From: Mytilus californianus
Lineage: Eukaryota
Length of the DNA stretch: 64,000 nt
Reading direction: 5' to 3'
Assembly (NCBI RefSeq): GCF_021869535.1
Contig: NW_026262581.1
Coordinates: forward strand, 86,800,001 to 86,864,000
Below the pieces are notes generated by a model, which was not told the origin of the DNA, made no database searches, and saw only the letters and a list, made by a program, of their open reading frames with translations. The number at the start of each line of letters is the position of its first letter. Within the stretch, counting starts at the first letter, position 1. The position numbers and the translations under genes are program-made. Of this stretch, positions 1 through 64,000 are shown in pieces.

Positions 1-468
1 GTAGGTTATTTGTCCAAAAATTATATACTCGGAAGTAAAAAGCTGGTTATAGGAAAAAAGTCTGTTGGCTTAGAATTAATAAATTCTTCGTCATCTTTTT
101 TTAAAGTAAATCGTTAAAAACATAAATATTGTCCATTCATTATTTTTTCCTGAGCACCAGGAATAATCAAGTTTTTGTGAATAATTCATTTCCTGATTTT
201 GCTAAAGTCAGCTTACCAGCCTTAGGAAAATTTGTTCTTCCTTGAAACATCTCAATTAATGGTTTACCCATACTTACAACATCAATAATAATGAATCAAG
301 ACTAGGTGTACATTGCATAATTAAAAACCAACTAAAACTAAAAGGCAATACATAAATGACCTGTTGCCAGGGTTTATTGTTAAAAAATCAAAGTTCCAAA
401 TAAACTGGTGCATTACTTTTTGTAAATGTGTAAATTAACAGTAGATTTTTGTATAGGTTTATACATAC

Positions 469-597
469 TTCTCTTCCTGCATTATACTTTTGTCCATGAT
501 CAGTCCCATCAATCCTTTCAAAATGTTGTCAAATCTGTCACTAACTGTGTCAAACATATCAACTTCCATCATATCCAAAATAAATGGCTTGCCAAAT
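469..597 (-). CDS. IQANK1: IQANK1-like exon 13 (last exon visible)
   Basis: ttgttag acceptor, AA|gtatgt donor; FGKPFILDMMEVDMFD. Confidence 0.88.
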
Positions 598-3500
598 CTA
601 ACAAGATACACAAACATGTTTATTTTATCTGATATTCTAATATGACGTTCTTCTTTCGCTTTGTAAACTAAGCCATGTTCCGATAACAATAGAAAATTGA
701 TAACATGTGCTTAACAATTAAAAATGCAATGGCAGTTGTATTATGATCAACCAGAGTTCAAAGAGGACAATTTTGTTGGTGTTGCTCGCTAGGAAATTAA
801 ATAAAATCATTGTAAAAGTTAGTTTACATGTGTCTTTTCTTTTTTTAATTGTGAACTGATTTTTTTTTTTAACGTTGTGGCTTCATCAAATTAAAATGAC
901 TGTCTTTTGAACATGTCTTATATGTTAATTTTTAAGTTAAAAATTTCTAAATTTCCTATTAGAATCAAAATAATTCTATCATGCCTAGATCTTTGCTAAT
1001 TCAACATGGATAGCAGATGTGGATCCAGGATTTTGAAAAAGGAAGGCCCCTGACAAGCCAACATTTGGATTGATACTTGTAATAAACAGCTGCGCCATGA
1101 GCGCATGATACGCCCGTCGTCTTGTGTATGAATTTTTATGCAATAAGCATAAATAGTTTCTGACATACGGCGTGACATGCGAAAACCCCCTTTTTTTTTT
1201 ACAAAAAACTCAATATCTCTAAAATAAAATTTTGAATCAAAACCAAAAAGTATACAGATCTTAAGATTAATATAACTAAGAAGTGTGTAAAATTTTAAGC
1301 AATAATCATAAATCGTTTATGAGATACGGCGCGACATGTGAAAACCCCCCCTTTAAAAAAAAAAAAATCAATATCTCAAAAATAAAATTTTGAATCAAAA
1401 CCAAAAAGTATACAAATCTTTAGATTAATATAACTAAGAAGTGTGTAAAATTTTAAGCAATAATCATAAATCGTTTTTGAGATACGGCGCGACATGTGAA
1501 AAACCCCTCCCCCTTTTTTTACAAAATACTCAATAACTCAAAAATAAAATTTTGAATCATCACCAAAAAGTATACAGATCTTAAGATTAATATAACTAAG
1601 AAGTGTGTAAAGTTTTAAGCAATAATCATAAATTGTTTTTGAGATACGGCGCGACATGTGAAAAAAAACACACACCTGTTTTAGTTACTAAGTCCCGTAA
1701 CTCAAAAAGTTTTAATCTTATTTTCACCAAAAAGTATACAGATCGTTTGACCATCATAAGATACAACTATGTTAAGTTTCATGAAATTTGGATAAGTCAT
1801 TCTCAAGTTACGGTGTGACATGTTTACACCGGACAGACAGACGGACAGACAGACGGACAGACAGACGGACGGACGCCGGACATTTGTATACCATAATACG
1901 TCTTGTCAAAAATTTGACGGGCGTATAAAAAGTCAATGTATTTATCATATATGAAACTCCATAAGGGGGGAACGGGCCCCATACCCCCCTAAATCCACCT
2001 CAGGATAGGTATTACATTGGTCATTATTTTACACCTCGCTTACACTCGGTATAAAAATATAGACAAATATAAAGGGTACTAATGTTAAATTGAGCAGAGC
2101 ATTACATTGGTCATCATTTTACACCTCGCTTACGCTTGGTATAAAAATATAGACAAATATAATGGGTACTTATGTTAAATTGAGCAGAGCATTACATTGG
2201 TCATCATTTTACACCTCGCTTACGCTTGGTATAAAAATATAGACAAATATAATGGGTACTTATGTTAAAATGAGCAGAGAGCATGACAAGAAAGAATTAT
2301 TTCTTAATTGAAAAATCCCATCACAACTAAGTGGCTAAGGTGCACTGATATAATACTGTCCTTTACTCCATCATTTTGTCCTTCCCAAATATAACACTTG
2401 TGCATATTTTTTGTTATGCCTGCAGATACTTAGCAAATTTTTAATGTACTTTCAAAATATTCATCTATAGATCAATTTTGTTTTCCTTCTTGTCATTCTA
2501 TTTTTAAAATTACAGCCCTTGGATTTAAAAGAATTGTAGAAAGATTTTTGGATATTTGCTATTGTTTTAAGATGACTGATTTTAGTTACAAAACTAACTT
2601 AAGGTCTGATTTGATTTGGAAAAATTATTCAAATCATCAAAAAGAAAACTTTTTTTTAAAGTCATTTATCACGAGATAATCAAGGTTAATATTTACCTTA
2701 CAGCACCAAGAAGTGACAGCCGCACCTTGTCATCTTCCATCTGTTTAGGGCTAAGTGCATTCACACAGTTTGTGTCACGATATCTGAGAAAAGTTGCTGC
2801 CTGGCCTGTTCGATCAATTATTAAAGGCCATCTGGAAAAATGTTTTTAAATAAATTTCTATTAATCTCTTGAAATATAGCTAACTTTTAGCAAGAAAGAG
2901 CACTTAAATAAAAAATGTATGTGGTTTTAATGCTACGTATATTATAATAACTGTCAAAAAGAGGAAACAACATTATCCCTTAGAATTGTAAGGTATGAAT
3001 GGTGGGGAATCATGGCATTATTTTAGCTGTCATTCCATGAAATTCTTTACCAGGTTACATGTTTCTAATATGTGTATCCCTGTGTTAAAAATTTACATAC
3101 CGGTACTTAGCTTGCGTTTTATTCATGGTGTCACAAATAGCACTCTGATTTTCCACCAAGATTCAATGAAAACGGATGAATTTCTATCTAATTTTTGGAC
3201 AGGAAACGTAGAGTGTATTCGTCATCAAATAACATCTTTTAAAATAATGTTTATGAAATTTTACATATCTGACTTGAATATTTAGTTTGTCGATGCCTGC
3301 ACTCTATGTTTCCTAGGCCTTAAGATGATTTTCCACCAAAATTCAATGAAAACGGATGAATTTCTATCTAATTTTTGGACAGGAAAAGTAGAGTGTTTTT
3401 CGTCATCAAATAACATCTTTTAAAATAATGTTTGTTATAAAATTTTACATATCTGACTTGAATATTTAGTTTGTCAATGCCTACGCTCTATGTTTCCTAA

Positions 3501-6500
3501 GCTTTAAGATGGTTGAAATCCAGACTATTTGGTCAAATTTTGCAAAAATCTCTATTTTTTACCTAATTGGGATTTAAAAATCAACGCTTACAAATAAAAC
3601 TTTGACAAAAATAGTTCTATGTAACTTTCACACATGTCTTTTCAGCAACTTAAAACATTTTTTATCTTGAAAAATTGAACATTAATCGGGCCAAATATTA
3701 AAAGCTCCTTTATTAATTAGACTTACTTTCCAGAGTCTTTGATTTTATTTCCCACATCTCTAAATAAAACATCATCTAATTCTTTAACCAATACTTTGAG
3801 GCCAGGAAGATCATCTGGGTCCTCACCATCTAAAAATATGACAAGAAAATAAATCAGCAAATTAAAATCAATAACAAGAGATTGTATGGATAAAAATCAT
3901 GTAACTAAACAAAATTGACAAAGCAATATGAAATGCAAACTCATGCTTACTCTTAACATGCTTAAATAGAGAGAACAGTTATTAAAACTTGATATTCTGC
4001 TAAGCTAGCATAATCTCTATTGAGGTTATATGTTTTTGAATAGAAATCCTCTTGAACCTGCAATCATGAGTTGAGTCTTTTTATTACTAACAACATTGAA
4101 TATATATAAACAATCCTGCACATTTTTTTTTCTTATAGGGAAAGAAGGGGGGTTTCTTTAGCATATTATATACTATATAGTTATAGTAAGAATCTACCCA
4201 GCAGGGGCGGATCTAGCCATTTTTAAAAGGGGGTTTCAACCCCCTCCCCCTGGATCTAATCTTTGTCAATAAGTTCTCACCATCTCCACCTTTCTGTTGC
4301 TCCCTCAGTTTCAGCTTGGCTTGGGATAATTTATCTCTGGACTTTTCGGTGTTCATCTTTAATATTTCTACTTCAGTTTCAGCATCTTGTATGGCCTAGT
4401 TAATTAACAGTTAATTAGAAATTACAGATACAGAACATTATATTTAAAGCATATGTTGCTTTGGATGAACCAAAATATAATTTAACAAGAATGTGTCCAT
4501 AGTACATGGATGCCCCACTCGCATTATCATTTTCTATGTTCAGTGGACCGTGAAATTGGGATAAAAACTCTAATTTGTCATTAAAATTAGAAAGATCAAT
4601 TAATAGGGAACATGTGTACTAAGTTTCAAGTTGATTGGACTTCAACTTCATCAAAAACTACCTTGACCAAAAACTTTAACCTGAAGTGGAACAGACAGAC
4701 AGACGGACGGACGGACGAACGGACGGACCAACTGACGGACTAACGCACAGACCAGAAGACATAATGCCCCTTCTACTATCATAGGTGGGGCATTAAAATA
4801 ATGTTATTATCATTGATAGTATAAAATATAAACACAAAACAAACATGTTACACACAAACTCAAACAAGTATTAACTAATTGTCTTGCATCTAAACAGTTC
4901 AAATTGAATTTTATTATTACAGTTAATTTAACACTTGTTAAGTATTGAATTCAATTACTTTGGTGAACCATCTTCAGTCAAATGACTGTACTTTAAATTT
5001 ACAGAGAGTTTCACCAAAGAAATTTGGGTATTTTAACTCCATATATTTTTTTTAAACAACTCACCCTTTGCCAGAAAATTAATCATTTATATTATTATGC
5101 ATGTCAATGATTTACAATTTAAGTGCTTTGCAAGAACATCAATCATTCATATCATTAAACATTTAAATGATTATGGTTGTAAATGATATGTATGTGCCAG
5201 ATATCATAAAAGTGATAACACATACTATATTGAAAGTTTAACATTCAATCGTGATATTGGTAATACAATACTTTCAGAACAGATCAGCATTTTAAGAAAT
5301 TTGATGATAAGATTTAAAGGTTTGTTTAGAATAAAAGTTAATATCAAATTTGGTTGTAAAAGATCCATGGCTAGGATGTTGTTTATAGCAACCTTCCAAA
5401 TAAGAGTGAAACATGTTTCTTAATTGTCCATTACCTTTCCTCAGATTGTCTACCTCCTTCTGCTATTTCATAATTTAAAAGAAAAAGCCTACCTGCACCA
5501 ATATTTCAGGCCTATTAAATCCTTCTGCAACAGCATTATCATGTTCTGAAATTCTTTTCTCTAATTCACAGTAAGCATGATTCAGCTGAAATACAAAATT
5601 AAATTTAAGTTCACAACATAGATTTGACTCAATTATCTTGTATAGAAAAGAAACTTACTAGTAATTATTTTTTTTTATGACAAAAGCTAACAAACACAAA
5701 CTTAATTACTAGAGAGAAATCAGGCAAAAAATAGATAAATGAACATCATCACACGGCTTCTAAATTGATTTATTTTTAAAATGATATATTTTCATGTCAG
5801 ATTGAAATGATTCCAGTTGTCTTACATTACTGTATTTCTGCCTGAATTTCAGTTAGCTAGAAGATGTACTTGGAAAAAAATTGTTTGCAAAACTAAGTTC
5901 AAGGTATATAATTAAGTTAATATCAACCTGTTTCTGCATAACATCATATTCCTGCTGGGTTATCTCCACTTGTTTCTCTAAGCTAAAAATATTGATATTG
6001 AATCATGATTGTTGTTAAAAATCATTCTCATTTACTTGTATATTTTTTTTCTCTCTTTTGATTATAAATATCAGAATTTCAAATACCTTATGATAAGCTG
6101 TTGCTACTATTGATTCATTTAACATTCATCATTATTATGGATAAAACTCTTAACTCAAACACTCTCAACAATAACTGGAAATTGTAGTTTTTAAAACCGT
6201 TAAAATAATGCCAATCTGTTCACATATATTAACATTATAGAAATGAAACAAAATGCATAATTATAGAAATTTTCATACCATAATAAAATACCAAAATAAA
6301 ACAGGAGGAATTACCACCATCTATAATTTTCTAGCAATTTTTGTCACCAATTGATGAGTTAAAAGACAAGTTGCAATGTGAGCTATTGCTCACTAATGCA
6401 AGACACAGCTATAAGTATTCCTTAAACAGGAAGTTGATGAGCTATGAGTGTGAAAAAGCATCAACCAGTATAGAATGCTTACATAAAGCTTGGTACCAAA

Positions 6501-9500
6501 TTTCAGGAAGCTTTGATTCATAGTTCTCACATGAATCTTGATGTCAAATTTCAGGAAGATCTGATTCATAGTTCTCACATGAAGCTTGAAATCAAATTTC
6601 AGGAAGCTCTGATTCATAGTTCTCACATGAAGCTTGATATCAAATTTCAGGAAGCTCTGATTCATAGTTCTCACATGAACCTTGATGTCAAATTTCAGGA
6701 AGATCTGATTCATAGTTCTCACATGAAGCTTGATATCAAATTTCAGGAAGCTCTGATTCATAGTTCTCACATGAAGCTTGATGTCAAATTTCAGGCAGAT
6801 CTGATTCATAGTTCTCACATGAAGCTTGATGTCAAATTTCAGGAAGTTCTGAAGCTCTGATTCATAGTTCTCACATGAAGCTTGATGTCAAACTTCAGGA
6901 AGATCGGATTTGTAGAAAAATGTGATGAAAATTTCATGCACTGATAAATCAAACAAGACCAGGGTAAAACTAGTAAAAAATACTAACATGGATTCCTCTG
7001 CAGCCCTCCTCTGTTTAACCTCCTCCAATCTTTTCTCCTTTTCAGTCTCAAGTTTCTCCAACAATACTTCTGTTTGACTGATGTCCCATTCTTTTAATAA
7101 CTGAATAACAGCTGCTAATGAGGCTACCTGAAAGTTCAAATAAATACTCAGTACAACAACCAGCAAGGGCCTAAAATAAATACTCAGTACACCAACCAGC
7201 AAGGGCCTAAAATAAATACTCAGTACACCAACCAGCAAGGGCCTAAAATAAATAAACTCAGTACACCAACCAGCAAGGGCCTAAATAAATAAATTCAGTA
7301 CACCAACCAGCAAGGGCCTAAAATAAATAAACTCAGTACACCAACCATCAAGAGCCTAAAATAAATAAACTCAGTACACCAACCAGCAAGGGCCTAAAAT
7401 AAATAAACTCAGTACACCAACCAGCAAGGGCCTAAAATAAATAAACTCAGTACACCAACCAGCAAGGGCCTAAACTAAATAAACTCAGTACACCAACCAG
7501 CAAGGGCCTAAAGTATTTACAAAGTTGATTCTCATCATTTCAATGATGGAGATATCTACAAACTCCATAATTATCAAATTTCATATATACAGATATAAAT
7601 CTTCGTTTACCACATTCTCACAATCATATTTTTTATCTTTTTTTCCCTGTGTGATCATTTTTAAAATCTATTCATTTGCATATATAAGAGCATATTATTT
7701 GTATTAAATACAAATCAAAGCTTTTCAATACAGAAATTTCTTATGGACATGCCGTTTACTATAAGCATGTAGACATATTACATAAGATTTGTATGTAATC
7801 AAGATTTTGATTTTGATATGGATGCTTCTGACATACCTGTTCAGGATTTTGTCCATCACTTGCATATATTCTGGGGTCAGCGCCATTCTGTAGTAGCATC
7901 TAAAATTATGGATAATAAATATAGATTAAACTGACCACATGAATTAGTCTGTTATTGTACATGCACATCATTTCTTAAACATCAGAACTTGTCTTTTTTA
8001 TCTTTCAAAGATATTGTGATCTTTCAACTAGTTTCAAGACAGATGGCCTTGGTTGAAAATAAAGAAATTATGATTCTGAAACACGACAGAATTCAGATGA
8101 TCTAAGCCTTCTTTTGTTTCAAGTAGACTAGCTTTTTCAGGGAAATAATGTACTCAGGTAATTGCTATCCCACAAGGTCCTTTGTAAAAATTTGTTCTGT
8201 GGCAACAAGCATATCGATTTAATACCCACATTTTCATCAGAAACAACAATTTAAATAAAATTTTAGCATTTTGTCATTAATTGTGAATTCCGGAATCAGA
8301 GGAGCATGATTTCATGGAAAGAGCATTTTATTGTCGTCGGCTGAAGTTGTAGCACATAAAACCAATGTCAAATTCTATCTTCCCTCCCTTTTTGTAAATG
8401 ATTAATATTTAATGCTGGATTCCAAAATTAAGATGTTGATTTTCATGTTGAAATAATTTGCATTTAATTTCTGTTAAACTAAGGAAGAATTCTAGAAAAT
8501 CTAATCTAAATTTTTTATTTGTGCCAGGAATATACTGTACAATTCTATTATTACGTAGGCATAGGACAACATCATGTCTTCTTGTACTGTTATGATATTG
8601 CTGTATGAAATATACTCTGAAGTACAACTGGTGGTTTTCAATATGGTCATATTGTCTAAACAAATCTGTTTTTTACTGTGCATATTCAAATACCAATTGC
8701 TAAAAAGTTTCACCTGATTGCAGTTGGAATTAAGCTCTCCAACCTGATCAACTGGGGAAGGATTTTAGCTCATTGCTTAATTGAAAGGTTGTTAATATGA
8801 AGCAAAGTGCAAAGTAATAACAAGAGTGCACATGCTGAAATGTCTAGCCATCTTTAATAACCATTAATATTATGTTGATAGTCCTAAATATAAAGCTTTA
8901 CTACAACTATCACATAAACTTAACATGATCCAAGAAAATGAGGTCAAGGTCAGATAAACCAAACTGGAAATACATGTACACCTTACAATTATTCCATACA
9001 CCAAATATGCTTTAAATATAGTTGACCTATATATTGCACATCTAAGAAACAAACTTAACCAGGAAAACTTAACATGAAAATGAGGCCAAGGTCAGATGAA
9101 TCCTGCCAGACAGACATGTACACCTTACAATCATTACATGGTTTTAATATAGTTGACCTATTGCATATAGTATCTAAGAAACAAACTTAACCAGAAAAAC
9201 TTAAGACTGACCAAGAAAATTAGGTCATGTCAGATGATAATTGCCAGACAGACATATACACCTGACAATCAATCCATACACCAAATATAGTTGACCTATT
9301 GCTTATAGTATTAGAAAAACAGACCAAAACACAAAAAACTTAACATTGAGCAATGAACCGTAAAAATGAGGTCAAGGTTAAATAAAACATGACGGACTGA
9401 CATGTACATTGTAAAATATTTTCATGCACCAAATATAGTTGACCTATTGCATACAGTATAAGTAAAACAGACCAAAACACAAAATCTTAACTTTAACCAC

Positions 9501-12500
9501 TGAACCATGAAAAAGAGGTCAAGGTCAGATGACACCCGCCAGTTGGACATGTACACCTTACAATCATTCCATACACCAAATATGGTTGACCTATTGCTTA
9601 ATAGTATTAGAAAAACAGACCAAAACACAAAAAACTTAACATTGAGCAATGAACCATAAAAATGAGGTCAAGGTCAAATAAAACATGACGGACTGACATG
9701 TACACTGTAAAATATTTGCAAACACCAAATATAGTAGACATATTGCTTACAGTATCTGAGATATGAACTTGACCATGAAATCTCAACCTTGTTCACTGAT
9801 CCATGAAATGAGGTTGAGGTCAAGTGAAAACTGTCTGACGGGCATGAGGACCTTGCAAGGTACGCACATACCAAATATAGTCATCCTGTTACTCATAATA
9901 AGGGAGAAATTAAGATTACTAAAAATCTTAACTTTTTTTTCAAGTAGTCACTGAACCATGAAAATGAGGTCAAGGACAATGGACATATGACAGACGGAAA
10001 CTTCATAACATAAGGCATCTATATACAAAGTATGAAGGATCCAGGTCTTCTACCTTCTGAAATATCTAGCTTTTAAGAAGTTTGTTAACGCCACTGTGGC
10101 CGCCACTGCTGGATTACTATCCTTATGTGGAGCTTTCTGCAACAGAAGTCGCAGGCTCAACAAAAATCATTCTTATGATTAAGTTTCTGTGTTGTGAAAT
10201 TTAAAAAAATGAACATCTACAAATAACTTTTTATATATGTTTGAAGGAATAAAATCAGTTTTTATGTTTTTGTCTAAATTGATGCTTATGCAACTTTAAA
10301 GGGAAACAATTTACATTGTAATTTGTATATAATCAGCAGAATCATTATATGTTCCATCAACTATCAACTTCATCATAATGACATTTTATAAGTCATTGTC
10401 CTAAACATTGTTTCCATGGTTATTAAACTATTATCAGAAAAGAACGCTGAAATTCATTTGTTAGATAAAAAAGTTGAAAACATTTATTTAAAGGGACACA
10501 ATCAAAGTTGTATTCTGCTGATTATGAGTAATTGTTTGTTTACATTTTACCAAAAAATGTTTTACTCCAAGATGGTACTCAGAATAGAATCTTGTACACC
10601 TCCTTGGAAAATACTGTACTGGAATTACTTTTAATCAAAAGTTAATCCATTTAGGTTTAAAAAATCCAGAAAATCAACTTAATTTTTGCACATAGGAGAC
10701 ATTAAAAAATTGACTTTTTCATTAAGTGAAAAAAAAAATATTTGTTTTTCAACTCCATTTTAAGTCAACTTTTAACTCTGCGATGATGACCATATATATT
10801 TTCTTGGCTGTTATACCAAGCTGACATTTCTAGTAACAGGAACTGCTACCCATTTTTTTTTAGTTTGTGTAGTCTTCAAGAACTACATGTATAATATGAA
10901 AGACTACTGCATGGTACCCTATGGAAAATGCATTACCAATAATTTCGCTTTTGTAACCTTATATACAATGTAAATTATTTCCCCTATAATATCAGCAGAT
11001 ATGGTATTGCTGTTTTGTGTGTACTTGTAATTTTGTTATACATTATACTGTTATTATAGAGTTCAGTATTTTTCCTGTACTAATTTCTATTTTACATTGA
11101 ATAATAAAACCTTTGTTATTTCACTAAGGGAGATTAACAAGAGTGCACACGCTGAAATGTCTCGCCTACTATACTGACCATTGATTTTATGTTGATAGTC
11201 CTACATATAAATTTTTACTACAAGTATCACATTAACATTTATGATCCAAGAAAATGAGGTCAAGGTCAGATAAACCAAGCCGTAAATACATGTACACCTT
11301 TAATACAATCCCTCCATTCACAGAATATAGATGACCTATTGCTTATAGTATAAAAGAAACAGACCAAACCATGGAAATTCTATATTGACCAATGAACCAT
11401 GAAAATGAAGTCAAGGTCATTTGAACCCTGCCAGACAGACATGTACACATTAAAATCATTCCAAATATAGTTGACCTATTGCTTAAGGTATCTAAGAAAA
11501 AAATTTAACCAGGAAAACTGAATATTGACCAATCAACCATGAAAATGAGGTGAAGGTCAGATGATAACTACCAGACAGACATATACACCTTACAATCATT
11601 CCATACACCAAATATAGTTGACCTATTGCATTAAAGTGTAAGAAAAACAGTCCAAAACACAAAAACTTAACATAAGCAATGAACCATGAAAATGAGGTCA
11701 AGGTCAAATAAAACCTGCCAGACTGACATGTACATCATTAAATATTTCCATACACCAAATATAGTTGACCTACTGCATACAGTATAAGGAAAACAGACCA
11801 AAACACAAAAACTTAACATTTAGCAATGAACCTTGAAAATGAGGTCAAGTTCATATAAAATATGCCAGACTGACATGTACATCGTAAGATATTTCCATAC
11901 ACCAAATAAAGTTGACCTACTGCATACAGTATTAGAAAAACAGACCAAAACACAAAAACTTAACATTGAGCAATGAACCGTGAAAATGAGGTCAAGGTCA
12001 AATAAAACTTGCCAGACTGACATGAACATCGTAAAATATTTCCATACACCAAATACAGTTGACCTATTGCATACAGTATTAGAAAAACAGACCAAAACAC
12101 AAAAACTAAACTATGACCACTGAACCATGAAAATGAGGTCAAGGTCAGATGGCACCTGCCAGTTGGACATGTACACCTTACTATATATCATTACATACAC
12201 CAAATATAGTAGACCTATTGCTTATAGTATCTCAGATATGGACTTGACCACGAAAACTTAACCTTGTTCACTGATCCATGAAATGAGGTCGAGGTCAAGT
12301 GAAAACTGTCTGACGGGCATGAGGACCTTGCAAGGTACGCACATACCAAATATAGTTATCCTATTACTTATAATAAGAGAGAATTTAACATTCCAAAAAA
12401 TCTGAACTTTTATTTCAAGTAGTCACTGAACCATGAAAATGAGGTCAAGGACATTGGACATGTGACTGACGGAAACTTCGTAACATGAGACATCTATATA

Positions 12501-15500
12501 CAAAGTATGAAGCATCCAGGTCTTCCACCTTCTAAAATATAAAGCTTTTAAGAAGTTAGCTAACGCCGCCGCCGCCGCCGCCGCCGGATCACTATCCCTA
12601 TGTCGAGCTTTCTGCGACAAAAGTCGCAGGCTCGACAAAAAGGAGAGAGTTGAGATTTTGTTTAACCCTGCCACATGTTCATGTGCTTGTTCCAAGTTAG
12701 GACCTCAACATAGGTTGTCTTTTGTTATACCTTAATGTTTTTGCCATTTTGAGAATTGATGGCAGGTCTTTTTTTCTTCTGTTCAATTAATAGATATTCA
12801 CAACCTTCCTAGATTTTGGTGATTAAGGGCTTGACATATTGCATAAACACCTATATGCTGTGGAAGACCATATGATAAATCTATATTTTTGTCTCTTGAT
12901 GTACACATAAAATCCCTCTTTATTCATAATAAATTTATATTATTTTTTTTTTTAATTTATATTAAGAAAATGAACAAGGAGAATATGTGTTCTTACTATA
13001 TATAAATGTCAATTTTTTTTCTTCAAGTTTCATAAAGATATTGATAATTTTTATCTCGAGGACATTTATACCACTTAACAGAACTTGCTTAATTGATTTA
13101 TTGCTTTAAATGTTTCTTTGTGCATATGCATGAAACATAGGGTTAAACATATTTGGCAGATGGATAAGTCACAAGTTTTACAACTTAGTAATGTCTTATT
13201 ACTGCTTTTTGTTTAATTTCATAAACAATTATTGTATCTTTTGCTGTTCCCACAAAATAGTTTTAATAAACTATCTACTCAGAGGCATTATTTTTTATGT
13301 GATATCAAAATGCTAATTTTAAAGTAAATAATCCAAAATCTCAATTGAACTGATTTAAACAAAATAAATATCTACAAGAAATTAAATGCATGTTCTGGTA
13401 TTAGTATGTAGACTTTATAGTTATCGCTTGGCGGCAAAGGGGAAATAACTATATTTTAGAATTTTTTTGTGACCATTGATGGGCAAATTCCGGATGGATA
13501 TGCTTTATAAGCAATAGTAGGTTAATCACTTGTGATCATGCTTTATAATCAATAGTAGGTTAAATCACTTGTGGTCATGCTTTATTAGCAATAGTAGGTT
13601 AATCACTTGTGGTCATGCTTTATAAGCAATAGAGGGTAAATCACTTGTGGTCATACTTTATAAGCAATAGTAGATTAATCACTTGTGGTCATGCTTTATA
13701 AGCAATAGTAGGTTAATCACTTGTGGTCATGCATTATAAACAATAGTAGGTTAATCACTTGTGGTCATGCTTTATAAGCAATAGTAGGTTGATCACTTGT
13801 GGTCATGCTTTATAAGCAATAGTAGGTTAATAACTTGTGGTCATGCTTTATAAGCAATAGTAGATTAATCACTTGTGGTCATGCTTTATAAGCAATAGTA
13901 GGTTAATCACTTGTGGTCATGCATTATAAACAATAGTAGGTTAATAACTTGTGGTCATGCTTTATAAGCAATAGTAGGTTAATCACTTGTGGTCATGCTT
14001 TATAAGCAATAGTAGGTTAATAACTTGTGGTCATGCTTTATAAGCAATAGTAGGTTAATCACTTGTGGTCATGCTTTATAAGCAATAGTAGGTTAATCAC
14101 TTGTGGTCATGCTTTATAAGCAATAGTAGGTTAATCACTTGTGGTCATGCTTTATAAGCAATAGTAGGTTAATCACTTGTGGTCATGCATTATAAACAAT
14201 AGTAGGTTAATAACTTGTGGTCATGCTTTATAAGCAATAGTAGGTTGATCACTTGTGGTCATGCTTTATAAGCAATAGTAGGTTAATAACTTGTGGTCAT
14301 GCTTTATAAGCAATAGTAGGTTAATCACTTGTGGTCATGCTTTATAAGCAATAGTAGGTTAATCACTTGTGGTCATGCTTTATAAGCAATAGTAGGTTAA
14401 TCACTTGTGGTCATGCTTTATAAGCAATAGTAGGTTAATGACTTGTTAGGACTACAGACATAGCATTGTGAAAAGAATTACAAAGTCAATTGATAATGTA
14501 TAAGTATGTATCACCGAGTAATATTTTACCGTTAAAAATCGTCTTTAAGTAAGCAAGTCTTTATCTGTGGCATTCAAAAAATATTCTATTTTGTACATAC
14601 ATGGTAACTTGCTTAAACATAGCTTATGTTGTTAAGAAAAATGGTGCAAAAACTGCACTATTATAGCATGATTAGTATATGATATTCACTAAGAAAATAT
14701 TTCTGTTTCTTCTGTTTAAGACAGTTCAAGTGGTGACCCAAATTATTTGGAAGCTAATATTTCATTTGATTACAATTAAACAAAGGAAATCTAATTTAAT
14801 TCAATTCATATTGCGGACATATAAAGCTGTTTATCCCATTACCAAGACTAAAATAAAATAAAATAAAAATAAGTGATAAGGCTATATATTACATGTAAAT
14901 GACAAAAAAAAAGCTATGCAACAAATGAAAATAAATTTTATTATATGCCACAAGTTGGCCCACAACCTTTGTAACTGATTGTTTCTCATATCATATAGGA
15001 AAATAGTTACCTGGCAAGCTTCTAAATGACCTGCAAATGCTGATCTGTATAATGGAGTTCTTTTGAACTGTCCCTGTGTGTTTGGGTTAGCTCCCCTATC
15101 AAGTAGTAATTTAATAGTGTCTGCATTACCACCATCTAAAACAAAGTCATTGATTTCAATATAATTCATTGATTATTCAATCTCTCTGCAAAAATTTTGA
15201 TCATGGTTTGAGTAAATATTTATGTTAGTGCATCATATCTTAAAATACCAGCCTGCCCAAGAAAAGGTTTATAATCTAATAATAATTTCATATGTAAATT
15301 TAGCTTATGATAAAAAAATTGATTAGTTTTGTGTGTTAAGGGTTTACCGCTGTTACAGGGGATCTCTATATAATTTTTTATGTGTTCTATATTGCTGAAT
15401 TTATCTTATTCTTTTTTAATCATGCAGTAACAACAATTAATATTCTCAACTAAGAATGAGATAATTTTGACTTTTTCAGAAGTTAGACAGTTAAAGGAAG

Positions 15501-18500
15501 CTTTTTTGATAAAGTAGATAACAAAAAAATATTCCATAATTATCTTGAAAATAATTTTTCATTAGAAACTGATAACATCTTATGTACATTTGTACGTAAA
15601 CTCTTACTTACTATGTAACCTATTATGTGGTAACACAAATTTTCATAATTTTCTATATTACAAAAGATTATTTTCAAAAATACTATAAAACAATAAATAT
15701 AGGTAAGCTTTAAAAAAAATAGATAAGATTTTATCAATTTTTAAAAATTAACAAATTTTGGGACTGCTAAAATGGAGATAAAAAGAAATTACTTGCTGCC
15801 TCTGATATAGGTGTATTTTCATTAGCATCTTCACATTCCACCATAGCCAACAAATGTCTGTCTCGTAAGTTTTTACCTATCACATCATTTCCTATGTTAT
15901 TCTTATCATCCAATTCCTTTACCTGTAAAGTTAAAACGGAAGTCAATGTCATGCATTCAAAATATGACCTGACTATAGTATAAATTTGGTCAAAATACAA
16001 TATGAATTGCATGTGTGAGAATGCTAAAACATCAATTTTCAAATGATTTATGATTCCAAGGGGAATAAATCCCATAGAAAAAACTGATTGTCAATGGTTT
16101 TCAAACTCAAAAGATATATTGTTGATATCATCTTTTAAATTTTTTTTATCAAAATCTATCACAAATTACAAGGGTGAGAGGTATTGCAGTAAGTGGAATA
16201 TATACATCAACAACACAGCAACACAATGACAAAAATAACCAAAAGATTCCTAGTGCAGTTGTCCCTATCTATAAACTGCAACACAATGACAAAAATAATC
16301 AAAAGACATCTAGTGCAGTTGTCCCTACCTATAAACTACAACACAATGACAAAAATAACCAAAAGACATCTAGTGCAGTTGTCCCTATCTATAAACTGCA
16401 ACACAATGACAAAAATAATCAAAAGACATCTTGTGCAGTTGTCCCTACCTATAAACTACAACACAATGACAAAAATAACCAAAAGACATCTAGTGCAGTT
16501 GTCCCTATCTATAAACTGCAACACAATGACAAAAATAATCAAAAGACATCTAGTGCAGTTGTCCCTACCTATAAACTACAACACAATGACAAAAATAACC
16601 AAAAGACATCTAGTGCAGTTGTCCCTATCTATAAACTGCAACACAATGACAAAAATAACCAAAAGACATCTAGTGCAGTTGTCCCTATCTATACACTACA
16701 ACACAATGACAAAAATAACCAAAAGACATCTAGTGCAGTTGTCCCTATCTATAAACTGCAACACAATGCCAAAAATAACCAAAAGACATCTAATGCAAAT
16801 GCCCCTATCTATACACTACAACACAATGACAAAAATAACCCCCAAAAGACATCTAGTGCAGTTGTCCCTATCTATAAACTGCAACACAATGACAAAAATA
16901 ACCAAAAGACATCTATTGCAGTTGTCCCTATCTATAAACTGCAACACAATGACAAAAATAGCCAAAAGACATCTAGTAAAGTTGTCCCTATCTATAAACT
17001 GCAACACAATGACAAAAATAACCAAAAGACATCTAGTGCAGTTGTCCCTATCTATAAACTGCAACACAATGACAAAAATAGCCAAAAGACATCTAGTAAA
17101 GTTGTCCCTATCTATAAACTGCAACACAATGACAAAAATAGCCAAAAGACATCTAGTGCAGTTGTCCCTATCTATACACTACAACACAATGACAAAAATA
17201 ACCAAAAGACATCTAATGCAAATGCCCCTATCTATACACTACAACACAATGACAAAAATAACCCCCAAAAGACATCTAGTGCAGTTGTCCCTATCTATAA
17301 ACTGCAACACAATGACAAAAATAACCAAAAGACATCTAGTGCAGTTGTCCCTATCTATAAACTGCAACACAATGACAAAAAATAGCCAAAAGACATCTAG
17401 TGCAGTTGTCCCTATCTATAAACTGCAACACAATGACAAAAATAACCAAAAGACATCTAATGCAAATGCCCCTATCTATACACTACAACACAATGACAAA
17501 AATAGCCAAAAGACATCTAGTGCAGTTGTCCCTATCTATAAACTGCAACACAATGACAAAAATAGCCAAAAGACATCTAGTGCAGTTGTCCCTATCTATA
17601 AACTGCAACACAATGACAAAAATAACCAAAAGACATCTAATGCAAATGCCCCTATCTATACACTACAACACAATGACAAAAATAGCCAAAAGACATCTAG
17701 TGCAGTTGTCCCTATCTATAAACTGCAACACAATGACAAAAATAACCAAAAGACATCTTATGCAAATGCCCCTATCTATACACTACAACACAATGAAAAA
17801 AATAATCAAAAGACATCTAGTGCAGTTGTCCCTATCTATAAACTGCAACACAATGACAAAATAACCAAAAGACACCTAGTGCAGTTGTCCCTATCCATAA
17901 ACTGCAACACAATGACAAAAATAACCAAAAGACATCTAATGCAGTTGTCCCTATCTATAAACTGCAACACAATGACAAAAATAACCAAAAGACATCTAGT
18001 GCAGTTGCCCTTATCTATAAACTTTCAAATTCCAATTTAAATAGTTTGTATTACACAATATCTTTCATAAATTGGCCGAAACGTACTTCTTTAAGTATTT
18101 GTAAAATTTCTTCATTATCTCCATCAAAAGCTGCTTCCAACATTCTTTTCTTCCGTTTTATTTCTTCTGCCCTTCTCCTTCTTTCTCCTTCTTCTTTCTT
18201 TCTATCTTTCTCTGCTTGTTCTTGTTCCATCTGTACCAGTTTCAGAAATGCCTGAAAACAAAATTTGTAAATTATAAAGACATGTTTGTTATTATGCATT
18301 AAATGCTAAGACTCCAAATTTATCTGCTGCAGTCCTTCTGCGCCCAATGTATTTTTGAGATATTCCATTTGTGCCAAATTTTATTTTTGAAATGTATCAA
18401 TTGTGACATAATTTAGAATTCATTTTACGCAAATTACCAACATGTATGAATTAAGACCATTTTTGAAATGTATCAATTGTGACATAATTTAGAATTCATT

Positions 18501-21500
18501 TTACGCAAATTACCCACATGTATGAATTAAGACCTATCGTATAAATGTCTTTTTTTTTGTGTCCTTGCGTAGCTCGGAGACTCATTGACATACATGTACA
18601 TATGTATATATCAAAACTCCTTTTATTCATATTTCAAACCAAAGACATATCCATTCTAATAAAGATTGTATTTACATGTATAAACTCTGTAGGATTTACA
18701 AATGTGCAGCCATCTCTAAGCTGATTTGGGTACATTAAACAAAAATCTAAATTAATATGTAGTATATTGATGATGTGGGGAATACATCAATGAGACAGGA
18801 ACCTAAAAACATAAATAACTGAAAGACATCTCGATGGCAATATACAGTCTTTAAAACGGCAGGTTGGACCATGCCCAATGATATGAATACACAAAATCTC
18901 TTGACATTACTCTTAGTGTGGGGTTTCTGTTCAGCTGTGCCTGATGTAATTGTACACAGCCATCCACATTTGGCTGTGCAAATACAGAGCCATACCTTGG
19001 AATTACTCCAAGACACATCATAAATTGGAACTACATTAGTAAAATGACTGTAATACATATTGGTAGTCCGAGATTACTCTGATGTCACACGGCCTAGGAT
19101 TTTGTATGAGTTGTTTTGGCCATGGACCTTATAATCTTATAAAAGGCTGTCAGAGCAATCTCAGAAATCACAAGTAGGAGGTTTGGCATGCTTAAAATGG
19201 TTATACCTACCTCTTTCATTTGAATTTACTATAACAGTCAATCACAGATTGTTCCCAGTGATTTAAAAAAAAAACTAGTCAGTAAAATAAATATGACACT
19301 GATTTTTTAGAATATACTTTGAAATTTGGTACATTTTTTATACCCTATTCTTATGTATTGTCTTTCAAATAAAAAAAAAATTTTAGGTCTCCAATATCAA
19401 ATTTTACAATTATTTAAAGAATTTAAAACATTTTCACAAATTTCAATAAAATCAAACTGAAATTCAGGTCTATATATTGTTGTTGAAGGCATATATGATT
19501 GATTTGTGATTGATTTATGACGCTGACTCTTCGAGTGAAACAAATACAGGGGAAATTGCCTGTTACCTCATGTTCTAATTTATTCATAAGTTCTTCATAG
19601 TCCATCTTTTCTTTTTTCTTCTTTTCAAGTATCTTCTTTGCTCTGAATTGTCTGTATTTGGTCTGTATAGTCCTGGCAGCATCATCTTGTTTGGTCCAGA
19701 CTTTCTCTTTTGGCTTCGTAGGTACATTACCTTTGGATGGTGCAGCTCCTGGTTTTTTGGCACCTATGAATATGAAATATAGCATCAATAATAGATCTAG
19801 AGATTCTCTCATCTCACCTATCCACTTCTAATAAGCTTTAACTGTATTCAAAATGGCTATGATAAACACATGTGGATGGTTGATTATCATAAATTGTACA
19901 AATAAAAAAAATACAGCTTGGTTTAACTTTTATCAGAAATGCTAGAATTTAGAGTTTTAAATTGTCAAAATAACATGAAAATAAACTCTGATTACAAATT
20001 TAGGAGAATGAAAAAATTACAATTTCCCTAATCTGACTGGAATTTAGATTTCTGATCACGGTGTCTTATCTTGTAACTTTGACGTTAAAATTCACTTACT
20101 GGTATTAAAGTGACAATATTTCCAAGATTTACATGTAATGTAGTTTCTTAATCTTTAAGGGCTAAGGTTAGGGAAAAGCTGGACTAATAATCTAGTCTTA
20201 AAGTCTTAAAGTCTTAAACTACTTTTTATAAGAAAAAAAAACACCTTAATGACCAATTTAAACTAAAAAAAATCTCAAACATAACACAATGAATGATTGA
20301 TCCTTCACATCATTTTACCTTTAACATGTTTAATTATCAAATGATAATCTGCTTTTTTCATGAAAAAATTCAAAGTTGTTTTTTTTCTGAAGATTTGTGA
20401 ATGGCAATACTGGTATACCAGTATTATCTACAATTCCAGAATAAAATTTTGTTCCAGTATTGTAAAAAAGATTAAAAAAATAATACAACACTGGTATACC
20501 ACTGGATTTTAACTGAAAGGAGAATTGATCCTGTAGATATATATGCCGGATACAAAATAACTCTTATCTGTCCTATACCAGATAACTTTTGTCCTCCAGA
20601 TGCTGGATCTATATAAATTAGGTTTTAACTATTTATCCATCATTTTGCCTCTGAAGAAGGTCCATGAAGGAAAGAACCCGGTCAGGCTATGAATCATCAC
20701 CAGGCATCGTTAATTATGTCTTTTTGCATATCCTATATTTTATATGCTACATATTTCTTTCCGATTATTCACATAATTAATATGGCTTCCAAGAGTAAAA
20801 GTTCCATTTGGAGCTACTGTGTTTAGAGACCTCTTATGTTGGTATATAATTACTATATTACTCATAAACACTGTGTTTTGAGGGTAAATCTATGTACCCC
20901 AGAGAGAGCATCCTAAGGTAACAATTTATGAAAGCCAAATAGCCAATTGTACAAAGTGTTAATTCAGATTTCAGATATTTATATTGTCTGAAATGAAATC
21001 CTTATTAGCATTAAATCTTTTTATTTTTAGATTTGAAAATAATTTCTTAAAGATAATAACATAGCCTGACCAGGTTATGTCCTTCATAGACCTTCTTCAA
21101 AGGCCGTCCTTCTGTTTGTATGTCCATCCGTCAGTCCAACACATTATTTTCTTCATCCTTGCAGATATTCATTTGATATTTGGTATATAGTTTTTCATCA
21201 TGACCAGTTACAGATCAAGTTTGAATTTTGTTCCAGTTTGATGATTTTGTGCAGAGTTATGGTCCTTGGACTTCTAAAATTCATGCAAATAATCAGTTTT
21301 CTGCACTTTTTATCTTCATGCTTGAAGATATTGATTTGATATTTGTTATTTAGTTTACACCATAAAAAGTTAGATCAAGTTAGCATTTTGTTCCAGTACA
21401 ATGAATTTAACTGATATGGGACTATGTATTCAATGCCATGCAATACTCTCAGAATGCATTTAATGCCCCTGCCGTAGTGGAGGGGGCATTAAGTTTTACC

Positions 21501-22774
21501 CTTGTCCGTCTATACGTCCGTCCGTCGGTCCCAAAATTGGTTTCCGTTCTCTAACTTCAGTTTGCCTCAACCAAATGTTATGAAACTTATACACAATGCT
21601 TATTACCAAAAAACACAGATCAAGTTTGAATTTTGGTGGCTTCACTTTTACTGTTCTAGAGTTATGCCCTTTTACAAATGGAAAAATTGCTAAATTTTTC
21701 GTTTCTGTTCTCTAACTTTAGTTTGCCTCATCCAAATGTTATGAAACTTATACACAATGCTTATTACCACAAAACACAGATCAAATTTGAATTTGTGTAG
21801 CGTCACTTTTACCATTCTAGAGTTATGCCCCTTTACAAATGGAAAAATTGCTGAATTTTTTCGTTTCCGTTCTCTAACTTTAGTTTGCCTCAAACAAATG
21901 TTATGAAACTTATGTGCAATGTTTATTACCACAAAACACAGATCAAATTTGAATTTTGGTGGCCTCACTTTTACTGTTATTGAGTTATGCCCCTTTACAA
22001 ACGGAAAAATTGCTGAATTTTTCGTTTTTGTTTTCTAACTTAAGTTTGCCTCAAGTAAATGTTATGAAACTTATACACAATGCTTATTACAACAAAACTC
22101 AGATCAAGTACAAATTTGGGTAGTGTCACTTTTACCGTTCTTAAGTTATGTACCTTTATAACTTTATATGCAAGCGGGGACATCATCTGTGTCCCATGGA
22201 CACAATCCCCATTTATTTTTTAATCTTTTTTAAATACCAGAATACTGGAACACAATTTTATTCCAGAATGGTAGACACAACGGTATTCCAGTATTGTTAT
22301 CATCAAGTACAGGAGACATGAAACTCATATGTGATCATTTATAATTATTCAAATAGTCTAAACTTCCTTTTAAAACTTTGTCTGTGTTGACATTATAGAT
22401 GATCCAAGTAGACTTATTAGTCGGTCTGAGTTGACTCGGTCCTAGTTGTTTCTGGTGTCAAGTAGTCTCCAGGGCCGAGTTGTCCATTATTCACTTGGAG
22501 TACAATTGGGAATTTCTTGCATAGTTAGGACAAGGATTTGTATAGTGACTTACTATACAAATCCTTGGCTATGATTACGGTTATATTGGAAACAATATTA
22601 TTGCATGGATTATATTGGAAACAATATTATTGCGTATATTAAAACTGTACCTGTTGCAGGTGCACCTGAGACTTTCTTTCCAGGTGTAACTTTTGCCGGA
22701 GTCCCCTTTGCAGGTGTTGATTTCACTGGTGCTCTTGCAGGGGCTTTTGTTACTGGTGGTTTCTTTGGAGGCAT
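469..22774 (-). CDS. IQANK1: IQ motif and ankyrin repeat domain-containing protein 1-like; 13 coding exons in window, 3' end beyond the left edge
   Basis: Exons 22651-22774, 19567-19763, 18087-18251, 15793-15922, 15011-15135, 7837-7899, 6988-7127, 5928-5982, 5493-5585, 4281-4395, 3727-3829, 2697-2831 and 469-597 all have GT-AG borders and compatible phases (1574 nt, no stops). The product has a Pro/Lys-rich N-terminus, an IQ motif (ARTIQTKYRQFRAKK), ankyrin repeats (NTPISEAANGGNADTIKLLLDRGAN, RTPLYRSAFAGHLEACQMLLQNGAD), a coiled coil (AYCELEKRISEHD) and C-terminal [21 protein letters not shown], matching the IQANK1 architecture. Confidence 0.88.
1014..2003. mobile_element. GGATCC-type MITE hosting a HINE
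   Basis: Ends cagatgtggatcc...aaatccacctcag flanked by the direct repeat gatag (1009-1013, 2004-2008); related copies at 4202-4257 and 55190-55352. Confidence 0.55.
1084..1930. mobile_element. Helentron-associated non-autonomous element (HINE/DINE-1/pearl-like)
   Basis: Subterminal inverted repeat atacgcccgtc/gacgggcgtat, 3' hairpin, (GACA/GACG)n microsatellite, about 155-bp internal tandem units. Confidence 0.75.
2697..2831 (-). CDS. IQANK1: IQANK1-like exon 12
   Basis: tttccag acceptor, AG|gtaaat donor; [26 protein letters not shown]. Confidence 0.92.
3149..3510. repeat. About 181-bp tandem duplication inside a probable MITE (about 2893-3712)
   Basis: ttttccaccaa...atgaaaacggatg unit repeated at 3149 and 3329. 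Confidence 0.7.
3727..3829 (-). CDS. IQANK1: IQANK1-like exon 11
   Basis: tttttag acceptor, AA|gtaagt donor; LPGLKVLVKELDDVLFRDVGNKIKDSG. Confidence 0.9.
4281..4395 (-). CDS. IQANK1: IQANK1-like exon 10
   Basis: aactag acceptor, G|gtgaga donor; AIQDAETEVE...AKLKLREQ. Confidence 0.88.
4484..4798. mobile_element. Short HINE/pearl-like element
   Basis: aacaagaatgtgtcc start, atgcccc/ggggcat inverted repeat, (GACA)(GACG)n tract, terminal hairpin. Confidence 0.75.
5493..5585 (-). CDS. IQANK1: IQANK1-like exon 9
   Basis: tatttcag acceptor, CAG|gtaggc donor; LNHAYCELEKRISEHD. Confidence 0.9.
5928..5982 (-). CDS. IQANK1: IQANK1-like exon 8
   Basis: tttttag acceptor, CAG|gttgat donor; bridges phase 2 to phase 0 (LEKQVEITQQEYDVMQKQ). 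Confidence 0.82.
6490..6905. repeat. 48-bp minisatellite (about 8 copies)
   Basis: Unit ctgattcatagttctcacatgaagcttgatgtcaaatttcaggaag(at/ct); the ORF track shows a 16-aa period. Confidence 0.9.
6988..7127 (-). CDS. IQANK1: IQANK1-like exon 7
   Basis: ctttcag acceptor, AT|gttagt donor; LLKEWDISQTEVLLEKLE. Confidence 0.88.
7138..7511. repeat. 36-38-bp minisatellite (about 10 copies) abutting the IQANK1 exon 7 acceptor
   Basis: Unit aaataaat(aa)actcagtacaccaaccagcaagggccta. Confidence 0.9.
7837..7899 (-). CDS. IQANK1: IQANK1-like exon 6
   Basis: attttag acceptor, CAG|gtatgt donor; MLLQNGADPRIYASDGQNPEQ completes the ankyrin repeat. Confidence 0.9.
8818..10166. mobile_element. HINE-like element with internal gaggtcaaggtca tandem units
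   Basis: aacaagagtgcaca start, terminal hairpin gagctttctgc...gcaggctc, 130-160-bp internal repeats. Confidence 0.75.
11136..12641. mobile_element. Second copy of the same HINE-like family
   Basis: Same start, (GCC)n tract and terminal hairpin tgtcgagctttctgcgacaaaagtcgcaggctcgaca. Confidence 0.8.
13500..14445. repeat. 38-bp minisatellite (about 24 copies)
   Basis: Unit ttataagcaatagtaggttaatcacttgtggtcatgct. Confidence 0.95.
15011..15135 (-). CDS. IQANK1: IQANK1-like exon 5 (ankyrin repeats)
   Basis: ttttag acceptor, CAG|gtaact donor; GGNADTIKLLLDRGANPNTQGQFKRTPLYRSAFAGHLEACQ. Confidence 0.92.
15793..15922 (-). CDS. IQANK1: IQANK1-like exon 4
   Basis: tttacag acceptor, A|gtaatt donor; VECEDANENTPISEAA (start of an ankyrin repeat). 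Confidence 0.9.
16200..18025. repeat. 60-bp minisatellite (about 30 copies) in IQANK1 intron 3
   Basis: Unit caacacaatgacaaaaataaccaaaagacatctagtgcagttgtccctatctataaactg. Confidence 0.95.
18087..18251 (-). CDS. IQANK1: IQANK1-like exon 3
   Basis: ttttcag acceptor, GAA|gtacgt donor; AFLKLVQMEQ...MLEAAFDGDNEEILQILKE. Confidence 0.9.
18385..18534. repeat. About 75-bp tandem duplication
   Basis: ttttgaaatgtatcaattgtgacataatttag...gaattaagacc twice. Confidence 0.8.
19567..19763 (-). CDS. IQANK1: IQANK1-like exon 2 (IQ motif)
   Basis: ttcatag acceptor, GAG|gtaaca donor; AARTIQTKYRQFRAKK. Confidence 0.9.
20647..21458. mobile_element. HINE-like element headed by a 45-bp-arm inverted repeat (20647-20691 / 21060-21104)
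   Basis: gcctctgaagaaggtccatgaagg...tcaggctatg is the near reverse complement of catagcctgacc...ccttcttcaaaggc; followed by a degenerate ccgtc tract. Confidence 0.55.
21459..22216. mobile_element. HINE-like element with about 160-bp internal units
   Basis: taatgccc...gggcatta hairpin, (CCGT)n, four tttccgttctctaac units, end gggacatcatctgtgtccc. Confidence 0.78.
22651..22774 (-). CDS. IQANK1: IQANK1-like coding exon 1 (MPPKKPPVTK...GAPAT)
   Basis: ATG at 22774; donor G|GTACAG, phase 1. Confidence 0.85.
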
Positions 22775-23007
22775 GATAATATTGACGACTGCAATGAAAT
22801 TGTTAACAAACAATTGGAAAAGCGAAGTTTAGCGGCGGAGGAGTATATCCGCCATGTTGTAAACAAAGCTATCCCGCACTTAGTTATCTCAATTTTTGAA
22901 AAGCGATTGGATAAAAAGAATTTTAACGTAAAAAAAACAAAAACAAGTTCGGAAGGGAAACGCCACTCCGAAAGAGAGGGGAGTACTGATCATTAGCTGG
23001 TGATGAG
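22775..23007. promoter_or_regulatory. Bidirectional promoter and 5' UTRs shared by IQANK1-like (-) and RIMOC1 (+)
   Basis: Only 233 bp lie between the two divergent ATGs. The segment is locally GC/CpG-richer and has a YY1-like CCGCCATGTT (22849-22858) and a forkhead-like GTAAACA (22859-22865). Confidence 0.7.
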
Positions 23008-23077
23008 ATGACAGCACATATCACAGAACGATTGAATCAAATACACAAACTTTGTGATAAGGCATTGATATCAAATG
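23008..23077 (+). CDS. RIMOC1: RIMOC1 exon 1
   Basis: ATG ACA GCA CAT...; G|gtaagt donor, phase 1. Confidence 0.8.
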
Positions 23078-26000
23078 GTAAGTTATCAGTTCTTGGACAA
23101 GTACTTGTTACAAATGGATAAGTTTTGTGATACATCTAATTTCTAAACCTCAATCTCAGTTCTCCCTTATATATAATGACAGCCCCTTTCTTTAGGTATA
23201 ACATACCCTAAGGTGAGGAACAATCCCTTTAATGAATAAAAATATTGAAAACAAATATAATTATGTCTATGACTTTTTGCGGTAAAGAACATTCTTAAAA
23301 TATTTGACACTGGAAATTAAGCAAATAACAATCCATCGATCATTTCTCAAAATTGATATATTTTTTTTTTCAAAAGGCAACAGGGGTTTGAGGACATTAC
23401 GACCCTGACCCACCCTCCTTATTTAAATACCCCAAATGTGTATTTTTTCAATATGTTATTTGTACCATATGTATACCATTATGCTATAATATATGATATT
23501 ATACATGTTATATATTTATTCACTAATTATATAATTTTTTTCTTAGCATGCATGTGCAACTCTACTATAGATAGATACATGTATATCAATTCTTTACCTA
23601 AATATTTTTTAAAGGGATTTTTTTCAACAAAAAGACAGGCTCTCTGAAAATAAAAAAATTCACCCCTGTACCCCAAAAAAGGTTTTGGGCATTATCATCT
23701 ATGTACATATTTGGAGTATTTAATTACTAATTGACAGGTTAATTAATTATCTCCCTTGTCTCAATATCCCAGATCAAATTATATCACAATAAATAGGCTT
23801 CAGACCACAATTAATTCCCCTTGTTCGTGGTCTAGGAATAGAGTTCCAAAGTATTATATGGGGTATTTCTTCAAGAGTTTTCTTGCTACAATTTCCTTTG
23901 AAAAGTTGTCTATTTGAGTGGTCCTATAAGATGCATATATATTGAAATAAATAAAACATGTGGGAAAAATTTATTGTTGAAAGTGAAAGTAGTGATTTGG
24001 CCAAAGTAAAAGTATTCAAATCCTACCATTGACATGCTTTCAGGGCTCTCAAAAGAGAAAGCAGAGATAGATTGTGCTGGGACAAGCATATTTTATTAGA
24101 ATGATAATGGTCTATAAGCAGTAACATTTATTTCATGTTTGAACCCTTTTTAATTTTTTAATCTTATTTGACTTTTACAAAAACAATGCTTTGTTAACCA
24201 ATGGTAAAAATAATTATGGTCTGAGGCCTAGCATGTGACAAGGCATTATCTCCCTTGTAAACTTGTATAAACTCCATCTTCATTTACACCTAGAATAATC
24301 AACCATGGCAAAACGAGATAACTGTTTGCGTGGTAATAAACATCTAATAATTAATCAATCGTCTATCATGATGAATTCTAATTGGTTGTAAATAAAATTT
24401 TGCAGATGATAAAGTGTTGAAGCAACTGAAGGACAAATGTTGCTGTTATATTGATGTTTGTAAAAAATCACCAAGTGAAGAGAGTTTGGTAGAGCTTCTG
24501 AAACAATATGCTCAGGTAAAACTAGAATTAGAGAAAACTATAACATATTTGACATATTTATGTAGGTAGTTGATATAGAGATCATTATAGCTATACTTAA
24601 ATATTGTTATGTACATATATATTTGATAGATACAGTTTCTAGACATAATTGTTCTGTGTTTTTACTAGATAGTAACTTTCAAGCATGTGTGTACAGCTAT
24701 TTATGAACACAAGAGTACAATGACATTATCTTTTGTGTAGGGATGGCTAGTTGTTGTACAAAGTTTTTAAATTTGACCTTTAAAACCTTCTCTGTTTGCA
24801 TTCAAAATAGCTGAAATTGTTTTAAACAAATATCTGGACATTCTAAGGATTGCAATGCAAGTCCTAAAGAATAATATTTTTTTCAGTGTGTACATTTTAG
24901 ATATTAAATTATAGTAAGTGAATTAGATATTAAACTAGAGGATAGTGATGGAAGCCACCACAAAGGGCTATGGTGCATGAAGATAAGTAAATTTTGATTC
25001 AAATTTAAAAGTAATAAGAGTTTTTCCATTAAACATAGCTTATCCCTCATGGAAGGCAGGCATTATATTCAGGCACAACTTGTATTAGTGATATTGAGTG
25101 AACTGAAATGTGGGTGGGAAATACATGTTAAATGATGACCGTATTTATAGTAAAGGGGGTAACATTAAGTGTTTCCATTGATACTAATGATGAAATAATT
25201 AAGTCAAGTGGTAATACAGTAATGTCCAATTGTGTATTGTTTAAATTTATAGGAACAGACCACGACCAAAGAATGTCATGTGAACACTTTAACATCTTCC
25301 TCATTATCAGTAGTTTGATGTCTTGTCTTTGAATATTGTTAAAATGATTAATCATAAGAAATTGCTTATTATGTTATTAGCACAATTTTCCTGGTTTTCT
25401 GTCTAAAGTCTGTATAAAGTGTAAAAAGTAAAACAAACATCAAGGAATATTACTAACAAAACTATGGCTTTTTGATGTTTATAACAATAAACCAATGATA
25501 ATGATATGTTATTTATTACAATAAACCAATGATAATGATATTTTATTTATTACAATAAACCAATGATAATGATATGTTATTTATTACAATAAACCAATGA
25601 TAATGATATGTTATTTATTACAATAAACCATTGATAATGATATGTTATTTATTACAATAAACCAATGATAATGATATGTTATTTATTACAATAAACCATT
25701 GATAATGATATGTTATTTATTACAATAAACCAATGATAATGATATGTTATTTATTACAATAAACCAATGATAATGATCTGTTATTTATTACAATAAACCA
25801 ATTTAATGATCTGTTATTTATAACAATAAACCAATGATAATTAACTGTAATTTAATACAATAAACCAATGACAATGATCTGTTATTTATTACAATAAACC
25901 ATTGACAATGATCTGTTATTTATAACAATAAACCATTGATAATGATCTGTTATTTATTACAATAAACCAATGATAATGAACTGTTATTTATTACAATAAA

Positions 26001-29000
26001 CCAATGACAATGATCTGTTATTTATTACAATAAACCAATGACAATGATCTGTTATTTATAAAAATAAACCATTGATAATTATCTGTTATTTATAACAATA
26101 AACCAATGACAATGATCTGTTATTTATTACAATAAACCAGTGACAACGATCTTATTTATAACAATAAACCATTGATAACGATCTGTTATTTATTACAATA
26201 AACCAAATTGAATGATAATGATGTGTTATTTATAACAATTAACCAATGATAATGATGTGTTATTTATTACAATAAACCATTGATAATAATCTGTTATTTA
26301 TTACAATAAACCAATGATAATGATCTGTTATTTATTACAATAATCCAATGATACTGATCTGTTATTTATTACTATAAACCATTGATAATGATCTGTTATT
26401 TATAACAATAAACCAATGACAATGATGTGTTATTTATAACAATAAACCAACGACAGTGATCTGTTTTTTATTTCAATAAACCAATGATAATGATGTTATT
26501 TTTAACAATAAACCAATGATAATGATATGTTATTTATTACAGATAGTTCTAGATTATACTTACATTGATGAAACCAAACTTGTAGATGAACTATTTCCAC
26601 AAGACACTTGTAAAGAAAGAATACACACAATATTTGGTAATAAGATTTCTTTTAAGGTGCCATTCTTTTATTAGTATACTAGACTTTTTTAGTTAGCAAA
26701 ATGTTAAGCCGTATGTTTTTTTAAACATTTATACTTGTTTATTATGAAGGAAATAAAATGTTTCCCCAGAATAAGTTTGTGTTTACATGGCCATTTAGAT
26801 TTTAGCAAATTGAACTAGCTCATAGAATAATTACAATAGCTATTGTTTTCTGTCAAGTTCATTCAATTGAAACTTTATATTTCTATCTGAAAAACCAATC
26901 ATTTATTGATTAATTTAGCTGTACAAAAATTTAAAAAAGATTAATGATATTCAGCAATCCCAGTACATACCTTTGGGAATTAAAAAAAAATCTAACAGAA
27001 AAAAGAATTTCTTTCAAGACTTAGGCGTATTGTTTCCGTTGTCAATGGCATTGTCACCAATGTTTTAGTTTGTGGTTAGGTCAGTTTAAGGGAAACCACT
27101 AGTGGTAGGTCAATGATATTTGGTATGCAGTTGTATTAGCATTAGCACATCTCAATTCTATCTAATAAATGATGTATGATGCCCTCCTTTGAATAGGATG
27201 TGGTGATTCTTGATTAACATTAGTGCTTTATATATATAAAATTATCCAATGTAGGTTACATAGTATTGACTAGTTCAGGTCGGAATTTCTATATTCTAAA
27301 TAATCTAATATAATTGGTTTTTTTTGGGTTATTTTTTAGTTTGGATAGATACAATAGAAGAACTTGTAAAGAAATGTCTTCCAGAAACATCAGTAAGTGT
27401 TAAAAAACAGATAAGATTTGTAGTTATATTATTACACTTTGCAATTGCAAGCATGCCTGTACCAAGTCAGGAATATGACAGTTGTTTTCCATTCGTTTGA
27501 TGTGTTTGAGCTTTTGATTTTGCCATTTGATAAGGGACTTTCCATTTTGAATTTTCCTTGGACATGTTGGAGTTCAGTATTTTTGTTATTTGACTTTTTA
27601 TTCATAATAAATTAAAATTTGCAACTGTTTTTACCCAAAAGAGACTACCTTATTGATTTTTTATTTGGGTTTAATCCTATTCTCTAAACACTCACACCCT
27701 TCCATTGTGGTCAATTTGTATATAGTGGAGTAAACCAAAGTCAGTAGTAATTAATTACAGACTTTCCATTAACAAAAGACAAATTTCAGCACAAATCTAT
27801 AGGTGAATATAAAAATAAGAAGACATGGTATGATTGCCAATGAGACAACTCTCCACCAGAGACCAAATGACTTATAAGTAACCAACTATAGGCCTTCAAT
27901 AATGAGCAAAACCCATATCGCACAGCAAGCTATAAAAGGCCCCAAAATGACAAATGTAAAACAATTCAAGCGAGAAAACTAACAGCCTGGTGTAAAAGCA
28001 TTGACAGAAGCACATTTTATATAGAGTACAAGAGCGCTTTATACTTAAAATGTTCACAGGATCAACGCTTTCACCCCAATAAAATTATAAAAAGAAGCAT
28101 TCAATTCTTACAATTAAATTATATACTACTATTATGAAATTTATAGTTATATCAAGCCTTCGTTTGTTTTCCTATGCATTGTTGTGACATTGTCATGAAT
28201 GTTGCATTGTTTTTAGCCAATCAAAAGTACTGATTTTTTTTTAAAATGTAATGTATTTATAATGAAGTTAGAGTTTATCTCTTAATTATTGTTTAAGCAT
28301 GATAACTAGTTGTATATATAAAACCCTGAAATTATTTTATTTAGTTTGAAACTTTCTATATATAGATGGTAGACTGTTTAGGACATGAATTAGTGGAATG
28401 TATTAATTGGAGGAAGGGTGCTTTGTTATATATGTTATGCAGTACAATTAAAGGAGATAGTAACAGAGAAGACCAAATAAATTATGAATTTTATATGGTA
28501 AAAATCTATTGTGATGGTATTATTTTTGGAAAATCCAACAGGATAAGTGTTGCATTAATTTAATTTTTTTTTAAAAAACCAATTGTATTACAAGTATGCA
28601 GTTTGTCTTCAAATGGCATTATTAATCTTGCATTTCTGATAAATGCACACAATTATTTTCATCATCAGAATGAATTATATTACTTTCAAATCAATTGTTG
28701 AATAATCGAATATCCTATTATAGATTATTAGAGAAACAAGGAAAACTATTAATCATTTTTGGAAAATTGAGTTTGTTCATTGAAACCACATAAAATTTAT
28801 GAAACTATAGTAGATATTACATTTTTTTTTGCATTTTGACCAATATATGGTCTATATTTTAAAAGTTATTTTTCATAATTGAATACCTTCATATTAAAGT
28901 CATATGAAACGAGTTTCTTGTAATTATAATGTTATCAAAATTATTGAACCAATGCAAGCGTATACTAAACCAGTCAGGATTCTACTTCATCAAAATTATC

Positions 29001-32000
29001 TCCCCATTACGCCACCAATTTTTTATAATCGTAAAAATGGAAGCCATTGTAGTGATGACGCACCGTCAGTTTAGCTCTTGAAACCCAATCAGTTTATCCA
29101 CATAGCATCATTACGATCATTATATGCCAGTTGTATCTTAAAAGACAAATGTATCTACTTTCTATTGAGCATCATTTAATGTACTTTTATGCATATGGTC
29201 AATTTAAAACTATTGTATGATCGGTTGTCAGGGGGAATTTTCGAGTGTTCAAAAATATTTTAAAAAGTTCTAATTAAATATTTCGTGGAAGGGCAGACTA
29301 AAAAAATTCAGAGGTTGAGGACTAATTACCCTAGATAACATACACAAAAATGATTTTTTTTTTTAAGTTATTCATTTTTAAGATCCACTTGTATAGTCTT
29401 GTCAAGTATTTTTTATAGAAATTTATAATTCGAACACACCTACTCTGTTGTTATGACTCATTAGAAAGATATTTCACTTGACCCATATATTTCATTTCTT
29501 AGTACTGTAAGTGTTTAATGTTATTATACCAACATATAAAAATAATAGAATCTGAAGCGAGATGATGTATCAAATATTTTTTTTTTTATGTTTTTAAGAC
29601 ATAGTCAACTTAAACACACCTGAACATAAAAAGGAGTACTCAACTTTCTCTTTTGATGAAATTATTGTCCATTTTTGGGATTTTTTTCTTAAAAAAACTG
29701 TTGCCGGGGGCAGAGATGTAAATTAATGCTTTAAAAAGATCAATCTATTATCTTTCTTTGTAATTTTTTTCGGTGGAATTTATGCTTATGCACAAAAAAG
29801 ATCCACATGTATTTGCACATACCCCAATAGACTGTTTTGTGAAAATGTGTCTATAATTTAAAAGTTTACAAATATCTCAACGCTTTATACCATAATTTAA
29901 GTAAAAACATATATATAAGATGCATAAAGTCCTAAATTATGCACATTCATTAAATTTTTAAAGCCCATAGAAACAGATGTAAACAATTCAAATTTACCAA
30001 CCTGTCCTTTTTTACCTTCTCTAACAAAGAGTTCCATTTCTTTTGTTTTATTTCAACTGGGTTTCCGACTTAAACTAATTCCTGTATGCACGTTTTTATA
30101 CGACCGCAAAAAAATTTTGGGGTCGTATATTGCTATCACGTCTCATGTCTCTTAAAAATTGTACCACATTTTACAAAAAGAAAATGTCTTCAAATGTTAT
30201 TTTTTTTTGAGGGGGAGGGTCAATTTTTTTTCACTCAAAAATTAAAGAAATGGTCAATTTTCCAAAGAAAAATTGGGGTTCACAATTTATTTTGCTAATT
30301 CTTTGTATATTGTCTGTAAACAGATTTACTAAGTATTGCGGAACAGCACAGTGTATTGCACAACAGCAAGAAATCTTCAATTGAATATAAATTCAAATCA
30401 TATAACCAATTTCAAGTTCTTTGACTACATTTATTCTGTGTCAGAAACCTATAATGTGTCAAATATTTAATTACAATCCAAATTCAGACCTGTATCAAGC
30501 TTGAATATTGTGTCCATTTTTGCCCCAATTGTCAGGGTTGGACATCTGTGGTCGTATCCAGCTGTGCTCCGTGAAGCAGTTTATTTACATTTATTATGAA
30601 TCTATAACATATTATCGAAAATAATATTTCATTCAGTGATTGTTGATCACAAGCTAATCAACTTTCAAGTTTGTTGCCAAAGTTTACCAAATCAAGACAT
30701 TGATAAACATTCAAATGTGTTCTAGTGGAGCACGTGAAAAATAAGTGAATCTATAGACTTTCAGCATAACATTTAATATAAATTTAAGACTTGGTTTGAT
30801 TGCCAATGAGACATCTATTCATCAAAGACCAAAGGACAAGGATGTAAACATTGACAGGTCACCATACAGCCTCTATCAATGAGCAAAATTCATGTGTTAT
30901 AGTAAGCTATGAAAGGATCCAGATAACAAAATATGAAACAATTGTAAAGAGAAAACTAACAGCTAAATTTAAGCATGTGGTATTTTTACGACTCCAATCT
31001 TAATTGACTAGGATTGCAAGTTTTCCTGTCAAAGGTCAGTGGTTCTATCCAGGCCCTACAACTTCCTCCACCAATAAAAAGTTGCAGCCATGATACAGCC
31101 AATAGGGCTGAAAGTAGTGTTAAACACCATTCTAATATGAAGTCCTTCTTTTACTTTGGAAACAAAGCCATGTTCTAATTTGAATAAAACATGGGCTGCA
31201 CGTGATTGCAACATCAGTTGTATTAAACAACGCCGGAGATAAAAATGGACAATTGTGTTGGTGTTGTGAAATTAAATAAAATCATTCTAAAAGTAAGTTT
31301 ACATGTATGTTCATTTTCTATCGTGAAACGGTTAATTTTCTACATCATTTTGGCTTCATCAAATCAAAATGGCTGCCTTTCGAACTTGTGTTATAGGTCC
31401 TCTTCAGAGGATAAAAGCTCTTAATTTTCCTATTAGAATCGAAATAATTCTATCATGCCATGCTCTTTGCTACATGGGTAGGCATTATATTTGTCAACAT
31501 TTTACACCTTGCTAATGCTCAGTATAAAGATATTGACAAATATTATGCCTACCCATGTTAAAATGAGCATAGAGCATGGCATGAAAGAATTATTTCTTAA
31601 ACAATCAATCAATCTTCCTTAGAAATGTAACATTATCAGCCTCAATGGAAAGATTCTTTTATTTATATATACATGTATAAATAATTAAAATGAAAAGTTT
31701 AAAATGAATTAAGTGATAATTGTGTTTCAGAATGTAAAGCAGGGTATAGAGTATTTACAGCAGATGTTATCAGGTCGTTTCAATACTTCTGAATGGGAAG
31801 GTGATCAGGATGCTGTTAACTTAGCAAGCATGGGTAAGTTATTCACTCTTTACACAATATCATTTGGGAGCTGTCTGGAAATTATTTTTGGAGTAAATGC
31901 TTCCTAATTATTTAAGACTTTGGAGAGACTTTATGATAAAGGACTGCAATGAATTTGTTGATTTAGTGCCTTTAATTTCCTATTATTTCATTGGATGTTG

Positions 32001-35000
32001 TCTAATGTTCTTTCACTTAACAATAGTTCTTAGTTTAAATCTTTTCATTTGAAAACCCTGTATTTTAATTACCACCTATAAATAGTATGCTTCATTTTGA
32101 CTGATATCCACTATCAGTTTGTTTACATTTTCAACCAACCACCAGAACAAGCTACCACAGAATCATGAGAACATGCAAAGTCCATTTTTAATGTTACCAG
32201 ATATCAGTATAAGTCATTGTCTATTTAAAACCCTGACACCTATTACAAATTGGATACACATTTTTGACCATATTAAGTTTCTGTCCTCAAGCAAACAAAA
32301 ATAATCAAATAATAATAATTAAAGTTAATGAGTAATTCATTATGAAGTCCAAATTATAAAAGCTTAACAAATAGCAAGAATACATTTGACTTTATATGTT
32401 CATTTAAATAAAATGATAATCAACAGCTGTTTCTTTATGGTCACACCTGCAAAAATCAGGTCAGTTAACAGATATGTGCTTATTGAAGCAGATGGCCCGA
32501 CTCTAAAATTTGTCGTAAAAAATTACCTGGTGATAAACTAATTAATTTGCAGGTCAAATAGATACAGTATTTTGTAACAGAAATGGCCAAAATCACAGGG
32601 AATTTAAATCATGTAAAGATGGAAATGGGTCATTTAACTTTAGCCACCCTTACATAAACTGCTGTACTGAGTTATAAAGAGAAACAAGGTATCAGTAATG
32701 CATCATTATTTACAATTTTTTCTATCTTTACAGGTATATACAGTGACACACTAAGTACGATGTATGTTGGTGAAATGTGCTATTGGTTATGTAACAAACC
32801 TTTCTATCTTTACAGGTATATACAGTGACACATACTAAGTATTATGTATGCTGGTGAAATATGCTATTGGTTATGTAACAAACCTTTCTATCTTTACAGG
32901 TATATACTGTGACACACACTAAGAACGATGTATGTTGGTGAAATGTGCTATTGTTTTGTAACAAACCTTTCTATCTTTACAGGTATATACAGTGACACAC
33001 ACTAAGTACGATGTATGCTGGTGAAATGTGCTATTGGTTATGTAACAAACCTTTCTATCTTTACAGGTATATACAGTGACACACACTTACTAAGTATGAT
33101 GTATGCTGGTGAAATGTGTTATTGGTTATGTAACAAACCTTTCTATCTTTACAGGTATATACAGTGACACACACTTACTAAGTATTATGTATGCTGGTGA
33201 AATGTGCTATTGGTTATGTAACAAACCTTTCTATCTTTACAGGTATATACAGTGACACACACTTACTAAGTATGATGTATGCTGGTGAAATGTGCTATTG
33301 GTTATGTAACAAACCTTTCTATCTTTACAGGTATATACAGTGACACACACTTACTAAATATGATGTATGCTGGTGAAATGTGCTATTGGTTATGTAACAA
33401 ACCTTTCTATCTTTACAGGTATATACAGTGACACACACTTACTAAGTATGATGTATGCTGGTGAAATATGCTATTGGTTATGTAACAAACCTTTCTATCT
33501 TTACAGGTATATACAGTGACACACTAAGTACGATGTATGTTGGTGAAATGTGCTATTGGTTATGTAACAAACCTTTTTATCTTTACAGGTATATACAGTG
33601 ACACATACTAAGTATTATGTATGCTGGTGAAATATGCTATTGGTTATGTAACAAACCTTTCTATCTTTACAGGTATATACTGTGACACACACTAAGAACG
33701 ATGTATGTTGGTGAAATGTGCTATTGTTTTGTAACAAACCTTTCTATCTTTACAGGTATATACAGTGACACACACTAAGTACGATGTATGCTGGTGAAAT
33801 GTGCTATTGGTTATGTAACAAACCTTTCTATCTTTACAGGTATATACAGTGACACACACTTACTAAGTATGATGTATGCTGGTGAAATGTGTTATTGGTT
33901 ATGTAACAAACCTTTCTATCTTTACAGGTATATACAGTGACACACACTTACTAAGTATTATGTATGCTGGTGAAATGTGCTATTGGTTATGTAACAAACC
34001 TTTCTATCTTTACAGGTATATACAGTGACACACACTTACTAAGTATGATGTATGCTGGTGAAATGTGCTATTGGTTATGTAACAAACCTTTCTATCTTTA
34101 CAGGTATATACAGTGACACACACTTACTAAATATGATGTATGCTGGTGAAATGTGCTATTGGTTATGTAACAAACCTTTCTATCTTTACAGGTATATACA
34201 GTGACACACACTTACTAAGTATGATGTATGCTGGTGAAATATGCTATTGGTTATGTAACAAACCTTTCTATCTTTACAGGTATATACTGTGACACACACT
34301 AAGTATTATGTATGCTGGTGAAATGTGCTATTGATTTTGTAACAAACCTTTCTATCTTTACAGGTATATACAGTGACACACACTAAGTACGATGTATGTT
34401 GGTGAAATATGCTATTGGTTATGTAACAAACCTTTCTATCTTTACAGGTATATACAGTGACACATACTAAGTACTGTGTATGTTGGTGAAATTGGCTATT
34501 GGGTATGTAACAAACCTTTCTATCTTTACAGGTATATACAGTGACACACACTAAGTATTATGTATGCTGGTGAAATGTGCTATTGGTTATGTAACAAACC
34601 TTTCTATCTTTACAGGTATATACAGTGACACACACTTACTAAGTATGATGTATGCTGGTGAAATGTGCTATTGGTTATGTAACAAACCTTTCTATCTTTA
34701 CAGGTATATACAGTGACACACACTTACTAAGTATGATGTATGCTGGTGAAATGTGTTATTGGTTATGTAACAAACCTTTCTATCTTTACAGGTATATACA
34801 GTGACACACACTTACTAAATATGATGTATGCTGGTGAAATGTGCTATTGGTTATGTAACAAACCTTTCTATCTTTACAGGTATATACAGTGACACACACT
34901 TACTAAGTATGATGTATGCTGGTGAAATATGCTATTGGTTATGTAACAAACCTATCTATCTTTACAGGTATATACAGTGACACACACTTATTAAGTACGA

Positions 35001-37157
35001 TGTATGCTGGTGAAATATGCTATTGGTTATGTAACAAACCTTTCTATCTTTACAGGTATATACAGTGACACACACTAAGTATTATGTATGCTGGTGAAAT
35101 GTGCTATTGGTTATGTAACAAACCTTTCTATCTTTACAGGTATATACAGTGACACACACTTACTAAGTATGATGTATGCTGGTGAAATGTGTTATTGGTT
35201 ATGTAACAAACCTTTCTATCTTTACAGGTATATACAGTGACACACACTTACTAAATATGATGTATGCTGGTGAAATGTGCTATTGGTTATGTAACAAACC
35301 TTTCTATCTTTACAGGTATATACAGTGACACACACTTATTAAGTATGATGTATGCTGGTGAAATATGCTATTGGTTATGTAACAAACCTATCTATCTTTA
35401 CAGGTATATACAGTGACACACACTTATTAAGTACGATGTATGCTGGTGAAATATGCTATTGGTTATGTAACAAACCTTTCTATCTTTACAGGTATATACA
35501 GTGACACACACTAAGTATTATGTATGCTGGTGAAATGTGCTATTGGTTATGTAACAAACCTTTCTATCTTTACAGGTATATACTGTGACACACACTAAGT
35601 ATGATGTATGTTGGTGAAATGTGCCATTAGTTTTGTAACAAACCTTTCTATCTTTACAGGTATATACAGTGACACACACTTACTAAGTATGATGTATGCT
35701 GGTGAAATATGCTATTGGTTATGTAACAAACCTATCTATCTTTACAGGTATATACAGTGACACACACTTATTAAGTACGATGTATGCTGGTGAAATATGC
35801 TATTGGTTATGTAACAAACCTTTCTATCTTTACAGGTATATACAGTGACACACACTAAGTATTATGTATGCTGGTGAAATGTGCTATTGGTTATGTAACA
35901 AACCTTTCTATCTTTACAGGTATATACAGTGACACACACTTACTGAGTATAATGTATGTTGGTGAAATGTGCTTTTGGTTTTGTAACAAACCTTCCTATC
36001 TTTACAGGTATATACTGTGACACACACTAAGTATGTTGTATGCTGGTGAAATGTGCTATTGATTTTGTAACAAACCTTTCTATCTTTACAGGTATATACA
36101 GTGACACACACTAAGAATGATGTATGTTGGTGAAATGTGCTATTAGTTTTGTAACAAACCTCTCTATCTTTACAGGTATATACAGTGACACACACTTACT
36201 AAGTATGATGTATGTTGGTGAAATGTGCTATTAGTTTTGTAACAAACCTTTCTATCTTTACAGGTATATACAGTGACACACACTTACTAAGTATGATGTA
36301 TGTTGGTGAAATGTGCTATTGTTTTGTAACAAACCTTTCTATCTTTACAGGTATATACAGTGACACACTAAGTACTATGTATGTTGGTGAAATGTGCTAT
36401 TGATTTTGTAACAAACCTTCCTATCTTTACAGGTATATACAGTGACACACACTAAGTATTATGTATGCTGGTGAAATGTGCTATTGATTTTGTAACAAAC
36501 CTTCCTATCTTTACAGGTATATACAGTGACACACACTAAGTATGATGTATGTTGGTGAAATGTGCTATTGATTTTGTAACAAACCTTTCTATCTTTACAG
36601 GTATATACAGTGACACACTAAGTACTATGTATGTTGGTGAAATATGCTATTGGTTATGTAACAAACCTTTCTATCTTTACAGGTATATACAGTGACACAC
36701 ACTAAGTATTATGTATGCTGGTGAAATGTGCTATTGGTTATGTAACAAACCTTTCTATCTTTACAGGTATATACAGTGACACACACTTACTAAGTATGAT
36801 GTATGCTAGTGAAATTGGCTATTGGTTATGTAACAAACCTTTCTATCTTTACAGGTATATACAGTGACACACACTTACTAAGTATGATGTATGCTGGTGA
36901 AATGGGCTATTGGTTTTGTAACAAACCTTTCTATCTTTACAGGTATATACAGTGACACACACTTACTAAGTATGATGTATGCTGGTGAAATGTGTTATTG
37001 GTTTTGTAACAAACCAGAACAAAGTACTTCTGACTTTAATCCAAAGGTTATAGGACAAGACCTACTATCAAAATATATTGCATGTGCAAAGTCACCAGTT
37101 ATGTATGGATGGTCAACAGACAAAGCTGAAGAATTTCTTAAAGTTATGTCAACATGA
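23008..37157 (+). CDS. RIMOC1: RAB7A-interacting MON1-CCZ1 complex subunit 1 (C5orf51/UPF0600 orthologue); 7 exons, about 258 aa
   Basis: Exons 23008-23077, 24406-24515, 26543-26636, 27340-27392, 28366-28497, 31731-31833 and 36943-37157 join in frame (777 nt) with GT-AG borders. Peptides YAQIVLDYTYIDETKLVDELFP, LGHELVECINWRKGALLYM and GIYSDTHLLSMMYAGEMCYW match recalled C5orf51 motifs (ILDMTYFEENKLVDEDFP, LGDELLECLSWRRGALLYM, GIFSDIHLLAMMYSGEMCYW). Confidence 0.9.
24406..24515 (+). CDS. RIMOC1: RIMOC1 exon 2
   Basis: ttttgcag acceptor, CAG|gtaaaa donor; SLVELLKQYAQ. Confidence 0.87.
25484..26542. repeat. 34-bp minisatellite (about 31 copies) ending in the RIMOC1 exon 3 acceptor
   Basis: Unit aataaaccaatgataatgat(a/c)tgttatttattac; the last unit ends ttattacAG. 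Confidence 0.93.
26543..26636 (+). CDS. RIMOC1: RIMOC1 exon 3
   Basis: ttattacag acceptor (last unit of a 34-bp array), G|gtaata donor; IVLDYTYIDETKLVDELFP. Confidence 0.9.
27340..27392 (+). CDS. RIMOC1: RIMOC1 exon 4
   Basis: ttttttag acceptor (in-frame alternative AG 9 nt downstream), TCA|gtaagt donor. Confidence 0.8.
28366..28497 (+). CDS. RIMOC1: RIMOC1 exon 5
   Basis: tatatag acceptor, ATG|gtaaaa donor; LGHELVECINWRKGALLYMLC. Confidence 0.9.
30092..30585. mobile_element. Internally deleted HINE-like element
   Basis: tttttatacgaccgc...gtcgtata start and gtcgtatccagctg...gaagcagtttatt end, shared with 39322-42218. Confidence 0.7.
31217..31600. mobile_element. Hairpin-ended non-autonomous element (copy of 735-2312)
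   Basis: Long imperfect inverted arms at about 31442-31497 and 31533-31596. Confidence 0.65.
31731..31833 (+). CDS. RIMOC1: RIMOC1 exon 6
   Basis: gtttcag acceptor, G|gtaagt donor; GIEYLQQML. Confidence 0.9.
32719..37015 (+). repeat. 82-88-bp satellite (about 50 copies) built from the RIMOC1 last-exon acceptor plus the first 73 coding nt
   Basis: Unit tttctatctttacag|gtatatacagtgacacacacttactaagtatgatgtatgctggtgaaatgtgctattggttatgtaacaaacc; the final unit runs into unique coding sequence. Confidence 0.95.
36943..37157 (+). CDS. RIMOC1: RIMOC1 terminal coding exon (intact copy at the end of the satellite)
   Basis: ctttacag acceptor; GIYSDTHLLSMMYAGEMCYWFCNKPEQ...GQDLLSKYIACAKSP...GWSTDKAEEFLKVMST*; AATAAA near 37373 and 37383. 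Confidence 0.85.
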
Positions 37158-37517
37158 GTTGAATACATATTTATAAGTTGATTATTGTTTTTCCAAAATG
37201 ATATCAGATACATGTAGGCAAGGCAAGGAGAATATATTGGTTCAATTATAGAATTGATGCAATGATGACAAGAGACAGAGATGAAACGTTGTCATTCCAA
37301 TAGCTTTTCAAACTTAAAAGCCACTTTTATGTTAAAAAGCTACTTTTATTGAAAATTAAGACGAAGTAGCAAAAATAAAAGTAATAAATGTATATGTGAG
37401 TTACATGTACACAAGAACTCTAGATGTATTTTGTTCTTTTTAGCCAGATAATTAATTTGGAGTAGTATGAAGGGTAGGCAAGCAGTTGAAATTAAAAACA
37501 AAATCAATTTCCTATCA

Positions 37518-37840
37518 TTTTTGTCTCGCCTTGACGGCGTCAAAAAGGGAGACATAGGTATGCTGTTTCCAGCGTCGGTGGCAGCAGCATCAACAATGTG
37601 ATTAGGTCTAGTTTATGGTGAACCAATAGTGGTAGGTCAATGATATTTGGTATGCAGTTGTATTAGCATTGGCACATCTCTTTTCCATGGAGATTGTTTA
37701 GCCCTGTACCTTCAGTCATGGTTCATTGACTTTGAATATTTGCATAACTTACATGTTAAAGTATTACTATTTTAATTTCAACATTTGCATTAATAAAATA
37801 ACAAATAGGCGAGACATATCTCTGTGTTAACAGTTTATTT
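37518..37840. mobile_element. Short HINE-like element
   Basis: tgtctcgcc...gagaca hairpin start, ggcgagacatatc...cagtttatt end; sister copy at 38424-38760, fragment near 27020-27155. Confidence 0.7.
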
Positions 37841-38423
37841 ATAATGAAACATTGTGGTAAATGTACTTTGATAAGTTGTCATTCATGACATTATAGAGGT
37901 CAACTTTGATCATACTTTTTCACATTTGCCATTCAGGAGTTATGGTCCTTGATTTATTAAAAAAAAAATGCCGCTTTATTTCTCAACCAGACAATAATTT
38001 AAAAACCATTCAATCAATATTTATTTTGTATTTTAATGTGTTGTTTTTATGACAAATACAATCTTGACCATTTACTCTTTGTGTTGTTCAGGAATTATGG
38101 TCCTTGTTTCCTTTAACAATGACACTAATAAAAGTAAAGGAAAACCCTGTTTGCTGTCAATTTGACAGTCCTGTTGTGTTGTTGGATTACAGTCTCATTG
38201 ATGTGAAGCCCACATCTTTTTTCAAATAAATAAAATGTCCCGTTTACTATATTTTCTGTTTTCTGTTTTATTGTTGTTTGGTGTATATGTCTCATTGAAA
38301 GAAAATAGAATGCTAGGATTTTTTGCCTTTTTGATAAAATATATTGTATGTCATTTGCGATAAAAAATTTTATAATGGTCAACCAAAACAGTGCAGTCCT
38401 CTACATTCAGTTGTATTGTCCAT

Positions 38424-38760
38424 TTCTATCTCGCCTTAACGGAGTCAAAAAGCGAGACATAGGTATGCTGTTTCTGGCGTCGGCTGCAGCGGAGGCGTCA
38501 ACGCTGTATTAGTTTGTGATTAGGTCTAGTTTATGGTGAACTACTAGTGGTAGGTCAATGGTATTTGGTATGCACTTGTATTAGCATTGGCACATCTCAT
38601 TTCCATGGAGATTGTTTAGCCATGTACCTTCAGTCATGTTTCATTGACTTTGAATATTTGCATAACTTACATGTTAAAGTATTGCTATTTTTTTAATTTC
38701 AACATTTGCATTATCAAAATTACAAAAAGGCGAGACATATCACTGTGTTAACAGTTTATT
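38424..38760. mobile_element. Short HINE-like element (sister of 37518-37840)
   Basis: Co-linear similarity along the whole length. Confidence 0.7.
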
Positions 38761-38929
38761 GCCCAAATTAGTACCTTTATGCTGTCTGTCCATACCGGCT
38801 TTAACTAATAAACACATTTAATTTAAAACTATGATATTTTAAATAGAACAACTAAAGTAGTTTCTTAGTTTTGAAACAGATAAAAACAACAGTATAGTGA
38901 AAGTGCAAACACTTGCTCGAGTCAATCTG

Positions 38930-39290
38930 AAGTTGTGTTCATGAACATCCCAATATACATTGGACTTTTTTGATGCCTCACAACTAACTGAAAAAGTAAA
39001 CCTGATGTCTCACTTATCATGACTTTTTGCAGGGGGGACAAACATGGAAAATCAAATATACTGTGGAATGCCCATGACCACAACTCTTTGAAGGGGAAAC
39101 AAAAATGGAAGGTCATATATACAGAGTATGCCCATGAACACAACTTTTTGCAGGGGAGACAAAAATAGAAAGTCAAGTATAGAGTGGGTTGTCCATGAAA
39201 ACAACATTATGGAATGTCCCCTGCAAAAAGTTATGTTCATGGGCATTCCACTGTATATTTAACTTTCAATTTTGTCTCCAGTGCAAAAAC
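38930..39290. repeat. Diverged tandem repeat of about 70 bp
   Basis: Recurring gcccatga(c/a)cacaact(c/t)tttg...ggggagacaaaaat units. Confidence 0.55.
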
Positions 39291-39679
39291 TCGTGATAAG
39301 TGAGGCGAGACACAGGATTTACTTTTTATACGACCGCAAAAAATTTTGCGGTCGTATATTGGTATCACGTCGTCGTCGTTCGAAAACATTTGGTTTCTGG
39401 ACAATAACTTAAGTAAATGTAAATAGAAATCTATGAAATTTAAACACAAGGTTTATAACTACAAAAGGAAGGTTGGAATTGATTTTGGGGGGTTATAACA
39501 GTTTAGGAATTAGGGGCCCAAATAAGCATTTTTCTAGTTTCCAGACAATAATTTGTGGAACGGTGTCTGAAATTATACCACAAGTTTCCATACCACAAAG
39601 GGATGGTTAGGATTGGCTTTGGGGGGTTTTGGCTCAAACAGTTTAGGAATTAGGGGCATAAAAGGGGGGAAAAGCAAGA

Positions 39680-40744
39680 GGTGATTTTGAATCTGTTCAA
39701 AGTTTTGATTTTTCTACCCTATATACCACTTTGCCTCATATTCTTATTAAGAAAAAATTCACACACCTAATTAAATGGGCATCTAAAAAGTCGGAATGCG
39801 AATACATATGTTCAAACTCTTTTAGGTCATTTTTTAGTAGCAACAAACAAAAGAGCTATGTCAATTGGACATGCTTTGATACTATATCTGCCCTTGAATT
39901 TTTACTTGATAACATTTTTGTTCGCTTTGGAGATTCCGTATATCGTCAAGTTATTTGAATTCCAATGGGGACTAACTGTGCACCACTTATTGCGGACCTG
40001 TTTTTGTATTGTTATGAGTTACAATTTATGACTAAAATCAGCAAAGACCCATCGAAACAACATCTGGTACAAAAATTTAACAATACTTTTAGATATTTGG
40101 ATGATATATTGGCTCTCAATTATGACGACTTCAGTATGTTTACTAAAGAAATTTATCCTGTTGAACTTACTGTAAATAAAGCTAATACTAACAATGACCA
40201 CTGTCCTTTCCTTGATCTTGATATCTATATCATTAAAGGGAAGCTTAATACAAAAATTTATGATAAAAGAGATGATTTTTCATTTCCTATCGTTAATTAT
40301 CCATTTTTAGATGGTTACGTTCCCTTGTCACCATCTTATGGTGTTTATATATCTCAACTTGTACGATTCGCTCGTGTATGTAACAACATATTAGATTTTA
40401 GCGAGAGAAATTTATGTATTACTGAAAAATTATTACACCAGGGTTTTCGATATCATAAACTAGTCAAAACATTTACTAAATTTTATCATCGGTATAAGGA
40501 CATCATTCGTAAATATAACTCAACATGCAGACATCTTATACGTTCGGGTATTTCACATCCAATCTTTTATGGTAATATTCTTAACAAAGCACAAAAATGT
40601 CAGTATTCACCTCAAAAGCTAACAAAACCTTTAAACAGACTTATTAAGAAGGGATATAGTTACGATACTGTTGTAAGGTCATTAAAGATTGCATGTTTTG
40701 GCTTTAATATTGATTCACTTATAGGGTCTTTGCATCGGAATTAA
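39680..40744 (+). pseudogene. Penelope-like reverse transcriptase pseudogene
   Basis: One frame with a single premature TGA at 39956-39958 (RQVI*IPMG, normally Gly). Confidence 0.85.
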
Positions 40745-41384
40745 ACATATTTATTCTAAAACCAGTTGTTGGCATGACACGGGTTATGTTCTTCTCATAT
40801 ATTTTATTATGGTATAATACTAAACCCCTAACAGGAGGGATTGTGCCTGATATTCATATGATGAAGACATAATCTTTTAATTAGTTTAATTGAGGTCTGG
40901 AGCTGGCATGTCAGTAACTGCTAGTAGTCTGTTGTTATTTATGTATTATTGTCATTTTGTTTATTTTCTTTTGTTTCCTATTCTGACATTGGACTCGGAC
41001 TTCTCTTAAACTGAGTTTTACTGTGCGTACTGTTGTACATTTGTTTTTCTACATTGGCTTGAGGTATAGGGGGAGGGTTGAGATCTCAAAAACATGTTTA
41101 ACCTCGCCGCATTTTTGCGCCTGTCCCAAGTCAGGAGCCTCTGGCCTTTGTTAGTCTTGTATCATTTTTAATTTTAGTTTCTTGTGTATAATTTGGAGTT
41201 TAGTATGACGTCCATTATCACTGAACTAGTATACATATTTGTTTAGGGTCCAGCTGAAGGACGCCTCCGGGTGTGGGAGTTTCTCGCTGCATTGAAGACC
41301 CATTGGTGGCCTTCGGCTGTTGCATGCTCTATGGTCGGGTTGTTGTCTCTTTGACACATTCCCCATTTCCATTCTCAATTTTAT
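39680..41384 (+). mobile_element. 5'-truncated Penelope-like retroelement (probably Naiad-type) with a reverse-transcriptase remnant and 640-bp 3' region
   Basis: SFDFSTLYTTLPH, IPMGTNCAPLIADLFL, FRYLDD, PFLDL, YGVYISQLVRFAR; no C-terminal GIY-YIG before the stop at 40744. Confidence 0.85.
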
Positions 41385-42239
41385 TTCCTGGTTAATGGAC
41401 AATTAAAAAAAAGTGCAATGTTATGTTTGGATTACCTCCCTTACACTGCTTTTAAATTATGTATAAAGAAATGTTGTATTGTCTTGAGGTGATTGGCTGT
41501 CAATTTATTTTTAGAAGTTACTATTTTGAAAAATGCTGATTAAGGAATATTAATTTTAGCCATGATTTTGTATATCATTTTCTATTTTAAGACTTTTATG
41601 ATGTATTTGAATGGGTAATTATGGTTGCAAACTCCTTTGGAAATTTGAATTGAGATTATGACCATATCTTAAGGGAAAGATTTTTTTTTTGGAAAAGGGG
41701 GGGGGGGGGGGGGGGGGGGGGGTGAAAAAAAAAAGGTTGGGGACAATTTTTCTCATTTATGATTTCAGAAATTAAAAAGAAATTTCTTTCAATTTTTTTT
41801 TTTTGCAAAAAAAGGGGGGGGGGGGGGGAGGATTGGGGGTAAAAACAGTTTTTTTTGTTTTTTTTGGGGGGGGGGTAAAAACAGTTTTTTAATTTATTTT
41901 TTTTGGGGGGGGGGGGGGGGTCAATTGCACAAAAGCAAAAAAAAAAGGGGTAAATTTTTTTTTTCGGGGGGGGGGGGGGCGTTTCGCAACAGCATAGTGT
42001 ATTGCACAAAAGTAAAAAATTGAATATAAATTCAAATCGTGTAACCAATTCTTAGTTCTTTGACTACAGTTATTCTGTGTCAGAAACCTATTATGTGTCA
42101 AATATTTAATTACAATCCAAATTCAGACCTGTATCAATATTGTGTCCATTTTTGCCCCAACTGTTCAGGGTTGGACCTCTGCGGTCGTATCCAGCTGCGC
42201 TCGGCGAAGCAATTTATTAGTTAGCTGTGGCAGTGTCAG

Positions 42240-42480
42240 TAAAAAAAGTAGGAAAAGATACCAAGGGAGCATAAAAAAACACATAGGTCAAAGAAAATTA
42301 GACCACCATGGACTAAAAATAAAAACAAAATGCAAACATCATGCACAAAACACCACACAGAAAAATAAAGAATAAGCAGTAACACCACAAAAAAAACAAA
42401 GTTGAAATCAGGTGTCCTGGATGAGTTACCAGTTCCTGCTGCACAAGTGTCACCTATCATACTTAATCCTGGCAAGTTAA
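42240..42480 (-). mobile_element. Degenerate 3' end of a retroelement-derived repeat
   Basis: caggtgtcctggatgagttaccagttcctgctgcacaagtg resembles the common bivalve caggtgctccggaagggtaagcagttcctgctcc repeat. Confidence 0.5.
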
Positions 42481-42559
42481 GTTTGATGATAAATTCACAA
42501 TTAATGGAAAGACATTTCGAAAGTTGTGTTCCTTGGTAGCTACATGATATATAAGCTTT

Positions 42560-43780
42560 AGTGATCAGGGAAGGTTTTCAGGATAAGATTTCCTTCTAAG
42601 TAACAATGCATGATGACTCAACCATATTTCGTATGCGGATTGGTTGCAAGGAGTATATTTCTGTCATATATAACTCGTATGTCCTTGACCTCAATTTGAA
42701 ATCCATTGGTCAGGTTAATTTTTCAAATACATGTATGTCAACAATATTTGATTAATGGATCGATTGCAAGACATATGTGTTCATCTGACATGTTTCAAAT
42801 GGCCTTGACCTCAAGTTCACACTTCAGTGGTCAGTTTAAAGTTTACATGATCAGGTATGTTCTTCAGTAATGAACATGAAAGGTCAACAAGACTTGGACT
42901 GTACTTTGGATTCAAAAAGTATATTCTGTCTACCATATGTAGTATGCCTTGACCTGAATTTCATCCCCCTATACAGTGTATTTAGGTGTTTTTTTAGATT
43001 AAAGTATGGTTCTCAATAACTGTATACAATAGATGAACAATATATGATATGTGGACCGGTTGCTAGTAGTGTGTGTCTATTCTTTACAATTTGGCCTTCA
43101 TCTCAATTTCATGCTCCAATGATCAGGATAATTATTAGAATGAGGTTTGTTCTCTCTGATAAACAAAATAAGTTGATTTACTGTCTGGTCTTGAAATTTT
43201 GACTTGATCTATATAAGGCTGAAGTGATCAGCCGGAGTTTTCAGGCTGGGGTCTTTGTCCTAGTACCTATGCATGACATGTCAACAATATTTGCTATGTG
43301 AATTGGTTGCAAGGAGTGTAGGGAATATTTCATATGTCCTTGGCCTCAAATTTCATGCAACAGTGAAAAGTTTTCAGAATGAAGCCTGTTTCTCGGTACT
43401 TTTACATGATGTGTAAATATTATTATGTCTGTCTGACATATGTCATGACCTTGACCTAAATTTCAGGGTGAGGTCTCTTCCTCAGTAACTTGACAATGTA
43501 TACAATAGGTCAACAATATGTTGTGTGTAAATTGATTGTAAGATGAATATGTACATGTATTGTTGTCTCTTTGACACAATCCCCATTTCCATTCTCAATT
43601 TTATGTGATCATAATGATATTTGGTTTTTTCTTATGATTAGGTCTGTTTCTCAGTAACAATGCATGATTCTTCAATCATATTTGATAAGTGGATTGGATT
43701 GGAGGAGCGTATGTCAGTCTGATATATTTCATATGACCTTGACATCAATTTCACGCTCAAATGGTCATGTTAAGTGTTCG
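42560..43780. mobile_element. Old degenerate HINE-like element (reverse orientation of the 8818 family)
   Basis: Recurring tgaccttgacct(c/g) and ttcatg...agtggtcag units. Confidence 0.45.
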
Positions 43781-44021
43781 TTATTTATTCCTCCTCAGTT
43801 TCTATACATTAAAGGTCTCAGTATAGGCTGCGTAAGTTAACGCAAGGGTCTATATTATTAAAATATAATTAATTGGTTAATAGTTTAGCAGGAACTATTT
43901 GAATAAACGTATTCAATTTTGTCTCTCTTATTTAATACAGTTAAATTGAACAAACACCCATTTATTCTTATTACCCAATATGAGCATATATATATATTAC
44001 ATTTCCTTAAGTATTAGTATT

Positions 44022-45788
44022 TTATATTTGTTTTTCAGGAAATGCCTTTTCAATTTTAAGATGATCGTTATATATTTTTTCCAAAAACTCAGTTGTTGAC
44101 ATGTCACTTCCTTTGGATGGTAACTGTTTATCTTTAAGAACACACTTTGAGTATATGTCTACTATAGCTTTTGCAAACTTTGAAGTTAATTCTTCATCCT
44201 CAACCATATGAGCTCTCACGGTTCTGGGTATTTCTAATTGAAATGAAGGAATACCCAGACACACAGATTGAGTTGTCATGGTATATAAATCTCCTCCCCA
44301 GTCTCCACATAACAGGGGGTCCACATTTATTGCATATTTCATACCTCTTTTCTCGTATGCAGGGTCCTGGAACACTTGTGTAAAAGCAGAATGCGTTTCC
44401 TCTTTGAACATATCCACAAACTTTGTGCTATGCCAACGAGTTTCCATTGCACGAAACCCAGCGTCTACATCCATATTACTTTTCCTATCTTTTTTCCCGT
44501 GAATATCAATATGAAATATTGGCATATTGTTTTCTTTGCCGTAAATTTTGAATTGTTCCAATGCTTCATGCCAAGGAGACTGGATAAACTGTTTTTCGGT
44601 CAAATAATTCGGATCTAAATTCCTAAAATCTGCCGGCATTCCTACTTTCCTATCCCATATAATAAAACTTGCAGGATAGCCTGTATATTTGCTGATATGA
44701 ATTGCTAATTTTAGAACAATTTCAGTAACATAGATTTCTCTATAATGTATACGGCGCCTTCGACCGTCCGTTCCACCTCTCCAGATTTTCAAACCATGAG
44801 GTGCACTAAGTAAAATTGGACCATTAAGTCTGAACATGCAAGAATTATTCCCTGTTATTAGTTTTGGCAGTGTAGGCTGGACAAATGTTCGTTCAGTGCA
44901 ACGACTGCTTGCCGATTTCTGTTTACAAGCTTGACGAGATGTGCTATTTGCTGAATCTGGATTTCCGTTTATTTCGATATTTTTCAATTTTTTTGTGCTA
45001 TTGTGGTGTTTGTGAAGTATATTTCTAGAATCGATATTTTGTAAATTGATGTTTGAAGTTAAGTTTTCTCTTCTATCGTACTTTGCAGAATAGCGATCTG
45101 ATGAGCTTCCGGTGTACCGAGAAGAACACGTTGCTCTGGAAAGGGCAGAAGTTTGTCTGAGTATATTTTCAGATAAATGTGGAGATGTTGGCAGAAGAGT
45201 TTTCTTTTTGCTGCTTAAAATTATCCTATTAAGAGCTTGCCGCATTTCTTTCTGTATCTTTGATTTGGTGAACGACTTGATAACAATATAATCAAAACAA
45301 TTTTCGTCTGTTAATCCTGTTTTAGGAGAACCTTTTCCTATCGTATCTCTTGACCGACATCTTTCCGCATGAGTTAAAATTTTGTTGATGATACTTTCTG
45401 AAGTATTTTGTCTGTTTTCGATTCTTAATTTTTCTAGTGGTGTAGTCACTGAATTTTTATCTTTTGATGTTGTTTTAATGTCAGTTTTACCGACATAAGA
45501 TGTTAAATTTCCTTGAAGTTTTGGAAATGTTACTCCCGGATAACTTGAAACCCTTGCGACATGCGGACTTTCAAAAAGAATAGGACCCTTTGTTTGATAT
45601 GAAGTAGAATGGCCGAAGGTATATTCCGTGACTTTAGTTCCAGGTACGGTATTCGGTAGATGAAACTGCTTTCGTTTACACGAGAGAGGCCTTCCAGAAT
45701 GATAATCTGTTCGGATCTGCGATAGACTTCGGGGGCCTAACCAGGTGTTGGCGTTACTGATGGATGGCCTCTCCCCCATTGTCGTCAT
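44022..45788 (-). CDS. Uncharacterised 588-aa protein: basic Ser/Thr/Arg/Lys-rich N-terminal half plus a C-terminal N-formylglutamate amidohydrolase-like (Zn-dependent exopeptidase fold) domain; single coding exon
   Basis: 1767-nt uninterrupted ORF in AT-rich DNA. An in-frame stop lies upstream of the ATG, a ttttttcag acceptor at 45836, and AATAAA at 43961-43966 about 55 nt past the stop. Motifs occur in FGase order: ILLSAPHG, LDPNY, SPWHEAL, HIDIHG, DVDAG, WGGDLYT, FQLEIPR. Confidence 0.8.
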   Translation of the reverse strand: MTTMGERPSISNANTWLGPRSLSQIRTDYHSGRPLSCKRKQFHLPNTVPGTKVTEYTFGHSTSYQTKGPILFESPHVARVSSYPGVTFPKLQGNLTSYVGKTDIKTTSKDKNSVTTPLEKLRIENRQNTSESIINKILTHAERCRSRDTIGKGSPKTGLTDENCFDYIVIKSFTKSKIQKEMRQALNRIILSSKKKTLLPTSPHLSENILRQTSALSRATCSSRYTGSSSDRYSAKYDRRENLTSNINLQNIDSRNILHKHHNSTKKLKNIEINGNPDSANSTSRQACKQKSASSRCTERTFVQPTLPKLITGNNSCMFRLNGPILLSAPHGLKIWRGGTDGRRRRIHYREIYVTEIVLKLAIHISKYTGYPASFIIWDRKVGMPADFRNLDPNYLTEKQFIQSPWHEALEQFKIYGKENNMPIFHIDIHGKKDRKSNMDVDAGFRAMETRWHSTKFVDMFKEETHSAFTQVFQDPAYEKRGMKYAINVDPLLCGDWGGDLYTMTTQSVCLGIPSFQLEIPRTVRAHMVEDEELTSKFAKAIVDIYSKCVLKDKQLPSKGSDMSTTEFLEKIYNDHLKIEKAFPEKQI

Positions 45789-46826
45789 ACAACATTGAAT
45801 CTAGTTGTTGCAGTCACCATTTGTTATGGTTTGAACTGAAAAAAAATATTTAAAATTATTCAAGTTGATTGAAACTATTAGTGTTGCTATTAATGAGCAA
45901 ATATCATATTTTACAATATGGGAATAGCTGTCTGCTATAACTTTATTATTCCCAGATTGTTATACAGAGTTCAAACAAATATATAGAAGCAATCAATTGT
46001 AAAATGGCTTCTTGTTACCTGAAAATCAAACGTGTATAAATTTCTCAAAATATTTTAAAACAAAAACAAAAAACAGTAGTTCTCGAAGCCAGGCTTAATT
46101 GAAACCTAGTGATTATTTGTCAATTTGCTATGATGCAGTTCTTGTAGGATAAATTCCGATAATTTCGAATTCTTACAGGGAAAAACTGCTAACATTAACT
46201 AAACGTGTTAAACAAGTTGCTTTATTTATTTTGCAGAAACTGTAGTAGTATCAATTGTATGCAAAAATGTCAGGTAAACAATAAGGCTAACCTGGGCCTC
46301 TAAGGACCTATAATTTGAATTAACCATAACTTGATAATTAAATCTATAGTATATGTTAGATTTCGTCTCTAATTTGTTGTCGTTTTCCTGCATATGTGTG
46401 ATTGCATGCATATAGATGAAGTAGCACAACCAACATCTGAAAACGAAGTCATCTCAAACTGGTACTATTGGTCGTCATGACATTGCAGAAAGGTGTGAGC
46501 TATTGCTCCATGTCAATCTAATTAAAATATATATCTCTGATTTCGTTATGCTCATATGACGCAAGTTACGATAGATCTATATTTTGATTAGATTGGCTCC
46601 GTGTTGAAGGCTCAGCTTATTTTGAGATGAAGAACAGTAATAAAAGTGTTGTTCCTTTGCTTTTGTCTAGGACAAATATATATGTATTACTGTAATAGTT
46701 CTAGCTTTTGACAAGTGCGTTTAGGAATATTGAGTCGTGAATAAATACACCACATTCCTTCTTTTCTACAATTAAGTTTCAAAACATGCAGTGAATTCAT
46801 TCAAGAATTAGATATTGAAAGGTTAC

Positions 46827-48029
46827 ACACGGCTGTCATTCGGTATATCGAGAAAAATTATCGTGAAAGAATAAGTAACGGTGGTAAAGTATTGCAACTG
46901 GACCGTGAAAGGTCTGGTATAGGATCGTGAAGGGAATCTTATCGAGAAGTCACATGCAATGTCAGCAAATAATCTAATTTAATCAATTATGCCAAAATGC
47001 CATACAGACATAATTGGTTAACGTGGCCATATCTGGGATCAAGCAGCCAAAACTGTGAAAACATACATCACAACTTAATTTAACGTTCAAGCGCACTCAC
47101 AATTATATCAAACAAACCACCAGAAAAGTTTTTGTAGTTGATATAATACAGTCAGTGTAGTAAAGCATAATTACAGAGCTCCTTAAGTGTTATGTAAATA
47201 TAAATATTTTCGTCTGCCGGAGATTTAATCTGGTGAGCACCAGTTTGAAAAATCGTGCACACGACTTTGAAACTCGTTCGCACGACTTTCAAACTAGTGC
47301 GCACGACTTTCAAATTTGAAATCATCTCGCTTGTCATACACTCTGGTATTGAGATGACCGCTGTAGTTAAATTCGGGGTATATGTCTAAAAATGAGGCAG
47401 AGGAAGCTGTATATGTGGTGCCTGTGTAAGACATAATAGTGTCCTGTGAAAAAGTGTCCACCTGGACAGTTTTTCATAGAATTTTGGTATTTAATAATGT
47501 CCATTGCCATGAAATATTGTCCCTCAAGTGGACAGATTTTTACTGCAAAAGTTATGAAATAGTGTCCACCCACAGGACAAGTTTTCATAGTAGTTGCTAT
47601 TAAATTGTGTCCCCAAGGGAAGTAATACAAAGGTCATTAAAAAGTTTTATTATACTTGAAATTTTAATAAAATCAGAACGATTGAGTAGAAATTGATTTA
47701 TATAAACAAACAAATAATGGTTGGATGTGAATATAGAGATATTTAAGTTCTAAGAAATACCCAGCTAATGCTAATGACAATGAAAGAAGAACAATAAGAA
47801 GGAAGTGTATAAAGTATAAAATCAAATGCGAAGAACTTTACTATATTTATTATGAGAACAAGTGGACAGAATTTTACAGCAAAAGTTATGAAATATAGTC
47901 CACCTACAGGACTAGTTTTCGTAGTAATTGTTATCAAATTGTGTCCTCCAAGGAAAATAATATTGAACAGCATCTGTTACTTGTTTGAATTTAAATCATT
48001 ATACATGTATATATATATATATATACATG

Positions 48030-48061
<32 letters not shown>

Positions 48062-48911
48062 TTAAAAAATAAGAAGATAAGGATGGTATGAGTGCCAATG
48101 AGACAACTCTCTGTCAAAGTAACAATGTATTAAAAGTTAGCAATTATAGGTTAAAATACGTCCAGTAATAACAGGGAAATGGATATCATTTAATACTTTA
48201 ATCCTAATAAAAAAATGTCCTGGCGGACATAATGTCCTGTGAAACTTGAAAGGTCCACCTGGATAGAATTATAGTATTAAATATTGTCCATGTTCATGGA
48301 CACTTTTTCATACCTGAGGACATATTTGCATAGGAAATTGTGTCTGGGACACATTTAAATAAGTAAATATTGTCCATGGACAGTATTTACTATGAACCGG
48401 TGGACATTATTTCATTGGGGACATTATTGAATCCTACACCTGTAGTCACTAATTCATGACAATTAATGGGACCCAATCAGAAAAGTTTGTATTGTTAATG
48501 GAAAGAACATCTTTAATACACATGTATGTAAAATTAAATGATATAGCTTCTTTGATCTAACCCTTACGAAAAAGAAAACGTACACATTAAGATATTTTCA
48601 GGTGAAGACCACCAGACCCCTTTGTGGATGCATTACGCATTTTATATACAAAGATATTTACTTTTCGACAATTTACGCTACTGGGGGTATTATTATCTTG
48701 AATGCCTAGTTACATGTATCATTGCCTCTTAATGAAAACAGGTCTAAATATGGGTATCTATATATATTTCACCAAAAAAAATAAAGTAGAATTACACTTA
48801 ATTGCATTCACGATCCGATACCAGATCTTTCACGATCCGATCGCAATGCTTGACCACCGTTAAGTATTCTTTCACGATCAGTTTTCTCGATATACTGAAT
48901 GACACCCGTGT
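46827..48911. mobile_element. Composite non-autonomous DNA transposon with about 110-bp TIRs and 3-bp TSD (tac), containing nested repeats
   Basis: acacggctgtcattcggtatatcgagaaaa...atcgtgaa (46827-46932) versus the reverse complement at about 48808-48911; tac on both flanks; nested TIR element at about 47418-48443. Confidence 0.7.
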
Positions 48912-51659
48912 TACAGAGGAAAAGTAGTATGACATGCCTTGGTATCGAAATTATTATTGGATCACGTTTTATAGCATAGCTTAAACCCTACGCTTAATAA
49001 CTAAGATTAAACCACTAAATTGTTTGATGTTTTAAAGGTGAAACTCTTCCCTAATACACTTTGCTTCAATTTATTGGTTTAAACTGAGGTACATTTCCAT
49101 ATGTACATTAAATTTCTTTTTTATGACTTACGTTACTTAGTCAATTTACATATCAGCAAACTTTGAAAGGTGTAAATATGAGTTAAAAAAGAAAATATTT
49201 GTTCTCAAATATTGTTTTAACTTTGTATTCTGTCACCTGATCGTGTTAAATGTCAATTTAAAATGCCTAAATTCAAGATGTCTGAACTAGTTATGTCTAC
49301 TGTAGGGAAATACAAAAAAATTGTGTCACTCTAAATTTTTTTGTCATATCTAACTTATAACAGCAGTGTCCGACGAATGTTAAGAGAATTCGGTGTTATC
49401 GCACCCATGTTATACTTTTGTTTTGAGCTTAGACTGTTCTGAGTTAAAGGAACATGTGTCGTTATGGGTCGATAGAGAATCCTGAACATTTTATATGGTG
49501 ACTAAAAGCTTAAATTTACAAAGTTTTTCTGAATACACATGATATACAGCATTAATTTTACTTTTCTACCAGTCGATTTGTTGATATATAAAACATACAA
49601 GAATAGAACGTGTATACGAGTATACGCATTTTCATCCATTGGGAAGTAAATCATGCTGCGAAGAAAAGTACGCGATATTCATTTTCGATGAAATAATGAT
49701 AATTATTTGTTGAAGGGCCTTACCTTTTTTGTCCGTGCTACTATTTCATGATCTTTTCATACAAATGAATAAAAAGAAAGGATAATTTATCAATTGTTCC
49801 GTTCCATTTTAATAGTAGCAGTTAGTCCTAAGTTTCAACCATATCTAATCACGTTCATTACTCTTGTTCAGACGGTGTATAATAATTTTAAGTTATATTG
49901 TTGGGACAAGTTTATTAAGTGTAACTAATAAGAAGAAACAATGACACACTCGGTTTCATAAATTAAAAAAAATTGTAACAATGAAATACATTAGTTATTA
50001 TGTATGTGACAAAAAGTTTTCTTTTATGACAAGTTTCACGGGTATGTAATATTGTTTGATCGTTGGGGCAGAAAATCGCCTTTCAGACGATTTCAAGGCT
50101 TCTGACCTTTCAAAATTACATGACAGAATTAGTTTATTAAAAGTTAAAGAAGTGATTTAAATGAAAGTAAATTGTTTAGCAATTTAGGACCAGGGGAAAA
50201 ATGTCTTGGCTTTTGTATATAAATTGGCTTTTCTATGACATCAATTTTCAATTTTGCAAAATTATTTGAGGTTTTTATCTTAAAACGTAAGTCTGAGTAT
50301 TCAAAAATAAAAAAAAAAAGAATATATTATTTCTTAATATATGACAGGAATAATCATGTTTTGTCCAAAAAGAATGGAAATTGTTGGACTTTGACAAAAT
50401 ACTGTACAAACCGTGACAAATCATGGTTTTTAAGAAATAGAAAATCATCGTACATCAATTGAATAATACTGTGAGTGGTAGTAGGAACAAGGCATTTTAG
50501 GATAAGATAAACTTAATTTTACAATTTCCTATACTTCTTTTATAATTTCCTTCATAACGTAGACTTAAGCATATCGAAATGAAATTCTGAATGTTTTTGG
50601 AATACAAGAGACACGAATAATTGACAATGACTATAATTTTCACGATTAAATTTGTAAATTCAAAAGATGTAGTATTTAAAAGTAATGTGTTTTTGATAGT
50701 CTTTGTTAAGTTTATTCACAACTGTGTTAAACGCAGGCGATTTGGAACTTAACATGTTGTTTCAGAGCCAATAAAGTCTTGTCTATTTTCTATTTTCTAT
50801 TATTGAAGACCGTATGTTGACCTTGTACTGTCTTTTAATTTCCTTATCATTGGGTTTCGTTGAAGTTTCCTTCACATCATTTTTTATTCATCATATTATA
50901 AAAAGTAATACTTTACTTTTTCCAGTCGCTCATAAGACTTCAGTCACACTTTACACTTTGAAATTATTTTAAGTCAGACTGGCGACAATTTTTAGGGTTG
51001 CAAACGTAAATCTAACAAACCTAACAAGCGGTCTATAAGTGACATATAGAGAAAACTAGATTTACGATACCGAATTATTTGTTACATTCAACGATCATGT
51101 TTTATTAGTACCTAATTTTTTCCAGTGATGGTTAAGACTGAAATCACATTTTCTCTTCTTCCTTAAACCAAGGATGTACACTTATACTTCCTTGCTTAAA
51201 CTATTAGAACCTTATCATTTTTTTATCAAATATAAAAGCTAGCGGCTAGTTTGTCTTGAAATTGTGTCCTATACTTTTTCACCAAATCTTTATCGATTGA
51301 AAACATATCTGCTTTAATAGCTGATGTAAGAACTGTTTTTCAAGGTCAAATACAGTATGTAGCATCAAGTAAGTAGTGATGGGTGTCCTTCAAATGTCCC
51401 TTGCTTCTTGCTAGTCCAATAGCAACCATATTTTGGGTTTTGCATTGATATTTCATTTAAATCTCCTCTTTCAAAGCTACAAGAAAGTTTTTTCCAATAT
51501 CTCTTAAATTGTCCTCATTAAAACGTTCCTTTTTCATCTATTTTTTTTTATTTAAACAAGACTAGTATAATCTCGTTTCTCGTAGATTTTTATCGATGAA
51601 GTTTGGCATTGTCCGTTGAAATATTAAAATCTTTAGATTAGAATGGTTGCTATTGTCGT

Positions 51660-52345
51660 TAAAATTGAGAATGGAAATGGGGAATGTGTCAAAGAGACAA
51701 CAACCCGACCATAGAGTAGACAACAGCCGAATGGGTCTTCAATGCAGCGAAAACTCCCGCACCCGGAGACGTCCTTCAGCTGGCCCCTAAACAAATATGT
51801 ATACTAGTTCAGTGATAATGGACGTCATACTAAACTCCAAATTATACACAAGAAACTAAAATAAAAAATGATACAAGAATAACAAAGGCCAGAGGCTCCT
51901 GACTTGGAACAGGCGCAAAAATGCGGCGGGGTTAAACATGTTTTTTGAGACCTCAACCCTCCCCCTATACCTCTAGCCAATGTAGAAAAAACAAACGTAC
52001 AACAGTGCGCACAGTAAAACTCAGTTTAAGAGAAGTTCGAGTCCGATGTCAGAATAGGAAACAAAAGAAAATAAACAATATGACAATAATACATAAATAA
52101 CAACAGACTATTAGCAGTTACTGACATGCCAGCTCCAGACCTCAATTAAACTGATTGAAAGATTATGTCTTCATCATATGAATATCAGGCACAATCCCTC
52201 CTGTTAGGGGTTTAGTATTATACCATCATAAAATATATGAGAAGAACATAACCCGTGTCATGCCAACAACTGGTTTAAGAATAAATATGTTTAATTCCGA
52301 TGCAAAGACCCTATAAGTGAATCAATATTAAAACCAAAATATGCA
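51660..52345 (-). mobile_element. 5'-truncated copy of the Penelope-like element (3' end only)
   Basis: Reverse complement of about 40690-41384. Confidence 0.88.
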
Positions 52346-53695
52346 GACCACAGGTTCACATATCTTTTGATAGTGAACTATTTCAAAGGTCCATGTCCAT
52401 GTTTCAGTAATCAAAGAACTTCAGTCCAGATATGAGATCTTATAAATGGAGCCCAGAGTCTGACAAAATTTAAAACGGGATGATTTGTCGAATTTTCATG
52501 CACATGGATTCTTGTTTTGTATGTGTAGTGTTTTCTTTTCCAATGATTCTGTTATCTTTTATGACTAATTTATTTAAAAAAAAATGTTTTCTTTGTCGTT
52601 AAAGTGGTATGATTTTGTAAGCTACCATTCTCTGCACATGTTAACACGATATGCATTGTACGTGTTTCTGTGCCGAACAACCAAACTGTTGGGAAGTATT
52701 TAAGTAATTGTCTTTTGGTATGTTTGCCTCTTTATGTAAACACAATAGTACATATATACATAATGTATTACATTTTGTAATTTAAACATACTACATGATA
52801 AAAAGGCAATAACTTAGATGAAATATAGGAAACATTAAACGAATGTTCGGTCTCTTTGGTCATTAAATGATTTAAAAGGTCGAGTCTATAATTAGTTTAC
52901 AATCTTTTAAATGTTTGATTGATTTAAATACATATACAAATATATAGTTGATATGAAATGAATTCTTTGCTATAGATTTCAAATATTTTTACATAATTGA
53001 AATGAAGGTTATTTGTACTCACATCTATGATTGTTATGAAATAACGTTAATCACTTAAATCCACATCAGTACTATTCTACAGCCTTTCTGTCGCTTAGCA
53101 CTATACTCTCATTTAAAGACTTTGAAATTGGAACCTGTTCCGCTTGACTCTGTTTTGACTACACAGGTGTAAAATATCACTCAATCTTTAAAACAATTTT
53201 CATTTCTGCGGTTAACTAAAGTATTAACATATTTTACTTTGCAGTGGCCAATATCACAGACTCATTATTTTTCATGAAGAAAAAAACCCAACATTTCGAA
53301 ACATTTGGTTAAAACAATTGCCTGTTCTTGTGGGAGCAATCTCAAGTGGCCGTGTACTTTTATTGTTCGTATAATAAGAGAGAGGCGTTATACAAAGTTT
53401 AATTTATTGTATGTTGCTTTGATAAAATGAAGTCTGACATTTGGCATGATGCCGATTTGGTTAAAAATCATGAACTGAATCCATATCATGTAATCAAGCT
53501 TGTTATTATGACCTATATTGCATGCTCCATTAAAAATGCTCGCCATCATGATGAATCCGAGGTGTCACGAATGTCCTTGGATATCACCTGATGAGTGAAT
53601 GGCGTTTTGGCCTTTGTTGTTCTGTCTTCAAACAATATACTAATCCATACAAAAAGCTATACTAAGGTCCCTTTAAATAAGTAATATTCTTTTCG

Positions 53696-55148
53696 TTTTA
53701 TTGTCTCGGCTGCGACGAAAGTCGCGAAAAGCGAGATATAGGTGTTGTTTTTCCGGCGGCGTTGTCGTTTGCGACGGCGGAGGATGCGTCAACAATTGTT
53801 AAGTTTTCTGCTTAAGTTAGTTTGTTAGGAACTACTTGATCAATGACATTTTGTATAAATTTGCATTACTATCAGTACATATCAGTTTGCCGGCGACTAT
53901 TTCGAGTACCTGCCCCTAGGTAAAGGTCCAGCGACTTCCAATTAATAAACAATTTTCAATGTTAAGTTTTCTGCTTTAAGTTATTTTGATAGGAACTACT
54001 TGTGATATATAGATTGATGATATTTTCTATAAAGTTGCATTACTATCAGTACATATAGTTGACGACTATTTTGAGGTCCTGCGACTCTTTTCACAAAAAA
54101 TCTTAAGAGTAAAAATACTCGTAAGTCATACACATTTCAGTATAACTTACGATCAATTTTAATCGTAAGATTTTTTTGTGAAAAGAGTTGCTGTTTCTTA
54201 GGGCATGGTCCAGCGACTTTCAATTAAAAAGCAATTTTCAATGTTAAGTTTTCTGCTAAAGATAGTTTGATAGGAACTACTTGTGATAGATCAATGATAT
54301 TTTCTATAAAGTTTCATTACTATCAGTACATATCAGTTTGACGACTATTTCGAGTCCCTGTCCCTAGGTCAAGGTCCAGCGACTTTCAATTAATAAACGA
54401 TTTTCAATGTTAAGTTTTCTACTTTAAGTTATTTTGATAGGAACTATTTGTGATAGATTAATGATATTTTCTATAAAGTTGCATTACTATCAGTTCATAT
54501 AGTTGACGACTATTTTGAGGTCCTGCTCCCTAGGGAATGGTCCAGTGACTTTCAATTAAAAAGCAATTTTCAAAGTTACGTTTTCTGCTAAAGTTAGTTT
54601 GATAGGAACTACTTGTGATAGATCAATGATATTTTCTATAAAGTTGCATTATTATCGGTACATATAAGTTTGACGACTATTTCGAGGCCCAGTCCCCTAG
54701 ATCCTGGTCCAGTGGCTTTGAATTAATAACCAATTTTCCGTGAATGTTAAGTTTTCTGCTTAAGTCAGATTGATAGGAACTTATTGTGATAGATCAATGA
54801 TATTTTTTATAAAGTTACATTACTATCAGTACATATCAGTTTGACAACTAATTCGAGGCCCTGTCCCCTAGGTTCTGGTCCAGTGACTTTGAATTAATGA
54901 CCAATTTTCAATGTTAAGTTTTCTGCTTAAATCAGATTGATAAGAACTACTTGTGATAGATCAATGATATTTTCTATAAAGTTGCATTACTATCAGTACA
55001 TATCAGTTTGACGACTATTTCGAGGCACTGCCCCCTAGGTTCCATGCAGTGACTTTGAATTAATTAGCAATGTTTCTGTCCATCAGATTGTCTTTTTTTC
55101 ACATTTTCTGCATACAGTCGAGACATACATCTGTGTCAACGGTTTATT
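53696..55148. mobile_element. HINE-like element with about eight 165-bp internal units
   Basis: tgtctcg...gcgaga hairpin start, gtcgagacatacatctgtgtcaacggtttatt end, periodic gttaagttttctg. Confidence 0.78.
54082..54190. mobile_element. 109-bp MITE inserted in one HINE unit
   Basis: TIR cgactcttttcacaaaaaatctta / taagatttttttgtgaaaagagttg with 3-bp TSD ctg. Confidence 0.72.
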
Positions 55149-55189
55149 AGTTTTAAAAGGAAAAAAGGTTGAATAAGACCACCGTAGGC

Positions 55190-55352
55190 AGGCCCGGGCG
55201 GATCCAGCCATTTTTAAAAGGGGGGTTCCAACCCAAGATAAAAGGATGGGGGGGGTCCAACCATATGTCCCCATTCAAAAGCATTTATCGTAAAAAAGAA
55301 GGGGTTCCAACATCCGGACACCCCCCTCCCCTCTCCCCCTGGATCCGCCACT
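55190..55352. mobile_element. GGCGGATCCAG MITE
   Basis: ggcggatccag ... ctggatccgcc terminal inverted repeats. Confidence 0.7.
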
Positions 55353-55855
55353 GGTATGCAATGTTTGTCTCGTCTGCGATATTTATCTCCGTATCAGTGG
55401 TCCCTGGAAACTTTGTTATGCACAAATATCTCCTGCTTTTATTTCACAATAGGGCCATTTCAATAGGTATGTCAATTTTGAATTGATGAAACAGTTTCAC
55501 AGCTCCATGTGTTCACTTTGAGAATCTTTCAATATTATGGCTTATTTTATTCAAAACAGTTTCTATATGCCTGGAGATAGCACAAAACCCCAAGTTTGAC
55601 AGAATTTGGCAAATTGTGAGTATTTATCAAAACGCGTAAATGAAAGATACTCATAACCGAAACCAAAATTATGCTGTAACCAAAACGTTGTAAATTGTCT
55701 ATAACATATTAGTTCATTTTGATTAGTCACGTCCTTCGATGCATTTCCAAACTTTTAAAATTTATAATTATATATCTAAATGACTTTAAAAGAGCTAAAT
55801 TTACCGTTGATTTACATATAGAAAAATGTTGAAAATTGTTTGAAAAGTATACGAT

Positions 55856-57353
55856 AGTAGTAGGGTGGGACTGATTTTATCCAAGTTGAAAACTCAAGGC
55901 GTTAAGGCACTCCGATATTTTAGACACTGGTGGGGTCACCGGAAGTCCATACCGGATATTGCTCGATGACACAGACCAGAAGTAACATCATCTCCTTATA
56001 AGGGGGCCACATGGTTATATGTAAGTCGAAAACCCAATGACAGGAGGGACCCTTTTAAGGCATTCCCCGCCAACTGGTGATGAGACCGGAAGTCCATACC
56101 GGATATTGCCCGATTGACGCAACCACGAAGTAACGTAATCTCCTTATAAGGGGGCTACACCCTGTATGTATCAAACAGGATGAAATAGTGTCGACCCCTA
56201 AAGTGACGTCATGTCTAAGTAATAAAACACAAGACTCACATAGACGGCATAGTTGATACGTTCATTATACGCATGTTTCCCTTTTTGGAAATTTAAATTA
56301 AAACAGTTAAAAAATTTCAAAATTTCTAGAAGTTTTGAAAAATTTAAATATCAAAAAGCTTTTAAAATTCAAACTTTAAATTTTTTAAAAGTTGAAAAAA
56401 AAAGATTAAAATTCAAAGAAAAGGTAAAAAAAAAAAAAAAAAAAAAAAAGAAAAGTATTTTAAATATCGAATAAAAAAATCACTACATAAATTTGATCAA
56501 CCTTTCAAACGTCTATAAGAATGCCTGAAGCAACACTTGTAGCTAAATGATGGATGAATTCTACCTTAAAGTTTACGTATCGAGCGAGGATTCTCTTTCC
56601 CTTTTTAAAAATAATAACGGTTGCGCATTTAGGATTCAACTTCACAAAAACTACATATTGGACGGAGGTTGGGAATGTGCACTGTTGGAGTTATCGATCG
56701 TACCGAAATTTCCAACACCAACGAGACGGGTCTTCTTTAGCTCGGACTTTGTGATCGATACTTACGTCCGAAAATTTATGATTTTTTATGAATTCTTTAA
56801 ATTTTTAGAATTTAAAAAAAAAATTTAATTTATTTTTTTTTGAATTTTAATGTTCCAAAAAGGGAGACATGCTCTTGTATAAGTGAACGTATCAACAATG
56901 CCGTCTATGTGAGTCATGTGTTCCTTAGACATTATGTCAATTTAGGGGATGACGGTATTCCATCCTGTTTGAGGGATGTTGTCAACTATTAAAGATAGAT
57001 AGATGACTGATACAGGGTGTGGCCACCTTATGAGAAAGATGACGCTACTTCCGGGTCACATCATCAGGTAATATTCGGTATGGACTTTCGGTGACGTCAC
57101 AAGTGGGCGGGGAATGCCTAATATGGGACCCATATTAGGCATTCCCCGGTGTCCCTCCTGTCTTGGGTTTTCGACTTGCATAAAATCATGTGGCTCCCTT
57201 ATAAGGAGATGAGGTTACTTCTGGTATGCGTCATCGGGCAGTATCCGGTATGGACTTCCAGTGATGTCATCAGTGGGCGTGTAATGCCTTATATGGGAGC
57301 GCCTTAGCGCCTTGGGTTTTCGACTTGCGTAAAATCAGTCCCACCCTACTACT
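55856..57353. mobile_element. Non-autonomous mini-Maverick/Polinton (1498 bp)
   Basis: Termini AGTAGTAGGGTGGGACTGATTTTA...TAAAATCAGTCCCACCCTACTACT, 430-500-bp TIRs, perfect 6-bp TSD tacgat (55850-55855 and 57354-57359), central penton-like ORF remnant. Confidence 0.82.
56547..56828 (+). pseudogene. Maverick/Polinton minor capsid (penton-like) gene remnant
   Basis: MDEFYLKVYVSSEDSLSLFKNNNGCAFRIQLHKNYILDGGWECALLELS fits the recalled pattern FY..L.S..S...FP.N....F...L...I.L.G.WE.AL.EI; the 3' part degenerates into AT-rich sequence. Confidence 0.62.
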
Positions 57354-57948
57354 TACGATACTCATACAGACTCTCAGAGTTTGACTCTAAATGAAACAAT
57401 ATATAAATAACACATAGCTGAGAGGGTGATAGAGCAGATTGTTACCCCGAGAAAACATTGTCAACTGAGGCGAAGCCAAGGGGGTGCCCGCTGACTGACT
57501 AAGAGGGGGCCCGCTCCAGTCATGCTTCAGTGATTCCCTAAATAATCAACCAATTTTTTTCCCACAAAAGGGGGTGGGCGTTTGTGCATTGTCACAATGA
57601 TGTGAACGTTTATCACGTGATATTGTGTATTGCCGTCATGTCGATATTATTATTTTGTTATTGATGGATCTTTGAAATATTTGTCATTGTATTGAAAGTT
57701 ATTAAACGTATTTTGATAGCACAACTCATGAAGAGTCGGGTAAATACTTTACGGTAAATACAACTTAAAGTTAGCTCATGTGTAAGCATTTTCATAGTTT
57801 ATCATACAAATTTATTTATATGTTTTTTTATGAAGATAGATGTTTCTTTTGATATGAATAAACATTGTTTATGAAATAAAAAAAAACTTTACTTCTTAGT
57901 AGCTAATCATGAAAAGTCCCAATTAAGTGATAGTCAGGTTTATATCGC

Positions 57949-58778
57949 ATAAAATTGAGAATGGAAATGGGGAATGTGTCAAAGAGATAACAACCCGACC
58001 AAAGGGCAGAAAACGGACAAGGCCACCAATGGGTCTTCAACATAGCGAGAAAATCGCACACCCGGAGACGGGCTTCAGCTGGCCCCTAAAGAAAAATGTG
58101 AACTAGTTCAGTGAGAATGGACGTCACACTAAACTCCAAAACATATAAATGAACTAAAATTAAAAAACATACAAGACTAACAAAGGCCAGAGGCTCCTGA
58201 TTTGGGACAGGCGCAAAAATACGGCGGGGTTAAACATGTTTTGTGAGATCTCAACCCTCCCCCTATACCTCTAGCCAATGTAGAATAAACAAACACACAT
58301 CAATACGCAGAGTAAAACTCAGTTTAAAAGAAGTCCGAGTCCGATGTCAGATTAGGTAACAAAAGAAACTAAGCAAAATGACAATGATACATAAATTAAC
58401 AAAGGAATACTCACAGTTACTGACATGCCAGCTCCAGACCTCAATTAAACTGATTGAAAGATTATGTCTTCATCATATGAAAATCAAACACAATCCCTCC
58501 CGTTAGGGGTTTAGTATCATACCATCATAAAATATATGAGAAGAACATAACCCGTATCATGCCAACAACTGGTTTTAGAATAAATGTGTTTATTTCCGAT
58601 GCAAAGACCCTATGAGTGAATCAATATTAATACAAAATATGCCATCTTTAATGACTTGACAACAGTATCGTAACTATATCCCTTCTGAATAAGTCTTTTT
58701 AAATGTTTTTGTTAGCCTTTGAGGTGAGGGCCGACATTTTTGTGCTTTGTATAAAATATTACCATAAAAGATTGGATT
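57949..58778 (-). mobile_element. 5'-truncated copy of the Penelope-like element
   Basis: Reverse complement of about 40557-41384, including the last RT codons. Confidence 0.88.
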
Positions 58779-59299
58779 GGAATGAAACCTCTGGTATACA
58801 GCAATCAAAGGCATTATCAGGGGACAAAAACGGTAATAAAATTCATCACTGAAAATTTGCCCCCCAAAAAAACGAACCGAACAACAATCTAATTAAAATA
58901 CACGAATAGATCTCTGATTTCGTAATACGAGCAATTGAGTTGTGATAGATCCGAATTTTAATCAGACTGACCGAACAAATCACTAAAAATTATGAAATCA
59001 AATGAAATCAGTACTTTCTTGACTGCAGACGGTCGAATATTTGTTAAAAAATATGCTCACTTGCATGTATTTTGCCAGAGGAAATGCCTTCTTAACTTTT
59101 AAAACTAGATATTTATAAATCAAGTGGTTTAGATGGAATAAATTCAAATATCCCAAAAATTTCCGCCAGTGTTATCTATGAATCACTTGCACATATATCT
59201 TTAATACACTCATCAATTCTTACCACCATTCTTTCTACAGAAAAGATGACCTTATGAAAATACTGTAATGATATACATTCAACAAGATCTACCCCAAAA

Positions 59300-60190
59300 T
59301 CTTCAGGGTAATTACAATCTTTACAATATTGCACTTACATCAAAACCTTATATTTTTCGATGCTTTACACTATTATTCACCATGCTCAATTGAAAGATCG
59401 ACTACATTGTCTCATTTAACATGGCTTTTTCTACAGAAAACGGAAAATGTAGACACAAATTCCTTGTTTTGTGTGGTAGAAAATCTTACTTTGTGAAGAA
59501 ACACACGGATTCCCACAACAAATATTCCGAAGATAATACCATCAACATGCTGGACTTTTTGATTGACAACATTTTTGATGAGTTTGGTGAATTGATATTT
59601 CAGCAGACAGTCAGTATGCCAAAAGGTTCTAATTGTGCACCACTACTGGCCAATTTGATTTTGTACTCAGAAGAACCAGAATTCATACAGAACCTTCTCA
59701 AAGACAAAAAAAAAAAAGCTTCCAAAGATCTTTGATTTCACTTTCAGGTATTTTGATGATGTTTTATTACTCAACAACCCACATTTCAATGACTGATCAG
59801 AGATCTATATGTTAATTAGATTGCTCGATATTGACACAGATAGACGACTTCAAACATCTGCATCATCGTATTGCGTTTACATATCTCATTTAACACGTCG
59901 TTATTAGAGCGACTTCATTGTTTTCGCGGTCTTAAATCTTTAGATAGCAGTATAGTTGTCTTTCCTTTAAGTTTACCGACTGTGACCTATTTGCGATTGT
60001 GATATTTTTCCTGAGTGAGAATTCGTAATGAAGGTGATGCATGAATAGCAGGTGATGATTATCCTGTCGACGCACCCGGTCTCGTTTCTTTTTGATTGCA
60101 TCCTATTCCCTCAGTTTTTGTGTGTTACCTTGGTTTGTCTCTTCCTAATCGATTTACGAAATGATCATCGATAAACTCACTGCCGCCTAA
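59300..60190 (+). pseudogene. Degraded Penelope-like reverse transcriptase fragment (older family) with 3' tail
   Basis: INMLDFLIDNIF..FGELIFQQTVSMPKGSNCAPLLANL, then frameshifted FRYFDDVLLLNN. Confidence 0.78.
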
Positions 60191-61774
60191 CTTTGCAGTG
60201 GAAATTTTCCATCGAAATTCAAATCAGTTCAGGCTACTGCGGTCATTAATCAGGCAATGGCTCAGATATGGATAATTATAGAAATATACATATTTTTTGT
60301 TATCTAAATTTTTTGAAAAAAAAAAAAATTATTCATATATTTATGAATCAGCTCAGTAAATATAACCTAGCTTATACATATTAATGAGTCTGGCTTAAGA
60401 TACAAAAGCTAGCTCTTATACTAACATATTTGATAAGATATTAAAACATGTCAAGTGGATAATGGGAATTATACTGGAATATTATTCCTCGATTAAGAAA
60501 AAAATGCATTTGATCTGGTTAATCATTATATTTTAATAACTGAACTAAAATCTTACCGACAGGTTTATCCCTTATCAATATCAAAGTACTGAAGTACTGA
60601 ACATCGGGTGACCGCAAGTTCTTGTGGATTGTCAAAAGCACCTGTCACAGAAAAAAAATCACATCTCTATACCTGAAACTGAGGTTAATGTACAGAGATA
60701 TTTTTTTCTGAGACAAGTTCGTGCGTGGATGATGAATTAATGACAGGAAATTCAATCTCGCCGTAATAACTATTATATTGTAGTGATACAAATCAGTATA
60801 CACTGGTTTGTTGTTATATATTATATTAATATAACAGTTATATGTATATATAATTTTCATTCATTTGTATAACATTCTATTCTACTATTCTAATAAGAGT
60901 GCAATGCAAGTGCATGGTGGACACTCTTCTGTAAAAAATAGATTTTTCTAAAAGATTGGATATGAGTAGGCATTAATATTTTCCCGCAAAAACAATCTTC
61001 CATGCAGAGTTACCGGTCCTTGCCGGGATTGTCGCAAAATATTCTTGAGATATTCTTCCGCATGCTTTATCATATCAATGATTTTTTACCTATATATATA
61101 TATATATATATCTAACGACAAAACATTTTCATATTATTAATTTATGCCGTTCTAAACAAAAACATTGTTATCAGTGTTCATTGAAGAGATGTATTTATAA
61201 CAAACGACAAGGAATGTTATTTCGCACTCGTAAATATCCGCGTATTTATCATGTTTATAGATCGGTTACAAACCCAAAACGAAAGTTACGTAATGGAAAT
61301 CTAGGCGACAGCAATACATCGGAATGCCCTCACGGTCATCGCGATGTAAAAATGATTTACGTTTTATTTTATTTTACAAAAGAGATCTCAAAAAGTTGTA
61401 ATAAACAATATATACCTTCCATTATACAAGTACCATATTATGGAATTCGTTACCACCTAGTATAAAAAAGTATTTAATTTTACGAACTCCAAGGCAAATT
61501 CAGTAAGGGAGAAGTCCATAAATACTAACAAAATGATACGTACGTTAGACTAGATTAACTAACAAAACGAATGGAAAACAAATATCATATTCCTGACTTG
61601 GTACAGGCATTTTTCGGGAAAGTTGTGGGGTTAAACCTGGTTTTATAGCTAGCTAAACCTCCCACGTGTAATGCAGTTGTTTATAACTTGTAGAAACTAT
61701 ATTGATACGTTTAATCAGAGACATATGATATATCTGGTTTAATGAAAAGTATACAGCATATTACATAATGTATT

Positions 61775-61950
61775 AGTAGAGACATATAATTATATGTCTC
61801 TGCTGGGACTATATACTAAATATTATGTCCCATGTCTCTGATATTAGCTGGGACCATAGAGATATACACTCGTTATGGGTATTATATCTATGCTGGGACT
61901 AATAAATTCAATGTATTAGTCCCAGCATAGATATATCTATGGTCCCAGCA
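61775..61950. repeat. Palindrome-rich segment with a perfect 22-bp-arm hairpin (61883-61935)
   Basis: tatatctatgctgggactaata-aattcaatg-tattagtcccagcatagatata; also agagacatataattatatgtctct and repeated gctgggac. Confidence 0.75.
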
Positions 61951-62238
61951 AGGATTTGTATAATCTTACAATACTGACAAATCCTTGTTCCCAGGTCTTC
62001 AGTGGCAAGAAAATCATTGAAACTTTTCACAAAATGTATATTATAGTGTATTGTTTGAGAGCATTAGAAAAGATTAGCTTTAATGTTGCTAACTGTGCTA
62101 CCTTCCTAAAATATAGTAAAAAATATACCGGCGTTGCTGAGTGCTCCCAATCAGGAGAAGAATACGAAAGAAGATGTCCCAATAAGGAACTAAAAATAGA
62201 ACCACGTGGTCTTGTTTCACTTCCCTCTCAAAACAAAC

Positions 62239-62645
62239 ATGGAAGTTGAAGTGGGAGGACCGGACTCTGCAGATAAGAATGATACTCTCATAAAACCGTC
62301 TGCTGTCAAAGCAACAGGACAGTTTATAAAATGTGAGACTGCAAATGAAAATGCTAAACCAACTGAAAATGAAATTTCTGTCACTGATCGTTCAGAAACA
62401 GACGAAAAAAGTGAAAATACGACATCCAAGTACCCGGAAGGGAAACTTTGTGGTTGGTTAACCATAATTGCTCGCGGTATAATCAAAACAAATCGACAGA
62501 GATGGTGTGTGTATGGCGATAAAACATGTAAACTTTATTATTACAGAAGTCAAAATGACATAGTCCCGCTCGGAGAGATTGACATTTCGAGAGCAACATT
62601 TCATTTTGAACCTACTGTGGATAAACCAGGAGCTTTTCAGATTAG
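62239..62645 (+). CDS. TBC1D2B: TBC1D2/TBC1D2B-like Rab GAP, first coding exon containing most of the N-terminal PH domain; gene continues beyond the window
   Basis: KLCGWL...RQRWCVYGDKTCKLYYYRSQNDIVPLGEIDISRATF resembles the TBC1D2-family PH domain (recalled LCGYL...SRWF..D...C.LYY....D..PL..IDI..A.F); ends at an AG|gtgaaa donor. The TBC domain is not in the window, and TBC1D2 versus TBC1D2B cannot be resolved here. Confidence 0.68.
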
Positions 62646-62768
62646 GTGAAATACTGAGTTACTAGGTTTTAGACATTTTATTAATTAATAGCTTCATTGA
62701 CATCACATGTACCAAAGATTGAAGGCATTAAATGCATATTCAGTCGAGAGAAGGGGGAGGGGTGTTCA

Positions 62769-63675
62769 TGTAAGCGTACTTTCATTCCGCCGTGTATTTA
62801 TTCCGGGTAACTGTTTTTCCCTAGAGAATATTGGATGTAAATAGTGGGAAAGCGTTGATCTTGATATCGTTGTTTTGTTTATATTAGATCGGTTTATTGT
62901 TTACATAAATAAATGGGTTAAAATAGAATGATTTTCAAGGAACCAGTTTAATTAACCAGAGTCAATCCAGTAAATAATATTGATGATGATGAGGAGGATA
63001 TTTTTATAACTCAAAATACTTTATCAATGATCAGGACATTGAACTTGATATAAAACAAATTTAAAGAGCAGATTTGTTCTTACTTAAAGTTTCAATTATA
63101 GAAGCATCCTTTGATATCGACATAGAAGATATGATTTTATATCTAAGTCGACCGAAAAGCAAATACACAGAAAAACTTCGGCAATCCAATAGATATGAAT
63201 ATTACAATTAGTGACAATTTAAAAGCATATGATTTTATAAATTTGCATAGAAAAATTACCGTGTTAAATCTTATTCGTTAATAAGCATTATTGTGTTATC
63301 GTGTGTTCAAACTGAGTATTAATAACTTCATCAATGTATGGATCTAAAGCACTAGTGTTATTAATCCCGGTATAAAATAACTAGTGCAATCATTCCGGTA
63401 CAAAAACACTAGTGTGAACATTCCTTGGATGAAAACTCTCCACTTTTTACATAAAATCAACTATGCAAGTTTCAAATACACTAAAAACTACTAAGCCACA
63501 TTTTATATATATTTTCCCTTCAAAAAAAATCTTTTTAAAACCATATAATGACTGGTTGATGTTTTACACTGGACCCGGATAGAAAAACCTAGTGAATTTT
63601 TGTTGGTGGATAAAAATCACTGGTGATTTTCTTCCTCCGGATAAAGTACACTGGCGGAATCAAACCACTGTTACA
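62769..63675. mobile_element. Non-autonomous TIR element with TGTAA...TTACA termini and 4-bp TSD (Ginger-like)
   Basis: tgtaagcgtactttcattccgcc / ggcggaatcaaaccactgttaca, ttca on both flanks, about 30-bp cactagtg subrepeats in the right arm. Confidence 0.62.
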
Positions 63676-64000
63676 TTCAGAAGAGGTCTTTTATTAAACT
63701 GCATTAGATTGAATGTGATGTCACAGACATAGATATATAATACTTATAGAGTACACATATACATGTATCATACTAAAAAAAGCCCACATAAACATTTTCT
63801 TTGAAATGCCAATGCCAATATGAACTAACATTGATCTTAGTAACTCTCATATTATTTCTGTGCAGATCAGTACCAGATGAAGCTTTCTTCCAACTTATCT
63901 TCTAACTAACAAGGCTGTCCTTACTATTACAATGAAAACCTTTACTCTCTGTTGTTGTTCTATCTTGACCTCTAGAGATATGTTTGTTTGGATATCAATT

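Follow-up and report, generated by a model that had tools for sequence, protein, structure and literature searches.

We have studied a window of 64,000 nt from the mussel Mytilus californianus (contig NW_026262581.1, positions 86,800,001–86,864,000), which contains the gene RIMOC1. An exact spliced model of the locus reproduces the RefSeq protein of 258 amino acids and is collinear with metazoan RIMOC1 orthologues, as found by tblastn of the orthologues. Two of its exons score 50.5 and 50.4 bits against the Pfam family RIMC1 (PF17716, cut-off 25), and the 71-residue C-terminus which follows the last copy of the repeat described below matches positions 167–254 of 256 of the same family (E 2e-13). 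A role of RIMOC1 (C5orf51) with MON1-CCZ1 and RAB7A is described in the literature (PMC9037554) and is putative in mussel. The main features of the region are collected in Table 1.

Table 1. Features of RIMOC1 and of its splice-junction array (positions in the window)
Feature	Position	Strand	Remarks
RIMOC1 coding span, 7 coding exons, 258 aa	23008–37157	+	Exact spliced model is P0145, RefSeq isoform X1
Exon 6	31731–31833	+	Ends in phase 1, donor TGG|GTAAGT; RNA depth about 9–15 in X21, contigs in X3, X14, X15
Intron 6, unique part	31834–32718	+	RNA depth zero in all four runs; aligns with orthologous introns
Two copies of a 773-bp, 9-unit higher-order block	32712–34257	+	99–100% identical
49 decoy units, 82–88 nt	32719–36927	+	Each has a pyrimidine tract, AG and a copy of the first 67–73 nt of exon 7
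Authentic 3' splice site of unit 50, tttctatctttacAG	36928–36942	+	The exon 6 RNA join lands here
Terminal exon (exon 7), coding part	36943–37157	+	GIYSDTH...GWSTDKAEEFLKVMST; stop 37155–37157
3' UTR, minimum extent	37158–37460	+	From lengths of transcript contigs

The boundary between intron 6 and exon 7 is present as a single tandem array at 32719–37015, for which Tandem Repeats Finder gives a period of 88, 50.0 copies and 93% matches. A 16-mer, CTTTACAGGTATATAC, occurs exactly 50 times. Each unit consists of the last 15 nt of intron 6 and the first 73 nt of the terminal exon, which served as template of the repeat. In three other Mytilus species the orthologous locus is single-copy, with 98–99% identity to unit 50, and confirms these limits. 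The units have lengths of 88 nt (26 units), 84 nt (17), 82 nt (4), 83 nt (2) and 87 nt (1). Their AG is intact in 50 out of 50 cases, from 32732–32733 in the first to 36941–36942 in the last. Copy 1 has a 6-nt deletion and would read GIYSDTLSTMYVGEMCYWLCNKPFYLYRYIQ*; the decoy products stop after 7–46 codons, and the real C-terminus is reached from copy 50 only. The 49 upstream units are in effect intronic, a part of intron 6, and the branch point of the 3' splice site of unit 50 must lie in unit 49, in a copy of exon sequence. The preliminary description had identified the gene as RIMOC1, amplified about 50-fold in units of 82–88 bp with 15 nt of intron end and about 73 nt of exon; it had also noted the truncated reading of copy 1 and the intact C-terminus behind the last copy alone. 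On all these points our analysis agrees with it.

We have distinguished 30 unit variants, which follow each other in an ordered higher-order structure where OPN triplets recur. The first part of the array has the unit-type string ABCDEFGHI JBCDEFGHI, and the block comparison D3 (32712–33011 with 33485–33784) gives 99% identity. This duplicated block of nine units points to a recent multi-unit duplication within the array. The array unit has no occurrence elsewhere in the window. Multi-stretch protein hits which were considered as similar arrays elsewhere (P0007, P0089, P0109, P0127) are unrelated repetitive proteins.

The preliminary description had asked for a comparison of array length in related species. 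At the orthologous site of M. coruscus there are about 52–53 units, 49 of them plus 3 complete ones around a 2.5-kb insertion. In M. edulis, M. galloprovincialis and M. trossulus the locus contains a single, contiguous unit. The arrays of M. californianus and M. coruscus have 12 derived unit states in common, including the 4-nt deletion type. The best unit match is 0.989 within species and 0.961 between them; both the species-specific variants and the numbers of units (50 and 53) come from one assembly per species. From these comparisons the array is old and lineage-specific. Tandem arrays are prone to assembly errors, and a sequence with a single or few copies could have been over-expanded. 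Nevertheless the M. californianus assembly is based on 45x HiFi reads with an N50 of 14 kb, longer than the 4.3-kb array (PMC9710001), and X14, another M. californianus sample, has a contig which holds a unit-to-unit junction; the ordered arrangement of the 30 variants also speaks against an error. An artefact is hardly credible, and the independent assembly of M. coruscus shows an array of about 52 units in the corresponding place. This array and the RNA described below exclude both situations which the preliminary description had named, an assembly artefact and a silent duplicate of the gene.

The acceptor which is actually used can be recognised in RNA. We aligned raw reads of run X21 to exon 6, intron 6 and unit 1, and typed them by indel, SNP and loose end. 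The informative reads are 12–13, from about 6% of one run, so that direct counts limit decoy use to about 21% at most (95% upper bound); array length is read from the assembly, and the arrays of the RNA-sampled animals may differ. All 12 typable junction reads (9 joint and 3 clipped) carry the 88-nt-type insertion, which is the type of the last copy. All 13 reads which extend as far as the unit's end run on into the unique exon, AGAACAAAG..., and the diagnostic bases of unit 50 are found in 13/13 to 15/15 reads. Depth in the unit region is 12, with no collapsed excess, and about 9–15 (~14.7) in exon 6. It is about 0 in the pyrimidine-tract columns of the repeat, no unit-to-unit junction is found among the X21 reads, and the unique part of intron 6 is silent (Table 1). 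A loose-end tail after short exon 6 overhangs, AAAGAAAGAGCATCA, has no match in the window and was treated as noise from 1–2 reads.

Assembled transcripts give the same picture. The X15 contig joins exon 6 to a unit of the last-copy type and continues through into the unique exon; in X3 exon 6 is joined to an 88-nt-type unit, and the contig has the length of the full-length mRNA. In M. coruscus the complete protein of 258 amino acids is encoded by 14 RNA contigs, in which splicing has linked the first copy of the donor to the last copy of the acceptor, and the truncated products of 194 and 220 amino acids are RefSeq models only, absent from the RNA assemblies. Appreciable use of two or more acceptors is not seen: there are no decoy joins among the 12–13 informative reads and no RNA from the array. 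The bypass of 49 near-identical acceptors, which the preliminary description had proposed, is thus borne out by the RNA of M. californianus and by the RNA contigs of M. coruscus. Its poly(A) site near 37373 is doubtful. The transcript contigs extend to about 37460–37490 (X3 ends at ~37459, X15 at ~37487) and in the contig from M. coruscus the terminal exon is at least 702 nt long, so that the main site probably lies past 37373.

RefSeq has at least 22 isoforms of RIMOC1; besides X1 there are at least 21 more, of which at least 20, modelled by Gnomon, end at decoy acceptors. They include all fourteen 84-nt units which read GIYSDTH or GIYSDTY. The support for decoy use consists of these annotation models. 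They are rare events or mapping artefacts, and as models they hint at real low-level use of decoys in deeper RNA data.

Could the decoys take a substantial share of splicing? The allele would then be hypomorphic, or the length of the array would tune the ratio of full-length to truncated RIMOC1, as the preliminary description suggested. On paper the decoys look fully competent, since they share tract, AG and upstream context with the working site, and RefSeq models at least 20 isoforms that end in them. However, an mRNA spliced to a decoy would contain about 25 units on average and would flood the collapsed unit with reads, whereas the depth observed is that of an exon; decoy use is found in none of the 12–13 informative reads. 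Three other samples of M. californianus contain full-length contigs, as does M. coruscus; the array has been retained by two species which both make full-length mRNA. With no sampled read or assembled transcript using a decoy, and no detectable array RNA, we consider this proposal very improbable. It is also improbable, if a little less so, that decoys are often used and give unstable products. Their premature stops, after 7–46 codons, leave 3' UTRs of 0.5–4.6 kb, which could lead to decay, and the deep data of RefSeq apparently caught some of them. Yet decoys 45–49 add just 0.1–0.5 kb of UTR and should be stable; with equal use of all sites they would outnumber unit 50, but 13 reads out of 13 come from unit 50. 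Moreover, stops that lie in the last exon are not classical targets of decay.

The reading that we prefer, with a probability of about 0.8, is that the array is a very large minisatellite of the 'mirage' type, which spans a splice junction; the mRNA uses its last AG, and the decoys are at most rare noise. Mirages were described in amphioxus, where splice sites are duplicated and splicing is undisturbed (PMC3087553, PMC3902484). The RIMOC1 array is a head-to-tail repeat like a minisatellite, its unit spans an exon-intron boundary together with the splice signal, and splicing proceeds undisturbed through the authentic copy at the edge, as seen in a small RNA sample. In both cases the tandem unit contains the AG or GT of the junction, the authentic copy lies at the edge by the exon body, and the mRNA is spliced normally. 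Mirage clusters are also unstable in length and evolve in concert; the RIMOC1 array may do so too, with higher-order turnover visible in its duplicated 9-unit block. They differ in size, with 50 units and 4.3 kb in RIMOC1 and 3–6 units in the globin examples of mirages. The RIMOC1 array is also found in Mollusca, it affects the acceptor of a terminal exon, and it is common to two species, hence old, unlike a private unstable allele; from its decoys the public annotation makes at least 20 isoform models. It would extend mirage minisatellites from amphioxus to molluscs, with one that has persisted across a speciation event.

The history that we propose would start in the common ancestor of M. 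californianus and M. coruscus, where an 88-bp piece of the intron 6 / exon 7 boundary would have been amplified in tandem. Later turnover by unequal exchange would have produced the 30 variants, the deletion types of 84 and 82 nt and the duplicated 9-unit block. In the mRNA sampled exon 6 joins the last AG, the sole one with the remaining exon behind it, and this gives the normal protein of 258 amino acids. Any function of the array would be hypothetical; it is probably harmless rather than a dial for protein length.

How the decoys are bypassed is a separate question. Units 2–50 have identical branch-point candidates, tract, AG and first 73 nt of exon, so the choice of the 3' splice site must depend on downstream context. 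Unit 50 alone leads on into the body of the exon and towards the poly(A) signals, and every decoy meets a new tract and AG after 73 nt. We infer a bypass through the downstream exon context, and terminal-exon definition, which the preliminary description had mentioned, would be a reasonable explanation. Literature searches on the duplication of 3' splice sites and on competition in cis gave nothing usable.

Re-splicing at AG|GT may contribute. Every join to a decoy recreates a 5' splice site, TGG|GTATAT, which could be spliced onward until the last copy is reached. All paths would lead to the same mRNA, so that this would be a mechanism which cleans up errors rather than a rival to the anatomy described. 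The AGGT is intact in 50 of the 50 units of M. californianus and the 19-column block around it is invariant there (permutation p ~0.009, a value inflated because the units are not independent). Each unit also contains motifs similar to branch points, TACTAAG and GTAAC, and would form an 'intron' of 84–88 nt; the outcome fits as well, the last join being the only one seen. On the other hand GTATAT is off-consensus when compared with the natural donors of RIMOC1, 6/6 of which are GTAA.. (splice-site strength was judged solely against the gene's own sites). In M. coruscus 10 units have GTACAT, and AG or GT is lost in 5 of 49 aligned units. No intermediates are seen in the RNA reads, although they would be short-lived. 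We hold iterative re-splicing to be unlikely, though less so than the alternatives above. Selection on AG|GT was considered and rejected: the 19-column block has no counterpart in M. coruscus, and one unit is not independent of another.

Other systems with AG|GT repeats are known. In the human genes UBC and VCX3A (Duan et al. 2024, PMC10809524) there is an AG|GT at every repeat boundary, the tandem repeats are spliced out, and an expansion can be tolerated since splicing is able to take out the additional copies. In UBC each unit is coding, keeps the frame (228 nt) and is included stochastically, whereas those of RIMOC1 are out of frame (88, 84 and 82 nt), contain stops and are not detectably included; their GT is a candidate donor. 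The ratchet points of Drosophila Ubx, kuz and Bx also place a 3' splice site beside a regenerated 5' site, YnCAG|GT (bioRxiv 10.1101/006163, PMC8605326). They are single and conserved, in very long introns, with strong donors like GTAAGT; the 50 sites of RIMOC1 follow each other at intervals of 88 nt and have a weak GTATAT, and stepwise removal is not seen in RNA. The Rogers model of intron gain at an AGGT proto-splice site (PMC3087553) is similar in that an AG|GT duplicate is spliced out and the mRNA is unchanged. In RIMOC1 an existing intron has been lengthened by 4.2 kb and no new intron has appeared.

If the mirage reading is right, the locus is a natural experiment, in which 49 acceptors with the branch region, tract, AG and 73 exon bases of the working site are ignored. 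A more speculative idea, for which we see only a slim chance, is that mussel spliceosomes follow an active rule that neutralises minisatellites, either by nearest-neighbour exon definition or by stepwise AG|GT re-splicing, with leakage mainly at 84-nt units. Under nearest-neighbour definition, pairing with the 3'-end machinery would be limited to the acceptor which directly adjoins the body of the exon. Should such a rule be true, the array would be a natural 50-site reporter of 3' splice-site choice. The locus is also a trap for annotation, with one array behind at least 20 truncated RefSeq isoforms of RIMOC1; similar arrays in other mussel genes would inflate isoform counts and confuse analyses of differential splicing.

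Conversion of the last unit by an 84-nt unit would give a frameshift allele, so that the array exposes a conserved motif to a standing mutational hazard. Variants are exchanged between the array and the beginning of the coding part of exon 7: the last unit is polymorphic at two sites which also vary from unit to unit, one of them a synonymous TGT/TGC codon and the other an F/L codon.

The array is a single one, at 32719–37015 of the window (Mytilus californianus chromosome record JAKFGE010000001.1, assembly GCA_021869535.1), with a period of 88, 50.0 copies and 93% matches in Tandem Repeats Finder. The 16-mer CTTTACAG/GTATATAC, which spans the splice junction, is present in the window exactly 50 times; the first AG is at 32732–33 and the last one at 36941–42. 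No copy of the unit is found elsewhere in the window. The units have lengths of 88 nt (26 units), 84 nt (17), 83 nt (2), 82 nt (4) and 87 nt (1). Among them 30 variants can be distinguished, arranged as ABCDEFGHI JBCDEFGHI KLMN GEH OPN EH QPN R OPN..., and a nine-unit block of 773 bp is present twice with 99–100% identity. The amplified part of the exon, 73 nt, encodes GIYSDTHLLSMMYAGEMCYW, which is the most conserved motif of the RIMC1 family across metazoa.

The protein encoded at this locus is identical to the RefSeq entry 'RAB7A-interacting MON1-CCZ1 complex subunit 1-like', and its 258-aa isoform X1 is reproduced by an exact spliced model with seven coding exons. In human cells RIMOC1/C5orf51 is a component of MON1-CCZ1 and controls RAB7A in mitophagy (PMC9037554). 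The peptide of exon 7 matches positions 167–254 of the 256 in Pfam RIMC1 (E 2e-13); that of exon 5 covers positions 85–135. Translation of all units gives the 71-residue C-terminus from unit 50 only. A join of exon 6 to the 84- and 83-nt decoys (n=19) is predicted to stop after 7 residues, a join to those of 88 and 82 nt (n=27) after 31–33 residues; for units 43, 41 and 42 the predicted stops come after 17, 19 and 46 residues respectively. The preliminary description of the array was thus correct on all points of structure.

RefSeq lists isoforms X1–X22 for RIMOC1, with C-termini which match the predicted decoy products exactly (see table). Their coordinates map to units 11, 13, 14, 20, 21, 22, 28, 33, 37, 40, 44, 45 and 47. 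The decoy acceptors are already present in the annotation, yet apparently they have never been discussed. These models are either rare real joins or the result of multi-mapped junction reads. The 84-nt units differ from unit 50 in sequence about 20 nt after the join, and their complete coverage in RefSeq suggests some genuine low-level use of decoys in deep data. Isoform X6 (214 aa) lacks exon 5 (28366–28497, 132 nt, in frame), which codes for a conserved segment of RIMC1.

Features of the RIMOC1 region and RefSeq isoforms of the gene
Feature	Position in window	Size	Remarks
RIMOC1 exon 6	31731–31833		donor TGG/GTAAGT, phase 1; exact spliced model
RIMOC1 exon 7	start 36943		exact spliced model
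Isoforms X2–X5		220 aa	decoy-ending
Isoform X6			exon 5 skip
Isoform X7		206 aa	decoy-ending
Isoform X8		204 aa	decoy-ending
Isoforms X9–X19		194 aa	end in GIYSDTH, one for each of 11 such units
Isoforms X20–X22			end in GIYSDTY, one for each of 3 such units
Minisatellite	6481–6910	48 bp x 8.8	within span of minus-strand ankyrin-repeat gene
Minisatellite	7138–7512	38 bp x 10	within span of minus-strand ankyrin-repeat gene
Minisatellite	13500–14446	38 bp x 25	within span of minus-strand ankyrin-repeat gene
Minisatellite	16218–18023	60 bp x 30	within span of minus-strand ankyrin-repeat gene

Comparison of array length across species gives 50 units in M. californianus, 53 in M. coruscus and one in M. 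edulis, M. galloprovincialis and M. trossulus. The M. coruscus array is at the orthologous position in an independent assembly (GCA_011752425.2), and for M. californianus the 45x HiFi reads used in the assembly have an N50 of 14 kb, which exceeds the length of the array (PMC9710001): it is very unlikely that the array is an assembly artefact. The single copies of the other three species lie directly between unique intron and unique exon, which defines the unit as 15 nt from the intron and 73 nt from the exon; they are 98–99% identical to unit 50, so that the 88-nt type is ancestral. The two arrays have 12 derived character states in common, including the 4-nt deletion which defines the 84-nt type, and each species also has private unit variants. 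The best match of a M. californianus unit is 0.989 within the species vs 0.961 across species. The array is therefore older than the californianus/coruscus split and has undergone local turnover since then. Unit 50 of M. coruscus is split by a repeat-rich insertion of 2.5 kb which looks like a mobile element. It is found at 25414–27889 of L002, the locus orthologous to the window, and has internal 147-bp repeats with the motif gaccttgacctcattttcatgg; this family of 147–149-bp repeats is also present in the window, at 9073–9822 and 11241–12308.

Acceptor use was studied by aligning RNA reads of M. californianus to a reference limited to exon 6, intron 6 and unit 1 (window 31650–32815) and typing them by their differences from unit 1. 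About 6% of the raw run X21, which has the same organism code as the source sample, was sampled and gave 27 aligned reads. Depth is about 9–15 in exon 6, 0 over the 885 nt of unique intron and about 0 in the pyrimidine-tract columns; in the unit it is 12, as in the exon, and the 49 copies which would collapse onto it add no surplus. Of 12 reads at the junction, nine run from exon 6 into the unit and three are clipped at the AG; each has the six additional letters that mark the 88-nt type. At the three positions where unit 50 and unit 1 differ, the base is that of unit 50 throughout (13/13, 15/15 and 13/13 reads). All 13 reads which reach the unit end run on into AGAACAAAGTAC..., the unique exon, and none of them enters another pyrimidine tract. 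Counted directly, decoys take less than about 21% (95% bound, 0/13, X21). The absence of unit-to-unit reads sets a much tighter limit, decoy fraction times mean retained units below about 0.23, for decoy use with the downstream array retained. It had been proposed that the allele is hypomorphic, or that array length tunes the ratio of full-length to truncated protein; these reads give no support to either.

Other samples agree. The X15 transcript contig goes from exon 6 through a unit of the 88-nt type to the unique exon; the X3 contig also joins exon 6 to such a unit and its length fits a full-length mRNA. In X14 there is a looped contig of 118 nt with a unit-to-unit junction, which demonstrates the array in a further sample. 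Its word depth is 6.1 vs 9.0 in the exon; divided among up to 49 copies this amounts to 1–2% per copy, the level expected of pre-mRNA. The contigs aligned here have the lengths expected with exon 5 included. Transcript contigs reach about 37460–37490, past the AATAAA pair (about 37374–37388) proposed as poly(A) signal.

In M. coruscus 14 RNA contigs (SRR13891805, SRR13891808, SRR13891810 and others) encode the full 258-aa protein and match the locus of this species with 100% identity for 702 nt, counted from the last unit. The end of exon 6 together with the GTAAGT donor is tandemly duplicated here as well, 88 bp x 3.4 (L002 19604–19904, equivalent to about 31750–31840 in the window), with the period of the acceptor array and with breakpoints at the microhomology TATTTACA. 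The variant in the mRNA, ATAG, is that of the first donor copy; together with the last-unit match this indicates that splicing uses the first donor and the last acceptor, the copies next to the real exon bodies. Truncated products of 194 and 220 aa are found only as RefSeq genome models and in none of the RNA assemblies, which is weak evidence, since short-read assemblers break at repeats. In this species a terminal exon of at least 702 nt is seen in the contig, the first donor copy of the assembly aligns poorly to the mRNA (79%), and the deposited model CAC5367263.1 (170 aa) is truncated at the donor duplication.

How are 49 decoys bypassed? Units 2–49 are the same as unit 50 in upstream sequence, tract, AG and first 73 nt, so that they are as competent as unit 50 up to +73 and discrimination must come from downstream. 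The acceptor of unit 50 works without the original intron upstream, and its branch point must lie in unit 49, a copy of exon sequence; GTAAC at -21 and TACTAAG at -61 are candidates, with no intervening AG. Exon body and 3'-end signals follow unit 50 only; after each decoy comes another tract and AG. We infer that acceptor choice fits terminal-exon definition of a nearest-neighbour kind. A rule based on distance to the poly(A) site alone does not fit, as unit 49 is just 88 nt further away.

Re-splicing might contribute: every decoy join would recreate TGG/GTATAT, and AGGT is intact in 50/50 units. However GTATAT is unlike the six GTAA.. donors of RIMOC1, M. coruscus has GTACAT in 10 units and has lost AG or GT in 5 of 49 aligned units, and the intermediates are not seen in RNA reads, so that we consider this contribution improbable. 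Decay of decoy products cannot explain the results alone: decoys 45–49 would add little UTR, yet they are unseen.

According to Ebner et al. (PMC3087553), mirages, the splice-junction minisatellites of amphioxus, evolve in concert except at the edges of the cluster; TnC and PGBD5 were added later (Pavelitz et al. 2013, PMC3902484). The RIMOC1 array shares with mirages the tandem structure, a unit which spans a splice junction with its signal and, in the RNA sampled, undisturbed splicing; we found no published example in Mollusca. Duan et al. 2024 (PMC10809524) describe the closest mechanistic analogue, tandem repeats with AGGT dual-specific sites in UBC and VCX3A: these repeats are spliced, and the authors argue that expansions of this kind are tolerated since splicing can take them out. 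The array belongs to a known class, as a very large member which has been retained in evolution and is apparently silent. It offers a natural test of how 3' splice sites are chosen, and a warning for annotation.

The first 73 nt of the authentic exon (36943–37015) are polymorphic in RNA reads at two sites which also vary among units, one synonymous (TGT/TGC) and the other with a change of residue in CYW(F/L)C (TTT/TTA, F or L), a pattern which suggests exchange between array and exon. RIMOC1 has a second minisatellite at 25478–26541 (34 bp x 31), which ends 1–2 nt before the acceptor AG of exon 3 (exon start 26543). Its unit consists of the final 34 nt of intron 2, with pyrimidine tract and branch region; the copies read ACAA vs the authentic ACAG and are therefore not decoy acceptors. 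About 8 copies are present in M. coruscus, one each in M. edulis and M. galloprovincialis, and in M. trossulus only a diverged single stretch. The neighbouring ankyrin-repeat gene, on the minus strand, has a 581-aa product; the 60-bp array within its span gives rise to a strong strand skew at 16–18 kb.

What the first reader, a model, noticed from the sequence alone, without database searches (positions are those of the whole stretch)
44022..45788. Intronless FGase-fold zinc hydrolase fused to a long basic low-complexity N-terminus
Seen: residues from about 320 onward have SAPHG...REIYVTE...LDPNY...PWHEAL...HIDIHG...DVDAG...GGDLYT...QLEIPR, after about 320 aa of S/T/R/K-rich sequence. The CDS has no introns, while its neighbours have many short exons. 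Established: this motif order typifies N-formylglutamate amidohydrolase (HutG) and phage poly-gamma-glutamate hydrolases of the Zn-carboxypeptidase-like fold, and animals normally catabolise histidine through FTCD instead. Inference: an uncharacterised animal glutamyl-amide hydrolase, possibly horizontally acquired or retroposed. The basic tail could target polyanions such as polyglutamylated tubulin or bacterial poly-gamma-glutamate.
Basis: partly seen in the sequence, partly recalled or inferred. Interest (0 to 1): 0.7.

Follow-up and report, generated by a model that had tools for sequence, protein, structure and literature searches.

The report
Mussel PghP/FGase-like zinc hydrolase gene
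This is a real, transcribed mussel gene for a zinc amide-hydrolase built like bacterial and phage enzymes that cut gamma-glutamyl bonds; it belongs to an unnamed family otherwise found in marine protists and, among named animal sequences, only in molluscs, and its substrate is unknown.

Summary
A 588-codon ORF (44022-45788, minus strand) encodes a basic, Ser/Thr-rich N-terminal half (pI 10.1) and a 240-residue C-terminal domain carrying every quoted motif.

The gene is single-copy and transcribed. It lies beside RIMOC1 in both mussel and oyster, and abalone also has it. Bivalves and abalone form one clade inside a family of at least 458 representatives, mostly marine protists.

Three things point to gamma-glutamyl amide substrates:
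- Protist members are often fused to GGACT and glutamine-amidotransferase-like domains.
- The nearest prokaryotic relatives sit directly upstream of pgsC, and in the one long contig pgsB, in 3 of 3 contigs.
- The mussel genome has FTCD but no match to HutF, PgsB or PgsC.

A conserved C-terminus, [ED][KR][QM]I, is predicted to dock at the metal site.

Retroposition is not supported. Ancient transfer from a protist versus loss in other animals remains open. The scan had not noted this family before.

The parts
44022..45788 (-). Complete coding sequence, 588 codons plus TAA, in a single exon
   Evidence: ORF listing. In-frame TAG upstream of the ATG. A co-linear 1913-nt transcript contig covers it. 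Single copy in the genome.
44856..45788 (-). N-terminal region, residues 1-311: basic (pI 10.1), Ser/Thr-rich, probably disordered, bivalve-specific. It holds short conserved motifs such as RVSSYP (residues 79-84, 45537-45554).
   Evidence: Composition and pI. pN/pS 0.28-0.35 among mytilids, so it is constrained but more loosely than the domain. Motif islands are conserved among mussel, oyster and pearl oyster. The abalone homologue has only about 55 residues here. The Atlas whole-protein model has mean pLDDT 0.56.
44133..44855 (-). Catalytic domain, residues 312-552, with the FGase/PghP-like zinc-hydrolase fold
44796..44798 (-). His331 in SAPHG: proposed first zinc ligand, equivalent to PghP His40
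   Evidence: Present in at least 90% of 110 family members and invariant in A1-A3. Aligned to PghP His40 in the global profile alignment. Lies in the predicted contact patch of the C-terminal tail.
44736..44738 (-). Glu351 in HYRE: proposed second zinc ligand, equivalent to PghP Glu45
   Evidence: Near-invariant. The spacing E351-x4-E356 mirrors PghP E45-x4-E50, both conserved. This assignment is my own inference: the forced alignment itself puts Glu45 on the non-conserved Asp341.
44568..44570 (-). His407 in SPWH: equivalent to PghP His78, which binds substrate/phosphate
   Evidence: Present in at least 90% of the A1-A3 alignments. Aligned to His78. The role of His78 is taken from PMC6506827.
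44499..44501 (-). His430 in HIDIHGK: proposed third zinc ligand, equivalent to PghP His103
   Evidence: Near-invariant. Aligned to the SxHG motif of PghP. Neighbouring residues 431-433 lie in the tail contact patch.
44214..44234 (-). Glu519 to Arg525 in QLEIPRTVR: proposed catalytic base and carboxylate-anchoring arginine, equivalent to PghP/PghL Glu165 and Arg171
   Evidence: Arg525 is invariant in all 110 members and Glu519 is near-invariant. This is the only segment aligned by local hhalign against the PghP family (E 0.0015, probability 17%). Roles are taken from PMC6506827.
44025..44132 (-). C-terminal tail, residues 553-588: a helix plus the terminal EKQI (44025-44036), predicted to fold back onto the catalytic domain with its end at the metal site
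   Evidence: 65 of 109 non-redundant family members end in I or V, and 43 end in [KR][QMSTE][IV]. Tail pLDDT is 85-94 in the AlphaFold model of residues 312-588. The complex test passed.
45789..45848 (-). 5' leader (45789-45835) holding an 11-codon upstream ORF (ATG at 45818-45820, TGA at 45785-45787, overlapping the main ATG as ATGA), preceded by a T-rich tract plus CAG (45836-45848) that looks like a splice acceptor
   Evidence: Sequence. The X1 contig starts exactly at 45835. Oyster and abalone have similar pyrimidine-CAG sites 50-60 nt upstream of their ATG. The intron itself was not seen.
43923..44021 (-). 3' UTR, with AATAAA (43961-43966) and ATTAAA (43931-43936) shortly before the transcript contig's end at 43923
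   Evidence: Sequence. End of the X1 contig.

Best explanation
The locus is a functional, single-copy mollusc gene, probably for a cytosolic enzyme (no evident signal peptide). The enzyme is a zinc-dependent amidohydrolase of the FGase / PghP branch of the carboxypeptidase-like fold.

Proposed mechanism (inferred):
- His331, Glu351 and His430 hold the zinc.
- Glu519 activates the water or the attack.
- Arg525 and His407 hold a substrate carboxylate.
- The bond cut is most likely a gamma-glutamyl amide: a gamma-linked oligo- or polyglutamate, or a gamma-glutamyl-amine or peptide. It is not N-formylglutamate from histidine breakdown.

The protein belongs to an unnamed family spread through marine protists. 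Members there often carry a GGACT domain and a glutamine-amidotransferase-like domain.

A conserved C-terminal helix ending in [ED][KR][QM]I folds back so that the free C-terminus sits at the metal site. It could act as a lid or pseudo-substrate, or as part of the pocket.

Bivalves added a 230-310-residue basic, disordered N-terminus with short conserved motifs, likely for regulation or targeting.

Shown here: the gene, its transcription, the fold, residue conservation, the taxonomic spread, the fusions and the operon context. Inferred: metal binding, the substrate class, and the roles of the tail and the N-terminus.
For: Gene and expression:
- ORF; single copy.
- X1 gives a 1913-nt co-linear contig at depth 28 with no flank coverage. 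X1 holds only 65 million letters, too few for genomic DNA of a 1.65-Gb genome to reach that depth, so it is RNA. X5 agrees.
- Purifying selection: pN/pS 0.11-0.13 in the domain and 0.28-0.35 in the N-terminus.
- Synteny with RIMOC1 in both mussel and oyster.

Fold:
- AlphaFold pLDDT 93.8.

Catalytic residues:
- Conserved across 110 members.
- Mapped to PghP H40, E45, H78, H103, E165 and R171. Their roles come from PMC6506827.

Substrate class:
- 11 of 110 members carry GGACT, 8 carry BPL_N and 7 carry DJ-1/PfpI.
- Prokaryotic homologue P0104 matches the family profile (hhalign probability 98%, E 1.3e-13).
- P0103, P0104 and P0105 each sit directly upstream of a pgsC-like gene (94-96 bits; cut-off 96.45). 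On the one contig that is long enough, pgsB follows at 372 bits.
- The mussel genome has FTCD but no HutF match.

C-terminal tail:
- Conserved terminus; tail pLDDT 85-94.
- Complex test score 0.81 against a best control of 0.03. That mark was reached by 51 of 78 solved complexes and 2 of 108 mismatched pairs. The runs agree in at least 78% of contacts and the partner pLDDT is at least 69.
- Contact residues include 331, 349-353, 431-433 and 522.
Against: - No sequence model of a characterised family reaches significance. The local profile alignment to PghP covers only the QLE..R motif, at 17% probability.
- The full residue mapping rests on a forced global alignment plus my own reading of it. 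That alignment puts PghP Glu45 on the non-conserved Asp341.
- I could not inspect model coordinates, so zinc-site geometry is unverified.
- The His-to-Glu spacing is 19 residues, against 4 in PghP.
- PghP's substrate-binding Thr80 and Ser81 are not conserved, so specificity may differ.
- The mussel genome has no PgsB/PgsC match, and the protein has no evident signal peptide. Bacterial-type poly-gamma-glutamate is therefore neither made by the host nor obviously reachable.
- The pgsC-like neighbours score just under the curated cut-off.
- The fusions and operon context come from distant relatives, not from the mollusc proteins.
- Abalone homologues lack the terminal Ile.
- The one confirmed RNA-seq run (X21, 6% sampled) has no reads on the gene.
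- The complex test is not calibrated for peptides or for parts of one chain.
Confidence: 0.6

Rival explanations
1. It is a classical N-formylglutamate amidohydrolase (HutG) completing a bacterial-type histidine degradation pathway in molluscs.
Against: PF05013 does not hit the mussel protein or anything else in its genome. No HutF, the enzyme that makes N-formylglutamate, was found, while FTCD exons are present. The fusions to GGACT and amidotransferase-like domains and the pgsC/pgsB operon context point to gamma-glutamyl chemistry. The 310-residue basic extension and the docking tail are not features of HutG.
Confidence: 0.05
2. It is a protein deglutamylase. The basic N-terminus binds acidic tubulin tails (or other polyglutamylated proteins) and the domain removes gamma-linked branch-point glutamates, as CCP5 does.
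Against: The CCP5 match is no better than matches to other M14 enzymes and is weaker than those to FGase and PghP. The basic N-terminus is bivalve-specific, being absent from abalone and protist members, so it cannot define the family's substrate. Most ciliated organisms, including other named animals, lack the family. No direct test was possible.
Confidence: 0.12
3. It is a zinc amidase with a different substrate (for example an N-acyl amino acid, a peptidoglycan-derived peptide or another small amide), or a catalytically regulated binding protein. On this view the gamma-glutamyl clues from distant relatives do not carry over to the mollusc protein.
For: PghP's substrate-specific residues Thr80 and Ser81 are not conserved, and a 15-residue hairpin is inserted beside the metal site. 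The fold also houses Amidase_3, MpaA, DapE-like and M14 enzymes. The mollusc proteins themselves carry no GGACT or amidotransferase domain.
Against: The catalytic set, including the carboxylate-anchoring Arg, is conserved and under strong purifying selection. Two independent kinds of context, eukaryotic fusions and a prokaryotic operon, both point to gamma-glutamyl compounds.
Confidence: 0.2
4. It is not a resident animal gene: either contamination, a recent horizontal insertion from a bacterium or phage, or a recent retrocopy.
For: The coding sequence is uninterrupted in an intron-rich genome. The fold is best known from bacteria and phages.
Against: The gene lies on a chromosome-scale contig between animal genes. 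It is convergent with RIMOC1 in both mussel and oyster. Orthologues occur in Mytilus galloprovincialis, oysters, a pearl oyster and three abalone species, and they form one clade (SH-aLRT 99). Its composition is host-like (GC 37%, GC3 29%, window 32%). There is no second copy that could be a parent. A pattern scan of 185,579 prokaryotic species genomes found no close relative.
Confidence: 0.03

Closest known systems
Phage and Bacillus poly-gamma-glutamate hydrolases PghP / PghL (YndL); Pfam PF05908 Gamma_PGA_hydro; MEROPS M86 (PDB 3a9l, 5onj, 21dc)
   Different: PF05908 does not reach significance. There are 19 rather than 4 residues between the first His and the Glu, because of an inserted hairpin. 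PghP's Thr80 and Ser81 are not conserved. PghP has no docking C-terminal tail and no long basic N-terminus. This protein is eukaryotic with no evident signal peptide, whereas PghP comes from phages that attack encapsulated bacteria.
N-formylglutamate amidohydrolase family (HutG; Pfam PF05013 FGase; PDB 2odf, 2q7s)
   Different: No PF05013 hit above threshold for the mussel protein or any of 110 relatives. No HutF match, so the histidine pathway context is absent. Sequence identity to the solved structures is only 9-16%.
Unnamed prokaryotic proteins of about 229 aa encoded directly upstream of pgsC and pgsB (P0103, P0104, P0105; metagenomic)
   Same: True homologues by profile comparison (probability 98%, E 1.3e-13, 30% identity over 176 columns). 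They share PILLSAPH, RExY, LDPN.Y, IDIHG, D.D.G and PALQLEI...R.
   Different: They are stand-alone domains without the N-terminal extension and without the helix-plus-[KR]Q-I tail. They are prokaryotic and operonic with a poly-gamma-glutamate synthase. The mussel genome has no such synthase match.
M14 metallocarboxypeptidases, including the tubulin deglutamylase CCP5 (PDB 8v3p)
   Different: Weaker structural match than to FGase or PghP, and no sequence similarity. The H348-x-x-E351 motif resembles the M14 HxxE, but His331 rather than His348 aligns with the first ligand of PghP.

Membership tests
Pfam PF05013 FGase (HutG) | Match to the family HMM above the gathering score (28.9 bits) | tested here: not met
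   No hit for the whole protein or the isolated domain at E up to 10. No PF05013 match anywhere in the genome. Among 110 relatives there are only 10 sub-threshold hits, the best at E 9.5e-5.
Pfam PF05013 FGase (HutG) | FGase three-dimensional fold | tested here: met
Pfam PF05013 FGase (HutG) | Pathway context: a formiminoglutamate deiminase (HutF) to supply N-formylglutamate | tested here: not met
   No TIGR02022 match in the mussel genome, while FTCD_N exons are present. A six-frame search of an intron-rich genome can miss a gene.
Pfam PF05908 Gamma_PGA_hydro / MEROPS M86 (PghP) | Match to the family HMM above the gathering score (22 bits) | tested here: not met
   No hit for the mussel protein. 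10 of 110 relatives give sub-threshold hits, the best at E 0.0012. Local hhalign against a PghP alignment gives probability 17%, E 0.0015, over 33 columns only.
Pfam PF05908 Gamma_PGA_hydro / MEROPS M86 (PghP) | Zinc ligands His40, Glu45 and His103 | tested here: inconclusive
   Conserved His331, Glu351 and His430 take these positions, going by a forced global profile alignment plus my motif reasoning. These residues also cluster in the predicted tail contact patch. The His-Glu spacing differs (19 against 4), and coordinates could not be inspected.
Pfam PF05908 Gamma_PGA_hydro / MEROPS M86 (PghP) | Catalytic Glu165 with Arg171 six residues later (Q-L-E-x5-R) | tested here: met
   Q517-L518-E519-x5-R525 aligns to Q163-L164-E165-x5-R171 in both local and global hhalign. 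Arg525 is invariant and Glu519 near-invariant in 110 members.
Pfam PF05908 Gamma_PGA_hydro / MEROPS M86 (PghP) | Substrate-contact residues His78, Thr80 and Ser81 | tested here: not met
   His407 aligns with His78, but the following residues are E-A-L rather than x-T-S.
Pfam PF05908 Gamma_PGA_hydro / MEROPS M86 (PghP) | Hydrolysis of poly-gamma-glutamate | not testable with these tools
   Needs an enzyme assay. The only evidence here is indirect context.
Unnamed eukaryotic FGase/PghP-like family (defined here by alignment A2) | Conserved blocks PILL(S/T)APHG, HxRE...TE, SFxxW, NLDPNYL, SPWH, HIDxHGKxDR, DxDxG, QLEIPxxxR | tested here: met
   All are present in the mussel protein. The profile finds 742 representatives at E up to 1e-3 and 458 at up to 1e-10 among 1.84 billion.
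Unnamed eukaryotic FGase/PghP-like family (defined here by alignment A2) | C-terminal helix plus a free terminus [ED][KR][QM][IV] | tested here: met
   The mussel protein ends in EKQI. 65 of 109 non-redundant members end in I or V, against a 10% background. This holds even in members where a GGACT domain lies between the catalytic domain and the terminus.

The most novel reading that the evidence does not exclude
Molluscs, alone among animals, keep (or took from a marine protist more than 500 million years ago) a cytosolic gamma-glutamyl-polymer hydrolase of a eukaryotic family that has never been described. Its own free C-terminus plugs the zinc site as a built-in pseudo-substrate gate. In bivalves a basic, phosphorylatable N-terminal region (for example the 14-3-3-like RVSSYP motif) controls where and when the gate opens. 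If so, there would be an unrecognised route for turning over gamma-linked glutamate chains (folate tails, protein polyglutamylation branch points or ingested bacterial capsule) in animals and protists.
Probability: 0.25. Interest if true: 0.75.

Novelty: new variant of a known kind. Interest (0 to 1): 0.55.

Why it matters
The fold and chemistry are known from bacteria and phages. This branch, though, is a large unannotated family: at least 458 representatives at 50% identity, no Pfam model and no paper found. It is spread across several eukaryotic supergroups and, among named animal sequences, is seen only in molluscs.

It gives three testable ideas:
- A second, zinc-based way for eukaryotes to cut gamma-glutamyl chains, besides the cysteine enzyme GGH and the CCP deglutamylases.
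- A conserved C-terminal tail that may gate a carboxypeptidase-like pocket.
- A clean case for asking whether an old animal gene with an uninterrupted coding sequence came from a protist or survived only in one phylum.

The prokaryotic relatives next to pgsC and pgsB also look like an unrecognised component of poly-gamma-glutamate operons.

Tried and rejected
Searches that found nothing:
- Pfam, NCBIfam and PHROGs scans of the whole protein and of each half gave nothing meaningful. The weak HAUS6_N and DUF3734 hits are far below their cut-offs and I treat them as noise.
- PDB sequence searches with the protein, with the family profile and with the bridging protein P0105 gave only chance hits.
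- A pattern scan of GTDB species genomes with the family profile found no relative. The scan used a single peptide pattern, so it shows only that close relatives are absent.
- No PF05013, HutF, PgsB or PgsC match in the mussel genome.
- Literature searches for the family, for the LOC identifiers, and for formylglutamate together with molluscs found nothing relevant.

Leads checked and dropped:
- Partial hits at 51-53% identity (P0066, P0068, P0080, P0099) might have been intron-split animal genes. They are protist-like fragments, some with GGACT.
- A search with the abalone protein for further animal homologues found only abalone and bivalves.
- dS among the available mytilids is saturated, so only pN/pS is given.
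- The confirmed RNA-seq run X21 shows no reads on the gene, so it gave no strand, start or splice information.
- The tree leaves the sister group of the mollusc clade unresolved, so no donor can be named.
- Rfam found nothing relevant in 43000-48500, only a sub-threshold mir-297 match.
Full report
OBSERVATION

The window holds one long ORF at 44022-45788 on the minus strand: 588 codons, ATG start, TAA stop.

Residues 1-311 are 24% Ser+Thr and 16% Lys+Arg, with pI 10.1. The domain has pI 8.8. An in-frame TAG at 45801-45803 lies upstream of the ATG, so the coding sequence sits entirely in one exon. The N-terminus has no hydrophobic stretch that would suggest a signal peptide (sequence). GC content is host-like: CDS 37%, third positions 29%, window 32%.

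IS IT A REAL, EXPRESSED ANIMAL GENE?

- It is single-copy in the 1.65-Gb assembly.
- Run X1 holds one 1913-nt contig covering 43923-45835 with no mismatch, at depth 28, and nothing on the flanks apart from a short repeat. Run X5 gives 43986-45442.
- X1 totals only 65 million letters. That is about 0.04-fold of this genome, so the depth can only come from RNA.
- The contig ends 8 nt after ATTAAA and 38 nt after AATAAA.
- The contig starts exactly after a T-rich tract plus CAG. The gene therefore probably has a 5'UTR intron, although the coding part is uninterrupted. Oyster and abalone have similar sites 50-60 nt before their ATG. This is suggestive only.
- The one run on record as RNA (X21, about 6% sampled) has no reads on the gene, so expression is not universal.
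- Among three mytilid sequences, synonymous sites are near saturation (pS 0.63-0.83). pN/pS is 0.11-0.13 in the domain, 0.12-0.21 in the tail and 0.28-0.35 in the N-terminal half. The whole ORF is therefore under purifying selection.

NEIGHBOURS AND ORTHOLOGUES

RIMOC1 (PF17716) matches exon by exon at 28363-28524 and 36933-37145 on the plus strand. It is convergent with this gene. The earlier scan note s1-274868 gave this lead.

In Crassostrea virginica the orthologue (545 aa, one 1638-bp ORF) is also convergent with a RIMC1 gene. The abalone homologue is a single 990-bp ORF beside TMEM214.

Named animal holders are Mytilus galloprovincialis, Crassostrea, Saccostrea, Pinctada and three Haliotis species. 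No other animal appeared in three word-index searches covering lengths of 132-1029 aa.

In a quick maximum-likelihood tree of 110 non-redundant domains, the 9 bivalve rows and 2 abalone rows form one clade (SH-aLRT 99). Six of the nine bivalve rows are unnamed contigs that I labelled bivalve by similarity. The clade's sister group is unresolved.

WHAT THE DOMAIN IS

No Pfam, NCBIfam, PHROGs or PDB sequence search reaches the protein. The suggested HMM test with PF05013 and PF05908 therefore fails as a membership test.

Structure comparison gives a clear answer:
- An AlphaFold model of residues 312-551, built on a 17-sequence alignment, has pLDDT 93.8.
- Foldseek puts the poly-gamma-glutamate hydrolases YndL/PghL, PM1 and PghP first (E 1e-6 to 4e-6). 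M14-like carboxypeptidases and FGase follow.
- The ESM Atlas searches agree.

Catalytic residues. Across 110 family members, W378, D392, D428, G431, G444 and R525 are invariant. A329, P330, H331, H348, E351, H426, H430, Q517 and E519 are present in at least 90%.

I built a PghP-family alignment from eight phage genes:
- Local hhalign aligns only Q-L-E519-x5-R525 with Q-L-E165-x5-R171 (E 0.0015, probability 17%).
- Forced global alignment adds H331 to H40, H407 to H78 and H430 to H103. It also aligns T355-E356 with T49-E50.
- From that last pairing I infer that E351 corresponds to E45, since each lies five residues before the second conserved Glu. The forced alignment itself places E45 on the non-conserved D341. 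An inserted hairpin of about 15 residues separates H331 from E351.
- In PghP/PghL these are the zinc ligands (H, E, H), a substrate-binding His, the catalytic Glu and a carboxylate-anchoring Arg. Mutation of His40, Glu45, His78, His103 or Glu165 in PghP impairs activity (PMC6506827).
- PghP's Thr80 and Ser81 are not conserved here.
- I could not inspect coordinates, so the zinc geometry remains inferred.

THE FAMILY

A profile search of 1.84 billion representatives finds 742 at E up to 1e-3 and 458 at up to 1e-10. Named holders:
- Heterolobosea: Naegleria and Willaertia.
- Diplonemids and a prokinetoplastid.
- A rhizarian (Lapot).
- A ciliate (Stylonychia).
- Picozoa, Triparma and Guillardia.

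The Atlas also lists a mostly chlorophyte cluster.

Of 110 members, 11 carry GGACT (PF06094), 8 carry BPL_N and 7 carry DJ-1/PfpI, the last two being the glutamine-amidotransferase-like fold. Several long proteins have all three parts.

The nearest prokaryotic relatives are proteins of about 229 aa. P0104 matches the family profile with hhalign probability 98% and E 1.3e-13. P0105 also gives a sub-threshold PF05013 hit.

In all three contigs examined, which come from three different sources, the gene is followed at once by a pgsC-like gene (TIGR04011, 94-96 bits against a cut-off of 96.45). In the one contig that is long enough, pgsB follows (TIGR04012, 372 bits against 222.7).

Fusions in eukaryotes and operons in prokaryotes thus point independently to gamma-glutamyl compounds. 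The mussel genome has FTCD exons but no match to HutF, PgsB or PgsC. This argues against a HutG role and against host-made bacterial-type polyglutamate.

THE C-TERMINAL TAIL

- 65 of 109 non-redundant members end in Ile or Val, against a 10% background. 43 end in [KR][QMSTE][IV]. The commonest ending is EKQI, as in the mussel.
- The ending is preceded by a conserved helix. It persists even where a GGACT domain lies between the catalytic domain and the terminus.
- An AlphaFold model of residues 312-588 places the tail with pLDDT 85-94.
- In the complex test (domain against residues 553-588) the score was 0.81 and the best of three controls 0.03. That mark was reached by 51 of 78 solved complexes and 2 of 108 mismatched pairs. 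The runs agree in at least 78% of contacts, and the partner's pLDDT is at least 69.
- The tool notes that peptides and predicted chains are untested, and a pass supports binding but does not show it.
- The tail helix packs on helix 352-366. The listed contacts of the last residues include 331, 334, 349-351, 381-383, 431-433 and 522, which is the proposed metal site.
- I read this as a lid or pseudo-substrate, or as part of the pocket. That is an inference. Abalone homologues lack the final Ile.

THE N-TERMINAL HALF

It is basic in all bivalve orthologues (pI 9.8-10.4) and almost absent in abalone and protists. Short islands are conserved from mussel to oyster. One is R-V-S-S-Y-P (79-84), which fits the R-x-x-S-x-P form of a 14-3-3 or basophilic-kinase site; that form is from my own knowledge and was not tested. 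Because the extension is bivalve-specific, it cannot explain the family's substrate.

ORIGIN

Retroposition is not supported:
- There is no parent copy.
- The gene predates the bivalve-gastropod split.
- It is syntenic between mussel and oyster.

Contamination or a recent bacterial insertion is excluded by the same facts and by the host-like composition.

Two readings remain: an ancient transfer from a protist into a mollusc ancestor, or vertical descent with loss in other animals. The uninterrupted coding sequence in all three lineages and the absence from other named opisthokonts lean towards transfer. The tree does not resolve a donor.

VERDICT

The fold and glutamyl-amide reading is supported and sharpened, and the HutG and retrogene readings are unlikely. 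The protein is a new variant of a known kind of enzyme and belongs to an unannotated family.

Noticed in passing
window 43560-43604, with related joints near 46513 and 48086: A 45-nt sequence about 320 nt downstream of the gene's transcript end has enormous depth in every run laid. In X21, all 1418 reads laid were only partly on the stretch, and many different flanks were seen. It looks like the core of a very abundant, transcribed interspersed repeat in this mussel.
   Followed up: partly
window 45785-45820 (minus strand): An 11-codon upstream ORF in the 5' leader ends in a TGA that overlaps the main start codon (ATGA). This arrangement is typical of termination-reinitiation control. I did not check whether it is conserved in other species.
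   Followed up: no
L014:2959-5444, L016:835-2024, L017:164-1385 (metagenomic contigs): A prokaryotic homologue of about 229 aa of this family is encoded immediately upstream of pgsC, overlapping it in L014 and L017, and then pgsB. It looks like an unannotated component, probably a hydrolase, of poly-gamma-glutamate synthesis operons.
   Followed up: partly
P0048, P0051, P0046 (Haliotis rufescens, H. rubra, H. asinina): The abalone homologues are only 73-75% identical to one another within one genus, and they lack the family's terminal Ile. This suggests faster or relaxed evolution of the gene in abalone.
   Followed up: no
window 32719-37157: The PF17716 search hit the same 24-residue piece of RIMOC1 about 25 times in tandem, at spacings that are multiples of 88 bp. 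This matches the splice-acceptor minisatellite already noted by the scan.
   Followed up: partly
window 48001-48065 (plus strand): A sub-threshold Rfam match to the mir-297 precursor (32.5 bits against a gathering score of 90) lies in a repeat-rich stretch that also has very high read depth. It is most likely a simple-repeat hairpin rather than a microRNA.
   Followed up: no
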